From assembly GCA_965218095.1 (NCBI GenBank), contig OZ244587.1:3520001-3584000 (forward strand): a DNA stretch of 64,000 bases, in the 5' to 3' direction. This stretch comes from Candidatus Poribacteria bacterium (GTDB lineage Bacteria > Poribacteria > WGA-4E > PCPOR2b). The notes under the pieces are model-generated. The model did no database searches, was not told the DNA's origin, and saw nothing but the letters and a program-made list of their open reading frames with translations. Positions 1 through 64,000 of the stretch are shown here, piece by piece. A program made the position numbers and the translations under genes. Position 1 is the stretch's first letter, and each line of letters starts with the position of its first letter.

Positions 1-485
1 GCGGCGTGGCTTACAGGAAAAAGGGAGATTATGACCGTGCCATTGCAGACTATACCAAAGTGATAGAACTCCAACCCAATTATGCTATAGCCTATATCAA
101 TCGCGGCGCTGCTTACGGGGAAAAAGGTGATTATGACCGTGCCATCGCAGACTTTATCAAAGCGATAGAACTCAATCCCTATTATGCCAACGCCTATAAT
201 AATCGCGGCGTGGCTTACAGGAAAAAGGGAGATTATGACCGTGCCATTGCAGACTATACCAAAGCGATAGAACTCAATCCCTATTATGCCAACGCCTATA
301 ACAATCGCGGCGTGGCGTGGTTACACCTGCAAGCATGGGAAAAAGCCCAAGCCGACCTGACGACTGCCAAAGATATGGGGAGGGATATCACTGCTTCATT
401 TCATAACGATTACACAAGCGTCCCAGACTTTGAGCGGAGAAATGGGGTTAAGCTACCGGCAGACCTTGCTGCCATGTTGCTTTGA
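1..485 (+). CDS. TPR-repeat protein, 5'-truncated by the window edge, with conserved C-terminal cap (…GVAWLHL…GVKLPADLAAMLL)
   Basis: 34-aa repeats AYxNRGxAY…AIADYxKAIEL; the C-terminal ~55 aa match four other ORFs in the window. Confidence 0.9.
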   Translation, partial: GVAYRKKGDYDRAIADYTKVIELQPNYAIAYINRGAAYGEKGDYDRAIADFIKAIELNPYYANAYNNRGVAYRKKGDYDRAIADYTKAIELNPYYANAYNNRGVAWLHLQAWEKAQADLTTAKDMGRDITASFHNDYTSVPDFERRNGVKLPADLAAMLL

Positions 486-1478
486 ATCTCCCGATAAATC
501 GGGATTCTCGGAACGGAACCGATCTTATCGGGGCTGACACCCGAGCGATAAGCATCACGCCGACGAGTCTTTTTGAATCCGTGTCAGCCGTTAATCCGCG
601 ATAATCCGCGATTTTGACAATGATACATACTAACATAACTAGGAGTTACGCACTTGGTCAGAAAATAGATTATAATATAGACTATGAATCCACCCAAATG
701 CAATGAATATGACTATACCAACTTTCTGATTACGACTTCCAGATACACAGTTGTACTGAGGCTGCCAGAGTCCAACCCCAAAAAATAACGACAACCGTTA
801 CAATGCCGCAAAATGGGATAAGCAATTCTAGGCTAACGCAGGCGAATTACCTCCGGGAACTGGAGAAGTGTCATTGACAACTAGCATCTAAGGCAATGAG
901 CGCATTGAACGCCGCGTATGACAGTCTATAATCTACAATTTCCTCCCTTAGCCCAAAAGAGTAAATCTCATTTGTTCCTGCTGATTTGAGCGTTCAACTG
1001 CGTTAATTCTACATATGACTCGTCGGTGCAAATCTTTATCATTATGCACGCTAACTTTTTTGGTTCATGTAAAAAGAAAGTGCAAAGCGCAAGGAGAAAC
1101 CGAGTTTTCAAGAAAAAACTCGGTTTCTGTTGCACGATTTCTTAACATCAGCCACTTTTTTTTGCGTTGGCATTGCGTTGGCATTTTTATGAAAAATGAA
1201 TTGGTGTGCCCTGATGACACAAATAAAGCAGAACCTAAGCATTTACTGTAGTTGCCCGATTCATCGGGTGTCATGTTGCTTTGAATCCCGATCTCCGCAT
1301 CGGGGGTTTTGAGCATTCAACTGCGTAAGTCCTAATAACATACAAATAATGAGCAACAATCTAAAATACAGGGATATCACCGAAAAGATTATTGGGGCTG
1401 CTTTTGAGGTACATAAGTTTTTAGGCAACGGCTTCCAAGAGGTGATTTATCAGCGAGGATTGGCGTTTGAGTTAGCAC
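476..1478 (+). repeat. ~1 kb direct repeat, copy 1 (copy 2 at ~9383-10392): TPR 3' end, palindromes, MITE and 5' part of GxxExxY
   Basis: Near-identical DNA by eye; the small ORFs 1015..1251 and 9929..10165 are also almost identical. Confidence 0.9.
640..1334 (+). mobile_element. Non-autonomous, internally deleted IS701-like element (MITE), copy 1
   Basis: TIRs TAGGAGTTACGCA (640-652) and TGCGTAAGTCCTA (1322-1334); 5-bp TSD ATAAC at 635-639 and 1335-1339; decayed transposase start MNPPKCNEYDY… at ~684. Confidence 0.8.
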
Positions 1479-1882
1479 TCCTATGGTACGAGCATTCGGC
1501 TCCATCATACATTAAAATCGTGAAGCCAAATTATGAGTCTACAATACGGTGGTACAGGGATATAAGGTGTTCTTATCACTATCTTGATCTGTATTATCGC
1601 ATGGGGAAAGCTTGTCATAGAATCGGTCGCTATCAGGAGGCTGTTGAAGCATATCATAAAGCTATTGATCTTCAGATAGCCATTGTGGATGCATATAATG
1701 AAGCGTGTTTTGAAACGGAGACGCAGGCCGTTGACATTAAGGAAGAAAATAAGAGACAGCATTTCTTACAGTGTTTTATGCCTGAACCACCGGAGTATCC
1801 GGAGTGGTGGACTGATGTTTTCCAAAACAGAGATTCTGCTTGTTGCCATAGACCTCTGCGGGATGCGGAAATAAAACAATGA
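1349..1882 (+). pseudogene. Chimeric ORF: first 43 codons of GxxExxY joined to an unrelated single-TPR fragment
   Basis: Matches the other GxxExxY copies up to gttagcac (1478), then diverges; later YYRMGKA…YQEAVEAYHKAI is TPR-like. Confidence 0.7.
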
Positions 1883-1956
1883 AACACAAACGAAAATTCT
1901 AGCTTAAGCAATTAAATTTCAATCAACAGATCGCGCTTTAATATCCGTCGGGAGAG

Positions 1957-4900
1957 TTGATTATGAACCAACACAGAGCCGCCATCACGAACGCCCTAAA
2001 CCGCTTCACCGATGGGAGTCTCGCTGAAAACGCACGAAACCTGCTAAATACACTCGGCTATGGGAGCGAAAGAGCCCTAGCCCTTGAACCGAACACCGCC
2101 GACGCGTTTATTGACGCGTTCGATCTACAAGAGAAACTGAATCACGATAAGGCACTGACGACAGAGTGGGCGTCCATCAATCCGCTTTTCCAACTCAGAG
2201 GTGAGGACTTGACGCGCACAGATATAGACGGATGGCTTTTCGATCCCAGCCAGACGCAGGTAGATAACACCATCATCGAGTCCTACCTTTTCCTCGCGCT
2301 CTGGTTGGACGGAAGCAATTACAACCGCACCCAACTCTCGCAAATCACCCGCGAAATCAACAAACTGTTCCCGATGCCCGCGATGCTGCTCTTTCAGCAC
2401 GGCAACACACTCACGCTGTCGGTTATCAACCGCCGTTTGGGTGTACGCGACCAATCCCGCGATGTCCTCGAAAAAGTAACCCTCATCAAGGATATTGATT
2501 TCAAGGATACCCACTGTGCGCACATCGATATTCTATTCGATCTCGCCCTCGAACCGTTGAATCAAACGCACGGCGTCCACAACTTTGTTGAACTGCATCG
2601 CGCTTGGGAAAAGACACTGGATACCGAAGAACTCAACAAGAAATTCTACCGGGATCTGTTCGACTGGTTTGAACGGGCGGTTGCTGAAGGAAAGTTTCCG
2701 ACAGACAAAAATCGCACTTTGAAGCCAGAGGAGCACGTCATCCGCTTAATCACGCGCCTGCTGTTCGTCTGGTTTATGAAGGAAAAGAGGCTGGTTGCGG
2801 AAGAACTGTTCAACGAGACGCAAGTTTCCCCCTTACTGAAAGACTACGACCGCGACACCGGCGACTCCTACTACCGCACGGTGCTACAGAACCTGTTTTT
2901 CGCCACACTCAACACTGAGATAGAGAAGCGTCAGTTTAGCAAAGGGGGAAACCCAGGACATCGCAACTTCTCATTGTATCGTTACAAGGATGAGATAACC
3001 GACTCCGATAAACTCCTAACACTGTTTGCCCAAACGCCATTTATCAACGGCGGTTTATTCGATTGCCTTGACAGCGAGGAGGCAACACGAGATGGTGGCT
3101 ACCGCATTGACTGTTTTTCCGATGTGCATTACAACAAGCTAAGCATTCCCAACCGTCTTTTCTTTGACAAACAGCGCGGTCTGTTTCCCCTGCTGGAACA
3201 CTACAAGTTTACTGTCGAAGAAAATACACCGATAGAGCAGGATGTCGCGTTGGATCCGGAACTGCTTGGTAGGGTGTTTGAAAACCTGCTTGCCGCGTAT
3301 AATCCCGAAACCGGCACAACGGCACGGAAACAGACAGGTTCTTATTACACCCCGCGCCCCATCGTGGACTATATGGTGGATGAAGCGTTAGTGGCAGTGT
3401 TATCGCAAAAGTGCAACCTGGCCGAAGACTGGTTACGGTCTCTACTTGATTATACGCAGATGTCCGACAATGGCAAAAAGTGGTCTGATAACCCTGAAGC
3501 CGACTGCGTTGTGAAGGCGATTTCCCAACTCAAGATACTGGATCCGGCGGTCGGTTCAGGTGCTTTTCCGATGGGGGTACTGCACAAACTGACCCTTGCG
3601 CTGCAGAGGTTGGACCTAGATAACAGCCGGTGGGAGAAGCTACAGAAAGAACGTACCATCCAGCGGGCGGCGGCTGCGTTTGATACAAAGGATAGACAGA
3701 CACGCGATGAAGAGCTCAAGGAAATTAGCAGAATCTTTGAAAATTATTCCGGCAACTTCGGGCGGAAGTTGTATCTGATCCAAAACAGCATCTTCGGCTT
3801 GGACATTCAATCCATCGCCTGCCAAATCGCTAAACTCCGCTTCTTCATCTCCCTTGCTATTGAGCAGGAACTGGATAGAGATGCAGACAACTTCGGGATT
3901 AAGCCTCTGCCGAATCTGGAGCCCCGCTTTATCGCGGCAAACACGCTAATCGGTCTCGAAGAAGAGCGAACCCTGACAAGCCAAAAAGCGAAAGTTTTAG
4001 AGGGGGAATTGGATGATAACCGTGAGCGGCATTTCCACGCAACGACACGCCCGCAGAAACTAGCGTGTAGGAGAGAGGACAAAAAATTGCGGCGAGAATT
4101 GGCGACGGAATTAAGGCATATCGGTATGCCCGCCGATGATGCGGATAAAGTTGCCGACTGGGACCCCTACGACCAGAATGCAAGTGCGGACTGGTTTGAC
4201 TCGAAATGGATGTTTGGTATCACAGACGGGTTTGATGTGGTGATTGGAAATCCACCGTACCGGCAAGTCCACAAGGGCGTACATTCAGCGGCTCAGTTTC
4301 CTTATTCGGAGGGTAGAGACAAAGGCAAGCAAAATCTTTATAAACTATTTGTGGAGCAGTCATACAACCTTTGCAAACGGCGCGGGGTGGTCACTCTCAT
4401 CGTGCAAAGCAGCTTGATGTGCGACCTTTCGTCCGCCGTGACTCGTCAACTTCTGCTGGAACACACACAGTTGAAACACATCATTGAGTTTCCAAAGACA
4501 GCGCAGTCACGGGAGGTACAAGTTTTTACAACCGTGACACAAGGCACCTGTATCTATCAGTTTACTAAAGCTTTGCCCAATGGTGAACCTATCAAAATTT
4601 CGGTGGGCAACGATGCTCATAGCATTGCAGATTTGAGATTCTCCGCTATTACTAAAGAAGCGATTATGAATTTGTATCCAGAACTACGATACTTTCCACA
4701 TATCGGAGAAGGCAGTGTTTCCATTCTGGAGAAAATCGCTGACGACGAAACCATTAATCCTCTGAAGCATTACATTGCCGATATCATCCAAGGCGATCTC
4801 AATCTGACCACACATTCCTCTCGATTTTCTCGGGTGCCTTCGGCTGTGCGTCTTTTGCGCGGATGGCACGTAAATCGTTTCGTTGTTAAGTATGATGACG

Positions 4901-5388
4901 CAGACGAATATTGCGAAGAGGGATTTATGGTAGACAAGGTTGCAGCCAACAGAAGCAGCACTTTTCTGATTTGTCAGCAAATAACAGGCACGGTTGACCT
5001 CCGACGCTTACACTTTGCTTTGACCGCAAACCCATCAACAGATTTTCTGTGGGGTAATAGCGTCAACAAAATGCTGTTGAAAAACTGGGCGCATAGCAAG
5101 ACGGTCTTGGCATTGCTCAACTCCAAATTTATGGATTGGTTTTTTCGTATCACTTCGACAAATAACCATGTACAGGGTTACGAATTGGAACAACTACCCA
5201 TACCGGTAATGTCTGATGATAACCGTGAAAAACTCAACAATCTGGCAGGGCAAGTTATGGAAGCCAAACGCACCGACCCGGACGCGGATGTATCCGAACT
5301 TGAAAATAAGATTGACCAGATAGTATACTTGTTATACGGTCTTGACGCTGATGAAATTGAGATTGTGGAGGAGGCGGAAAATGTCTGA
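1957..5388 (+). CDS. Type IIG/Eco57I-like restriction-modification N6-adenine DNA methyltransferase with C-terminal target-recognition region
   Basis: Motif X GSYYTP, motif I ILDPAVGSGAF, motif IV VIGNPPY; typical tail IDQIVYLLYGL…EIEIVE; likely start ATG 1963. Confidence 0.9.
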   Translation: MIMNQHRAAITNALNRFTDGSLAENARNLLNTLGYGSERALALEPNTADAFIDAFDLQEKLNHDKALTTEWASINPLFQLRGEDLTRTDIDGWLFDPSQTQVDNTIIESYLFLALWLDGSNYNRTQLSQITREINKLFPMPAMLLFQHGNTLTLSVINRRLGVRDQSRDVLEKVTLIKDIDFKDTHCAHIDILFDLALEPLNQTHGVHNFVELHRAWEKTLDTEELNKKFYRDLFDWFERAVAEGKFPTDKNRTLKPEEHVIRLITRLLFVWFMKEKRLVAEELFNETQVSPLLKDYDRDTGDSYYRTVLQNLFFATLNTEIEKRQFSKGGNPGHRNFSLYRYKDEITDSDKLLTLFAQTPFINGGLFDCLDSEEATRDGGYRIDCFSDVHYNKLSIPNRLFFDKQRGLFPLLEHYKFTVEENTPIEQDVALDPELLGRVFENLLAAYNPETGTTARKQTGSYYTPRPIVDYMVDEALVAVLSQKCNLAEDWLRSLLDYTQMSDNGKKWSDNPEADCVVKAISQLKILDPAVGSGAFPMGVLHKLTLALQRLDLDNSRWEKLQKERTIQRAAAAFDTKDRQTRDEELKEISRIFENYSGNFGRKLYLIQNSIFGLDIQSIACQIAKLRFFISLAIEQELDRDADNFGIKPLPNLEPRFIAANTLIGLEEERTLTSQKAKVLEGELDDNRERHFHATTRPQKLACRREDKKLRRELATELRHIGMPADDADKVADWDPYDQNASADWFDSKWMFGITDGFDVVIGNPPYRQVHKGVHSAAQFPYSEGRDKGKQNLYKLFVEQSYNLCKRRGVVTLIVQSSLMCDLSSAVTRQLLLEHTQLKHIIEFPKTAQSREVQVFTTVTQGTCIYQFTKALPNGEPIKISVGNDAHSIADLRFSAITKEAIMNLYPELRYFPHIGEGSVSILEKIADDETINPLKHYIADIIQGDLNLTTHSSRFSRVPSAVRLLRGWHVNRFVVKYDDADEYCEEGFMVDKVAANRSSTFLICQQITGTVDLRRLHFALTANPSTDFLWGNSVNKMLLKNWAHSKTVLALLNSKFMDWFFRITSTNNHVQGYELEQLPIPVMSDDNREKLNNLAGQVMEAKRTDPDADVSELENKIDQIVYLLYGLDADEIEIVEEAENV
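5353..5372 (+). repeat. Junction site GAAATTGNNATTGTGGAGGA (other copies at 5953, 6084, 7754, 7894, 10729, 14713, 14933, 16726)
   Basis: The ~20-mer recurs at gene boundaries; it encodes EI(A/G/E)IVE(E/D) and contains a GGAGGA Shine-Dalgarno; copies at 6084, 7754 and 7894 are degenerate. Confidence 0.8.
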
Positions 5389-5457
5389 ATCACGGATTAA
5401 ACAGATGACGCGGATAGCGCGGATTTCTTGAATCTGTGGCAATCTGTGATTCTGACA
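5382..5457. repeat. Palindromic TGTCTGAATC…GATTC(A/T)GACA intergenic element (also ~5988-6078 and 14747-14844; half copies at 5938, 7739, 10772 and ~14918)
   Basis: Inverted ends with internal CGGATT/AATCCG or CAGGAT/ATCCTG sub-repeats. Confidence 0.75.
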
Positions 5458-5486
5458 AGGGTATATACTAACAGAGGATACAAATA

Positions 5487-5885
5487 ATAAGCAACAATCT
5501 AAAATACAGGGATATCACCGAAAAGATTATTGGGGCTGCTTTTGAGGTACATAAGTTTTTAGGAAACGGCTTCCAAGAGGTGATTTATCAGCGAGGATTG
5601 GCGTTTGAGTTAGCACAAGCGGGTTTGGCATTTACGCGTGAAATTGAGCAAGACATTTTCTATAAAGAGTTGCCGGAGCCTATAGGCACGCGTCGAGCAG
5701 ATTTCGTGGTCGAAGAAAAAGTGTTGGTGGAATTGAAGGCTATCTCTGAATTGGAAGATGTACACATAGCCCAGGCATTAAATTATTTGAAGGCATATCG
5801 GCTGGAAGTAGGTTTATTGATCAATTTCGGATCTAAAAGATTGATATTCAAAAGATTGATTCTTTCGCAACCGGATCACGGCTGA
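5487..5885 (+). pseudogene. GxxExxY protein (PD-(D/E)XK-like fold) whose start codon reads ATA instead of ATG
   Basis: Same 399-nt length and near-identical sequence to 10263..10661; caaataATAagc versus caaataATGagc. Confidence 0.8.
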
Positions 5886-6034
5886 TGTAGATAACGCCGA
5901 TTTAATCTGTGTTCTCCTTGAATCCGTGACAATCTGCGATTCAGACAATGAGGAAATTGGGATTGTGGAGGATGGAGTGGGGAAACTATCTGAATCACGG
6001 ATTAAACAGATGACGCGGATAGCGCGGATTTTTT

Positions 6035-6210
6035 AATCTGTGTCCTCCTTTAATCCGCGATAATCTGCGATTCAGACAAAGAAGGAATCGCCACAGTGGA
6101 GAAACCACCGCTCCGCTCCGCTTGGATAGCGATATCCAAGCGATATAGGGATAAGAAACGATACCTCCCAAAATCCTGAAAATCCTAAAATCCAGTGAAT
6201 CCAGATTCAG
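6035..6210 (+). repeat. ~170-bp direct repeat (second copy ~7705-7882) flanking the TIR-TPR gene
   Basis: Both copies read …gattcagac…aatcgccacagtggagaaacc…cttggatag…atatccaa…aaatcctgaaaatcctaaaatcc…gattcagac. Confidence 0.85.
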
Positions 6211-6224
6211 ACAGAGGAAAGAGA

Positions 6225-7616
6225 ATGAGCGAACCACTAGAAGTATTCATTACCTATTCACATGAGAACACAGAAGCAAAAGACGAACTCATAACGCGCC
6301 TTGCTGTGATGAAGCAACAAAATGAATTAGTAACTTGGCACGACAACGAAATGCTCCCCAGTGACAAGTGGCGTGAAGAAATTTTTTCCACGCGCCTTCC
6401 CAATTCGGATCTTTTGCTCTACCTCGTTTCCGCTGCGAGCCTTGCCTCTGAAAACTGCAATAGGGAGTTGGTAGTAGCCTTAGAAAAAAACATAAAACCC
6501 ATCCCGATTATCCTTGAGGATTGCGATTGGAAAAAGCATCAACTTGGTGAATTCCAAGCTCTTCCTGACAAAGGCAATCCTATTAACGAGTGGGAATTTA
6601 AGAGCAAAGGTTGGCAAAATGTAGTAGAGGGCATCCGAAAATTCGTTGACGCAATGCAGTCTCAGGTGGATTCGCCTCCCAGTACGCCTGAAGAAGAACT
6701 ACGCGCTGAATTGGCAATCCAACAGGGTAATTTTCTGCTAATGCTCAAGCAAGTAGACAGGGCGATAGAAACCTATTCACGCGCGATTGACCTCAATCCT
6801 CGCGCTGCTCATGCCTATTATAATCGTGGCAATGTTTACCACAACAAAGGCGAGTTTGGACGCGCCATCGTAGACTATAACAAAGCGATAGAACTCAAAC
6901 CCGATTATGCCGGTGCCTATTACAATCGTGGTGTGGCTTACGGAGAAAAAGGCGATACTGACCGTGCCATCGCAGACTATAATAAAGCGATACAACTCGA
7001 CACCAATTGTGCCATGGCCTATTACAATCGCGGTAACGTTTACATAGACAAAGGCGATGTTGGTTGTGCCATCGTAGACTATACCAAAGCGATAGGACTA
7101 AATCCTGATTATACGGAAGCCTATTACAATTGGGGTAATGCTTACTACAACAAAGATGAGTTTGACTGTGCCATCGTAGACTATACCAAAGCGATAGAAC
7201 TGAATCCTAATCTTAGGGAGGTCTATAACAATCGCGGTCTTGTTCACGGTAACACAGGTCATCCTGACCGTGCTATTAAAGATTTTACCAGAGCGATAGA
7301 ACTGGATCCTAATTATACCGGAGCCTATTACAATCGCGGAGTGGCATATTACAAAAAGGGCGATTTTGAGCGCGCCATTGAGGATTTTGACAAGGCTTTA
7401 CAACTGAAACCTGATTATGCCATGGCCTATGGCAATCGCGGCGAGGCATGGTTACACCTGAGAGAATGGGAAAAAGCCAAAGCAGACCTAATGGAGGCCA
7501 GAGTCATGGGGATAAATATCATCGCTGTGTTTCGTAACGACTACGGAAATGTTGCGGACTTCGAGGGTAGAAACGGGGTTAAGCTGCCGGCAGACATCGC
7601 CGCCATGTTGCTTTGA
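6225..7616 (+). CDS. TIR-domain + TPR-repeat protein
   Basis: VFITYSH…WHD…LLLYLVSAASLASENCNREL…IPIILEDCDW is a TIR_2-like domain retaining the catalytic-type Glu; ~7 TPRs; shared C-terminal cap. Confidence 0.9.
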   Translation: MSEPLEVFITYSHENTEAKDELITRLAVMKQQNELVTWHDNEMLPSDKWREEIFSTRLPNSDLLLYLVSAASLASENCNRELVVALEKNIKPIPIILEDCDWKKHQLGEFQALPDKGNPINEWEFKSKGWQNVVEGIRKFVDAMQSQVDSPPSTPEEELRAELAIQQGNFLLMLKQVDRAIETYSRAIDLNPRAAHAYYNRGNVYHNKGEFGRAIVDYNKAIELKPDYAGAYYNRGVAYGEKGDTDRAIADYNKAIQLDTNCAMAYYNRGNVYIDKGDVGCAIVDYTKAIGLNPDYTEAYYNWGNAYYNKDEFDCAIVDYTKAIELNPNLREVYNNRGLVHGNTGHPDRAIKDFTRAIELDPNYTGAYYNRGVAYYKKGDFERAIEDFDKALQLKPDYAMAYGNRGEAWLHLREWEKAKADLMEARVMGINIIAVFRNDYGNVADFEGRNGVKLPADIAAMLL

Positions 7617-7918
7617 ATCTCCCGATAAATCGGGATTCTCGGAACGGAACCGATCTTATCGGGGCTAACACCCCAGCAATAAGCATCACCGTCGGCGGTT
7701 TTTGAATCTGTGTCATCCTTTAATCCGTGGCAATCTGCGATTCAGACAACGAAGAAATCGCCACAGTGGAGAAACCGACGAACTGCTCCGCTTGGATAGA
7801 CATATCCAAACGATATAGGAATAAGAAACGATACATCCCAAAATCCTGAAAATCCTAAAATCCTGTAGATCCTGATTCAGACTCTCCCCCGAAGAAATTG
7901 GGTTGTAGAGGACAAATC

Positions 7919-9392
7919 GTGAGTACACAAAACCCATCCAATCCCCAAGACGACCTAAACGCGGTTTTGGAAATCATCCGTGAGGTAGCAGAAAAATCAA
8001 CCAGCGACAACTACATCTACCGCGGCGAACCCAGACGCCATAGAAAAGTGTCGTCAAGCCTTTGGCGTGAATGCAAGAGAAAAATGCGGACTGAGGACTT
8101 TGATATACAGGCTATCGAAGGGCTAATACTGGACTCGGCTAAAAACTATACCCCCGAACAAGAGGAAATTGAAATCTGGGCTGAACTCCAACACTATGGG
8201 GGTCACACTAATCTTATAGACTTTACGACGGACAACCATATAGCCCTCTTCTTCGCCTGCGATCGTTTCTTTGACAAACCGGGCAGGGTTATTTTCTTGG
8301 GAGAAGGAGCGCAGAACGAAAATCGAGTTGAGAAAAAACCCCAGAATCCACGAAACCGCATCATAGTCCAGAAGAGTGTATTCATTCGACCACCCACAGG
8401 TTATGTTGAGCCAGACGATATAATCACTATCCCAGCACACCTCAAACAACCCATATTAAGTTACTTGGAAAAACATCACGGTATATCTAACGAAACCATC
8501 TATAACGACCTTCATGGGTTTATTAGAAATCAGGACATGCACCAGATTGCCTGTATAGAGTTTTATGACGGTTCAATCCAGCAACAAACAGGAGACCCGG
8601 AGAATGAAGACACAAGCGAAACTTGAGCATTACGATAAGGCAATTGAGCACTATAGCAAAGCAATAGCACTGCAACCCAATTTTGTCATCGCCTATAACA
8701 ATCGTGGCATTGCTTACGGTGATAAAGGCGAGTATGACCTTGCCATTGAAGACTTTAACATGGCAATAAAACTGAAACCGGATTATGCTATCGCCTACAA
8801 CAATCGCGGGGCGGTTTACCGCATCATAGGCGAGTATGACCGTGCGATCGAAGACTGTAATAGGGCGATAGAGCTCGATCCCGGTTATGCTGAGCCTTAT
8901 AGCAATCGTGGTGCGGCTTATCGGGAAAAAGGCGAGGAGGACCGCGCTATCGCAGACTATGACAAGGCGATACGACTGAAACCTGATTTTGTTGAGGCAC
9001 ATTACAATCGTGGAGTTGCTTACATCAAAAAAGGCAATTTTGACCGTGCCATCGTAGGCAATACCAAGGCAATAGAACTCAAACCTGACCTTGCACATGC
9101 CTATAATAATCGTGGTAATGCTTACACTCAAAAAGGCGAGATTAACCGTGCCATTGAAGATTATAACAGAGCGATAGAACTGAAACCTGACCTTGCTGAG
9201 CCTTATACTGGTCGGGGGGTGGCGCGGTTACACCTCAGAGAATGGGAAAAAGCGAGAGCAGACCTGACGGATGCCAAAAACATGGGAGTGGATATTACCG
9301 CTGGGTTTCATTATTTCTATGAAAGTGTCCCGGACTTCGAGGGTAGAAATGGGGTGAAGCTACCGGAAGACATCGCCACCATGTTGCTTTGA
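7919..9392 (+). pseudogene. FRG-domain + TPR protein split by a frameshift near 8590-8620 (ORFs 7898..8626 and 8565..9392)
   Basis: YIYRGE…LQHYGGHTNLIDFTTD…IALFFAC is an FRG domain; collinear with the intact paralog 14959..16698. Confidence 0.8.
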
Positions 9393-9547
9393 ATCTCCCG
9401 ATAAATCGGGATTCTCGGAACGGAACCGATCTTATCGGGGCTGACACCCCAGCAATAAGCATCACCGTCGGCGGGTCTTTTTGAATCCGTGTCAGCCGTT
9501 AATCCGCGACAATTCGCGATTCTGACAATGATACATACCAACATAAC

Positions 9548-10248
9548 TAGGAGTTACGCACTTGGTCAGAAAATAGGTTATAATATAGACTATGAATCCA
9601 CCCAAATGCAATGAATATGAATATGACTATACCAACTTTCTGATTACGACTTCCAGATACACAGTTGTACTGAGGCTGCCAGAGTCCAACCCCAAAAAAT
9701 AACGACAACCGTTACAACGCCGCAAAATGGGATAAGCAATTCTAGGCTAACGCAGGCGAATTACCTCCGGGAACTGGAGAAGTGTCATCGACAACTAGCA
9801 TCTAAGGCAGTGAGCGCATTGAACGCCGCGTATGACAGTCTATAATCTACAATTTCCTCCCTTAGCCCCAAAGAGTGAATCTCATTTGTTCCTGCTGATT
9901 TGAGCGTTCAACTGCGTTAATTCTACATATGACTCGTCGGTGCAAATCTTTATCATTATGCACGCCAACTTTTTTGGTTCATGTAAAAAGAAAGTGCAAA
10001 GCGCAAGGAGAAACCGAGTTTTCAAGAAAAAACTCGGTTTCTGTTGCACGATTTCTTAACATCAGCCACTTTTTTTTGCGTTGGCATTGCGTTGGCATTT
10101 TTATGAAAAATGAATTGGTGTGCCCTGATAACACAAATAAAGCAAAACCTAAGCATTTACTGTAGTTGCCCGATTCATCGGACGTCATGTTGCTTTGAAT
10201 CCCGATCTCCGCATCGGGGGTTTTGAGCATTCAACTGCGTAAGTCCTA
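9548..10248 (+). mobile_element. IS701-like MITE, copy 2
   Basis: Same TIRs; same TSD ATAAC (9543-9547 and 10249-10253); 6 nt longer than copy 1 owing to a GAATAT duplication. Confidence 0.8.
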
Positions 10249-10262
10249 ATAACATACAAATA

Positions 10263-10661
10263 ATGAGCGACGATCTGAAATACAAAGATACTACCGAAAA
10301 GATTATTGGGGCTGCTTTTGAGGTACATAAGTTTTTAGGAAACGGCTTCCAAGAGGTGATTTATCAGCGAGGATTGGCGTTTGAGTTAGCACAAGCGGGT
10401 TTGGCATTTACGCGTGAAATTGAGCAAGACATTTTCTATAAAGAATTGCCGGAGCCTATCGGTACGCGTCGAGCAGATTTTGTGGTCGAAGAAAAGGTGT
10501 TGGTGGAATTGAAGGCTATCTCTGAATTGGAAGATGTACACATAGCCCAGGCATTAAATTATTTGAAGGCATATCGGCTGGAAGTGGGTTTATTGATCAA
10601 TTTCGGATCTAAAAGATTGATATTCAAAAGATTGATTCTTTCACAACCGGATCACGGCTGA
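10263..10661 (+). CDS. GxxExxY protein (PD-(D/E)XK nuclease-like), intact
   Basis: LGNGFQEVIY motif, RADFVVE..VLVELKA, QALNYL, GLLINFG. Confidence 0.92.
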   Translation: MSDDLKYKDTTEKIIGAAFEVHKFLGNGFQEVIYQRGLAFELAQAGLAFTREIEQDIFYKELPEPIGTRRADFVVEEKVLVELKAISELEDVHIAQALNYLKAYRLEVGLLINFGSKRLIFKRLILSQPDHG

Positions 10662-10907
10662 CGCAGATAACGCCGATTTAATCCGTGTCCTCCTTTAATC
10701 CGTGACAATCTGCGATTCAGACAGTGAGGAAATTGGGATTGTGGAGGAGGCCACGAATTGCGTGTGTAAATTGTCTGAATCAGGATTTTCAGGATAGAAG
10801 GATAAACAGGATAAGAAAGGATGCGTCCAAAAACCCTGAGAATCCCCAAATTTTGTTGCCGACAATACACCACACTGAAGGACAGGAGGGAAAGGAAGAA
10901 ATTTTTG

Positions 10908-12536
10908 ATGGAAGAAATAAACTGGGAAATTCCGAGAATATCGGACGATCCAATAAAACTAACGCTAAAGAGTGGTGATCAATTATTCATCATAGGAGCT
11001 AATGGTTCGGGGAAATCGGCGTTAATACAGCGATTTGTTTCGGAGAATAGAGGCAACAGGGTTAAGCGGATAGCTGCACATAGACAAACATGGTTCGACT
11101 CAGGAAGCATCGATCTTACACCCGCAGGGCGCCAAGAACATGAGACAGACACGCTAAACTACAATAGAAACAATGAAGCTCGATGGAAGGATCTCAGGGG
11201 GGGCGAGGGTTTATCTGTTGTCTTATTTGACTTGATTGCTAAAGAAAACGCTATTAACAAGTCTATTGCTCGCCATGTACGTAATCAAGATACTGACCAA
11301 GCATTAGAGTTTTCTGCTGAATCGCCATCGCCGTTCGATCAGATAAATGAGTTGCTTGCTCGCGGCAGACTGACGGTTACGATCGAAAACTCTGATGACC
11401 AGAATCTACTCGCAAGGCACCCACAGGGGGAGCCCTTCAGCATTGCAGAAATGTCAGATGGCGAACGGAACGCAATGATCATCGCAGCGCACGTTATTAC
11501 GGCTGAACCTGAAACGGTGTTCGTGATCGACGAACCGGAAAGACACCTCCACCGATCCATTATCCAGCCATTTCTCTCGGCGTTGTTCGCCCTAAGAAGG
11601 GAGGACTGTACATTTATTATCGCAACCCATGAGATCGCACTGCCGGTCGCCAACCCGGATGCACAAGTTCTCATGCTCCGATCATGCCAGTGGAGCGGTA
11701 AACAATGCCATGCTTGGGATGCCGAAGTCTTGAAGCCGAACTCTGAACTACCGGAGGACCTCAAACTCGCAATCTTGGGATCCAGAAAAAGGATCCTCTT
11801 CGTGGAAGGCCAGCTTGGCAGTTCAGATTTTTCACTCTACACTACTCTCTTTTCCGGACTTTCCGTGATCCCAAAGGAGAGTTGTGAGGAGGTCCAAAAG
11901 GCGGTGCTTGGGTGGCGAGGATCTCAAGAAATCCACCCTGTACATGTAGAAATATTTGGACTCATTGACCGAGATAACCGGACAGACGAGGATGTAAAGG
12001 AACTTGCCAAAAAGGGTGTATTCGCTTTAGAAGTGTATTCGGTTGAAGCTCTCTACTATTGCTCAGACGCTATTGCTGCTGTTGCTGAACAACAAGCAAA
12101 ACTCCGTGATGAAGATGAAAGTAAACTCATCGAGTCGGCCAGGCAAAAGGCAGTTGGTGTTCTGAAAGGCCACGCGGAGGAAATGGCGGCGCGGATGTGC
12201 GAACGCCAAATACAAAAACTCACTCTGTCGAAAATTCCGGGCTGGAAGTCAATTAAGGATAACCCAACTCAACCAATCAGCGTATCTATTGATCCAATAG
12301 CCTATTCTGAGGAGCTTAATTACTTCGATAAACTTGTCGATGATGAATACCTAGATCAACTTATTGCCCGTTACCCAGTGCATAAAAGCTGCGCTCTTAC
12401 AACTATCGCGAAAACCCTCAAATGCTGCGATAGAAACGACTATCAGCAGATAGTTCTCGCCCAAATTCAGAAAGACAGTCAATTGGCTTGCAAGTTCAAA
12501 GAGCGTATTGGCCTACTTTCTGAAACACTGGATTAG
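10908..12536 (+). CDS. ABC-type (AAA_21/AbiEii-like) ATPase fused to a TOPRIM/DUF4435-like domain
   Basis: Walker A GANGSGKS, signature MSDGER, Walker B VIDEPE, H-loop ATH; C-terminal FVEG…D and GLIDRD. Confidence 0.85.
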   Translation: MEEINWEIPRISDDPIKLTLKSGDQLFIIGANGSGKSALIQRFVSENRGNRVKRIAAHRQTWFDSGSIDLTPAGRQEHETDTLNYNRNNEARWKDLRGGEGLSVVLFDLIAKENAINKSIARHVRNQDTDQALEFSAESPSPFDQINELLARGRLTVTIENSDDQNLLARHPQGEPFSIAEMSDGERNAMIIAAHVITAEPETVFVIDEPERHLHRSIIQPFLSALFALRREDCTFIIATHEIALPVANPDAQVLMLRSCQWSGKQCHAWDAEVLKPNSELPEDLKLAILGSRKRILFVEGQLGSSDFSLYTTLFSGLSVIPKESCEEVQKAVLGWRGSQEIHPVHVEIFGLIDRDNRTDEDVKELAKKGVFALEVYSVEALYYCSDAIAAVAEQQAKLRDEDESKLIESARQKAVGVLKGHAEEMAARMCERQIQKLTLSKIPGWKSIKDNPTQPISVSIDPIAYSEELNYFDKLVDDEYLDQLIARYPVHKSCALTTIAKTLKCCDRNDYQQIVLAQIQKDSQLACKFKERIGLLSETLD

Positions 12537-12720
12537 GTAGAAAACCCGCAAACCGAATAGTTAGAACCTCCATTTTTAACCCAAGTTCGTCGCTTCCAGA
12601 TCCTCTCCAGCATCAAACAGGATGCGTATCTCGTCTGCTCTGTGAAATTTGGTTGACACCTATTCACCGAAAGATTATTATGACACCAAAAGAAATTCGC
12701 ATCGTGAAGGAGAAGAAGTC

Positions 12721-14268
12721 ATGCTAGAACTGAACTCAGCACCCGTTGGCTTTGATTACGCTTATAAAAGTGGGCCTAACAGAGATACTACCAAAGCGAT
12801 AGACCCGAAACTTGACGATGCCGAGGAATATAATACCCGCGGCATCGCTTACAGCGAAAATGGCAAGCAAGATAGGGCAATCGCAGACTATAACAAAGTG
12901 ATAGAACTCAAACCCGATTATGCCAACGCCTACAACAATCGCGGCATTGCTTACGGGGTAAAGGGCGATTTTGATCGTGCCATCACAGACTTTAACAAAA
13001 CGATAAAACTCAACCCGAATAGTGCCAATGCCTATAACAATCGTGGCGTTGCTTACGGGTTAAAGGACGAGGTTGACCTTGCCATCGCAGACTATAACAA
13101 AGCGATAAAACTCAAACCCGATTATGCCGCAGCCTATAACAATCGTGGGATTGCTTACCGCGATAAAGGCGATTTTGACCGTGCCATTGCAGACTATAAC
13201 AAAACGATAAAACTCAAACCTGATTATGCCGCAGCCTATAACAATCGTGGTGCTGCTTACGACAAAAAACGCGATTTTGACCTTGCCATCGCAGACTATA
13301 ACAAAGCGATAGAACTCAAACCCAATTATGTCGAGCCATATACCAATCGTGGGGTTGCCTACGACAAAAAACGCGATTTTGACCTTGCCATCGCAGACCA
13401 TAACACGGCGATAAAACTCAAACCCGATTATGCCGAGGCCTATAACAACCGCGGGATTGCTTACTTCAACAAAGGCGATTTTGACCGTGCCATTGAAAAC
13501 TATAACACAGCGATAGAACTCAAATCCGATGATGCCATAGCCTATTACACTCGCGGTGTAACGCGCTTACACCTACAAGCATGGGAAGAAGCCAAATCCG
13601 ACCTGACGACTGCCAGAAACATGGGAGTGGATATCACCGCAGAGTTTTGTAACATCTACGGAAGCGTTGCAGGCTTTGAGCAGATAACAGGTATTCGGTT
13701 ACCTGCAGACATCGCCGCAATGTTGACACCCCAAGTAATTGCCATGCGAAATAAAGAAGCGTGGGAGGCGACTCACGAATTGGCGAGCGATGCCGAAATT
13801 GGCTTAGACGAGCTCTTAGAAAACTATGCGCGGGCATGGAAAACTCTAGCAGAAGTGCCTCTGCTAGAAGGAAGTTCTGTTCACGCAGATTTAGATGACC
13901 TCGCTCCAACGGACATAGAGAAGGCACTGCAAAAAGTACGAGCAGAAGCAGAAGAAGAGAGGAGACTTGATCAAGAACTAGATGCCATCCCAGAAACGGC
14001 TTACCAAGATGTGGATCGGTTTTTGAAAACAATCAACAAACTCGTACCCCTACCCGATATTATGCCCTTAGACAACGGTGAAATCTGCCTCGAATGGCGA
14101 GAAGGACAAAAGATATTTACCTTGAGTTTTGGTGGAGATGGGCACATTGTTTTTGCTGGAATCTTCGGCGCGGAGAATCACACGCGTGGGATATTAACCT
14201 TCTCAATGCCTCACCTTATCGCCGTTATTGGCATGATTACAAGTCTTTACCTCCATTATGATTATTGA
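12721..14268 (+). CDS. TPR-repeat protein with the shared cap followed by a ~180-aa C-terminal extension (putative antitoxin-like domain)
   Basis: ~7 TPRs; cap …LPADIAAML; extension ending PLDNGEICLEW…; RBS AAGGAG before ATG 12721. Confidence 0.8.
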   Translation: MLELNSAPVGFDYAYKSGPNRDTTKAIDPKLDDAEEYNTRGIAYSENGKQDRAIADYNKVIELKPDYANAYNNRGIAYGVKGDFDRAITDFNKTIKLNPNSANAYNNRGVAYGLKDEVDLAIADYNKAIKLKPDYAAAYNNRGIAYRDKGDFDRAIADYNKTIKLKPDYAAAYNNRGAAYDKKRDFDLAIADYNKAIELKPNYVEPYTNRGVAYDKKRDFDLAIADHNTAIKLKPDYAEAYNNRGIAYFNKGDFDRAIENYNTAIELKSDDAIAYYTRGVTRLHLQAWEEAKSDLTTARNMGVDITAEFCNIYGSVAGFEQITGIRLPADIAAMLTPQVIAMRNKEAWEATHELASDAEIGLDELLENYARAWKTLAEVPLLEGSSVHADLDDLAPTDIEKALQKVRAEAEEERRLDQELDAIPETAYQDVDRFLKTINKLVPLPDIMPLDNGEICLEWREGQKIFTLSFGGDGHIVFAGIFGAENHTRGILTFSMPHLIAVIGMITSLYLHYDY

Positions 14269-14671
14269 TCCAAGAGAAAGACTCAGTCGTTTCGTACTGA
14301 GCAGAAATGAGTTTCGTCCTTCTGATCAGACTGTTAGGCCTAAAGCATTTATCCCGCCAAAAAACAAACGGTTGTCCGTTTACCGTACCTCAACACTGAG
14401 CGAAGACGAGATTTGGTCAACTGGTAACGAGTTTGTCGCTGAACCGAGAGGTAAGACCCTTTACGGTCGAGCAGACCTTTTGGCACAAGATGTTTACGCT
14501 CTCCGGCAAAAGGTTGAACCAGAAACTTCTATACATCCTTTACATGCTGATATTATACTGTGGCCAGACGGACGGGACGACATTTTATTTTTGGCAACTC
14601 AACTCGTACTACGGTCGAAATTCGTTTCAAGAACGTCATCCCCGAACGCTTTAGTCGGGGACGGGAAATGA
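14258..14671 (+). CDS. Small hypothetical protein, possible ART/RES-like toxin fold
   Basis: Overlaps the upstream stop; R…AF…LSVYR…HADI pattern. Confidence 0.55.
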   Translation: MIIDPRERLSRFVLSRNEFRPSDQTVRPKAFIPPKNKRLSVYRTSTLSEDEIWSTGNEFVAEPRGKTLYGRADLLAQDVYALRQKVEPETSIHPLHADIILWPDGRDDILFLATQLVLRSKFVSRTSSPNALVGDGK

Positions 14672-14958
14672 GATTAATCAACTGATACACTTAATACAAC
14701 TTAACTCCTGAAGAAATTGCCATTGTGGAGGATTGGGTGGGTAAATTGTCTGAATCAGGATTTTCAGGATAAGAGAGGATTGGTCGCCATCTCAACTCGA
14801 CGAGCAAAAGAATCCTGAAAATCCAGTGAATCCAGATTCAGACAATTGCGAGGATAAGGTATCGCCGATAACGGGTCTTTTTGAATCCGTGTCATCCTTT
14901 AATCTGCGGCAATCCGCGATTCAGACAATGAAGAAATTACCATTGTGGAGGACAAATC

Positions 14959-16698
14959 ATGAACTCACAAAACGACCTAAGCAAAATTAGGGAAAAAATC
15001 AGCGAGATAGAGGAAAAATCAGCCAACGGCGACTATATCTACCGCGGCGAACCTGAATGTTATGAGAAAGTCTCCTCGAACCTCTACCGCCAATACGAGA
15101 AAGAAATTGAGGCGGAGCACTTTGATATAGAGGTTGTCCAAACAGAAATTCTGAACGAGGCTAAGAAATATGCCCGCGAGACCGACAACGAATTTGAAAT
15201 CATGCCCCAACTCCAACACTGCGGAGGTAAAACTAACCTGATAGACTTTACGACCGACTACCTGATAGCGCTCTTCTTCGCCTGTGATGGCTTTCTTGAC
15301 AAACCCGGTAGGGTTATCTTGTTGGGAGAAAGAGCACGGAGAGAAAACCAAGTCGAGGAACCTCCGAATCCAATAAATCGCGTCAAAGATCAGAAGAGTA
15401 TATTCGTTCAACCGCCCAAGGGCTTTATTGAACCAGAACTAGACAATATAATTGATATTCCCAAATGCCTCAAACAGCTCATGTTAAACCACTTGGAAAA
15501 GTACCACCGCATATCTACCGAAACCATCTACAATGACCTTCATGGATTTATTAGAAATCAGGACCTCCATCAAAGCGCCTACACGGAGTTTTTTAAAGGT
15601 TTGACGTGTCAAAAGAGAAAGCAGTATGATAAAGCCATTGAGCATTATACCACAACGATAGAACTCAAACCTAATTATGCCGAGGCCTATAACAATTGCG
15701 GCATTGCTTACCGCAACAAAGGCGAGATTGACCATGCTATCGAAGACTTTAACACAGCGATAGGACTCAAACCTGATTATGCCGAGGCCTATAACAATCG
15801 CGGCATTGCTTACCGCGACAAAGGCGAGATTGACCATGCTATCGAAGACTTTAACACAGCGATAGAACTCAACGATTATGCCCCGGCCTATAACAATCGC
15901 GGCAATGCTTACCGCAACAAAGGCGAGATTGACCATGCTATCGAAGACTTTAACACAGCGATAGAACTCAAACCTAATTATGCCCCGGCCTATAACAATC
16001 GCGGCATTGTTTACCACGACAAAGGCGATTTAGAACGCGCTATCGAAGCCTATACCAAAGCGATAAAACTCAACAATTATGCCCCGGCCTATAACAATCG
16101 CGGCACTGCTTACCACGACAAAGGCGATTTAGAACGTGCTATCGAAGACTATAACACAGCGATAGAACTCAAACCACACCTTGCCGAGGTCTATTACAAT
16201 CGCGGCAATGCTTACCGCAACAAAGGCGAGATTGACCATGCTATCGAAGACTATACCAAAGCGATAGAACTGAATCCCGATTATGACGAGGCCTATAACA
16301 ATCGCGGCACTGCTTACAACGACGAAGGCGATTTTGACCACGCCATCGAAGATTTTAACAAAGCGATACAACTCAAACCATACTTTACCGAGGCCTATAA
16401 CAATCGCGGGGTGGCTTACGGCAAACCGGGTGAGTACGCCCTTGCCATCGAAGACTATACCAAAGCGATAGAACTGAATCCCGATTATGCCATCGCTTAT
16501 AACAATCGCGGTGAGGCGTGGTTACACCTGCAAGAATGGGGTAAAGCCAAAGCCGACCTGACGACTGCCAAAAACATGGGGGTGGATATTATCACAGCGT
16601 TTCGTAACGACTACGTAGACATCTCGGACTTCGAGCAGAGAAATGGCGTCGAGTTACCGAAAGACATCTCCGCAATGCTAAGGCGACCGCAGACATGA
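14959..16698 (+). CDS. FRG-domain + TPR-repeat protein
   Basis: YIYRGE, LQHCGGKTNLIDFTTDYLIALFFAC; ~9 TPRs; shared cap. Confidence 0.9.
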   Translation: MNSQNDLSKIREKISEIEEKSANGDYIYRGEPECYEKVSSNLYRQYEKEIEAEHFDIEVVQTEILNEAKKYARETDNEFEIMPQLQHCGGKTNLIDFTTDYLIALFFACDGFLDKPGRVILLGERARRENQVEEPPNPINRVKDQKSIFVQPPKGFIEPELDNIIDIPKCLKQLMLNHLEKYHRISTETIYNDLHGFIRNQDLHQSAYTEFFKGLTCQKRKQYDKAIEHYTTTIELKPNYAEAYNNCGIAYRNKGEIDHAIEDFNTAIGLKPDYAEAYNNRGIAYRDKGEIDHAIEDFNTAIELNDYAPAYNNRGNAYRNKGEIDHAIEDFNTAIELKPNYAPAYNNRGIVYHDKGDLERAIEAYTKAIKLNNYAPAYNNRGTAYHDKGDLERAIEDYNTAIELKPHLAEVYYNRGNAYRNKGEIDHAIEDYTKAIELNPDYDEAYNNRGTAYNDEGDFDHAIEDFNKAIQLKPYFTEAYNNRGVAYGKPGEYALAIEDYTKAIELNPDYAIAYNNRGEAWLHLQEWGKAKADLTTAKNMGVDIITAFRNDYVDISDFEQRNGVELPKDISAMLRRPQT

Positions 16699-16816
16699 AT
16701 GTTGACAGACAGATTAACCTCCGAGGAAATTGCCATTGTGGAGGAAGCCCTTGAAAGAAAATTAACCTGATGATTACGCCGCCAAATTTCAAAAATTGGT
16801 GTAGGAGGATAAATCC

Positions 16817-17134
16817 ATGAATGGCGCAGAAAAGGTCGTAAAGCATTTGGAAATGACCCAAGCCGTTATTAACCATTTGGGAAGCAACAGCCTCTTGGTC
16901 AAAAGCTGGAGCATGACAATTATCGTCGCAGCGATGGTTTTAATCGGCAAACAGGACATACAAAGCCCATATTTTTCATGGTGCTTATTCTTCCCATCCT
17001 GGGATTTCGGTAGAGGTTATGTTCACCTTTTTCGTGTTTGTAGTGGTTTATACGAAGGCATTATAAAGTCCATGCATCCAACTCGCGAGTCGAGGGAAAT
17101 CAGGGTGCCCCTATCGGTGAGTTCGGGGTTGTGA
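16817..17134 (+). pseudogene. Truncated membrane protein of the HLEMIQxVIxRxxxNSxxxKxW family
   Basis: N-terminal motif KHLEMTQAVINHLGSNSLLVKSW plus one TM helix, after which the sequence degenerates. Confidence 0.55.
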
Positions 17135-17285
17135 TTGTTTCCCTGAATTCCCGGACAGATCAGCGTAGGCCTGGCAAATTCGGCCACCAAAGGCGCAGGA
17201 AGGAATCAACTAATGAGCAGCCGCATCCATTGATTTCGAGCAGTCCAATTGTCTGAGAGAGCCATGTAAGGAAAGGAGGTCAATT

Positions 17286-18449
17286 ATGACGCGAACTATA
17301 GGCGTCGGCGTAATCGGCATGGGGTGGATGGGCGCCGTACACAGCCGTACCTACCAACAGATTCCGAACCGTTTTCAAGACGGTGGCATCCAACCACGCC
17401 TGGTAATCTGCGCTGATGACGTTGAGGCGCGTGCGCATGAAGCGCAAGAACTTTTGGGCTTTGAACGATACACTACGGATTGGAAACAGGTCATTGCCGA
17501 TCCGGAGGTTGAGGTTGTGAATATTACCGCTCCAAACAACATGCACCTTGAAATTGTGCGGGCAGCAGCCGGGGCGGGTAAGCATATCTTCTGCGAGAAA
17601 CCTGTTGGTCGAAATCCGCAGGAAACTGCCGACATCGAATATGCAGCACGCCAGGCTGGCGTTTTGACCTTTGTCGGTTATAATTACAGGTGGGCGCCGC
17701 TTGTGCAGTACGCCCGACAACTGATTCAAGAAGGACGCCTGAGCAGGCTGACGCACTATCGCGGGCGTTTCTTTGCGGGCTATGCAAGTAATCCTCACAG
17801 CGTACTGTCGTGGCGTCTTCAGCGCGAGGTTGCGGGGCTGGGGAGCCTGGGTGACCTGATGTCGCATGTCATCGATATGGCACAGATGATAGCTGGTCCT
17901 ATCAAGCGTGTGGTGGGCAACTGCGAGACTTTCGTCCCACAACGTCCGCTTGCCACACCTGGTGAAGGCACGCATTTCAGCATCCGCACAGACGGCCCAA
18001 TGGGCGATGTTACCAACGAAGACTATGTTGGCGCGTTGGTGCAATTTGCCAATGGAGCCCATGGCGCTTTGGAGGTCTGTCGGGTCATAAACGGCCCGCA
18101 GTGTCAACTGGCATGGGAGGTGCATGGTACGGGCGGGGCATTAAATTGGGACTTCGAGCGCATGAATGAGCTCAATCTATTTCTCTCCCATGAGGATAGT
18201 GCGCGCGACGGTTACACCCGTATCATGAGCGGTCCCGAGCACCCGTTTCATGCACAGTTCAATCCTGGACCTGGTGTGGGTTTAGGCTACGAAGACCTAA
18301 AGCTCATTGAAGCCTACCAATTCTTGAAGTCGATTCGAGATGGGGAACAGCGCGAACCCGGCTTCCGCGAAGCGCTGGCCGTGGCTGACGTACTGGCTGC
18401 GATTCAACGCTCGTGGGAGACGGGGGGTTGGGAAAACGTACAGATATAG
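17286..18449 (+). CDS. Gfo/Idh/MocA family oxidoreductase
   Basis: GVIGMGWMG Rossmann motif, [13 protein letters not shown]; strong RBS. Confidence 0.92.
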
Positions 18450-18625
18450 TACACTCTCATTTTGACGGGCGCCGTAGAGCCTGTCCGATTCTCGGACGAG
18501 CACTGCTAGTTGGTTCATCCGCTTCGGCGGTGGCGGTTGAACGGTCCCCAATTGCATTGAGGGTAGGCTTGGCAGCGCCGCTCTACTTTAACCCTCACGA
18601 GTTATTTTACAAACAGGAGGTCAAA

Positions 18626-19183
18626 ATGAAAATCCGTGAAGATTTAAAACCCGGTAACATATTCCCAAACTTTGAACGCCCCGACCAAGACGGCGTGATC
18701 AGAACACTGGACGAACTGATGCGGGGATGGCCAACGATTGTCGTCTTCTGGCGTGGACAGTATTGACCGAAGGATGTTCTCCAGTTGGAGAATTACGCAA
18801 GAGACTTGCAGCCCGAATTGCGGGTCAACTACTGCAAGCTAATCGCGGTCTCAGTCGATGATCAGGAAACGACACAAGCCTTTCGTGCGCGGATCAGCGC
18901 GGAGTGGCCTTTCCTGATTGACGCCGATCGGGCGCTGATCAATGAACTGGACATCGTGGACAACACGGACCCGGTCCACTCTCCGATTCCCATTCCCTAT
19001 ACCTTTGTGCTGGACAGCAATCGTGAAATCTACAAAATTTACAACGGTTGGTGGTTTGTGGGACGCCCCACGGTGGAGGAGCTACGGCACGATTTGCGGG
19101 CATTGATAGCGCGCCGAAATGACTATGAATATGACTGTGCATGGGATGTCTCAGAGGAGGTACGGGAGGGGGCATTTCTCTAG
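18626..19183 (+). CDS. AhpC/TSA-family redoxin with in-frame UGA (18764-18766), probable selenoprotein
   Basis: ORFs 18413..18766 and 18785..19183 are in the same frame, giving FWRGQY-UGA-PKD at the peroxidatic Cys position; RBS AGGAGG before ATG 18626. Confidence 0.8.
18777..18792 (+). promoter_or_regulatory. Putative bacterial SECIS hairpin
   Basis: TTCTCC-AGTT-GGAGAA, starting 11 nt after the UGA, with G in the apical loop. Confidence 0.6.
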
Positions 19184-19269
19184 GGCGTATTGGCGAACTT
19201 GAGACAGTCCTTGTTGGATGGAAATGACGGTGTGCAGCGGAGAACGGAAAACGGGAAACATGCGACGAC

Positions 19270-19715
19270 TTATACCAACTTTTCGATTTCCGTACGAAGC
19301 GCTTCAAAAGTTTCTGCGACAGACATGCCTGCTTCCTGCAGTACTTCTGCTCTGCCGCAAACCGAACCGCGCCCGCCTTCGACAATCACCCCGGCGTGAC
19401 CAAACCACACACCCTCAAGATCATCCACAAACCGGCGGGATAAAAATGCAGTAATGCGGAGTCGAGAGGGCTTTTTCTTCAATCGTTCCGCAAATTGTTC
19501 CTCCGCAGCGCCACCCGGTTCACCATAAATAATCCCCGCATCTGTGGCGGGGGCATCTTCGAGTAACTCAACCAGATCCGTGAAATTTGAACCGACGATT
19601 GGATCGCCACCCACTCCGATGGCGATGCTTTGCCCAATGCCACGGCTGGTTAAATAACTGGCGATTTCGGTAGTCATACCGCCGCTGCGGGAAAGCACCG
19701 CGACATGTCTCCGCG
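19270..19715 (-). pseudogene. sucD: Succinyl-CoA synthetase alpha-like C-terminal fragment
   Basis: VAVLSRSGGMT…GVGGDPIVG…YGEPGG…FGHAG; N-terminus missing. Confidence 0.7.
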
Positions 19716-20050
19716 TAAACGAGCGACGCACATTATCCACGCGCCCACCAATAGAAACACTTCTTCGGGGCGTTGCACTTTCGTCAAGGTTAAGCCCTCC
19801 AAACCGGGGCAAATCATCGCACGCAGATCCGCCTCCATATCCGCGCTCCCGGCGGGGTGGATACGCACGAAACGAAGCGAACCTCCCGGCGGATGTCCCA
19901 GGGCTTTTGCTGGCAGGGAGCGGGCGGTATCTTTCTCGGCACGCCATCCTCTAGATCGAACATCGCAACATCTAGCTTCAGCCCGAGGGCTTTATCGATC
20001 ATTTTCTGTTGATGCCCAGGCACGAACATCCAGGACCGCATCATCTGCAT
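19716..20050 (-). pseudogene. CitE/HpcH-HpaI CoA-ester lyase N-terminal fragment, frameshifted
   Basis: RSWMFVPG…FDLEDGVP, continuing in another frame as …GLTLTKVQRPEEV. Confidence 0.7.
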
Positions 20051-20156
20051 ATAAACCTCCCATTCTCTGCCTCCGGGAAGAGGTCTTTTTCAGATTGCAT
20101 ATTTAATCCACCTTTCCGCAATCAGTTTTTTGCGGCTTTCAAAATGTTGCTGACCT

Positions 20157-21493
20157 CTACTTTGCCAACCACGCACTCTCAAACGCAATGACGCCGCCCG
20201 GTATGATATTCATATCACGAACTTTGGGTTGACACAGAAAGCTGGCGGGCAGGAGATAAAGCGGAATCAGGGACTCGGTCTGGTCGCTCGCTAAGGAGAG
20301 AACGTCACGATCTTGAGGAATTGGCATCGACAGCAGGGCAAGCGCATTAGAGCCGCTCTTGAGAATTTGCTGAAACGCATCGGGATTTGTCGTTTTGACC
20401 ACTACCTGCAACCCAATCTGAGATAGATAGTCACGTCCCAGCCGCGTTGCAATCGCGCTGCCTGCATTGTCCGGGAGTGGGGCGTAGATTAGACTGAGCG
20501 TTTGTGAACCATCCCAGCCTCCATGCTTTAAGCGTCTGCGCGCCTTCACACGGTCGTAGGAGAGTGTAGAGGGGATAGATGCCATCTGGGAGGATTTTTC
20601 CCCGTACTGCAACTGCAAGAGCGCATTCACATCAACTGCATATTTGATCACATTGTGCCAAGCCGGGGGGTTGGGGATTTGCGGCATCAGGCGAAGATAC
20701 ACAAGCGTTGCTGCATCTGTTTGAATCAAGACCTCATCGAGCTCTTCACGCTGGTGCCTTTCCGCTTCTGTGAAGGGAAGCGGCAAAGCATCTAAGACCC
20801 CCGATTCAAAATCGAACAGGGCTTCACGTATATTCGCATAGTAACGGAAGGTCACCCCGTCCAAATACGGTCTACCCCAAACGTAATCCAAGTTCGCCCG
20901 CAATCGTACTTCCGTCGAGCTGTAAGAATCCAGGCGAAATCGGCCTGTGCCGATCGGTTGCCGGTTCCCTTGTGTCGTGATCCACGCTGTCGGCGAAGTC
21001 AGTTTTCCAGGAATTCCGGATCGCCGGCTTGCAATGTAACCTGGAGGTGGGCATCATCAATGACGCGAATTCCTTGAATCTGTTCGGTCGTGTTGTTTCG
21101 ATACCCTTCCGTGCCCTTAATGAGGAACAGCGGTTGGAGAGAGACGAGCCAATTGCCATCTTGTACCGATCGTTCCCACCCCCGTTTCACATCACTCGCC
21201 CTCACCGGTTTGCTATTGTGAAATTTCGCCCCCTGCGCGATTGTAAACCGCCAGATCCGATGGTCATCGGAATGCGTCCAGCTTTGGGCAACCGCCGAGA
21301 TAATCCGTCCAAAACGATCGCGTTTCACCAGCCCTTCATACAGGTTTGACGAGACCTGCAGCTCCGCAAAATTGAGATAGTTGACCGCGTCCAGCGTTGT
21401 GACAGGCTGAAAAACCGCGTGCTGCAGCGTCCCCCCGAATCTCGGGTGTGGGGCAGATTCGACAGCTACAGCCATCAAACAGAGAATCGCCAT
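20157..21493 (-). pseudogene. Family 5 ABC substrate-binding protein, frameshifted near 21000
   Basis: GGTL…LYEGLV…AQSW…FHN…DVK N-terminal half (20999..21493); PYLDGVTF C-terminal half (20157..20903). Confidence 0.75.
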
Positions 21494-21548
21494 GCAAAAA
21501 AAAGGGGGCAGATAAATCTTCCCGCCCCGGTCATTCCTTGATCTATAG

Positions 21549-21653
21549 AACGTAAAACGTAAAACGTAAAACGTAAAGCGTGAATGACCTCCTGAACCCT
21601 TGAACTCCTGAACTCATAGCTTTCTGAACCTCTGACCTCCTGAACCCTTGAAC
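21549..21653. repeat. Short tandem repeats: (AAACGTA)~4 and a duplicated TGACCTCCTGAACCCTTGAAC
   Basis: Read directly from the sequence. Confidence 0.8.
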
Positions 21654-21686
21654 GCCTTTACCTACCTTGTGTCTCTGTTGGTAGTA

Positions 21687-22982
21687 CTAACCTGCCTGCG
21701 CCATTTCGTCTAAGCTGCTCAACAGGGCATCCATCTCAATCTGCAGATTTCGCAGTTCTTTGGAAACATCATCACTTTCAAGGCGGGCGTTACTAATCTT
21801 AGCTGTCTTGATCCGTATGATTTTGGCGTGCGTGTTATCAAGCGACACACGAATCGTCGTCAACTGGGCATTGGTCTGTGCCGCCAGGTCTTCGATCTGC
21901 TCATGATTTTCAATTCGATCTTCGAGGGCTTTCAACGCTTCCTCATATTGAGAATACACCGTCGCGTTGGGCGCCTCTGCGAGCTTTCTCGTGATTTCCA
22001 CTCTTTCATCGTGGAGCTTTTGCATGTCGGTCGTCTGCAGGTAATCATCGATCTGTTGCAGGCGGGAGATGAGATTGGCGGCCTTTGCAAAAACGCTATC
22101 AATATGTTCAATCGAACTCTCCAACAGTGGTTTGACGCCTGCGTTAGCAGAATGAACCTGCTCAAAAATCCTATTACGAAGTTCACGAATCCGCGAAATG
22201 GGGCCAATGTATTTGGCTTTAAGTTTGAAGGGATATTCTTGCCAGGGTTCGAGCGCTTCTTGTTGAAAAGCCACTTCAGGCTTGAAGAGGTCACGATAGG
22301 CGATTACCTGGACACAGACAGCAAATGGGATAGTGATAAATATACCAACGATGAATCCGGCAACACCTATGAATGAGATGACGGTGAAGGACAGTCTATG
22401 CCAAAGCTGTGGCACGGTGAAAAATATTCCCATTGAGAATCCAACGATGCCCATAAGTGAAATAAAGGTCAAAGTCAGTCCATATAGCCAAAACCGTCCC
22501 CAATTCTTCAATGACCCCCACCCCTCCTTCCACTTAAATGTAAATACAGTTTTGAACGCAGTGCGAAAGGCGGCGCCGACAGCTTGCCGTTCGTCGATTA
22601 ACAGCGGAAATGCCAACATCGAAGTCGCCCAGACCAGTGGGGCGAATGGGAGGAGAGTGGTTGAAGCCAAAAAGATAAGCAATGAGAAGAACGCGCCCCA
22701 ATACCGCTGAAATCCCTTGAAGATGTCACGAATCCGTGGATTTTCTCCATGCACCGACTTCAACGCCATGTAATACAGACCGGCATAGAGTGGCGCAAAA
22801 AAAAAGACAATCAGCGGAGGAATGCAGATTAAAGCTGAGAAAAGGCTGGCAAAGAAAAAAGTGAATAGATTTTGTTTGTACAGTTTCCAGCCGTCAGTGA
22901 ACCATTTTTCAATCGTGACTGCGGGTTGATTTGCCATAAATTCGCCGCACACAACATGCCCCCTTTGTCTGAAACAAGGCAT
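21687..22982 (-). CDS. Multi-pass membrane protein with C-terminal coiled-coil domain
   Basis: Hydrophobic N-terminal half (…IFKGFQRY…); charged helical C-terminal half. Confidence 0.75.
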   Translation of the reverse strand: MPCFRQRGHVVCGEFMANQPAVTIEKWFTDGWKLYKQNLFTFFFASLFSALICIPPLIVFFFAPLYAGLYYMALKSVHGENPRIRDIFKGFQRYWGAFFSLLIFLASTTLLPFAPLVWATSMLAFPLLIDERQAVGAAFRTAFKTVFTFKWKEGWGSLKNWGRFWLYGLTLTFISLMGIVGFSMGIFFTVPQLWHRLSFTVISFIGVAGFIVGIFITIPFAVCVQVIAYRDLFKPEVAFQQEALEPWQEYPFKLKAKYIGPISRIRELRNRIFEQVHSANAGVKPLLESSIEHIDSVFAKAANLISRLQQIDDYLQTTDMQKLHDERVEITRKLAEAPNATVYSQYEEALKALEDRIENHEQIEDLAAQTNAQLTTIRVSLDNTHAKIIRIKTAKISNARLESDDVSKELRNLQIEMDALLSSLDEMAQAG

Positions 22983-23170
22983 TGTAGAAGTGTGGTACTT
23001 CTCCTTTCTTTTAGGGCTTCAGCTTAACCGGCAACAAGATTTTCAGAAGTCGAGCGGGTCCGATCTTCGATTGAGACGAGCACTGCCAAGTTCCGTTCCG
23101 AGAATCCCGATTCCTCGGGGCCCGTTTGATCTTGACAACAAAACAACATGAATCCCGATCTATCGGGACT

Positions 23171-23390
23171 CTACGGGATCTCCGTTTTGCGAAGTCTCGT
23201 TGTAGTGCTAGGTGCCAACGAGGCATTTAAAACGTGGTAACGCTCTATATTGTTAAAAATCTCCAATAACACCCATTTTGTGGGCGATACGTTCTCTGCC
23301 ACGTCGTTTTCGTGACAACCGTTGGTTGGTCTTGCGCACCACTTTCTGGTGCTGTTTGAAGAAACTAGGAGATTGAGCATCGGCACCGTC
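23171..23390 (-). mobile_element. Possible IS1-family InsB remnant
   Basis: NNIERY…RLRKT resembles InsB TNHIERFN…RLVRKT; heavily decayed. Confidence 0.35.
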
Positions 23391-23826
23391 TGACGCCGTG
23401 AGATAAGTTTTCAGCCCAAAGTCGAAGCCGACGATTTTACCGGTTCGCTCAACGACTTGCGGCTGTGTTTCGGCATCGGTGACAGCAATGATATAGAGGT
23501 CTCCGACGCCAGATCTAAAGATCGGGGGTTTCTCGCGTTTTCTCTAAGGAAAAACCTGGTTTTGGATTCGGGATAAACTTCAAATTTCGGCTGTCCTGTC
23601 GCTTGAACCATAAGGCACTAAAAATAATCACTATTTTAAGCAAGGAGGTATTATGAAAAGAAAACACCCCCAAAAACGGGTGAATCCCATCCCAATGATA
23701 ACCACTGTTACCGCCCCTTGCGGATGGTCAGAGGACTAACCGCAGATTTTCAAGCCCGTGTTCTATTGTGTTGAGATTGGAATGACGCATAGTATATGCG
23801 AAATAGGGTAGGATTAGCGTTCTTCA

Positions 23827-25959
23827 TCACTGCTGAATGTTGAGGCTGAAGCGTACATGTCGTTCAGCGGCTGGATAAAAGTAGACCAGTCCACTCCCTG
23901 AAGCATCGGGGAAACCCGTTGTACTGTAGGATTTATCAAAGATATTGAATACGTCGAATGTAGCAGAAACGAGACCGAGTTGATATCCAAGCCGAGCATC
24001 CACAGTGGTATAGTTGGGAAGCGTAATCGTATTCGCGTCATTGAGAAAAATACGGTTTGCAGATTTAACGATGATGCTGCCATCAACCCCGGATTTGTGT
24101 ACGGCGTTGACGCCGCCAACGATGACATCGCGTGGGATTGCCTTTAGGAACTTCCCTTCATTCTTGCCAATTTGGGATTTTGCGGACTGATGTGTGTAAT
24201 TGAGGAAAAGATTCAGATTCGACTTGATGCTAAACTTTATTCCGGTCTCAACTCCCTGGTGACGACTTTTACCTATGTTCACGTATTCGAGCTTCTGAAG
24301 GTCAAAATCCAACTCATCTTTCATATCCATTGTATACGCAGCGAGCGAAAATTCGCCGAACAACAGGTTTGGAGAGAGTACCACACGATGATAACCTCCC
24401 ACCTCCAGAGATGTCCCAAATTGTGGGTTCAGGTCACCGCTTGAGAGCAAGATTTTGAACGGTGGATCCGGTGGAAATTGAACGATAATCGAGCGCTGGT
24501 CATAGAGCTGATCGAGTGTTGGGGCCTTGAACGACCGAGAAACGTTGGTGTACAAATTACCGACATGCTTCTCTGTGTTAAGATAACGGTAATTCGCCCC
24601 CGCTTTTGGGCTGAACTCCGAATGGGTTGTCGATTGTCCCTCCCCTTGACTGGGTACTTTCGGGGTAAATTCATCTCGAAGTATATCGGCGCGTCCTCCT
24701 AGGATAATACGCAGTTTTTGAATCGGCATTAGTTCGTATTGAAGGAATCCAGCAATCGAATGTCGAGTGCTATCGCCCTGTTCGTCCAACTTTCCCCGCG
24801 TGACAGAGACCGCATTCCTATAGTCATTCAATCCACCAAGGAAGAATTGATAATACTCGGACGAGAGCGAGTGCAATCCCGCGTCAATGCCAAGGATGAG
24901 ACGATTTTTAAAGGGAAGTCCAAGTTGGTCGAACGTCAGTTGAAGTGAGCTCGCGAGGCGTGATACTGTAAGCAAGCGATTCTTTGTATCGGCAAATTTG
25001 GGACTCAGCGGAAGTGTCCTGACAGCATCAGAATCGCGAATCTCTCCGGAAATCGTACTCGAGAATTGAATCGTTTCATGAAGTTTATACTCACCTGTTA
25101 ACGCGCCACGATGCGTTCGGTCGGTGGTATGGTCAAATTTAAAGTACGGCGAGGATTGAGTGCGAGACTCGTCTAATTTAGCACTGGTCAACGGACCAGG
25201 TTCATCAAATTGCTGGAAGTGATGAGTCGTAGAAAGGGAGAGTGAGGCGTTCGGTGTTTGAAGCACCGTGAAGGAACCACCAATATTTTCTACCGCACGG
25301 TCGGCATGTTCCCGGAACCCGGTGTCTCTTTCCCCCGATCCAAATACCATATACTGATGCCCATTCCAAACACTGCTTGCTCGCGCCTGTGCGCCGAGTG
25401 AACCAAACGTCCCGCCAGTTACTGAAAACTGTGTTGAGGGTGTATGTTCGCCTGATGTAACAATGTTGACAACGCCGCCAATTGCTGAATCGCCGTAAAG
25501 CGAAGATGCGCCCCCGCGCAGAAATTCAATTGACTTAATACTTGACAGCGGAATGGCATTCCAGTTCATCAGCCCTTTCTCGAGTTCGTTGAGCGGTTTT
25601 CCGTCCATCATAACAAGCACATACTCCGCTTCGCCGCCACCATAAAAACCGCGCAGACTCGCTAACGAGTCGCGTCCGAGCCCATCACGGTTCAAGAAGA
25701 CAACTCCGGGCAAAGTTCCCAAGGCATCGGAGAGATTCTTAAGTGGCAACGATTTTATTTCAGAGGAAGTACGGACGGACACAGCAGCGGTAGACTCGAA
25801 AAGCGGGTGTGCCATGCGCTCCGTGGTTACAATAATTTCCTTGAGTTGATAAATCCGATTGGAGTCATCATCCGCTACGACACGGCCGAGGAAAATCGGC
25901 GAAAACTGATTGATGCAGATTACGGCAAGAACAACTAGATTAAAACGTTGATTGAACAT
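23827..25959 (-). CDS. TonB-dependent receptor
   Basis: Signal peptide, EIIVT TonB box, plug domain (LRGF…DGKP…IEFLRGGASSLYG..AIGGVVNIVT), C-terminal VFNIFDKSY; RBS before ATG 25959. Confidence 0.92.
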   Translation of the reverse strand: MFNQRFNLVVLAVICINQFSPIFLGRVVADDDSNRIYQLKEIIVTTERMAHPLFESTAAVSVRTSSEIKSLPLKNLSDALGTLPGVVFLNRDGLGRDSLASLRGFYGGGEAEYVLVMMDGKPLNELEKGLMNWNAIPLSSIKSIEFLRGGASSLYGDSAIGGVVNIVTSGEHTPSTQFSVTGGTFGSLGAQARASSVWNGHQYMVFGSGERDTGFREHADRAVENIGGSFTVLQTPNASLSLSTTHHFQQFDEPGPLTSAKLDESRTQSSPYFKFDHTTDRTHRGALTGEYKLHETIQFSSTISGEIRDSDAVRTLPLSPKFADTKNRLLTVSRLASSLQLTFDQLGLPFKNRLILGIDAGLHSLSSEYYQFFLGGLNDYRNAVSVTRGKLDEQGDSTRHSIAGFLQYELMPIQKLRIILGGRADILRDEFTPKVPSQGEGQSTTHSEFSPKAGANYRYLNTEKHVGNLYTNVSRSFKAPTLDQLYDQRSIIVQFPPDPPFKILLSSGDLNPQFGTSLEVGGYHRVVLSPNLLFGEFSLAAYTMDMKDELDFDLQKLEYVNIGKSRHQGVETGIKFSIKSNLNLFLNYTHQSAKSQIGKNEGKFLKAIPRDVIVGGVNAVHKSGVDGSIIVKSANRIFLNDANTITLPNYTTVDARLGYQLGLVSATFDVFNIFDKSYSTTGFPDASGSGLVYFYPAAERHVRFSLNIQQ

Positions 25960-26726
25960 GAGGATTTCTCCTTCCAAGACAATATCCGTGGTGTCCAGAA
26001 CGGCTACATGGATAAATTCACGGCAGATGGTTAGGAATTGAACACAGGTGGTCAGGGATTGAACGATTTTATCGCCAGCAAAGCCTCTACACTCGATAAC
26101 AGATTCCAGAGCGAAGCCAGACCACAATCGAAGCCATCGGTGCAATCCCAAACCCGCTCCGCGATTCGATCCGTATAAGTGGTTTAGCTGTCCAAGCGGC
26201 GATTGATGCAGTCAGCCGGTTCAGCAAACTCAATTGTCCGGCTTTAAGACCGAACTCAAGTTTCGACCCGGATAAAGGATGAAGCCAGAAACCGAGTTTT
26301 TTCCAACCAACACCCACAATTTCAGCCAAAATGTGTTTCGTCATCAAGCCTCCCTTTCGGGGCGGTTCAATTGAACTTTCGAGGGTCATCCGCCAATGAA
26401 AAACTCGGTTTCTCTCCAATAGGTCAATACTTGGGTGACCTATCGCCTCGACGATGAATTTCTAGGCGACTTTAGTCGTCATCATGGTCATGGTCGTCGT
26501 CATATGCTTGGAACTTCAAGTTCGGAGCAAGTATTCGACTTTTGTATTGACAGGATTGGCAAATGGTGTACCAACGACGTGTAGTCGTAGTGCATAGTAG
26601 GTGCTAGAATCCAGTTTCGGAATGATTGGCTTAGGAACAGATTTGATAATCGGCTTGCGTACCGTTGACTTTGGGGGGTTCAGTGGGTGTGAGAATATTC
26701 TTAATGTCCCAACCGCGCCAACGATG

Positions 26727-27212
26727 CTAATCATCATCGTCTGCTTCTGTCATTGGAAGCGCCGAATTCATTTCTGATCGAATCTCCGAATGACGTATCT
26801 TCCCACCCAGATCTGCTGTCCATGCCATCAATGCCGAGACGACAATTGCAAGTATCAACGCTAACGTGACATATCCTTTTAGAAGGGTATCGGCATGACG
26901 AGAACGCCACAGCACGATTAAGGCGAGAATGCCCAAGATGCCAACGGCTATAAGGGAGACCAGTGCTGCTTCTTCATGTTCCTCAATAATCGGTTCAGCC
27001 ACACCCGGCAGATGTTCGACGATTTCTTCCGTTGGCTCACCGGTGAAATAAACCGGCAGCGTCGCTACGGCAATGATGACGAAGACGCCCAAACTCACGC
27101 GCTTGATTTCTTCGTTTTTCTTTGCCATACCGAAAACCAGCAATAGCGTACCAAACACCGTTCCTAAAACCGGAATGTGATTGAGCAAAAGATGTACATG
27201 CGCCCAATTCAT
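26727..27212 (-). CDS. DUF2231-like four-helix membrane protein
   Basis: HLLLNHIP…TGE…HEEAA…GGKIRHSEIR. Confidence 0.75.
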   Translation of the reverse strand: MNWAHVHLLLNHIPVLGTVFGTLLLVFGMAKKNEEIKRVSLGVFVIIAVATLPVYFTGEPTEEIVEHLPGVAEPIIEEHEEAALVSLIAVGILGILALIVLWRSRHADTLLKGYVTLALILAIVVSALMAWTADLGGKIRHSEIRSEMNSALPMTEADDDD

Positions 27213-27431
27213 AGGATTTACCTCCGAGATTAGATTTGGTAAAAGGGGAAATGCTCCTCGAAAGTTCCGTTCAATCAAGACGCCACTTCAATATCACCGA
27301 TAAAACCGAAATTCTCAGATGCGCCCGTCAGTCCAATGGGAAATCCGACGCCGAATTCCAGTCCGAACGCTTCCTATTCGATAGCAGGGATGAGCGCAAG
27401 TTGGTTCGCCTCTCCGAATAAGTGAATAGCA

Positions 27432-27446
27432 GCAAACGGTATGCCA
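27432..27446 (-). promoter_or_regulatory. Sigma54 -24/-12 promoter for the DUF2231/TonB locus
   Basis: TGGCATACCGTTTGC (GG-N10-GC); palindrome TGTTCA-N5-TGAACA upstream at 27520-27536. Confidence 0.65.
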
Positions 27447-28205
27447 AAACTAATTCAAAGTGGAAATGGCGTCTATACGCGAATTTCTAATGATTTTTGC
27501 CTGATTTACTTTTTCAGGTTGTTCATTTTTTGAACAGTCCTGTTCAAGAGAACTGAAGGCCACAGCCCTCTCCCGCTCGAAAACCACTAACGATCCTGCA
27601 ACCTTTGTGCAACGTTGCGTTCTTCCTGCTCAACCGCATTGGAATAAATCGCCGTCGTTTTGATACGGTGCATTTGCAAAGATTAAAACGAAAACTTCGG
27701 TTACAAATCCGGATGTGCTACACTGCGAGGTACAACCCAAACAGTCTTATTGCTTCTCACACATCCTGAAAATGGAACCAATGAACATTCGTCAGCAGAT
27801 TGGGTCGGTTCAGGTTCAACAACTGGTAATCACAACGACAGCAACCGATTTGACATTGATATGGTCACTGAAAGGTATAACCAAAGTGGAAAAGCTAGAG
27901 GCACCGGAAATGAAGCCCTTGGAATTGGCTGCGTGTCTCATACATTTCTGCAAGCCGCTGGCGTTGAATTGGTTGCCGTCGTTTTTGCGGAGGAGCTGGC
28001 GATTGAAAAGAAAGACACAAATCTGATACAGAATCAAACGGATATTTTCCTGACTTGCCCCCAGTTTTTAAGGAGAGCGTATCATCATCGATCATGCGCC
28101 GATACCACTCTCAAAGGTATAGTTGGAAAGAAAATCGTACATCTGCTCAACGGTATAGTCAGCGTATGGGCCGAATTTATGGGAGTTTTCAGGAACGGCT
28201 ATTCA

Positions 28206-29333
28206 TCACACGGCGTACGCAACCGAGCCGTCCTCGCGCAATAAGGTCTGGCCGGTGTTCATGGGTTGGTAGGGAGTTTGATCAATCAAGCTGTCGTCGA
28301 GCTCCACACCCAGCCCTGGCATTTCAGGAATCGGGATAAAGCCTCCCTCACGTTGGTACGAGGTTTTGTAGACCGCGTGGTGCGAGGCTTCGTCGCCCTT
28401 GGAGTACTCTTGGGTAATGAAGTTCGGGATGCTGGCGTCGAGGTGCAGCGAGGCAGCTGTGGTCAACGGCCCTAAGAAATTGTGGGTGACCACAGCACTA
28501 TGGTAAGATTCGGCGATAGCGGCGATTTTTTTGCAGTGGGTTAGACCGCCGGCCAGGGCCACATCTGGGCGGACGTACTGAGGTCCGCCTATGGCGAGCA
28601 ACTCGCGGAACTCCCAGATTGTGGTCAGGCGTTCACCGTTGCCCAGGGGGACGGAGATGCGCTTGGCGAGCTCCGCCTGAGAAACAATGCTGTCGATCTG
28701 GATCGGGTCTTCCAGAAAGTAGAGATTGAAAGGCGCCAGCGTCTCGGCCAGGACGATGCCGTTCATGGGCGTGAGCTTGCGGTGGACTTCGACGATGAGA
28801 TCCAGGTCGGGTCCGCCCCCCTCGCGTGCCGCCGCAACTAGATCGCGAGCCGTCTTGACGAGGCGATCCAGCCCCATATCCTGGTATCCGCTGACCACGG
28901 GATCGAACTTCAGCGCGGTGAATCCTTCTTCCACTGCGGCTTTGGCGGCCTGAAACATCGTCTCGGGAGTGGAACCACCGCCCAACAGATGCAGGCGGAT
29001 TTTGTCACGGCAATTGCCGCCTAGCAGTTCCCACACCGGGGCGCCAAAGTGCTTGCCTTTGATGTCCCACAGGGCAATATCTACGGCACTGATGGCGCCG
29101 CAGAGTGCCGTACCTCGAAACGGGCCCATGCGGTAGAGGTACTGCCAGTGATGTTCGATGCGCAAGGGATTCTGCCCAATCAGGTATTTCTCGAAGGTCG
29201 CAATGATTCTTTCCACCGCTTCAGGGTAGCCCCAGCAAGCGGTCTGACCGATACCGCTGAGGCCATTATCGGTATGGATGCGAAGCACGTAGCCGTTGCC
29301 GATAAAGAAGGATTCGATTCTTTCGATTTTCAT
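28206..29333 (-). CDS. Mandelate racemase/galactonate dehydratase-like enolase
   Basis: AISAVDIALWDIKGK, ELLGG, KFD, LEDP, GERL, GGLT. Confidence 0.9.
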   Translation of the reverse strand: MKIERIESFFIGNGYVLRIHTDNGLSGIGQTACWGYPEAVERIIATFEKYLIGQNPLRIEHHWQYLYRMGPFRGTALCGAISAVDIALWDIKGKHFGAPVWELLGGNCRDKIRLHLLGGGSTPETMFQAAKAAVEEGFTALKFDPVVSGYQDMGLDRLVKTARDLVAAAREGGGPDLDLIVEVHRKLTPMNGIVLAETLAPFNLYFLEDPIQIDSIVSQAELAKRISVPLGNGERLTTIWEFRELLAIGGPQYVRPDVALAGGLTHCKKIAAIAESYHSAVVTHNFLGPLTTAASLHLDASIPNFITQEYSKGDEASHHAVYKTSYQREGGFIPIPEMPGLGVELDDSLIDQTPYQPMNTGQTLLREDGSVAYAV

Positions 29334-29593
29334 AGGAGACTCCTTGGTATGTGATAGCACAAAAATTCTGTCGCCCAATTTAGCAGAGCGCATAACAGTT
29401 CAAAGGAGGATTTGGTTCTAAGCTGCACCGTTGTCTTCTTCTTCAATGAAATCTGCCCAAAGTTGCTCCAGATTGATGACAAGCCTATCGAACAGGTGGG
29501 GGCAGAAATCCTCGCCGCTATCCACAGTGCCAGCCCGCAAGTATCCTTCCGATGACGGAAGAGTCCTCGATCCGTTAGCTTGCGTAATATGTC

Positions 29594-31267
29594 TTACTTC
29601 TCACCCACATGCTGTTTAACCTGCTCCGGGAAATACCTCATCAAGCTCTCAGTGATATTCGGGGCGGCCATCCCGAGGCCACAGGCGCTAGTCGCCTTCA
29701 TCACCCCCCCGATGTCGCTCACCTCGCCGATCCATGTCGCTAATTCCGTCGGACCCGCCCTCCCGGCGAGGCGTTCGGTGAGACGCTGCGTGCCAATGCG
29801 GCAGGGAAAGCACTTACCGCACGATTCTTCAGCGAAGAATTCCATCGCATTATGCGCCATTTCGATTATGTCCCGGCTGTCGTCGAAGGCCATAATTCCG
29901 GCAGCGCCAAGCATAGCACCCTTGCTTCCAATGCTGGGCTCGTCAAGTGTCACATTGAGGTCGTCTCCCGCGAGGAAACCGCCGGAGAGACCTGCCATCG
30001 TGACCGCCTGGATTGAACGCCCTTCCCGCGGACCACCCGCCCAGTGGTAGAGCAGCGTCTTCAAAGGGAGTCCAAATGGCACTTCGTAGTTGGCAGGTTT
30101 CTGGATGTCGCCCGAGAGACTGATGACCTTCGTGCCGGCATGACCGTTCAGTCCGAGACTGCGATACCAATCCGCACCGCGACGCATAATCTGCGGCGTG
30201 GAGACGAGGGTCTCGACGTTGTTGACTACGGTTGGGAGGTTCTCGTAGCCGTGGGTCACCGGATATGGCGGACGATTGCGCGGGAAGGGGTGCTTACCTT
30301 CCAAACTGTTCAGAAGTGAGCCTTCCTCGCCGCAGATATAAGCGCCAGCGCCACGTCGAAGGTGGACGTGAAATCTGAAATCCTTTCCGAGTATCTTTTC
30401 GCCGAGGAAGCCCGCTTCTGCTGCCTCGGCAATTGCGCGTTCGATAATGCTGAAGGTCTCAGGGTATTCGTAACGGAGGTAAACGAAGCCGCGCGTCGCG
30501 CCGGTGGCGTAGGCGGCGAGAATCATTCCCTCGATCACCGCGTGTGGGTCGTAATCGAGGATCGCGCGGTCTTTGAAGCAGCCAGGCTCGCCCTCGTCCG
30601 CGTTACAGACGATTGTCTTCGGCTCGCCGGGGGCTTCGGCAACTGCCTTCCATTTAAACCCTGTCGGGAAACCCGCCCCTCCGCGCCCGGTGAGCTTGCT
30701 CTCCGTGATGACCTCAATAACCTCGGTTGGGTGCATCTCCTGTACCGCCTGTGTAAGCCCCTCATACCCCCCGGTCCGGCGGTAGCCCGCAATACTGGCT
30801 CGACCGGGCTCGCGAATCGAAGCGAAGACACACTCCTCAATTCCGCCTGGATTCGGTGGAGGTAGGGGAGAGGGTTTGGCTTCGAGCGCATCCGGACTCG
30901 TGCCGATGAACACCGTGTGTCCTTTGAGGACAGGCACAAAATCGTCGCAGCGGCCTGCGCAGGGCATTGGCGTCGCGCCATCCGCCTTGAGCGCCTCAAG
31001 GATTTCCTTCCCACCTACCAGACAGCAAACGGGTCCCGTACAGACTCGGGGCACGCTTTGCCCCGGCGGTGTACGGGAGAAGTGGTGGTAGAAGGTGACA
31101 CTTCCGAAAAGGTCAGCCAGTGGAATTTTAAGCCCCACAGCCACGTCCCGGAGGGCTTCCTCCGAAATAAAACCATCTCGATCATGGAAGGCATGGAGCA
31201 AGGGAAGAAGCGGCGCCGGCTCGTTACACCAGCGGTCAATGAGTTCTTGATTCGTTGGGGTTGTCAT
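29594..31267 (-). CDS. NuoE/NuoF-like NAD(H) diaphorase fusion (FMN, Fe-S)
   Basis: GRGGAGFPTG, NADEGEPG, GAGAYICGEE, ESCGKCFPCR…CGLG; N-terminal NuoE-like VTFY…CTGPVC. Confidence 0.88.
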   Translation of the reverse strand: MTTPTNQELIDRWCNEPAPLLPLLHAFHDRDGFISEEALRDVAVGLKIPLADLFGSVTFYHHFSRTPPGQSVPRVCTGPVCCLVGGKEILEALKADGATPMPCAGRCDDFVPVLKGHTVFIGTSPDALEAKPSPLPPPNPGGIEECVFASIREPGRASIAGYRRTGGYEGLTQAVQEMHPTEVIEVITESKLTGRGGAGFPTGFKWKAVAEAPGEPKTIVCNADEGEPGCFKDRAILDYDPHAVIEGMILAAYATGATRGFVYLRYEYPETFSIIERAIAEAAEAGFLGEKILGKDFRFHVHLRRGAGAYICGEEGSLLNSLEGKHPFPRNRPPYPVTHGYENLPTVVNNVETLVSTPQIMRRGADWYRSLGLNGHAGTKVISLSGDIQKPANYEVPFGLPLKTLLYHWAGGPREGRSIQAVTMAGLSGGFLAGDDLNVTLDEPSIGSKGAMLGAAGIMAFDDSRDIIEMAHNAMEFFAEESCGKCFPCRIGTQRLTERLAGRAGPTELATWIGEVSDIGGVMKATSACGLGMAAPNITESLMRYFPEQVKQHVGEK

Positions 31268-31313
31268 TCTGCGCTCCGACCAGGGAAAAGATATAAATCA
31301 CCGCAATTAAACG

Positions 31314-31371
31314 TTGACAGCATCCGCTGTCAACCTGGTACTATCTTATCAATTTTTCAGCATCAGGTCAA
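31314..31371 (-). promoter_or_regulatory. Sigma70-like promoter (31343-31371) with downstream operator-like palindrome
   Basis: TTGACC-N17-TAAGAT on the minus strand; TTGACAGC-ATCC-GCTGTCAA at 31314-31333. Confidence 0.5.
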
Positions 31372-31446
31372 CAAAAATTTCCTTTTTGTCCTTTAATTTG
31401 CCTTCATTCGGTATGTTTCGATGTAGTCTGCGGATTCATGGGCACC

Positions 31447-31472
31447 AAAAACCCCGTGCGATATACACGGGG
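31447..31472 (-). terminator. Rho-independent terminator after gmaS
   Basis: CCCCGTG/CACGGGG stem followed by a T-run on the minus strand. Confidence 0.65.
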
Positions 31473-31511
31473 CTGGGAAGTATGTCAACAGACTATCTTA
31501 CTTGTTGTGTA

Positions 31512-32846
31512 TCAGTAAAGCCCGAGGTAATTGTTGGTCTCCCACTGGCTGATGCTCTGATGATAATCCCGCCACTCCTCGCGCTTGACTTGGAGGTAGT
31601 AGGGGGCATATTTGGGACCAAGCGCACCCCGGATAACCTCGTCAGCTTCCAGATGGTCGAGGGCTTGGCTGAGTGTTCGTGGCAAAACATCAATACCGCG
31701 CCGTTGCAATTCGTCTTGCGGAATTTCGTAGAGGTTATCGTTGTTGCGCTCCCCGGGGTCAATTTCGTTATCGATGCCATCGAGCCCGGCGGCGAGCGTC
31801 GCTGCCATAGCGAGGTAAGGATTGGCGGCGCCGTCCCCTGAACGATTTTCAATTCGCCCCGATCCAGGGATGCGAATCATCTGCGTCCGGTTGCCCCCGC
31901 CATAGGTCATATAAACCGGCGCCCATGTCGCCCCGGAGCGCGGCGCGCCGGAGATAAGACGTTTGTAGCTGTTGACGAGGGGATTGGTGACGGCAACCAG
32001 CGCTTTGGCATGCTTGAGGATGCCGCCCATGAACCAGTAGGCAAGTTGTGACAAGCCGTTTTCATCTGACTCATCAAGAAACAGGTTAGTCTGGTTTCCC
32101 GTATCCCACAGACTCATGTGAAAATGCGCGCCGTTCCCCGTCAGGTTCGCAAACGGCTTGGGCATAAAGGTCGCCATCAGCCCCTGCTCTTCGGCGACGG
32201 TCTTGACCATCCACTTGAAGAAGGTGTGCCGATCCGCTGTCGTCAGCGCATCGGAGTAGAGCCAATTGAGCTCAAACTGACAGTTGGCGTCTTCATGGTC
32301 ATTGGCGTAGGGCTCCCAGCCCAACTCCTGTAGATATTTAATCAAGGTGGTCATCGTATCAAGGTTCCGGTGGAGCGCCCGCAGGTCATAACAAGGCTTG
32401 CCCAGTGTATCGAGTGGGTCCCACGGCGCGTAGCTGCCGTCCTCACCCTGTTTCAACAGCATGAACTCCGCCTCGACGCCGACGTTGAAGAGGTAGCCTT
32501 TTTGTCTGGCTTTTTCCAAGCCTCGCCGCAAAATGGTACGTGGGCAGTAGGGCCACTCGGCGTCGTCGACGTGCACATTCCCCGCCAACCACGCCACGTT
32601 TTTCCGCCACGGCACAATTGTCAGTGAGTTAAAATCAGGGAGATTCGCCATCTCCGGATCGTGCGGCCCCTGACCGATTTCACCTGCCGCAAACCCGGCA
32701 AAGCCAGCACCCTCCGCCGCCATGTCATCAAGATGTGTCGTCGGCACCACCTTCGCTTTTGGTGTCCCGGCCATTTCTACAAAGGAACAGAGGAAAAACT
32801 CGATTCCCTTTTCTTCGACTAACGTTTTAACCTCGTCTAACGTCAT
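31512..32846 (-). CDS. gmaS: Type III glutamine synthetase-like gamma-glutamylmethylamide synthetase (GlnT/GmaS)
   Basis: KAKVVP…GAGFAGFA, DHEDANCQFE, FMPKPF, SGATWAP, GGNRT; context with mgsABC. Confidence 0.85.
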   Translation of the reverse strand: MTLDEVKTLVEEKGIEFFLCSFVEMAGTPKAKVVPTTHLDDMAAEGAGFAGFAAGEIGQGPHDPEMANLPDFNSLTIVPWRKNVAWLAGNVHVDDAEWPYCPRTILRRGLEKARQKGYLFNVGVEAEFMLLKQGEDGSYAPWDPLDTLGKPCYDLRALHRNLDTMTTLIKYLQELGWEPYANDHEDANCQFELNWLYSDALTTADRHTFFKWMVKTVAEEQGLMATFMPKPFANLTGNGAHFHMSLWDTGNQTNLFLDESDENGLSQLAYWFMGGILKHAKALVAVTNPLVNSYKRLISGAPRSGATWAPVYMTYGGGNRTQMIRIPGSGRIENRSGDGAANPYLAMAATLAAGLDGIDNEIDPGERNNDNLYEIPQDELQRRGIDVLPRTLSQALDHLEADEVIRGALGPKYAPYYLQVKREEWRDYHQSISQWETNNYLGLY

Positions 32847-33031
32847 TATCACGACTCCTTCTCTCGTTGTTATTGGAAAAGATTCAATCTTTCTAATCAG
32901 TCGTTAGCTAATTTTTTCATTTTGTTACCGACGATGTTGACGCTTAAAGATCCTTCATTCGAGTCACGGTTTCTTCTGCAAAATTAAGGTCCTCCATAAT
33001 TGAATCCTCAACTCACATGCCTAATCGTAAA

Positions 33032-34375
33032 TCACTCCCGTTCCTTCCAGCCTGGCCCGCCGCCAAACACGCGGTTCGTCCCGGCCAACGGAATGCCACA
33101 TATCATTGAGGCTTCCAGGCTCAACGCTCGCAGGTCTTCGGGGTCAAGGTCGTGCACGTCTGCCTTACCGCAGGCGCGAGCAAGGATCTGGATCTCCGAA
33201 GTCATCGCCTGCAGCAGGTTGGCGACGCGCTCCGCCGCTTCATTGATGTTGAGGCGTTTCATCAGGTTGGGGTCCTGCGTCGTGATGCCGACGGGACAGC
33301 GGCCCGTGTGGCAATGGTGGCAGTGGTATGGCTCGGCGCCGAGTTCGTGGTAGTCCTCGACGTATAGCGGCTTGTTGCAGTTGAGCGCCATCAGCGCCGC
33401 CGTGCCGATGTAGACTGCATCCGCACCGAGCGCCATCGCCTTCGCCGCATCGACGCCGTGACGGATGCCGCCCGCGGTAATGAGTTGCACCTCGCCATAC
33501 AACCCGAGGTCTTCGAGCGCCGCGCGTGCCTCACCCACGGCGGCGAGCGTGGGGATGCCGGTGTGCTCTTGGCAGATTTCGGCGGACGCGCCGGTGCCGC
33601 CTTCCATGCCATCCACGACAATGACATCCGCGCCCGCCTTTGCCGCTAATTTTACGTCGTCAAACACCCGCGTCGCCCCCATCTTCACGAAAATTGGGAC
33701 CTGCCAGTCGGTCGCTTCACGCAGTTCTTCGATTTTGATAATCATGTCGTCGGGACCGAGGAAGTCGGGATGCCGCGCCGGGCTGCGCTGATCTACACCG
33801 AGGGGCAGATCGCGTTGATTCGCAACCGTGTCCAACACCTTTGAGCCGAGCAGCAACCCACCTGTCCCCGGCTTTGCGCCCTGTCCGATTGTCAACTCGA
33901 TGCCATCCGCCATCCGCAGGTCGTGGATGTTGATGCCGTAGCGGGACGGCAGGACTTCGTAGATCAGCGACTTGCTGTGCTCGCGCTCCGCCATCAGCAT
34001 CCCACCATCACCCGTGGTGTTCGACGAACCGACGATATTTGCACCCTTTGCCAGGGCGACTTTGGCGTTGTAGGAGAGCGCGCCCCAACTCATGCCCGTG
34101 ATCATGATGGGAATGTCGAGTTCGATTGGCTTTTCAGCGAAGCGAGTACCGAGAAGGGTTTTGGCGGAGCAACGTTCTCGATAGCCTTCGAGCGGGATGC
34201 GCGTCAGGGTGCACGGGATGAAGGTCAGGTCATCAAACGTCGCCCATCGCCGCTCGCGCAACGTTCCAAATCCGCGGATACGGTATCTGCCCAATTCTGC
34301 CTTGACTTGGATATCTTCAATGATGTCAGGGGTGAATGTTCCACTAGTTCGGAGGTAATTCGATTTGTCCGGCAT
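33032..34375 (-). CDS. mgsC: FMN-binding glutamate synthase family / N-methylglutamate synthase subunit C
   Basis: GMSWGALS, GQGAKPGTGG, DGMEGGTGA, CHHCHTGRCPVGITTQD. Confidence 0.85.
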   Translation of the reverse strand: MPDKSNYLRTSGTFTPDIIEDIQVKAELGRYRIRGFGTLRERRWATFDDLTFIPCTLTRIPLEGYRERCSAKTLLGTRFAEKPIELDIPIMITGMSWGALSYNAKVALAKGANIVGSSNTTGDGGMLMAEREHSKSLIYEVLPSRYGINIHDLRMADGIELTIGQGAKPGTGGLLLGSKVLDTVANQRDLPLGVDQRSPARHPDFLGPDDMIIKIEELREATDWQVPIFVKMGATRVFDDVKLAAKAGADVIVVDGMEGGTGASAEICQEHTGIPTLAAVGEARAALEDLGLYGEVQLITAGGIRHGVDAAKAMALGADAVYIGTAALMALNCNKPLYVEDYHELGAEPYHCHHCHTGRCPVGITTQDPNLMKRLNINEAAERVANLLQAMTSEIQILARACGKADVHDLDPEDLRALSLEASMICGIPLAGTNRVFGGGPGWKERE

Positions 34376-34558
34376 GGTGTAAAGTCTCCGACTATCTTGA
34401 TAATCTGCCTTTCCTAAGCGAAGTAAGGCTAATATAACCAAGTGCATATAATTCCAACTGTACCCTTAAAATGGCATCAGGGAATGAGCAATTTTGTGCC
34501 TTAAATTGTATCCATATTTTTCGACCAGCAAGAACTTTGTTCTCTTTGTTCTGTATTG

Positions 34559-35593
34559 TCACTTTAGCGTGTCGCACGTTTCTACAATCCGATCGATGAG
34601 TGGACGATAAGTTGAGTTATGCAAATGTTCTTTGTACCATTCCGCATAAGTTCCAGCTTTTAAGTGTTTTTGAATCATGCGGTTTTCTTCCAGCAATATC
34701 CATAGGTTGTGGGTGGCTCGGTTGCAAGAGCCATAGGTACGGTCTGCTCTAAGACCTTCTATACCATACTTTTGACAAGCGGGGCATTGGCATTCTTCCA
34801 ATTTTTTCAATTCCTCTGAATTTGGTTTGCGTACCTTCCAATTGCCGAGGTTAGCCACGGCACGATCGGAAGTTCCCGGCAACTGCACCAGTCCCCGTGC
34901 TGCCCGAACGCGCCAGCCAGTTGAATCCACTGAATCTATTCCCAATAGCGCTGCGATGTGCAATGTTGCTGTGCCACCTACTCCAAAGAGGTGCAGTTTC
35001 CGATCAGCGAATACTGCACAAACCTGACGCACTTTGTCTAGCACATCCCCACTTGACATGGATTTGGAAGCACGTAAAAGATTAGGTACAATTCCACCAA
35101 TAGCACAAATTGGTTTAGATCGAAGCCGTTCATTCTCCTCAAACTGGCGGAGATATTCGTCTAGGTGGCGACTGACATGAAGGATGGGTACATACCCATC
35201 GTGAGAATATTTTCGATTAACTGCCATTGTCCGTTGTAGGCATTCAAGTTGTTTCTTGTTGCTCATACTTGGCATAGGGATATAGTCTTGAGGAATTGCA
35301 TACCAATCAGGTTTTGCCTGTTCCACAAATTCTTCGTAATCCTGACGCGGCACTTCAATCCCATCTCGTGAAAACCTGAATGCACCATTATCCAGATAAA
35401 TGTTCACAGATTTTGGAATATCAAGACTAGTGTGCAACCCCATCTCCATGGCGCGATGACGGCGAGTCGGGCTTTGATGAAAATCCGCGTAGGAAACCAT
35501 TACAGCATATAACTTATCCAAGTAGTAAGGTGAGTCAATATCCCATACTTGCGGCTTAATACTGGTGATCTGCAGCCCTGCAACAATTTTCAT
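34559..35593 (-). CDS. tRNA-guanine transglycosylase (TGT)/DpdA-like base-exchange enzyme
   Basis: LDNGAF (cf. DSGGF), QDYIP, AIGGIVP, LHLFGVG, GIDSVDS, Zn site CQCPAC…HN. Confidence 0.8.
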   Translation of the reverse strand: MKIVAGLQITSIKPQVWDIDSPYYLDKLYAVMVSYADFHQSPTRRHRAMEMGLHTSLDIPKSVNIYLDNGAFRFSRDGIEVPRQDYEEFVEQAKPDWYAIPQDYIPMPSMSNKKQLECLQRTMAVNRKYSHDGYVPILHVSRHLDEYLRQFEENERLRSKPICAIGGIVPNLLRASKSMSSGDVLDKVRQVCAVFADRKLHLFGVGGTATLHIAALLGIDSVDSTGWRVRAARGLVQLPGTSDRAVANLGNWKVRKPNSEELKKLEECQCPACQKYGIEGLRADRTYGSCNRATHNLWILLEENRMIQKHLKAGTYAEWYKEHLHNSTYRPLIDRIVETCDTLK

Positions 35594-35629
35594 ACCTAAT
35601 TTCCTCTAATCATCATAGTGCATCGGTCC

Positions 35630-37351
35630 TCAGCTATTGCTGGTTCGATTGCGAACTTCCTGAAGGTGCCTAAAAGCATTAGTTTCTTCTAGCTCCCCTC
35701 TAGAATCGGGTTCTTTCATTTTCACCAAAATGGGGAAATTTACCATTTGACCTGATAACAGTGCTTCACCTACTTCGAGATTAGGAAGTAAGTTTGCTTC
35801 TTCCTCACCTAATGACTCGACAACTCTTTTCACGAAGTTCTGATCGGCAGGATTTACCATTCGCATGGTAATATAAGAGTTGCATTGAGACAGAGTTGTC
35901 TCGTCTATGCGCGAGGGCCTCTGACTGATTACAACCAAGCCGATGTGGAATTTCCTTCCCTCTTGGGCAATCTGTTTGGTGATGGCTATGGATTGTTGTT
36001 CGGCTGACGAATTGCTACTACTAGGAACGAAGTTGTGAGCTTCTTCAAGCAACAGTAAAAAAGGTAATTCCAGTTGTCCGTTAACCTTGGTTTGAAATAG
36101 TTTGTCTGCAATGATGCTATAAATTGTAGCCTGAAAGTCTCCAGTATAGCCGGCCAAAGACACAACTGAAATTTTACCATACTGCACGAGCTCTTCGCGA
36201 TTTAGAGGTATAGGTTGCGATTCGCCGGCGGTTGTTCTATTGATACCTTCCATCCTAAATAGCTTATACGCTGCTCGCCTAGTTCTATGACATATTCCCT
36301 CCAGAGTTCTTGCATTCGGATTTTGCTGAGATAGATTCTGCCAGCAAATTTCTTCCAGATACTGAAGATCGCTAGGATCCTGACTACTCGCTCGTATTGA
36401 TTGAACAACAACCTGGGCTATATTGGCAACTAACCAAAGATCGGGACGAATGCCATATTGACTAATCTCATTATCATTAAGTCTACCAGCTAGCCAGTTT
36501 GTTCTTTCTATTCTTTCATTTTCTTCGGCTTCGTAAAATCTTTTAGTTGCATTAAATAAATCACTAAATAAAGCCATCATTGGGCCCGTTAGTTCGTATG
36601 CAAGATTGTTAACAATCTGAGCTACTGTATCTGCTTCTTGTTCAAAAATCGGGAAGGTAGCATGGTAAAGATTAACCCGATTACGAAGCGAGTCGATCTC
36701 CCCCAATCTTGTATAATCCCCACGCGGATCGAAGATGACCATCGGATAATTTTTATTCGCCAATTCTTCAATAATTCGTCGGGCTGCCCAACTCTTGCCA
36801 GCTCCTGTCATTGCTAGTATAGCTAAATGACGGGTAACTATGGCGTGGCCATCTACTTTCACATCAATATCAGGGCTATTAGAGAGAGTAGCAATATCTA
36901 GCGCACTATTCCGATTATTTTCTAGATTTCCCACTAACACACGCTCTAGATCTTCTGAATCGGGTCTATAAGCACTAGTAGCGGGTTTAGGAGGATATCG
37001 CAGGCTCTCAAGCTTACCGGACTCTTCACCCTTCAATTCATATCCCAATACTTGGCATACAGCTGTTACAATCTCATGACTTAGAGCGAGTACAGTTTCC
37101 ATCGGATCGGTCTGTGTTTCTGCTAGTTCGTGACCTGCTTCAACCGGAAAGAGAGGGTTGAGACGTTCTATGCTTTGGACCTTCGCCCAAACTCTTATCT
37201 CTTTTGACTCTCCACTCCCTTCCATCTCATTTAACGTAGCGTCTACTGCGATGATATCCTGCTCACGTATTGCTTCCGGCGTTACAGCGAGGCGAAATTC
37301 CTTGCTCGTACTTTCACCAACGAGTGTACCAACAACTTTCTCTTTTTCCAT
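35630..37351 (-). CDS. herA: HerA-family ATPase/DNA translocase with N-terminal HAS barrel
   Basis: HLAILAMTGAGKS, IFDPRGDY, LLLEEAHNF, EGRKF, ISQRP. Confidence 0.9.
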   Translation of the reverse strand: MEKEKVVGTLVGESTSKEFRLAVTPEAIREQDIIAVDATLNEMEGSGESKEIRVWAKVQSIERLNPLFPVEAGHELAETQTDPMETVLALSHEIVTAVCQVLGYELKGEESGKLESLRYPPKPATSAYRPDSEDLERVLVGNLENNRNSALDIATLSNSPDIDVKVDGHAIVTRHLAILAMTGAGKSWAARRIIEELANKNYPMVIFDPRGDYTRLGEIDSLRNRVNLYHATFPIFEQEADTVAQIVNNLAYELTGPMMALFSDLFNATKRFYEAEENERIERTNWLAGRLNDNEISQYGIRPDLWLVANIAQVVVQSIRASSQDPSDLQYLEEICWQNLSQQNPNARTLEGICHRTRRAAYKLFRMEGINRTTAGESQPIPLNREELVQYGKISVVSLAGYTGDFQATIYSIIADKLFQTKVNGQLELPFLLLLEEAHNFVPSSSNSSAEQQSIAITKQIAQEGRKFHIGLVVISQRPSRIDETTLSQCNSYITMRMVNPADQNFVKRVVESLGEEEANLLPNLEVGEALLSGQMVNFPILVKMKEPDSRGELEETNAFRHLQEVRNRTSNS

Positions 37352-37358
37352 GATTTAT

Positions 37359-38840
37359 CTACTTTTTCACAGTCGGCCGAAAGATCCAATCTCGGCGTTT
37401 CATATAGATGGCCCGCACTATCACTTTCCTTATCTCTTCATCGCTAATTTCCCCCTTCTGTAGGCTTACCCCCAGTATATGGCGGACCGTTTTGTCGTAT
37501 GCCTTTGTCATCCAGTTGGGCACATGGGCAAACTTATCCGCAATATCTAAGCCGACAGGAAACCCGTAATTGGGCAAGAGGCGCGAATACAAGTATACCC
37601 GCCGCGCGGCTTCTTTAACTTGGTCTTCTCCAAGATCAGAAAAGATCTCAATTCTAATAGGTTCGGTATTCGCGCTAGCCTGAATATAAGTTCCCTGTAT
37701 GGAAGGAAAACCAAACTGGCTGCTATCTTCCAAACAGGAAAAGTCTACCCGAAAACTTTCTGATTCATTTGGAAGTCGGATTTGACCCGATCCCAAACCG
37801 CTAGTGGACTTGTCTATTGTCCAAGGTTCGGAATATTCGCCAGTGTCAAGGAGCAAGGCCATGAGAAGATTATCTGTATAACCCAATCTGTCCATCAAGT
37901 TTTTGGGGGAGGTAAGATCGGAGAGACCAAACATCTCGTTGAAATAGTTCTCATTTTCGTTTTCACGCAAGCCACGGAAAACGCGTTTAAGTAATACATC
38001 CTCGGAAAACTTTCGAGATCTTCCTCGTTCTACTACCCCTGCAATGATTGGTCGAGGTTCCCTATTTAGTGCCACAGAGATCAATTTTCTATACAGAAAT
38101 GCAATCCATGACAAAGGTTCAAAAAGTCGGCGGCTTGCCCACTCATCAGATCTTCCACCAGCTATAGCCGGATAAATATCAAGACGTGCCGCTTCAAGAA
38201 AATCTGCTTTCAATTGCTTCGCCTGTTCCTCATCACCTGAATAGTGTTTTAGAAACAGGTCAATATCTGCTTCAGTAAAGGGTGTATGACCTGCATAAGC
38301 GTCCATTAAATAAACCAGTGGACCATGGAACAACAGTACTCTTAGATCTGTATTGCGGTTCAGTGCTGAAAGTCCCCCCAGTAGTTCGGCAGTAATACGG
38401 ACAATATCTGTGAAGTCTTCCCGTTCCTTGCTGCCTCCTTCAAGATCTCCGAAAATTACTGGGTAATAACCGAAATTCTCCCGTTCGGCCAGATTTCCTT
38501 CACCTACACGTACTGCATAAGATCCCACGCGTAACAAGATAGGAACTTGGGATAATTCTGACTGACCGATTCCTCCATCAATAAAACTAACTAGTTCGCT
38601 TTGAAACTCTTCCCAAGTTGCATCTTTGACTGAAAATGTCTGAAGTATAGCACTATCGCGCTTTCCTCTATTAGCTTCGTCCATAGCTTGACGCAGATGG
38701 GTTATAAAACGTGCTGTGTTACGATAATAGTTATCCCTCAGATTTTCAGCCACTAATAGCGATTTTTCCACTAGTTGCATCATTAGCTGAGGCTGCTGAT
38801 AGAGATCCTCCAAAACTCTTTCCTCGTCTTGTTCCGGCAT
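37359..38840 (-). CDS. nurA: NurA-family nuclease
   Basis: FIDGG, AELL, LLFHGPL, AGVVER, YGFPVGLDIADKFA; ends 7 nt upstream of herA. Confidence 0.8.
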   Translation of the reverse strand: MPEQDEERVLEDLYQQPQLMMQLVEKSLLVAENLRDNYYRNTARFITHLRQAMDEANRGKRDSAILQTFSVKDATWEEFQSELVSFIDGGIGQSELSQVPILLRVGSYAVRVGEGNLAERENFGYYPVIFGDLEGGSKEREDFTDIVRITAELLGGLSALNRNTDLRVLLFHGPLVYLMDAYAGHTPFTEADIDLFLKHYSGDEEQAKQLKADFLEAARLDIYPAIAGGRSDEWASRRLFEPLSWIAFLYRKLISVALNREPRPIIAGVVERGRSRKFSEDVLLKRVFRGLRENENENYFNEMFGLSDLTSPKNLMDRLGYTDNLLMALLLDTGEYSEPWTIDKSTSGLGSGQIRLPNESESFRVDFSCLEDSSQFGFPSIQGTYIQASANTEPIRIEIFSDLGEDQVKEAARRVYLYSRLLPNYGFPVGLDIADKFAHVPNWMTKAYDKTVRHILGVSLQKGEISDEEIRKVIVRAIYMKRRDWIFRPTVKK

Positions 38841-38854
38841 ACAGTATTAACCTC

Positions 38855-39613
38855 CTACCATCTTGAGCGGATTTTGATTCCGAGTTGTTGCAAGATCCGC
38901 TTCGCTTCGTTTGTGTGAAAAGCATTCACAGGTAGACCTGTCAATTGGTTGACTAGCCACTTGACAGGTACTCGTTGATCGCCTACCTGCACATACCATA
39001 TCTGATATTTTGGGATATTCCATTCTTCTGTGAGCGCGATACATGCTATATCCATCACTTGTTTGGGCGTGAACGCGATTTCAATACCACGAAGGTATAC
39101 TTTGCCTCGTTGGACAACTTTCGTCTGAGTCTCGGACGATTCCGATACACTCTTATGCAGCCAGTTGCGAAGTTCTGCCAGTTTGCGCCCCATTACTCCT
39201 GTAGAGACAATCACCTTGAGATTAGTAGGAATTAGCAATTTATACCCGACCAAAACTTGCCGATATGCTTTGCCCATGCTTATGAATAACTCATCGTATT
39301 GTCTACTACTTAAAACCTGCTTGAGTTCATTCAGAGTCGGTTGTTGCAATTCCTTAATTTGCTGCAGTGTCATTCGACGATCGTAGTTAGGAATTGGTTT
39401 GCAGGCTGAAATCAATCCAAACTTGGCTGATAAGATATACACATCAAGTAACCACGCTTCAGACGGGTGCATTCGCATAAACTTATTCATTACCCGATAT
39501 GCTGGTCCGTCGTAGCGTTTCAAAGCTGGTAGTAAACCTTGAGCGGAACGTTTCCTTTGGGAACACGAGAGAATTAGCAACCGTGGGTTTGAAGCAGTTT
39601 TCTCCTTATACAT
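38855..39613 (-). CDS. DUF6884/YaaA-like protein with a small C-terminal putative DNA-binding domain
   Basis: LILSCSQRK…PALKRYDG…ILSAKFGLI…IPNYD; C-terminal YVQVG..VPVK…F….A..IL..LG. Confidence 0.7.
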   Translation of the reverse strand: MYKEKTASNPRLLILSCSQRKRSAQGLLPALKRYDGPAYRVMNKFMRMHPSEAWLLDVYILSAKFGLISACKPIPNYDRRMTLQQIKELQQPTLNELKQVLSSRQYDELFISMGKAYRQVLVGYKLLIPTNLKVIVSTGVMGRKLAELRNWLHKSVSESSETQTKVVQRGKVYLRGIEIAFTPKQVMDIACIALTEEWNIPKYQIWYVQVGDQRVPVKWLVNQLTGLPVNAFHTNEAKRILQQLGIKIRSRW

Positions 39614-39618
39614 TGCGT

Positions 39619-39729
39619 TTACCACTCTGGCAACTCCTTTCCCGCATCGCAGAAGGTGTATTCCATTTCTGGCACTTTGTCCCGCATGTAAATGGCGAGT
39701 GCCGAGCTATCTTTGCCACCGGAAAGACC
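39619..39729 (-). pseudogene. Remnant of a PAPS-reductase-family (SspD/DndC-like) gene
   Basis: Manual translation gives GLSGGKDSSALAIYMRDKVPEMEYTFCDAGKELPEW*, with the PP-loop SGGKDS; not in the ORF track. Confidence 0.8.
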
Positions 39730-39763
39730 GAAATAATCGCATGTTCATGGTTAGGCAGCGAAT

Positions 39764-40474
39764 TCATAATGCCTCCCGCCATACCGCTCGCTCGTCCTTG
39801 TCGAAGTTCCACAGCTTGCGCCCGGAGACGACTTTCTTGAAATTGCGGATGGCGGTCCGTGAATTGCGAACTTTGGAAGGGAGATGCTGAGATAGGGTGG
39901 ATTCGAGGAAGGCGCGTTCCTCTTCGGTCGGTTCTTCAATGACGGCATCGTTGCCGAGTTCAGCGATCTCGCCGACGACAAAGCAGACCGCCTCGTACAT
40001 CGAGTCGGCAAACGCCTCGCCGGCGTCCCCGCAGACGATAATCGTTCCCTTCTGCGCCATGAAACCCGCCATATAGCCGCAATTGCCCCCGACAATGATT
40101 AGTCCGCCTTTCATTGAGACGCCTAACCGCGCTGCCGCATCGCCGTGAATGACAACCGTTCCACCGCGAATTGAAGCCGCCGCGCCGTTGCCTGCGTTCC
40201 CCTCGACGACAACTGTGCCGCCCATCATCGACTCCGCCAATCCCCAACCGGCGCTGCCTTCGATTTCGACGGTCGGCCCGTCAATCATCCCCGCACAGTA
40301 GTAACCCACGCTGCTGTCGAAGGTCAGGTGGACCGGCTGTAACAGCGCCACGCCTAGATTGTGTTGAGCACCGGGGTTTTTCACGCAGAGGTCGGTCTCC
40401 CCCTGGGCGATGAGGCGTTTGATTTCGGCGTTGATGTCGCGGGTAGTTTTTCCGTCACAGACTATGTCTGCCAT
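39764..40474 (-). CDS. mgsB: GXGXG/GltB-FmdC domain protein, N-methylglutamate synthase subunit B
   Basis: Repeated GxxG…M.GG.VV beta-helix; RKLWNF tail. Confidence 0.85.
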   Translation of the reverse strand: MADIVCDGKTTRDINAEIKRLIAQGETDLCVKNPGAQHNLGVALLQPVHLTFDSSVGYYCAGMIDGPTVEIEGSAGWGLAESMMGGTVVVEGNAGNGAAASIRGGTVVIHGDAAARLGVSMKGGLIIVGGNCGYMAGFMAQKGTIIVCGDAGEAFADSMYEAVCFVVGEIAELGNDAVIEEPTEEERAFLESTLSQHLPSKVRNSRTAIRNFKKVVSGRKLWNFDKDERAVWREAL

Positions 40475-41370
40475 ACTTGTACATCCTTTGCTTGCGCCTC
40501 GCGAACTTCGCAGGCGCCCTCAAAGGCGGCGCGGATCGCGATCTCTTCAGTCGCAACGGCGACAAACCTATCGGTTTCGGTAAAGAGTAGGGGCTTGAAG
40601 GCGAAGGGGTCTTTGGCGAACCCGATGTAATCAGTGGTCGCAGCGAGGTAACTGAACGAGCCATCCAAATCAACAAGCGAAGCCTCCAATGCTTCCTTAA
40701 ACGTCATCTCCTGCGACAATCGATCCGCAAGATAGACGCCGATGATTTCGGAGTCGTTTTCGGTGTAGAATCTGACGCCGCGCTGCTCGTAGCGACAGCG
40801 AAGCTTGTGGTAGTTTGTGATGTGCCCGTTGTGAACGATAGCGAGGTCGGGATAGCCGTGCGCCCAAAAGGGCTGTGAATGGCTCAGGTCAACACGGCTC
40901 TCTGTCGAAAGGCGTGTGTGTCCCAGACCGTGCGTCCCTGTGAACGCCGAGACGCTGTAGGCCGCGTCAAGATTTTGCGGGCTTCCGACCTGCTTGACGA
41001 CTTCAAGCTCGCGTCCCATGCTGACCACTTCGATGGCGTCATCCAGAGACTCAATGAATTGCGTCAACGCCGCTGTCTCTCCAGACAGATCGATGACGAA
41101 CCGAAGATACTCGGCGATTATTTTCACGTCGCGCACCGCGCCAAATGTACGCGCCCCATCGGCAATAGAAATGCCCTTCTCTCCTGCGCCATCCGCTTCT
41201 CCCAGCTTGACCCGCACGATGAAGCAGCCATTTTCCTGGGGACCGTAGAGCGCTACACCCGCCGAATCCGGCCCCCGCACCGCCAGCGCCGTGAGCATTG
41301 TGAGGATGGTTTGCCCCACCGTGGCGTTGTCATTTTTGGTCTTGTCTAGAAAACCGATGATGCCACACAC
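40462..41370 (-). CDS. mgsA: Class II glutamine amidotransferase, N-methylglutamate synthase subunit A
   Basis: GTG start then CGIIG, RGPDSAG, GHTRLSTES, HNGHITN, NDSE. Confidence 0.85.
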   Translation of the reverse strand: MCGIIGFLDKTKNDNATVGQTILTMLTALAVRGPDSAGVALYGPQENGCFIVRVKLGEADGAGEKGISIADGARTFGAVRDVKIIAEYLRFVIDLSGETAALTQFIESLDDAIEVVSMGRELEVVKQVGSPQNLDAAYSVSAFTGTHGLGHTRLSTESRVDLSHSQPFWAHGYPDLAIVHNGHITNYHKLRCRYEQRGVRFYTENDSEIIGVYLADRLSQEMTFKEALEASLVDLDGSFSYLAATTDYIGFAKDPFAFKPLLFTETDRFVAVATEEIAIRAAFEGACEVREAQAKDVQVWQT

Positions 41371-41446
41371 GCTTCGTTTCTCCTCAATTATTTCAAAGGT
41401 TGAATCAGAGTTAGACGCATCCAATCATGCCTAACTTTGAGCCATA

Positions 41447-41475
41447 ATTATAGTTCACATTAGAGAAAAAGTCAA
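41447..41475 (-). promoter_or_regulatory. Sigma70 promoter for the mgs operon
   Basis: TTGACT-N17-TATAAT on the minus strand. Confidence 0.65.
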
Positions 41476-41778
41476 CAGCTTTACTTGTCTTGATTCACCT
41501 CCAGTTTTTCTCAAAGCCGCTGGGGTATCGTTAATCGCTATCTTTTTGCGTCGGCGCCAGATGGCAGCTCATCATCGCTGTCTGGTCCTGAGCCGATAAC
41601 AACACCGCCACGTTTAGCAGAAGCTGGGATTTGGTTCTCTTGTTTGAAAGTAGGGAAACTTTTTCGTTGCAGAATTGCTCGGACTCTGTTATGATACCCT
41701 CGGAGGGAGACCACAATGGGGGTAGGCAAGCCAAAGTCAAACTACCGGCTCAGACGTTAATTGGAAGGAGAAACTCTG

Positions 41779-43518
41779 ATGCCAAACAGCCATCGTCCCT
41801 CAGTACGAGGGAAACGTTATATTGTCTCATCACTTCATTATCTCGCAACGATGGCCGGTGTTCGCATCCTTGAAAGTGGGGGCAACGCCGCCGACGCTGG
41901 GGTCGCAACAGGAATTTGTATCAACGTGCTTCAACCTGGATTTGCCCATTTTGGAGGCGTCGCGCCGATTATTTACTGTCCGGCGTCGGGCAGCCCTGTT
42001 GAAACGATTAGTGGACTGGGACGCTGGCCCAGAGCCGCGACCATCGACTACTTTCACGAACATCACGGCGGTAATCTGCCCGCTGGGATTTTGCGAACAG
42101 TCACGCCAGCGGCGCCCGATGCGTGGCTGATGGCGTTGGCGCGATTCGGCACCATGACCTTTGAGCAGGCCATCCAGCCCGCCTTAGACCTCGTCGAAAA
42201 TGGTCATCCGGTGGATGCCCAATTTCACGCCTTTGTCAGTGGAGGGGATATAAAAACTTCGCGATCGACCGCCCAAGTGTTCAACCCGGGTGGACACATT
42301 CCACAGATTGGGGAAATCTTTGTCCAGAAAGATCTGGCGAACACCTTCAAACGGCTGATCGATGCCGGACGCAAGGCAGGCGGAGATCGACACGCAGGCA
42401 TCCAAGCCGCACGCGACCTCATCTATAAGGGTGAAATTGCCCACGAAATCGCCGATTTTTATCAGAAGGAGAATGGCTTACTCACCTGCGAAGACCTTGC
42501 GGCGTTTTCGGTTCGCGTCGAACCACCGGAGCGCATCGCCTACAAAGGCTATGACGTTTATACTTGTGGGCCTTGGTGTCAGGGACCAACACTGATCATG
42601 GTGCTAAAGATTCTCGAAGGCATTGATCTGAGGGGGATGGGGCATCACTCCGCAGACTATCTCCACACGATCATCGAGGGACTCAAATTGGCTTTTGCGG
42701 ATCGGGAAGCCTACTTCGGCGACCCCGACTTTGTGCAAGTACCGATGGCGGGATTGCTCGGTGAGAAATACGCTGCCGAAAGACGAGCGACAATCGACCC
42801 ACAGCACGCCGCCCCCGACATGCCGCTGCCAGGAAATCCGTGGCAATTCCATCCAGAGCCGCGTCGGGAAAATGGTCCCTTCCCGACCATGGATCCGAAT
42901 CGTCCGCAACCGGAACGCATCTCGCAATGGGAAAGCGATACCAGTTATCTCTGCGTGGTTGATGAACAGGGCAACGCATTTTCGGCGACGCCATCCGATG
43001 TGATTGGCTGGTCACCGGTCGTCCCAGGCTTAGGCTTTCCCATTTCAGCGCGTGGCACACAAACGTGGCTGGATAAAGCGCATCCATCCTGCCTTCAACC
43101 GTGGAAGCGTCCACGACTCACACCGAACCCGGCGATGGTCCTCAAAGATGGAAAGCCGTTTATGCCCTTTGGCTGTCCCGGCGGCGATGCCCAGGTTCAA
43201 GGGATGCTGCAAGTGTTCCTTAACATCATCGAATTCGGAATGGAACCACAACAGGCAATCGAGGCGCCCCGCGTTGTCAGTCACAGTTTTCCCAACTCGT
43301 TCTGGCCACACGGCTCTTTGCCTGGGGAGGTAACGGTTGAAGCCCGTGTTGACCCGCAGGTGCGAGAAGCCTTGAACGCTCGGGGACATATCGTCCAAGC
43401 TGATCAGGACTGGAGTTCTAGGGTCAGTCGGGTCTGCGCAATCACCGTCCATCCCGAAACTGGCGCCCGTGTGGGTGGCGCCGATCCCCGCTCTACGTCG
43501 TATGCAATCGGGTGGTAA
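41779..43518 (+). CDS. Gamma-glutamyltransferase family protein
   Basis: GGNAADAGVA, DTSYL nucleophile Thr, RPRLTPNP, GCPGGDAQ, GADPR. Confidence 0.9.
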   Translation: MPNSHRPSVRGKRYIVSSLHYLATMAGVRILESGGNAADAGVATGICINVLQPGFAHFGGVAPIIYCPASGSPVETISGLGRWPRAATIDYFHEHHGGNLPAGILRTVTPAAPDAWLMALARFGTMTFEQAIQPALDLVENGHPVDAQFHAFVSGGDIKTSRSTAQVFNPGGHIPQIGEIFVQKDLANTFKRLIDAGRKAGGDRHAGIQAARDLIYKGEIAHEIADFYQKENGLLTCEDLAAFSVRVEPPERIAYKGYDVYTCGPWCQGPTLIMVLKILEGIDLRGMGHHSADYLHTIIEGLKLAFADREAYFGDPDFVQVPMAGLLGEKYAAERRATIDPQHAAPDMPLPGNPWQFHPEPRRENGPFPTMDPNRPQPERISQWESDTSYLCVVDEQGNAFSATPSDVIGWSPVVPGLGFPISARGTQTWLDKAHPSCLQPWKRPRLTPNPAMVLKDGKPFMPFGCPGGDAQVQGMLQVFLNIIEFGMEPQQAIEAPRVVSHSFPNSFWPHGSLPGEVTVEARVDPQVREALNARGHIVQADQDWSSRVSRVCAITVHPETGARVGGADPRSTSYAIGW

Positions 43519-43598
43519 TACGGTTGCTTGCGGCTCCTCGGAAGCGAAGTGGTTCATTTCTTAAACTCAGCTCCCGTCAATACCAGCAAATCTGTGGA

Positions 43599-44531
43599 TT
43601 ATGTGAGTTGCATCCACTGGTCCCCTACCTCTTCAAAACGGTGGTGCAATGCCTTAACGGTCTCCGCGGGGATGGGTAGCTGTCGTTCCACCATTTCAAT
43701 GTTCGATAGAACGTGCGACGGGTTGTGAGTCCCCACGATGACCGTGTCAACCTCGGACTGGGCGAGCACGAACCCCATCGCCAGAAGGATGGGATCTTCG
43801 GGTGCCCCCGGGAGGGGCCCCATCTGCGCCATGATCTGCGCTCGCCTGAAGTATTCGTCCGCATACGGGTAAGGGCTGTGAGCTTTACCCCACACGCCAT
43901 TGGCGATAGGACGCTTGATAATGATTCCCATCCCCTTTGCCTCCGCCAACGTGAACAGTTCTTTGGTCCGTGCGTGCTGCTCCACCAGATTGAAGCTGGT
44001 TTGCAGTGTGTCGAAGAGTCCGGTGTTGACAGCCCAGCGCGCGGCCTCATTGTCTCCGCTGTAGCCGATAAAACGGGTCTTGCCGGCTTCCTGCGCCTTA
44101 ACCAGCGCTTCGATAACCTCGCCGCGTTCCAGTACATCCACGTCACAAGAGTGAAGCTGCACAAGGTCGAGGTGGTCTGTCTTCAGCCGCCGCAAGCTGC
44201 GGTTGATACCCCCGGAGACCGCCGGGGCCGTCCACGGCTTTTGGTCTGTCCATGGCAAGCCTCCAGCCTCCCCGTCGTCTGTGACATGGCCACACTTGGT
44301 CGCCAGGATATACTCCTCCCGTCGGTGTGCAACTGTATTTCCAATCAGTTCCTCGGTTGTGCCGTAGCAAGAAGCGGTATCAAGGAAATTGATTCCATTA
44401 TCAAGGGCAACGTTGAGGACCCGGTCCGCTTCCGCTACAACCTTGGATCTTTCTTGACGAGAAATCTCCGCAAGACCCAGACCGAGGCAAGTGATCTTTA
44501 GACCTGTTTTGCCGAAGTCGATCTTTTCCAT
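43599..44531 (-). CDS. Aldo/keto reductase
   Basis: GINFLDTASCYG, LATKCG, SLRRLKTDHLDLVQLH, GKTRFIG. Confidence 0.92.
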   Translation of the reverse strand: MEKIDFGKTGLKITCLGLGLAEISRQERSKVVAEADRVLNVALDNGINFLDTASCYGTTEELIGNTVAHRREEYILATKCGHVTDDGEAGGLPWTDQKPWTAPAVSGGINRSLRRLKTDHLDLVQLHSCDVDVLERGEVIEALVKAQEAGKTRFIGYSGDNEAARWAVNTGLFDTLQTSFNLVEQHARTKELFTLAEAKGMGIIIKRPIANGVWGKAHSPYPYADEYFRRAQIMAQMGPLPGAPEDPILLAMGFVLAQSEVDTVIVGTHNPSHVLSNIEMVERQLPIPAETVKALHHRFEEVGDQWMQLT

Positions 44532-44587
44532 AGCTTATATCTCCTCCTGGTTTTTGACGACTCAACTGGGTAACAGTAGGGACGAAC

Positions 44588-45175
44588 CTATTCAGAATTA
44601 CCCATATTAAACTTTCTGCCTCCAAATCTCAACAAACAGTAAAGCGCCAAAAAATCGTACACTGCGTGGGTAACGATTGGCGTCAACAGATTGTCGCTGA
44701 CCTGCCACAACCAACCAAGGTAGACGCCCATCAGACCTGCCGCTAACGCATACGTCGGGGTGATGAAATGAACCAGTCCAAACAATGCGCCGGCTGCGAT
44801 AAGCCCAGTCTCTGGGCTCAACCAGCGGCTAATGGCGCCCTGGAGGACGCCCCGAAAAAGCATCTCCTCCCCCACTCCCGCTAGGATTGCGATGACGCCG
44901 AGCTCAGCAAGCGTGCACTTGGCAAATAGCGGACGAACAACCTCCAGAAGCAACCGGTGTGTATGAACGAGGGGGCCGACGGGCCAACGAAAGAGAGCTA
45001 AGAACATCCCTAGCATGGGTACGCTGGCGATGATTCCCACGATGACATCTGACCCATCCCACCGAAGGGACGCCAACGCCGGTTGGCTCAAAACCCACCC
45101 TAACGCCCATGCGAGCCCCGCCAACCCGCCCTCGAAAAGCACTACCAGCAGAACGATTTGACGGCTTCGCTGCAC
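44588..45175 (-). CDS. CPBP (CAAX/Abi) intramembrane metalloprotease
   Basis: EEMLFRG, FGLVH, HAVYD. Confidence 0.9.
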   Translation of the reverse strand: MQRSRQIVLLVVLFEGGLAGLAWALGWVLSQPALASLRWDGSDVIVGIIASVPMLGMFLALFRWPVGPLVHTHRLLLEVVRPLFAKCTLAELGVIAILAGVGEEMLFRGVLQGAISRWLSPETGLIAAGALFGLVHFITPTYALAAGLMGVYLGWLWQVSDNLLTPIVTHAVYDFLALYCLLRFGGRKFNMGNSE

Positions 45176-45198
45176 TTCTGTTCACCCTCCAAAATTGA

Positions 45199-46368
45199 TT
45201 ACGGCGGCGACGTCGGTAGAATCGAAAAATACTCGATGTCATCCTCCTGCTCGTGCACCGCCGCTCGGACAAACTCCAAGTCTGCATTCATCTCCGCTTT
45301 AGCGAACACCTTCCGAATCTTCGTGATAAACTGCCCCTTCTCTATGTGTTCCAAAAGCAGTTTGAGTTTCTCCACATCTGCTTTGGGCGCATCTCGGTTG
45401 TAAGCCTTCTTTCCGTCCAGCACAGCGATGTCCTTTTTGGTGATTCGCTTTGCCCATTCTGCCCATTCCAGCGTCGCTGGCTCAAGCCCTTCCTGCCGCA
45501 TTTGAGTTGCCTGCCGGGCGAACTGCTGTGTAAACGGCTGAACATGCTGCTGCCAGTCTTTCTCTTGTTGCGTCAGCTTCTCCGGTATGGCAAAGTTCAT
45601 CGCATTGCTCCACATCGGCGTCCAAGTGAATTGATAGGAGAACGCGCCGAGCAGATCCATCTTGTGAAGCGCCTGCACATAAAAGAGCGCCTCCGTCCGG
45701 TCTCTCACAGAGATCTGCGTAATCTTCAGCGGATAGATCAGTTTCTCTGAGGAGAAGGTAAAGCGCGTTGGCGTTATCTCTCCCTGATATGTGCCGTCGG
45801 GCTTCTGCTTCATCTGCTCGGGATCGATCTTCATGACCGTGAAGAACCACCCCTTTCGGATATAGAAATCGAGCGTCGCCTCGTCGCCGGCATAGCTATA
45901 ATTATTCTCTTTAAGCTAGGTGTACAGGTCATCCGCCCGGTCAGCGACGATGATCTTGTAGTCCAGCGAGCCGACAATCCCCGCTTCCAGGACCCGGACG
46001 CTCGATTCGACCATCATCACCCTGGCGGATTGCATCACTCGGAAGCGTTTGTACTTGCTCAAATCCATCGGCTCCAGGATGGTGAAGACCGCCAACTCCT
46101 TGAAAAACTCACGCGGCATCTCAGCCAGCTTGGGTTGACTCGGGGTGGGAACCACCATGCCGAAATCGGCGGCGTTGCCTTCAAACTTGGGCTGGACCGT
46201 AAACGACTCAACCTTTTTCACCGCATCCCAGGTGATAAAGGCTTTCTGAGCAGGCTGGAGGATGTCTTTGTCCTTCGCAGCGAAATAGCAGCAGGCCGAT
46301 TTGGCTGCGGTTGGCTCCATCACAATCAGCGACAAGACGGTCAGTGTGAGCATTTTAGGCTTCCACAT
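45199..46368 (-). pseudogene. DUF2330-like secreted protein with a single in-frame TAG at 45916-45918
   Basis: The two ORFs share a frame: …LYT*LKENNYSY…FFTVMKID; ACCYF…FGMVVPTP. Confidence 0.75.
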
Positions 46369-46425
46369 AGTTCTTTCCTCCTAATCAAGTTTTGTTCAGT
46401 TACGAACCGGGCGCCTAACCCTAAC

Positions 46426-47448
46426 CTATTCCTTCTTTACCCCCGCAAGGTCTGCGACAACCCACTTGAGACCGGCGACCACCCGTGCTAGGCGGTCATA
46501 CACGATTTTGGACGGGGTATCGGCTGCCGTGTGGTAGTAGGGGTATCGGAAAGGGGCAGTGTCCGTCACCATCACGCCGGGATAGCCTGCTTGCCAAAAC
46601 GCCCACTGGTCCGACCAGTCGATGCCTGGCACTCCCTCGAAGGTTGCTACCCCTTCGGATGGAAACTTGGCATGGCGGCGGAATGAGGCGATCACGGAAT
46701 GAACCAGTTTACGTGATGCAGTGTTTCCCACGAAGGCGATGAAGTTCCCCTTCGTGGGGTAGAAGAGACCAAACGGATACGGGTAATCTTGGCTCTGCTC
46801 TTCGTCCGAATAGTAACCGATGGTCTCAAGGTTCAACATAGCGACCACCTTCTCGTTCCGATCGCGACAGCGTTCCGCATAGACCACACTTCCCATTTGT
46901 GGTGTTTGAAAGTATGGCGACTCCTCGTTGACGAAAAGAACGAAGCGTAGGGTTCTTTCAGGTTTTTCTCCCGCGAAGGCGCGGGCGAGCGTCAAAACAG
47001 CGGCAGTGCCGGTCCCATTATCGTTTGCACCGGCGCTCCCCGCCACCGAATCGTAGTGTCCTCCGACGACCACGATCTCATCAGCTTGGTCGGCTCCCAC
47101 AATCTCGACTTCGATGTTGTAGCAAGTCTTCCCCTCCACCTCGTACCCCTGTCTCAGTACCTCATATCCAGCCGCGGCAAGCGATGTCTCAAGGAAATCT
47201 ACAGCCTCGGCGAGGCTCTGATACCGGGTAGTAACGTTACGCTCACCAATTTCACCGGCGAGTTTTTCCACATCCTGCCGAAGTGCGTCTTGGAGCGTGG
47301 ACTCATAGTCGGTGAGCGGCGGCAGTGGACCGCGATAACTTTCTCCCGGCATTCTGATCATGGTCAACCACCCCCCCACAAAAAGCACGGTGAGGATAAT
47401 ACCGAAGACGGTAAGTCTCACGAATCTGGCGCGGGTTGCCAGTTGCAT
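46426..47448 (-). CDS. M28 family peptidase
   Basis: GGHYDS, GANDNGTG, NEE, LETIGY, SDQWAF, YYHTAADT. Confidence 0.9.
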   Translation of the reverse strand: MQLATRARFVRLTVFGIILTVLFVGGWLTMIRMPGESYRGPLPPLTDYESTLQDALRQDVEKLAGEIGERNVTTRYQSLAEAVDFLETSLAAAGYEVLRQGYEVEGKTCYNIEVEIVGADQADEIVVVGGHYDSVAGSAGANDNGTGTAAVLTLARAFAGEKPERTLRFVLFVNEESPYFQTPQMGSVVYAERCRDRNEKVVAMLNLETIGYYSDEEQSQDYPYPFGLFYPTKGNFIAFVGNTASRKLVHSVIASFRRHAKFPSEGVATFEGVPGIDWSDQWAFWQAGYPGVMVTDTAPFRYPYYHTAADTPSKIVYDRLARVVAGLKWVVADLAGVKKE

Positions 47449-47459
47449 CTCTGCCCTCC

Positions 47460-47620
47460 AATTTTGTCTTTATTGGTGGTTTCAACGTTTACCAGATGCC
47501 ATCCCCGATGTCCCCCATGGACGCCGAGGAAGACCACATCTCCCTCCGCAAACGTTTCGACCCGATTCCCCACCGCTTCAACAACGCCGACGTGCTGATA
47601 CCCGGCACGACAAGGATAAT
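47460..47620 (-). pseudogene. Zn-dependent (MDR) dehydrogenase N-terminal fragment
   Basis: YPCRAGYQHVGVVEAVG..VETFAEGDVV. Confidence 0.5.
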
Positions 47621-47831
47621 TTGTTGTGTAGTTTAGCAGAATTATCAAATCTCGTCAAGCGCAAAACACCATGAGTAGAAATTTCCCGACGCACCGTTTT
47701 TGATCTCGCTTTTTTGAAAATCGTGCTATAATCTTGGGGACTTCGATTTTGACCATTACAGTTTTTCAAAGACTTGTTACCCTGACTTTGTTAGATTAAA
47801 AGAGCGCATCGGCTGATCCACTGCTGGCTCG

Positions 47832-47967
47832 CCCCCCTCAATCCCCCAACTTTGGGGGGAAGGGGAGAATTGCACAAACTCCCGAAGTTCCGGTGCTCCG
47901 CACCGAGAATCCACGATGCGAAACATCGGGACCTGCCCCGATCCATCAGGGAATTGGGGGCCGGGGG
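47832..47967. repeat. GC-rich REP-like palindromes (CCCCCAACTTTGGGGG…)
   Basis: Nested C-run/G-run inverted repeats in the intergenic region. Confidence 0.55.
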
Positions 47968-48016
47968 ACAAATGTAACAAAGTCAAGTTACAAGATCCCA
48001 AATTCAGGAGAGGAAA

Positions 48017-49021
48017 ATGGAAAAAATACGGATGGCCCAGTATGGGACGAAACATGGACACGCCAGAGGCAAATTGCAGGCAATGCAGGTGAATGGCGAT
48101 GTTGAAATCGCAGGCATCTTTGAACCAGACCCTGAACAGCGTGCGGCGCTTCAAGCGTCGGAAAGCGCTTTTGCCGGCGTTCACTGGTTTTCCGACGAGC
48201 GTGAGATGTTAGAGGATGAAAGCATTACAGCGATTGCCTCTGAAGGCCTCAACGCCGAGAGCCTTGACCAAACTGAGGAGATCGTCGCCGCTGGCAAGCA
48301 CGTCTGGTATGACAAGCCGGCTGGCGATAATTGGGCGCAATGGCAGCAAGTGGTCGCCATGGCGGAAGACAAGGGGCTGCTCATTCAGATGGGGTATATG
48401 CTACGCTATCATTCAGCTTTTAAGCAGATCGCTGACTGGGTGAAGTCGGGTTTTTTGGGCGAGGTGTTTTCAGTGCGCGCCCACATGTCAACGTCTATCC
48501 CTGAAAATTCCCGTGCTCAAATCAGTGCTTTGCATACAGGCGGCATTTTTTTCGATTTGGGCGGCCACATGCTGGACCAGGTGGTCTGGCTCTTGGGACG
48601 CCCGGTGAAAGTAACGGCGTTCTTGCGCAACGACGGTGGTGGGGCGCCGGAGTTTCAGGATAATACCCTGGGCGTCTTCGAGTTTGAGAACGCCATTGCC
48701 TTTATCGACATTGCCGCAATGGAGCCCCCCCCGGCGGCGCGCCGCTTTGAAGTGTATGGTAGTCAGGGGAGCGCTATCATCGTCGAACCTTTTGAACCCG
48801 GCGAGCAAATCCGGCTGTGTCTGACGGAAGCGCGAGATGGCTGTCAGGAGGGAGAGCAGTTTGTGGGGACAAATGGCGAGAGCCGTCAAAGAGCCTACGA
48901 ACTGGAATTGGAAGCCTTTTTGGCGACTATTGAGGGCAAACAACCACCGGATCGGCCGATGTCGCATGAACTGCTGGTGCAGGAGACCTTGCTCCGGACG
49001 ACCGGGGTGCTTGATGCTTGA
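48017..49021 (+). CDS. Gfo/Idh/MocA family oxidoreductase
   Basis: GKHVWYDKP, GYMLRY, DLGGHMLD. Confidence 0.88.
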   Translation: MEKIRMAQYGTKHGHARGKLQAMQVNGDVEIAGIFEPDPEQRAALQASESAFAGVHWFSDEREMLEDESITAIASEGLNAESLDQTEEIVAAGKHVWYDKPAGDNWAQWQQVVAMAEDKGLLIQMGYMLRYHSAFKQIADWVKSGFLGEVFSVRAHMSTSIPENSRAQISALHTGGIFFDLGGHMLDQVVWLLGRPVKVTAFLRNDGGGAPEFQDNTLGVFEFENAIAFIDIAAMEPPPAARRFEVYGSQGSAIIVEPFEPGEQIRLCLTEARDGCQEGEQFVGTNGESRQRAYELELEAFLATIEGKQPPDRPMSHELLVQETLLRTTGVLDA

Positions 49022-49324
49022 CAGAGCAGGACTTACGCAATTGAATCGGCGGATGATCCCCCAACCTCCTGTGCATCTTGTATCGGATTCAGAGCCTGCC
49101 CCGATCCATAAGTCCATGTAGCCGAACCCGTGAGAGTTCGGGTGTATGACCCTCTCCTCGAATTCTCACGACTTCGGCTACGGGAAGATGAAAATCAGGT
49201 ATTTTCCGCCTCCAACCGAGCGAAGTGGTGCGTTTCACAAGTCCGTATAGGGCTGAAATGATGAGTTCATTTATGTTTTTCATTGGAACACTCCTATAAC
49301 GCGACGAATTTCTGCGGGGAATTA

Positions 49325-50143
49325 GGTTCTGTTGACATTTCAAGGGAGCCATATAAGAGTGGAGACAAAGCTGAGAAATCCAAAATAACGGATAGATAAC
49401 TTCTCGAACCGAGAGAAGATGCGGCGATACCATTTTATCTTGTTAATGAAACATTCAACCCGATGTCTCTCTTTGTACAGATGTTTGTCGTAATCTCTTT
49501 GATCCACACGATGACTTTTTGGCGGTATCACCGCAATCGCTCCATTCGCCTCAATAACGGCAATAAAATTGTCGGAGTCATATCCCTTGTCTCCAATCAC
49601 ATACTCGCTTTTATATCCAAGTATCAACCCTTCTGCTTCCGCTATGTCGTTTCTTTGACCGGGTGTCAGATATATTCTTAGTGGATTACCCAGGCCGTCA
49701 ACTGTGATGTGAATTTTTGTACTGAATCCCCCGCGAGAGCAGCCTAACGCTTGGTTTTCAGTGCCACCCTTTTTTTTCGGCACCCGCCGCAGACGGGTGC
49801 GCTCGAATGATTGTACTGTCCACAATAAGCGACTCGATATCGGGGTCGGCGGCGAAGTGGTGGTGGATCTGTGTGAAGACCCCTTTGTCGCACCACCGAG
49901 CAAACCGCTTATAGAGGGTGTTCGATTTACCATAGGTGTCTGGCAGAAGTCTCCATTGAGCACCGCTACGGGTCGCCCAGAGAACAGTTTCGATAAAGCG
50001 GCGTGTTGTCGCTTCGTTGCCAACATAGATGGTGGGACAAGTTAGAAGAAACGAGTATATCTTTTTCCATTGGTCATCGGGTAAGGTTATTGGCATCATT
50101 CTTCTATTATGCCACAACCTTATACTCAAATGTCAACAGAACC
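49325..50143 (-). mobile_element. IS5-family (IS427-group-like) insertion sequence with orfA/orfB and a slippery A8G site
   Basis: Perfect 16-bp TIR GGTTCTGTTGACATTT/AAATGTCAACAGAACC flanked by TA; GAQWRLLP, VDSTIIRAH, GDKGYD, RHRVECF; A8 at 49770-49777. Confidence 0.92.
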
Positions 50144-50628
50144 TAGCAGGCAATATCCGGGGCTGGAGATTCTGGCAGGTTGATGAACGAATCTATTGGT
50201 TATATCGTCCGATTGGAAAGCATATAGTTGGCACAGAATTAGAGTCACGACATGCCAAAGTTTCTTCTATTTGGATGCTCAAACCCGCTAAGCGAATGGA
50301 TTCGCATCCATCCCCATTTCCTATTGAATTGACTGTACGCGCGATTTACTCTATACCCGGTGACTCGAAAAAGATTATACTCGATCCATTTTGTGGTACG
50401 GGAACAACTCTAGTCGCAGCAAAAATTCTCGGTCATAGCTTTATCGGAATAGATATCTCACCCACCTATGTAGAACATACTAAGAACAGGCTTGAAAACT
50501 GGGAGAATGAAAAATCAGAGGTAGAGAAAGAAAAGAAGAAACACGTCGTCAGAGATCCTTTCAAGGAACGCAAAAAAAGAGGGACGGTTACGTGGCCCTT
50601 TGCACCCAACAATAATTCCTCTAAATGA
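50144..50628 (+). pseudogene. N4/N6 site-specific DNA methyltransferase, C-terminal part only
   Basis: HPSPFP, ILDPFCGTGTT, FIGIDIS; the 5' part is replaced at the IS boundary. Confidence 0.8.
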
Positions 50629-50838
50629 AGCTTAGATCGTTGACAATCGAACCGAAATTTGCTTTAGCCCACTTTTCAGTTGGTCAATAATCAATTCCAA
50701 ACTCTGAATTCAACAGTTCTCATATTACCCACAATTGAATAACAAATCATTTCCTTGCTGAGTCTACATCAATCCCCGATATTGAGTATTCGGCGAAAAC
50801 TACTATCCTGAATCAGTTTGTTAAAAAAGAGGTCAGAC

Positions 50839-51325
50839 ATGAGTCATACATTCTCCGCCGGGCGTCGTTTCCGCGATGCACTGGCGATAGAAACCCCCTT
50901 GCAAGTCGTCGGAACGATTAACGCCTACTCAGCGTTGATGGCAGAGTGCGTGGGGTTCCGGTCAATCTATCTTTCGGGAGGGGGTGTGGCGAATGCTTCC
51001 TACGGCCTTCCAGATATAGGGATGACCACCTTGAACGATGTTCTGGAAGATGTGCACCGCATCACCGGCACAACGGAACTTCCGCTTCTCGTTGACGCCG
51101 ATACCGGTTGGGGAAATACGTTTATGATCGCCAAAACCATCCACCAGACGATCCGGGCGGGTGCCGCCGGGGTACATATCGAAGATCAGGTACAGGCAAA
51201 GCGTTGTGGTTACCGCCCAAACAAGGAAATTGTGAGTGCGGCGGAGATGGTCGATCGGATGAAAGCCGCCGCCGATGCCAAAACAGACCCGGACTTCGTC
51301 CTGATGGCACGGACAAATGCCGTCG
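50839..51325 (+). pseudogene. prpB: 2-methylisocitrate lyase, 3'-truncated
   Basis: [36 protein letters not shown], then homology is lost. Confidence 0.8.
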
Positions 51326-52156
51326 CTGGCAGGCTTAAACCATGTGCGTACACGGTTGCACCCCATCCCTCAAGGCAGACGGGTTGGTGGCAGTCCTGAG
51401 CACATCCAGACAATCGCTCGCGATGAACTACAGCAGTTTTGGGAGGATTACTACAAGCCGAACAACGCGATTCTTGCCATTGCAGGCCGGTTTGACCTTG
51501 CCGAAGCGCGGAAATTGATTCACCAAAATTTCAGTCAAATTCCGCCCGGCACGTCGCCACCCACAAAGCCACCCACAAAGCCACCCAAGTCTGAAGCGAA
51601 GACCGGCACGACCCAGCGTGTCAATGTAAAGCCTGTGATGCACAATGCGACCGGCGTCGCGGCGATCGGATATGCTGCCCCACTGCCCGGGAGCAAGGAG
51701 TACACGCCGTTTCTGATAGTCGTCTCGCGTTTGTGGGCACACACACAAAATCTCTTTCAGCCGGGCAAAGTTCTGCCTGTGTACTACCTGCCGCTGGACG
51801 ATCCGGCGACAATTGTACTCCAGACCGATCTGCTAGCTAACGCAGACACCGAGTCTGCGCTGGACCAACTCAACCAACCCCTGCATGCGGCATTGACACG
51901 GAAACTCACACCGCAGGATAGACAGCGAACGCTCGACTTAATGACAATGTTGTTAGGCACTGTACCGGATGCCATGTGGATGCAAAATTTGTACGGTTTA
52001 GCTTTCAGCACTGGCCGTCGGCATCAACTGAAGCTCGATGGTAATGAGTTGCGTGCTGCTATCCAGCGCGTCACCGATGCAGACATGCAGCATTTGGCGA
52101 CGAGTATATTCGCTTCAGAAAAACGCAGCACCGTCATTGTTGAGTTGGAAAAGTAG
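51317..52156 (+). pseudogene. M16 (insulinase) peptidase C-terminal portion
   Basis: G..E.I..I..DELQQFWEDYYKPNNAILAIAG; no N-terminal HxxEH domain. Confidence 0.65.
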
Positions 52157-52313
52157 AGTCATGTCAGGCGAGTTTTGACATCCAATTCCTGCTCGGCTCG
52201 AATTGCCAAATCCAGACCAAGCGGGTAGCAGTCGGCTTTCAGTTTCCAGAATCCAAAGTGCGTAAGTCCTAAAAATCTTAATTTTTCCTGATGCTGACTT
52301 TACGTTTCGCGTT

Positions 52314-53492
52314 TCATCTGTGTTCTGTATCTGCAACGTCGGGAACAAGCCGTCCATACTGTTTCATAACTGCCTGCAATCGATCCAAAGGAATTGCGTG
52401 AATCGTGCGCCCACCTCTGCCAACGGTCGTCACCCCTGCTGTTATGGAGTTAATGATCGCCTCCTCCGTCGCTTCAATAACGGCCTGGTAGAGGGCATCC
52501 ATCCGATGATTGGCAAGCATCGTGACGGAAAATGTCCCATCTGTTGTCCGACGAGGAATCGTGTTGGCTGTCGAAAAAGCGATTACGAATTCGCCGCTGC
52601 TAACGGTACTTGGTGTGCCGGTGTGGGCAAGTCCATGTGTTGCACGTTTGGCGAGTTGCATCAGTTGACGATGCACCAGAGGCGCGTCCGTCGCGACGAC
52701 GATGATAAACGAACCGTCTCGACCCTGCTCCGACGTGAGCGCTGTAATTTCTCTGCCGACAGGCGCCCCATCAATCCGCAGTTGATGGCGGCGCCCCCCG
52801 TTGGAATTGACGAGCACACCCACCGTGTATCTCCCTTGATCTGCAGGTAACACCCGCGACGCCGTGCCGATGCCAGCCTTGAACCCATAGCACCGCATCC
52901 CCGTGCCTGCCCCAACACATCCCTCCGCAACAGGGCCATCAGTCGTTTTTTCAATCGCTTCAATTGCGTGCTCTGCGGTGACATGAAGCCCGCTGATGTC
53001 GTTGAGTCCACCATCATAGCACTCTGCAACGATTGGCAGAATGACGTGGTCATCCGGATAGCGTTTGATCATGTACCGCACAACCCCATCATGGACGGCT
53101 CCAACGCTGAGTGTATTCGTCAGCATAATCGGGGACTCGATCCATCCGGCTTCGTTAGCCCATGTGAGCCCTGTCACCTCGCCATTGCCATTAATAGTAT
53201 AGCCCGCCCCAAACAGCTTATGCGTCCAAATATCGTCACGCGGAATAACGGCGGTGACGCCTGTCCGCACACTATCACCGTAGTTCAGCGTGATATGACC
53301 GACCTTTACTCCAGCGACATCGGTAATCGCATTGTTCTTGCCGGGTTCGTAGATGCCGATTTGTATTCCAAGCTCTCGCGCCCGTGCCCTGCCTTCAGGG
53401 ACCGCAGCATTCTCGTCAGCAGTTCCACTGGCCGGGGTGAGGATTAAGCAGATGAGTAAGCGTAAACATAATTCGTTTTTCCGTTTTCTCAT
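52314..53492 (-). CDS. DmpA/P1-family aminopeptidase
   Basis: NAITDVAGVKVGH, TGVTAV, VAECYDG, GAGTGM, KAGIGTAS, DGS cleavage site. Confidence 0.9.
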   Translation of the reverse strand: MRKRKNELCLRLLICLILTPASGTADENAAVPEGRARARELGIQIGIYEPGKNNAITDVAGVKVGHITLNYGDSVRTGVTAVIPRDDIWTHKLFGAGYTINGNGEVTGLTWANEAGWIESPIMLTNTLSVGAVHDGVVRYMIKRYPDDHVILPIVAECYDGGLNDISGLHVTAEHAIEAIEKTTDGPVAEGCVGAGTGMRCYGFKAGIGTASRVLPADQGRYTVGVLVNSNGGRRHQLRIDGAPVGREITALTSEQGRDGSFIIVVATDAPLVHRQLMQLAKRATHGLAHTGTPSTVSSGEFVIAFSTANTIPRRTTDGTFSVTMLANHRMDALYQAVIEATEEAIINSITAGVTTVGRGGRTIHAIPLDRLQAVMKQYGRLVPDVADTEHR

Positions 53493-53690
53493 GTCTACAC
53501 GCCCTCGGATCGCCGAACAAGTATCAGCCATCATGTTGATTATACCGCCATAGGTCATAGCTTACACGACGATGACTTTGCATCCCCGATAAATCGGGGT
53601 CTGGGACTCTCGCCCTGACAGATCGGGATAAACTGCGCGGAGATGCGAATGCCGAAAGCGTCATTTATGCCCTTTCGCAGTATAAATACA

Positions 53691-53830
53691 CAGGACCTAC
53701 GCAATTGCATAAGTTGATTAACCCACAATCTCTTGTGTCCCCTGTATCTTGAATCTTGCATCAGATTCAGGAGTCATGATTCAAGATTCTGTAAAACTGC
53801 ATGTTCTGCATATCAACTGCGTAAGTCCTA
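53691..53830. mobile_element. 140-bp MITE with IS701-like TIRs
   Basis: CAGGACCTACGCA…TGCGTAAGTCCTA, with internal GAATCTTG/CAAGATTC palindrome. Confidence 0.6.
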
Positions 53831-53854
53831 AATACTAAAGTTTGAACTATCATT

Positions 53855-54904
53855 ACGACTTGTGCTAGTTAAAAGGCAAAGGAAGTGCTATCCTTTGAGA
53901 GAAGTTACTTATCTCGAATGAAAGAGAGGAAGCATTTCAATGGAGTTATGTCAAAAGCGGAGTGCCGCTTTCGCACAAGAAGGAATCACGTCGCTGAATC
54001 TCGAAGACTTGCTGAGTGTGAGTTTCATTGTTATTGATGATTTGTATGAACACCATTTCCCCGATGGAATGCCCCATCGGGGTGTCCCCAATAGCAACCT
54101 AGCCGACAGTGAAGTAATAACCATCGCTTGGGTCGGTGAGATGGTTAGCATTGATAGTCAACGGGTTGGTATAACCTTGTCAAAAAGGAGTTCTGCCATC
54201 TATTTCCGCATTTACCTGAGTGAACTCGATTTAATCGTCGGCGTCGTAATCTGTCGGGAGTAAGTGGAAAACTTAGACAAGCACTCAACGATGAACTTCC
54301 GTTAAACGACATCTTCATTGTTGATAGCTTGCCTGTCCCCCTCCGTGACTTTAAGCGTGCGCATTCTTCCACATCGCCTCTCAAGTGTCAGGACCTACGG
54401 GTATTGTGAAACTAAAAGATTGGGTACATTCTTAGGATTTCGCGTTCATCTAATCATCAAGGCGTACCCCTCGCTTTTTCCGTACCCAATGCCAATGTTG
54501 ATGAGCGGGAGGTACTTTCGACGATGTGTGAAACAGGCGATTATCCCCTGATAATTGGAGACAAAGGTTACATTTCAGACCCATTGAGTGAGATGCTCCT
54601 TGAGTTGGATGGGATTCGCTTATTCGCTATCAAGCGTGAGAATCAGAAGTCACAACATACGCCACAACTCCGGCGGAATCTCAATTGGATTCGGAGATGA
54701 ATTGAAACTACCATCAATCAACTCAATGACCAGTTTCATCTCTGTCGAATCAGAGCGCGTTATCATTGGGACATGTTGACCCGAATTATTGATAAGCTAG
54801 CAGGGTTCAGCTTAGCAGTTTTGCTCAACCGCAGTCTAGGACGACCGCTTATGGAAATCAAAGACTTAGTTTTCGCATAGCCTATATCAACTAGCACAAG
54901 TCGT
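53855..54904 (+). mobile_element. IS982-family element with a degenerate transposase
   Basis: Perfect 16-bp TIR ACGACTTGTGCTAGTT/AACTAGCACAAGTCGT; LADSEVIT, IVDSLPV, GDKGY, R..IET fragments in shifting frames. Confidence 0.85.
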
Positions 54905-55209
54905 CAGTGTACTAAAGTGTCTAAAGTGAGAAGAGACTTTGCTTGGAGCCATCTGCGGTATCGATGGTAACAGATTGGTCAGACAAATCCCCAAAATCAG
55001 ACCCCTGCATTCCTCCGACAATTGGGGAGAATTTTGTGTGAGTCGAGAGATTTTATGAACTCTGATTAAAATCCACAACTCTTGCTATTACTGATTTTGG
55101 TGAGGGTAAAATTGTCCAAAGCTTAGGATAATAGCAAAAGCCAAAATAATCCCGAATATTATCATGCCAATTTCCCCGATAATTAATCGAGGGTGGTTCA
55201 TAATTAAAT

Positions 55210-56206
55210 TTAACGAAATAGAATAATGATGTGGGTCACATTTCTCAAAGGTAACCTCCAGATGGAATTCATCAACATCGCCAGTTGCAGCAGCATCACA
55301 CCTAGTACCAAAAAGGTGACCCCATTCGCTTTGCCACTGACCGGCAGTTGCTTGTGGTTACTGGGTGTCGATAACAGCATCTTCAGCAAATCAAATATTG
55401 GCTCGATAGCCACCTAGCGTTGGCTCTGGTAGGCTTGCAACTCAGGTAGATTGAGATATTCAACGTAACGACTCCCTTTGTCACCGATTGCCCCAATCAC
55501 CGGGGTGATTAGCAACACCCCCGCTTGTGCCAATGCCTCGGTTCGCCTCAAGTCGGTGTACCCGGCATCGGCAACCAGATACCTGATATTCCGTTGAAGA
55601 AGTAGCACCGTTGTTTGGTCGAGAACTGCTTTTTCACTCACTGACGCCGTATCGGCTATACCCATTATTGGAAATCCGTATGCGGTCACGGTGGTATGAA
55701 GTCCATAGCCGTAAACCCACCCGTGATACCCGCTCTTAGACCACGTGGCATCTCGGTCGAGATTTCTCACCCTCTCTGGCACTCGGTTTTGTTCTCGGTC
55801 TTTGTGGTGCCAAACAGGCCCTTTTAAACAAGTTCTTATCTTGATAAACCACTTCTCGGCTAAAGTCGTTCCCCAGAGGCGTCGCCCAATCCCCAAGGAA
55901 AGTGATAAATTCGGCGAGTTTGGGGGAAAGGGCTTTGTATCGCCGCAAAAGGGTCATCCGAGACGGGATTTTTTTGAGCTTGAGTGTGCAAAGCGCCAGC
56001 GGGTGGGCAATAAGCCACCGGTGTTGGACTCGAAATTCATTAAGTCCCTTGAGCGTCATGATGGCAAAAAAGACAATCAATGAGGCATCGGTATAGGCTT
56101 TGGAGCGCCCGGGCTTGTTGGGTTGCTTCGAGTCGGTTGCCACCTCAAAATCTTGTAGCCTTTGAAACAGAAATTGGATATAATCTGATTCGTCAGGATA
56201 ACACAT
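55210..56206 (-). mobile_element. DDE transposase pseudogene (IS4/IS5-like)
   Basis: DRDATW.KS.YHGWVYGYGLH, LVADAGY, IEPIF; broken by a frameshift and a stop. Confidence 0.75.
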
Positions 56207-56716
56207 GTTAATCTCCTTTGATTTAGATTAGACTCTATCAAAGGATAACCGTTATCCTGACTCAATTGCAATTATGTTCCACCCTCAATTAATTCATGCA
56301 CCTCCATTGGTACTTCTCCTTTCTCATGTCTCATGCCGCCCGGCTCTCCCGCAATTCGTGTGAAAACTGTCCAGATTGGATTTCAACCACGAAGACACAG
56401 AAGAATATCTGCATTATAGCACGTCTGCCTGAAAAACAGAAGAAAAAAGATGCCAGAGTGGAGATAGACCAGATTCTCGTTTTCATCGTATCTCCTTGCA
56501 GGCTAAATAATCCCACGCAAATTCTTTTCACTTTCAACAATCTGCCAAGCCCCGATGGATTGGGATTCAAAGCAACCTACGCTCGATGCAATCGGGGTGA
56601 CACGAGGGGGCGAGCCAGTGCGATTGAGTCCGACGACTTAATCGAGCCACCGCACCATTTGTCGGCGATTGTTAAGAAACTACCCGCAATTTTGTTCTCG
56701 ACCAAAGTGTCTGTAC

Positions 56717-57000
56717 TTACCAACCGCATGTTCTGCTTGTTCTTGTCAATACGTTGTGCAGATACTCAACAACGACGGCACCCATCATAATGTTCATACC
56801 TTCTGCACGAAAAATCCGCTGGTGAATCTCCTGCACCCGCAATCGAAAAAGAAACTGATGATGCGCTTCGCGGCGCCGGAACGGGTTTCGGTTCGATGCG
56901 ATATCCATGGCTGGATGCACAGTTGGATTATCGCCGTTGATCACCCTTACCATGCGGTGACGAATACAGAGGGGGAATTCACCACCATCGGGGTCCCAAC
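56717..57000 (+). pseudogene. Cupredoxin-like/carboxypeptidase-regulatory-domain fragment
   Basis: HNVH…RCDIHGWMHSWI..VDHPYHAVT. Confidence 0.55.
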
Positions 57001-57384
57001 ACTATCCGTGCCACTAGAAACTGTCAAAGTTGGAGGTATACACAGAAATGCCAAGACCATGCGCTCGACCGCCCAACAGCATTCGCAAACGAATGGCAAT
57101 TCGTGAAATTGATCATGGGAGCGAACGCGCCGTACGAACATATCGCCATGGATGGAGATGATGACACGCACCCCATGCTTTGTCCGGAGTGTGGTGAAAG
57201 GCTAACCGCCATTACCGAAAACACTACAATGTGTTTGAAATGCGCAGCAATCACAGAATGATTGGAGACGTAATTTCAGATCCAATTTGGAGCGAGCCCG
57301 AAAACTACGCTACCCCTCACACGAGAGAACCACCAAGCATGAAACTCGCTATAGTCCTATCGCTTTATCAATCTCGCAACGCGA

Positions 57385-58530
57385 TCAACGCAAGCTTTGC
57401 CGATACACACACCCACCCTTGACAACTGTGATGGGTACAAGGTTCTGCTTGCCGATACGCGCTTCACCATGCGAATCCACGAGTTGGAATTCACCTTCGT
57501 GGAGTTCGGAGATAATCGCATCTCCCCAGGCACCAGCAGCTAGCGTGCCAATTTTGTCCGGCATCAGAATCACCTGCGCGGGGACGGCGGTGACCTTCGC
57601 AATCGCATCGTCCAGCGACATGCCGAGATGAAGGAACTTGGTCACGACGTTTGCCAGGTCGTAGACGGGACCGTTGACGTTGTAAATGTGCAGGTCTGAT
57701 GAAATGGTTTGCGGTGCGACGCCTTGCGCCATCGCACGTTCAACGATATTCCAGGAAAACGACCCGGCGCCGTGTCCAACATCGAAGATGACGCCGCGCT
57801 CCATCGCTTCATGTACGGACTTGCGCACCTTCCCGTCGTCGTCCAAGATGCCACATGCACTTGCATGGAAACAGTGTGTCATGATGTCACGCTCACTCAT
57901 GACGGCCAAGATGTCGTCGATCGAATCGCACCAGGCGCTTTGTGGGTGTACCATGATGGGTAAGCCTGCCGCATCAGCTGCTTCACGCGCGTGGTGCAGC
58001 GGGATCATCCCCGATCGCTCGCTGACAATACTGTGCTTCGTCAGCCGCACCTTCACCCCCAAAATCACATCGCGGTGCTTTTCAATCATCTGGCACGCCT
58101 TGCTCACATCGGCGTATTCGGGCATTTCAAACTCGCCAATCTCCTGGGTCAGCATCCCCTGCGACGAGATGTTGAGTTGCGCCAGGATGCGCGTTTCACT
58201 GACGTCAATCACGTACTTCCGAAAGCCCGGAAAAATGTCCGCGCCCGCCGACCCTGCATCAACCACCGTCGTCGCACCCTTTGCCAAGCAGGTGGGGTCG
58301 GGTTCGATACCGTAATGACCGACACCGTAGAACACATGAACGTGCAAATCAATCATGCCTGGCGTGACAAGGCATCCAGTAGCGTCCAATACCGCGCGTG
58401 CGTCCGTCTTCGGCAAATCGTTACCAACTTCGGCGACAACACCGTCTGTGAATGCCACGTCTTTGTTTGCGTGGATACTTTGTGCGGGGTCAATCAGTGT
58501 CCCACCTTTGATCAGCAGATCGTAAGCCAT
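57385..58530 (-). CDS. Amidohydrolase/deacetylase (dihydroorotase-like) metallohydrolase
   Basis: PGMIDLHVH, VDAGSAG, GVKVR, THCF, DVGHG.GSF, ISSDLH. Confidence 0.9.
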   Translation of the reverse strand: MAYDLLIKGGTLIDPAQSIHANKDVAFTDGVVAEVGNDLPKTDARAVLDATGCLVTPGMIDLHVHVFYGVGHYGIEPDPTCLAKGATTVVDAGSAGADIFPGFRKYVIDVSETRILAQLNISSQGMLTQEIGEFEMPEYADVSKACQMIEKHRDVILGVKVRLTKHSIVSERSGMIPLHHAREAADAAGLPIMVHPQSAWCDSIDDILAVMSERDIMTHCFHASACGILDDDGKVRKSVHEAMERGVIFDVGHGAGSFSWNIVERAMAQGVAPQTISSDLHIYNVNGPVYDLANVVTKFLHLGMSLDDAIAKVTAVPAQVILMPDKIGTLAAGAWGDAIISELHEGEFQLVDSHGEARIGKQNLVPITVVKGGCVYRQSLR

Positions 58531-58599
58531 GTTGTAACCTCCAATATTCGTTAACCTTCCGCAGGTGCTGAACCTTCGAAAGGTTTGGAAATCAAAAGA

Positions 58600-59670
58600 C
58601 AGGGCGTACCTGTGTATAAATTCAAACTGTGTGGTACGGGAACAAACTCGTCACGTTTGAGCACACGCCAATGCGTTTGTCCAAACTGTGTGTTACGCAT
58701 AAATTTGCGAATTCCCTCTGCGATGTCGGCGTACTGTTCCGGCGTTTCGTCCGCTAGAACTTCATCTCCTATTGACGCCTACACACAGAGATGAACATGC
58801 GGAGTACCCGCATGATATGCTGTAAACGTCAGCCCCTGCGATGCAAGTGCTTTCCCCACTTCGGTTGCCACTTCAGAGGCGACAGCTTCCTGAGCATGTC
58901 CATCCACCGCTACCACCAGATTGTACCCGACTGGAAACCGTGATGTCCAGCTCATATTGAGCAACAGATATCAGGAACGCAGGATATTCGTATGCGCCCA
59001 GTAACTTATGGTGAAAGACGGCCAATGGGTATATGTCTTCAGGGCGTTGCAGTTGAAACTGGGCCCAGAACCGAAGTCGTCTCGTCTTGGATGTCTGAAA
59101 GATCCGCTGTTGCACTTCGCTTTTGGCCATGTCTTCCGCTGTGCGAAGTTTCGACAGGGATTCCTTGAGCCCATCGCGCTCCAAGAACGATTCACACCAT
59201 ATCCACTTCTCTTGCGCGGTCGTTAGCATCCCCTGGTAATCTTCCGCGCCAACCAACGGCTCGGTTGTCCGTGACACGGCGACCGGAGGTTTCTCACCTG
59301 TTGGCGTCGGCTTCCGCCCGGTGCCGCGCTTCCTGGCCTCCCGCTCCGCGCGTCTCTTCGCCTGCTCTCGTCGTTCAGCGGTTTCCTCCTTGAGCATGAT
59401 GTGATAGCGCCGCGATGTGAATTCCAGAAACTCGCGCATTCGATTGGGTGCATCCTCTGAGGGCGGCCTCCACTAATCATCAAGTACCTGAACCCGGTGG
59501 ACTTCCGCATCTCTCCACGAGAATTGTTCAAATGCGTCCATCTCCATCGGCACGCTGACCCGTCCCGTACGCTCATTCAGCGAATATGGAAGGCGCAAGA
59601 AATAGGTGCTCTGGAGGAAGTACCGATCCAGTCTGTCGGAATGCTTCACAATTTTCTGCACGTAATCCAT
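58600..59670 (-). pseudogene. Fragmented gene with an AEP/primase-like motif
   Basis: LRLPYSLNERTGRVSVP, then several frameshifted ORF pieces. Confidence 0.4.
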
Positions 59671-59749
59671 TAACTGTCCCCGGACATTGCCGGGGGCGTT
59701 GAACTGTTTCCGTAGAACTCATTGCGGGTAGTTTCTTGGCAGTCTAATA

Positions 59750-59809
59750 GAGCGCAGCGAAGAATCTCCTCGTTAAGGTGCTAGAGATCCTTCACTTCGT
59801 TGAGGATGA
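59750..59809. repeat. REP-like imperfect palindrome (GAGCGCAGCGAAGAATCT…AGATCCTTCACTTCGTTGAGGATGA)
   Basis: Complementary arms visible; the 5' arm is truncated. Confidence 0.5.
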
Positions 59810-59883
59810 TGGGAGAAGAGCGCGTCTTACTTGCTATAAGTTCTATTATATAGTTGAGGGTTCTTGAGAAACAAGTTTTTCCA

Positions 59884-59912
59884 TTGCAAGGTTTGGTGAG
59901 GTATGCTATAAT
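59884..59912 (+). promoter_or_regulatory. Sigma70 promoter with extended -10
   Basis: TTGCAA-N17-TATAAT, with TGn immediately before the -10 box. Confidence 0.65.
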
Positions 59913-59939
59913 GTGGCAGTTATTGGTCAACCTGAGAGT

Positions 59940-59969
59940 AGCCGCTTGAGTTGTCTTGAGCGGCTTTTA
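59940..59969 (+). terminator. Intrinsic terminator-like hairpin just downstream of the promoter
   Basis: AGCCGCTTGAG-TTGT-CTTGAGCGGCT followed by TTT. Confidence 0.55.
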
Positions 59970-60202
59970 TTATAATAGCCTTTGACGGGAATTACGACAC
60001 AGGAGTTACGCACGGTTTGATGTTCCCTCGCTATGACTAAATTTCGCACTCAATTTCGGTCATAGTCAGTATTTGCCGTGATTTCGTAATTCCGATAGTG
60101 GATTCTCATCTGGTTACGGAGGAAATGCCTTACCTCCTTTGAATTTCAGGTCTGTCAAGGATGCCAGCAAATTGGTAACCGACTTAAATACAGGGAAGAA
60201 GA

Positions 60203-60808
60203 ATGAATTTGCAAGATATTTCCCTAGGGCGCCATGCACCTTCAATTATCAACGTTGTCATTGAGGCGCCAAAGGGTAGTAAGAAGAAATACCGTTACCA
60301 TGCGAAAAGTGGTAGATTTCGGTTAGCCTATGAGTTCAGTATGCCAGTGCCAACAGAATATGGCTGGATTCCGGAAACAACCGCTGAAGATGGACATTTC
60401 CTGAATGCGATGGTGATTGCTCGTAATTCGAGTCACCCCGGCTACGTCTGTGAGGCGCGCCCCATCGGCATACTGAAACGTAAAGACAGAGATCATCACG
60501 TCATCTGTGTTTTATTGGGCGATGAGCGCTACGCCTCTGTTAAGGATATTTCTGATCTGGACGTTAAGTTGCTCAAAAAAATCGTGCAGTTTTTTGAACC
60601 CTACTTTGAATTATCCGGTTGGCTCAATCACACCGAGACTGTTGAGGTGATTACAGGCGCACACGAAAAATACATTGCTAAACGTAAGCCCCATGACGCT
60701 GAAGATTTTGATGAAAACCTTGAAGAAGCTAACGAGGTAGAGGAGAACTCTGAGTGGGACGACGAGTATGATCAAGGGGAGGAGGAAGATGCCAATTCCA
60801 ACAATTGA
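60203..60808 (+). CDS. ppa: Family I inorganic pyrophosphatase-like protein with acidic tail
   Basis: VVIEAPKGS..KY, YGWIPET..EDG, ARPIG, FFEPY; several catalytic Asp positions diverged. Confidence 0.7.
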   Translation: MNLQDISLGRHAPSIINVVIEAPKGSKKKYRYHAKSGRFRLAYEFSMPVPTEYGWIPETTAEDGHFLNAMVIARNSSHPGYVCEARPIGILKRKDRDHHVICVLLGDERYASVKDISDLDVKLLKKIVQFFEPYFELSGWLNHTETVEVITGAHEKYIAKRKPHDAEDFDENLEEANEVEENSEWDDEYDQGEEEDANSNN

Positions 60809-61895
60809 GTGGGTTGATGGCAGAGTCCACTTGATTGATCAAACCCTGCTGCCGAATGAATTCGAGCGGATCTATTGCGACGATGTGGAGAGCGTCTGGG
60901 AGGCGATTAAATCGCTTCGCGTGCGCGGCGCACCGGCGATTGGGATTGCGGGCGCATTGGGCGCGGTGCTTGGGATATGGAAGTCAAAGGCGACAAACTA
61001 CCCTGATTTTGCGGCTGAACTCAAAAAGGTTACGGATTACCTCGCAACCTCGCGTCCGACAGCGGTGAATCTCTTCTGGGCTTTGGATCGCATCAAGAAA
61101 GCAGCGGAGAAGCACAAAGATTTCGAGATTCCGCAGCTCAAGCAGGCACTACTTGATGAAGCGCAAAAAATCATTGAGGAAGATCGGGCGATGTGTCGCG
61201 CCATCGGTCAACACGGATTAGGACTCATTCGTAACGGCGACGCCATTTTGACGCATTGCAATGCCGGGGGACTCGCAACCTCCGACTACGGTACGGCGCT
61301 GGCGGTTATGTTCACCGCACACGAGGCGGGCAAGCATATCAGCGTTTTCGTCGATGAAACACGCCCGCTGTTGCAGGGCGCGCGGTTGACGGCCTGGGAG
61401 CTCATGCAGGCGGGGATTGATGTGACGCTGATCTGTGATAATATGGCAGCCCAGGTGATGAAAGAGGAGAAGATTCAGTGCGTCATTGTCGGGGCCGATC
61501 GGATTGCCGCAAATGGCGACACAGCGAACAAGATTGGAACCTATAACGTGGCAATCCTGGCAAAGGAACACGGGATTCCTTTCTATGTTGCTGCGCCGAC
61601 TTCGACGCTCGACCTCTCCCTTGAAACGGGCGATTTGATCCCAATTGAGCAACGTGGTGCCGAGGAAGTTACGGAAGGCTTCGGCAGCAGGACGGCGCCT
61701 GAAGGAGTCAAAGTTTACAGCCCCGCCTTTGATGTGACCCCCGCCCGGCTCATCACCGCAATCGTAACTGAGAAGATGATCGCTCGGCACCCTTTTGAAA
61801 TTAGCTTAAAGACGTTGGCGAATTGTGGAAAAAACGACGACAGGAGAATCATAACATGCCAGCAATTAGAATCGCCACCGAAGACAAAGATTTAG
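60789..61895 (+). CDS. mtnA: Methylthioribose-1-phosphate isomerase
   Basis: VRGAPAIG, SRPTAVNL, LTHCNAG.LAT, DETRPLLQGARLT, GADRIAANGDTANKIG. Confidence 0.95.
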   Translation: MPIPTIEWVDGRVHLIDQTLLPNEFERIYCDDVESVWEAIKSLRVRGAPAIGIAGALGAVLGIWKSKATNYPDFAAELKKVTDYLATSRPTAVNLFWALDRIKKAAEKHKDFEIPQLKQALLDEAQKIIEEDRAMCRAIGQHGLGLIRNGDAILTHCNAGGLATSDYGTALAVMFTAHEAGKHISVFVDETRPLLQGARLTAWELMQAGIDVTLICDNMAAQVMKEEKIQCVIVGADRIAANGDTANKIGTYNVAILAKEHGIPFYVAAPTSTLDLSLETGDLIPIEQRGAEEVTEGFGSRTAPEGVKVYSPAFDVTPARLITAIVTEKMIARHPFEISLKTLANCGKNDDRRIITCQQLESPPKTKI

Positions 61896-61925
61896 CACAA
61901 AAGGCTTTCCGTCGCACCTCGGCGG

Positions 61926-62694
61926 TCACTTGCGGTTCAATCTGCTTAATCTCCTTGAGCAATTTAAGCTCGCGAGCCCAAACTTTTCGTCTCCCCATGC
62001 CTGTGCCTGGTTGAGCGACGCATCGTCGAGGTCACGCAAAGGCAGCGTGAGTGTATTATTTGCACACTCCAAAGTGACCTCCTCCGTATAATCCGTTCGC
62101 GCCAGCACTTTGATGGCTTCTGCCCTAACTAACATGCCAGCCCGGCCCGCGTGCTCACCGGATTCTCGTCCCCGATCCCCTCAGATTATCAACTTGGGTG
62201 ACGTCACCCGATGCGCCGGCCCCGAAGACGATGACTGCATGATCAGCTCTCATCGCCCGCCGGACGGTTTGTCTCAGATAGTAGATGTAGTCACCGGAAA
62301 AGCCGCTGCCACCGACGCCGAGTGTGGCATGACAACCGTAGTTGACCCAGCAGCCGAGAAATTCACACGATTGATTAACAACGCCGATAACTCCAACCAT
62401 TGGGTCGATAGGTCCTGCGACCCGAGCTATGTCAGGATTGCATTTGCCCGGATGGGTGCGCTCCGATCCATGTTATCGACCGCTTGACCGACAGGGCATT
62501 GATCCCTGCAAGAACAAGCTGAGTATTGCCGTCGTCCAGCACCATTGCATTCGCCAGGAGATCATCATGTATGCCCTGGGACAAGCGTTTGTTAATACCA
62601 CCAGGCATTTCCGTCCTGATTTCTGGCGAATTATACACTGACCAAATCCTGCCTCAGTTATTTTGAACTTTCCTTTGGGTTTAAGGTTTAACAT
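61926..62694 (-). pseudogene. Fragmented neutral-ceramidase-like hydrolase
   Basis: IHDDLLANAMVL, NYGCHAT…FSGDY, GASGDV in different frames. Confidence 0.55.
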
Positions 62695-62780
62695 TTTTGA
62701 CTTTATTTTCCTTCAATTTTACAGTACGGTGTATTATCATTGGTGAAGGATGTCAATTGAATTTCTCAGATTGGAGGAAT

Positions 62781-63119
62781 ATGGTGGAAATTTCCGTTAA
62801 ATATCAAGGGAATAATGCCATTCTCAGGATTTCAGAGGATATACTTGGGGCCGATCGGCTTCAATTAAACGAGAAGGTTCAGGAGCTTGTTGATAATGGA
62901 GCCAAAAATATCGTACTCAATCTGAAGGACGCTGGTTTGATGGATAGTGTTGGATTGGGTATGCTCGTTGCCCTGCACACCGCTTTAAGCCGCAAACAGA
63001 CACGGCTAGTGCTTTCAAATGTTGGCAAGTCTATTGAACACCTGTTGCTGGTAACTAAACTCAATCGTGTGTTTGACCGATACGAGACGGAAGACGAAGC
63101 GTTGGCACATTTGGAATAA
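62781..63119 (+). CDS. STAS-domain anti-sigma-factor antagonist
   Basis: IVLNL…MDSVGLGML, E.EAL; RBS GGAGG. Confidence 0.9.
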   Translation: MVEISVKYQGNNAILRISEDILGADRLQLNEKVQELVDNGAKNIVLNLKDAGLMDSVGLGMLVALHTALSRKQTRLVLSNVGKSIEHLLLVTKLNRVFDRYETEDEALAHLE

Positions 63120-63220
63120 TAGCGTCATATTGGCAAAAGCCATAGAACGGCACAATGCCATTATGGCATTTCCGGAGTTAATCCAGTCGCCGTGTCCTTT
63201 TCTGACGTGGGTTGCTCTGT

Positions 63221-63235
63221 TGGCATTAATGTTGC
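63221..63235 (+). promoter_or_regulatory. Possible sigma54 promoter
   Basis: TGGCATTAATGTTGC (GG-N10-GC) upstream of the response regulator. Confidence 0.5.
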
Positions 63236-63365
63236 TTTAATCGAACGTGCCGGGCTTTCCCAACTTAACAGAAATTCTGTGTTCAGGGGGAATTTACGAC
63301 GAATCTCCTCAATCATTTCCGACGTTTATCGGGATGTTGGGAGCCGTGAGAAAGGGCGCTTAGAG

Positions 63366-63857
63366 ATGATCAGGCACAGTGATCGAATTCTTCTCGTTGA
63401 TGATGATATTTTCTCTTTAGAGGTCCTGCGTGAGGTTTTGATCCGTGCCGGCTACGAGGCTGTGTCCGCAGAAAGCGGGTATGAAGCCTTAGAAATTGTT
63501 CGGGCGGAATCGATCAATCTCGCCATTTTGGATTTTAATCTTCCGGATACAACGGGGTCAGAATTGCTTCAACAAATTAAGCAATTTCAGCCAAGCATGC
63601 CTGTCATCATCATGAGTGCAAACACCTCGCAAAGTGTAAAGTTTGACGTTTTTGAAGCAGGCGCTTATACCTTCATACCAAAACCGATGGATTTACCACA
63701 ACTGCTGCGATTCGTTGCGCGAGCGTTAAATCTCAAGCGGCAGTGGACACCAGGTCGCGGCGGCAGACGGGAGGTGGTGTCGGCTGCGAACACTCACACC
63801 ATTCAGATTAAGAAATCAATCTTTTTTCGATGGATTCGGATTATTAAACATAAATAG
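63366..63857 (+). CDS. Single-domain response regulator (receiver)
   Basis: ILLVDDD, LDFNLPD, IMSA, KP. Confidence 0.9.
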   Translation: MIRHSDRILLVDDDIFSLEVLREVLIRAGYEAVSAESGYEALEIVRAESINLAILDFNLPDTTGSELLQQIKQFQPSMPVIIMSANTSQSVKFDVFEAGAYTFIPKPMDLPQLLRFVARALNLKRQWTPGRGGRREVVSAANTHTIQIKKSIFFRWIRIIKHK

Positions 63858-63878
63858 ATGGTAAAGCTGCTCGGTTGA

Positions 63879-64000
<122 letters not shown>

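Follow-up and report, generated by a model that had tools for sequence, protein, structure and literature searches.

Defence islands are known to grow around restriction-modification genes, and to our knowledge the stacking of genes within such islands is mostly unexplained. The SCC elements of staphylococci land at the 3' end of a methyltransferase gene, rlmH (orfX), where they are stacked in tandem; the gene end is repeated at each border as a short fixed repeat, and the system has Ccr serine recombinases. Passages of a study of Rhs/CdiA loci (PMC3967940) describe orphan modules downstream of the main gene that keep a displaced fragment of its conserved part (orphan rhs-CT "resemble displaced fragments", with 522 bp at 95% identity); by this account, the fragment recombines homologously with the main gene and so reshuffles the locus. 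In passages of a second study (PMC12839542), nucleases, OLD-type ATPases, HEPN, PIN and Schlafen genes are reported to be tightly linked, as auxiliary or backup effectors, to methyltransferase-centred defence at BREX and BREX-related loci; the BREX-related (BR) systems described there centre on DUF499, type 2 being defined by a DUF499 ATPase together with DUF3780, and these passages neither use the word "cassette" nor mention repeated gene-end relics. No account of arrays of methyltransferase-tail relics was found in the literature searched.

Such an array occupies part of the window analysed here (64,000 nt of a Candidatus Poribacteria genome, G000) and of a stretch that reaches upstream of it (L001). 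Each copy of its repeated element, R, is what remains of a methyltransferase gene's 3' end. Two live genes of the Eco57I family (type IIG-like), at L001:11983-15645 and at window positions 1957-5388, close with R in frame. The latter, methyltransferase-2, has Eco57I, N6_Mtase and TaqI_C domains and is called REase_MTase_IIG by PADLOC; it combines an N6-adenine methyltransferase of the Eco57I type with a TaqI_C specificity domain, as type IIG enzymes do. The ~250 N-terminal residues have no Pfam match, a PLD nuclease domain being found instead on the adjoining SNF2 helicase. Around 50 paralogues in 25 of 41 related genomes have a common block from query position 42-46 to 170, and similarity among the live genes of other genera ends at about position 154, which is GGAGGA. 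The relics have a sharp 3' edge after GGAGGA because the conserved coding block of the methyltransferase genes ends there. Their 5' starts are scattered in the block comparison (53, 58, 72, 81, 86, 91, 101, 107, 114 and 128-143) and their lengths vary, from 22-23 nt and 62 nt (14671-14732) in G000 to 118 nt (G007) and 510 nt (L038) in relatives, the longest being 87% identical to the resident gene across 156 aligned residues. Downstream of the main gene there are thus displaced fragments of its conserved part, as in orphan modules of the Rhs/CDI type. Two live methyltransferases stand within one array not only in G000 but also in L082.

The pattern GAAATTGNNATTGTGGAGGA has eight matches in the window at up to three mismatches, against a mean of 0.08 and a maximum of 1 in shuffled windows. 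In a genome-wide scan at up to two mismatches, 9 of 11 matches fall within 21 kb (G000 3,515,610-3,536,745), all on the plus strand; the motif is therefore local and not a general ribosome-binding context. An earlier note on this DNA had stated that the last codons of the methyltransferase recur at nine sites, always at gene boundaries, and this is borne out. The motif is exact at 5353, 5953, 10729, 14713 and 16726 and has one mismatch at 14933; the other three sites (6084, 7754 and 7894) escape the pattern at up to three mismatches and are degenerate copies within longer repeat families (D8 and D12), with 5 of 23 positions substituted at 6081, 4 of 23 at 7751 and a 1-nt deletion at 7891. Further copies lie at 12689 and, upstream of the window, at L001 15607, 15717, 18932 (weak) and 19012. 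Window and upstream part together hold 14 copies, every one of them between ORFs or at an ORF end, in an array that begins 4.4 kb upstream of the window behind methyltransferase-1 and its partner, a PLD-SNF2 helicase.

Every cassette is on the plus strand, as are all features described here unless marked otherwise. Behind methyltransferase-1 comes an FRG-TPR gene (start at L001:19043, upstream of the window; 3' part at 1-485), then a hairpin right arm (A') without R (555-642), which leads into a composite repeat of ~700 nt (families D8, D9 and D13). The first 139 nt of a GxxExxY cassette (1340-1478) are 99% identical to 5478-5616 (D11), and these two copies stand on either side of the methyltransferase-2 module. 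Methyltransferase-2 ends in LYGLDADEIEIVEEAENV and a stop codon, R in place (5350-5372) being its own last conserved codons; the stop codon lies in the left arm of a hairpin (5382-5457, z -4.9). There follow a GxxExxY (PDDEXK_3) gene copy whose start codon is altered to ATA (5478-5885), A' plus R (5883-5972, D8), a second hairpin (5989-6076, z -4.4) and a degenerate R (6081-6103). The TIR-TPR cassette (6225-7616; TIR_2, ThsB-like according to PADLOC) is bracketed by 184-nt repeats at 6029-6212 and 7699-7882 (89% identity, D12). Behind it stand A' with a degenerate R (7684-7773) and another degenerate R (7891-7912), 6 nt ahead of the GTG at 7919 that opens an FRG gene (7919-8626) and an overlapping TPR gene (8565-9392), a split also present in the relative G007.

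The second half of the array opens with A' without R and the composite repeat of ~700 nt (9463-10254, 94-98% identical to 558-1002), followed by an intact GxxExxY gene (10263-10661) and A' plus R (10659-10748); the duplication that this region has in common with 5478-5972 stops at the edge of R. An ATPase with AAA_21 and DUF4435 (10821-12536; AriAB according to PADLOC, a fused PARIS-like protein) precedes the degenerate R that had been missed (12689-12711), 9 nt ahead of the ATG at 12721 of a TPR protein whose C-terminal extension has no assigned family (12721-14268). Beyond it are a 137-aa ORF with no family match (14258-14671), the 62-nt frameshifted methyltransferase remnant EINQLIHL/NLTPEEIAIVED, a hairpin of a second type (14741-14849, z -4.25) and A' plus R (14863-14952), where the frame of R reads VEDKS and its TGA overlaps the ATG at 14959 of a fused FRG-TPR gene (14959-16698, PDC-S15 according to PADLOC). 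The R remnant at 16714-16770 has a different tail, LTSEEIAIVEEALERKLT before the stop, and recurs as a unit with A' at G000 5,326,280-5,326,620 (minus strand); the longer remnants at 14671-14732 and 16714-16745 read exactly as the earlier note gave them. The last cassette is a small PDC-M50A-like gene (16817-17134), its 3' part diverged from the paralogue, and a core oxidoreductase-like ORF follows. The cargo thus consists of defence genes (TIR-TPR, FRG-TPR, the fused PARIS-like ATPase and PDC-M50A); neither the DUF499 ATPase nor the DUF3780 of BREX-related type 2 systems is found among the scanned ORFs of the locus.

The V-E-E/G codons read GTGGAGGA/G, and the gene tail therefore carries a Shine-Dalgarno-like GGAGG; the 3' end of the 16S rRNA contains CCTCC. 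The proposal that this GGAGGA serves the next gene as its ribosome-binding site (RBS) was right for some copies and not for most. The junctions GGAGGAcaaatcATG at 14959 and GAGGAcaaatcGTG at 7919 agree with it, and 5 of the 14 copies place GGAGG or a degenerate form (AGAGG, GGAGA or AAGGAG) 6-17 nt ahead of a start codon, several cassettes having GGAGG at 6-9 nt, sometimes with overlapping stop and start; the other nine are not used in this way. Behind seven R copies comes a hairpin or hairpin arm, behind those at 6081 and 7751 a spacer, and behind the one at 16723 an alternative coding tail. Cargo genes start at their own codons after R, with no in-frame continuation of the fragment into the cargo.

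The same layout recurs in other lineages, where 8 of 37 methyltransferase loci have extra copies of their own gene end, compared with 19 of 345 control ORF ends (p ~0.002). Toxin-antitoxin cassettes are separated by R in L055, L058, L051, G063 and L082, and these arrays are packed tightly, the stop codon abutting R and the start codon standing just past it. In L051 and G063 a single REP-like insertion comes after the stop codon of the methyltransferase. Among orthologous loci, whose flanks are 76-95% identical, all differences lie between the gene stop and ppx; a MazEF cassette takes differing positions in the array, and the 5' half of R follows the upstream cassette and its 3' half the downstream cassette, with a varying switch point. 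The differences in cassette content lie exactly between R copies, and the claim that strain differences should break at the motif has therefore passed the refutation test set for it. A gene tail and the gene that follows it move together: R-caaatc-ATG/GTG precedes two FRG copies, the second FRG type is preceded by R-caaaaagt-ATG in G000, in G019 and, with R degenerate, in G007, and R is joined to a PDC-M50A gene at two G000 loci. The identity of the copies, their borders and cargo, their recurrence in other lineages and the strain differences at them are all read directly from the sequences.

The most probable account, in our judgement, is homology-driven accretion through the conserved methyltransferase gene end, like that of the orphan modules of Rhs loci. 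Eco57I-family methyltransferase genes paired with a PLD-SNF2 helicase close with a conserved block of ~125 nt, whose last part is the repeated 20-mer, and the extra copies are dead remnants of these ends ("orphan 3' ends"). A new module (a methyltransferase 3' part and the gene behind it) could recombine in through this block and shift older modules downstream, each keeping a truncated gene tail ahead of it. Joined to the REP-like hairpins of GxxExxY cassettes, the tails may then become portable homology for ordinary recombination, that is, for unequal crossing-over, duplication and the insertion or loss of cassettes. This route, and its dependence on general recombination, are inferred; long ordinary repeats do lie on either side of whole modules, those around methyltransferase-2 measuring 139 nt (99% identity) and those around TIR-TPR 184 nt (89%). 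Against accretion, no recombination event was observed; contigs of four public runs were too fragmented to show excision or deletion joints. Without the adjoining arm, an R of 22-23 nt offers little length for general recombination, the recurring junction of arm and R might also indicate a fixed site, and the toxin-antitoxin arrays are packed more tidily than random illegitimate joins would yield.

R could instead be a mere passenger of a REP/BIME- or MITE-like hairpin that at some time picked up the tail of a methyltransferase gene and spreads between genes, and would therefore mark the landing sites of a repeat and not of cassettes. We consider this unlikely as the whole explanation, although palindromic units are indeed present: most G000 copies of R form one unit with the REP-like hairpins that belong to GxxExxY cassettes, 7 of the 14 stand directly 3' of a hairpin right arm, and four of five G000 hairpin units have z-scores of -3.4 to -4.9 (the fifth -1.7, and two units of G021 not significant). 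The arm also occurs without R (555 and 9463) and beside a fourth GxxExxY gene at 4.219 Mb, and the public contigs end at arm edges, where 15-42 different flanks are seen. G021 has at least 38 copies of the R-plus-hairpin unit, amplified in 7 arrays. At least one of these (L092) has no methyltransferase within 14 kb and one (L093) is placed inside a DUF1156/DUF499 locus; the arrays include one of 2.6 kb with ~17 hairpin units that adjoins tRNA genes and has no methyltransferase. Part of the spread is therefore hitch-hiking on a repeat element, and the G021 amplification, which counts against accretion alone, demands such a process as well. Yet R stands without the arm in G000 (12689, 14671-14732 and 16714) and in G019, paired hairpins are absent from the R arrays of L055, L058, L051, G063, L082, L088 and L038, the junctions from R to the start codon are conserved across genera, and the G000 arm core is almost confined to the array locus (9 of 9 exact matches and 10 of 13 at one mismatch). 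No RAYT-type transposase was found adjoining the G000 array.

A true site-specific cassette platform, integron- or SCC-like, in which R, alone or with its hairpin, is the attachment site of a dedicated enzyme, we regard as improbable. A candidate enzyme might be encoded elsewhere or be unrecognised, for example the GxxExxY nuclease-fold protein or the PLD-SNF2 helicase. The cassettes are compact and on one strand, with no excess of promoter-like (21 against 26.9 expected from shuffles) or terminator-like sites (14 against 18.7) in a weak scan. The border after GTGGAGGA is sharp, the junction of arm and R (GATTCWGACARY joined to GARGAAATY) recurs in G000, G022 and G007, real hairpins of 80-110 nt follow R, gene-less units stand in tandem in G021, toxin-antitoxin and defence cargo is typical of integron cassettes, and the genome has IntI-like pseudogene pieces at other places. 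However, as the earlier note had observed for an integrase in the window, the 3.50-3.59 Mb stretch of G000 contains neither a tyrosine nor a serine recombinase, the nearest Phage_integrase match being ~440 kb off (3,073,338). With the IntI profile TIGR02249 these pieces all stay below the threshold (best 216 bits against a cut-off of 265, with 7 stops, at 1.537 Mb), and no conserved recombinase adjoins the arrays of other lineages, L055 having only a weak Y1_Tnp-like ORF. R alone has no hairpin potential on either strand (z 0.26 to 1.0), no integron R''/R' core motifs were seen on reading the sequence, and the toxin-antitoxin arrays have no inverted-repeat element for each R. There is thus neither an intI next to the array nor a single-strand-folding attC palindrome, and neither an element-encoded recombinase nor a border repeat of fixed length, relics ranging from 22-23 to 510 nt with a 3' edge at the end of coding conservation. 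The notion of a landing site that stacks defence cassettes holds insofar as methyltransferase 3'-end relics border same-strand cassettes, whereas a dedicated integron-like machinery is not supported, given an R that does not fold, the varying relic length and the long ordinary repeats around modules. It is improbable that the methyltransferase tail is the attachment site of a widespread, undescribed cassette-capture platform, with R giving the RBS and the operon the transcription; if it were, an unrecognised enzyme, the helicase-nuclease or the GxxExxY protein would insert and excise, at R, defence and toxin-antitoxin cassettes that lack promoters, and a restriction-modification gene would be the base of a system functionally analogous to the integron. 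That a widely used ribosome-binding context recurs by chance, for which the GGAGGA within the motif might speak, is refuted by eight matches against 0.08 expected and 9 of 11 genome matches in one 21-kb stretch on one strand, and by homology in the flanks that extends to gene ends.

Homology-driven accretion at a methyltransferase gene end, with counterparts in several unrelated lineages, would offer a concrete and testable route for the stacking of defence genes: the last ~125 nt of one methyltransferase family may be a shared recombination anchor that leaves one relic for each acquired module and an RBS for the next gene. The same layout in unrelated bacteria suggests that the conserved gene tail is a site where recombination stacks and swaps anti-phage genes. 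The relics could help to rebuild the order of acquisitions, and could be used as a key for searching metagenomes, both for arrays of cassettes and for new genes of defence or toxin-antitoxin systems.

Among known systems, the array resembles the Rhs/CdiA loci, as described in the passages cited above, in keeping fragments of the main gene ahead of downstream modules; there, however, the fragment reads through into a variable toxin domain, while R closes its gene and the modules behind it are separate genes (TIR-TPR, FRG-TPR, the ATPase and toxin-antitoxin pairs) that use R at most as a leader or RBS. With SCC it shares a methyltransferase-gene 3' end repeated at the borders of tandem modules, but no recombinase was found with it and its repeat runs from 22-23 to 510 nt. 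REP/BIME elements are likewise imperfect palindromes of short repeated words between genes, amplified in tandem, and GxxExxY genes adjoin REP-like hairpins in the G000 array, although in this array a fragment of a protein-coding gene links one hairpin to the next. As at the BREX-related loci in the passages on them, effectors are embedded at a methyltransferase-centred defence locus, in this case one without DUF499. Like integron arrays and integrase-less attC clusters, the array is same-strand, compact and perhaps promoter-poor, with toxin-antitoxin and defence cargo and gene-less units, but there is no IntI nearby or intact and R is not a folded attC: the array is integron-like in outcome, not in machinery.

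The recurrence of a methyltransferase 3' end (the motif R) at gene boundaries, which the earlier note had read from the sequence alone, is borne out by counting. The pattern GAAATTGNNATTGTGGAGGA has eight matches in the window at up to three mismatches, versus 0.08 expected from shuffles. The 6.35-Mb source genome holds five exact matches and, at up to two mismatches, nine of the 11 genome-wide matches lie within 3,515,610-3,536,745, every one on the + strand. Since they cluster in one stretch of a single strand, R is not a general ribosome-binding-site context scattered over the genome, and that explanation is ruled out. Six of the nine sites originally listed match with zero or one mismatch; the remaining three (6084, 7754 and 7894) are degenerate and recognisable only within longer repeat families. 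A looser 23-mer search gives a total of 14 copies, including one at 12689 that was absent from that list and four upstream of the window (15607, 15717, 18932 and 19012 of locus L001).

The array starts before position 5353, being headed upstream of the window by a PLD-SNF2 helicase (L001 8438-11779) and an Eco57I-family methyltransferase, methyltransferase-1 (L001 11983-15645, ending in LYDLTPKEIAIVEEAENV and a stop). All elements behind it, down to a PDC-M50A-like gene, are on the + strand: an ORF of ~380 aa with no family, a TIR-TPR gene, a Fic/Doc gene, an FRG-TPR gene extending into the window, a composite repeat (640-1340), a truncated GxxExxY gene, methyltransferase-2 (1957-5388), a GxxExxY gene (the copy at 5478), a TIR-TPR gene, FRG and TPR genes (7919-9392), a second composite repeat (9550-10254), a GxxExxY gene, a fused PARIS-like ATPase (AriAB in PADLOC), a TPR protein, a 137-aa ORF, an FRG-TPR gene (PDC-S15, 14959-16698) and the PDC-M50A-like gene itself. 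Beyond the array is an ORF that reads in translation as core oxidoreductase-like. At the start position (5470-5480) the GxxExxY copy at 5478 reads ATA, versus ATG in its two paralogues. Copies of the composite element (~700 nt) are 94-98% identical and assembled from pieces recurring at 12 or more other genome sites; the element contains a hairpin (1084-1138) with a spurious mir-1954 match. The highest-scoring sigma-70-like match in the region (11/12, a consensus match only) is at 12653-12681, just 5' of the degenerate R at 12689 and before the TPR gene.

All TPR cassettes have a common C-terminal tail (...WLHLxEWEKAxxDL...GVxLPxDIAAML; copies at 305-479, 7436-7610, 9212-9386, 13551-13725 and 16506-16680) and a common 3' flank. 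The N-terminal part, by contrast, varies (TIR, FRG or no domain), which suggests domain swapping on a shared scaffold. FRG and TPR occupy two overlapping frames both at 7919-9392 and in the related genome G007 (L019 6363-7941), the source genome matching G007 at 85% DNA identity over 7834-9207, split included; the paralogue at 14959-16698, unlike 7919-9392, has them fused. The overlapping frames represent a conserved split or programmed frameshift and not a fresh mutation.

The last 170 nt of methyltransferase-2 found matches in 25 of 41 related genomes. About 50 are full gene ends whose alignment starts at query position 42-46; this defines a conserved 3' block of ~125 nt, preceded by a specificity region that varies. 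Relics, truncated copies of such gene ends, make up the shorter matches, with 5' starts spread over positions 53 to 143; relics measure 22-23 nt, 62 nt (14671-14732), 118 nt (in G007) and 510 nt (in L038, 87% identical to the resident gene). In many live genes of other genera, resemblance to the query ceases at about position 154, the GGAGGA. Since the similarity of live genes ends there, the sharp 3' border of R is the end of conserved coding sequence, and a cutting site need not be invoked.

The same organisation extends to relatives. The 20-mer has 151 matches (up to two mismatches) in the 41 related genomes versus 23 for a reversed control pattern, both being hand sums that include live gene ends, and by eye about ten genomes have two or more matches inside 5 kb. 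Three relatives (G022, G019 and G007) carry the same cassette kinds behind homologous methyltransferases, with R preceding each. Another, G021, has at least 38 copies in seven arrays of gene-less ~153-nt units made of tail and hairpin. One of these arrays (L092 6830-9425) spans 2.6 kb and repeats ~17 hairpin units in tandem, a methyltransferase tail serving as linker in some of them; it has a 198-aa gene on one side, abuts three tRNA genes on the other and lacks any methyltransferase within 14 kb. Another G021 array is flanked by genes for a DUF1156 methylase and a DUF499 ATPase, as assigned from N-terminal sequences.

Outside this lineage, gene ends were compared with their own loci, a strict peptide motif search across 26 loci of other phyla having proved too restrictive. 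Of 72 methyltransferase loci from named records, 37 include the gene end, and its last 72-75 nt were blasted against the own locus. Extra copies were found in 8/37 loci versus 19/345 control ends (p ~0.002), the controls being stop-to-stop frames of at least 300 aa on both strands, a noisy set in which at least one match (L082, +5570) is a second methyltransferase with its own array. A ninth locus (L034) gave a palindromic self-match and was not counted. Downstream of the methyltransferase in L055 are HigBA-like, YoeB-type and PIN toxin-antitoxin pairs, separated by gene-end copies of 67 and 53 nt (97% and 92% identical); L082 has two methyltransferases and toxin-antitoxin cassettes with copies 95-96% identical, and L088 and L038 show the pattern with other cargo. 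The toxin-antitoxin arrays are tightly packed. A weak IS200-like Y1 transposase ORF (E 5e-6) lies between helicase and methyltransferase at L055 7346-7897, and a REP-like GC-rich hairpin is inserted directly after the methyltransferase stop in two related genomes, at L051 11523-11690 and at about 4712-4910 of L096.

The expectation that strain differences should break at the motif held in three orthologous loci (L055, L051 and L058; flanks 76-95% identical), where differences are confined to the stretch from the methyltransferase stop to ppx and only R copies are common within it. A MazEF cassette occupies differing array positions in L058, L051 and G063. The R downstream of it has a 5' half that, in two genomes, is specific to the cassette, and a 3' half that varies according to the cassette that follows; in L058 the changeover is near the MazF stop. 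Because the crossovers fall at varying points, general recombination would fit better than a fixed crossover site, although the cases are few.

Hairpins accompany R in the source genome. A hairpin or hairpin arm lies downstream in 7/14 copies, four of the five hairpins following R fold at z -3.4 to -4.9, and both live methyltransferase genes have their stop codon within the left arm. In seven copies R is immediately 3' of a hairpin right arm, and this arm|R junction recurs. The exact junction pattern had no match in viral_contigs or genome_contigs, a null that says little, since near-matches in G022 and G007 are one or two letters off. Rfam returned two weak mir-1954 matches and nothing else in window 1-20000 (E <=1), and only tRNAs in L092 and L014 at gathering score. 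As to the proposal that R supplies the ribosome-binding site, a start codon follows 6-17 nt after R in five copies, and the 16S rRNA 3' end contains CCTCC.

Longer repeats flank whole modules. Two 139-nt repeats, 99% identical, bound methyltransferase-2 (1340-1478 and 5478-5616), and two 184-nt repeats, 89% identical, bound a TIR-TPR cassette. A segment of more than 1 kb is present twice (TPR tail, arm, composite repeat, GxxExxY, arm, R), and the duplication 5478-5972/10254-10748 stops exactly at the R edge. These repeats and duplications would be recombination scars of the ordinary kind. Four public runs contain the locus in short contigs too fragmented to show events; these end at hairpin arms (loose ends 6172/6213, 7842/7882, 10009/10042 and 14911), and the listed joints, each side of which spans 20-43 letters, do not keep register with the repeats. 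A second defence island at 5,317,998-5,333,957 (-) of the source genome has the same hairpin arms and a unit of right arm, R and PDC-M50A gene. Its gene content, with roles read from translations, also includes a methyltransferase fragment, an ATPase module of two genes and a 342-aa IS-like ORF in two copies.

The interpretation of R as an integron-like landing site is partly supported. Cassettes do differ between R copies in orthologous loci, but R has no fold, tyrosine and serine recombinases are absent from 3.50-3.59 Mb of the source genome, and the locus ORFs include no recombinase families. Integron integrase appears in this genome only as sub-threshold fragments elsewhere: a pseudogene with seven stops at 1,536,854-1,537,808 (-; TIGR02249, 216 bits versus a 265 cut-off) and pieces at 2,745,024 and 1,055,430-1,055,824. 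Three further candidates were set aside on reading the sequences: a diversity-generating retroelement, since no reverse transcriptase was seen and the differences are not specific to adenines; a shufflon, since every copy is direct; and an RNA array of a type III toxin-antitoxin system. Most likely, the array arose by homology-driven accretion of cassettes anchored on a gene end, with the REP-like hairpin element contributing in this lineage.

Insertion at a gene end invites comparison with SCC at rlmH. No description of methyltransferase-end repeats bounding cassettes was found in the literature searched, including that mentioning GxxExxY. BREX-related loci have embedded auxiliary effectors (PMC12839542); unlike in the R array, repeated gene ends were not found in the parts of that paper searched. 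The closest analogue found is the orphan Rhs module, as portrayed in PMC3967940.
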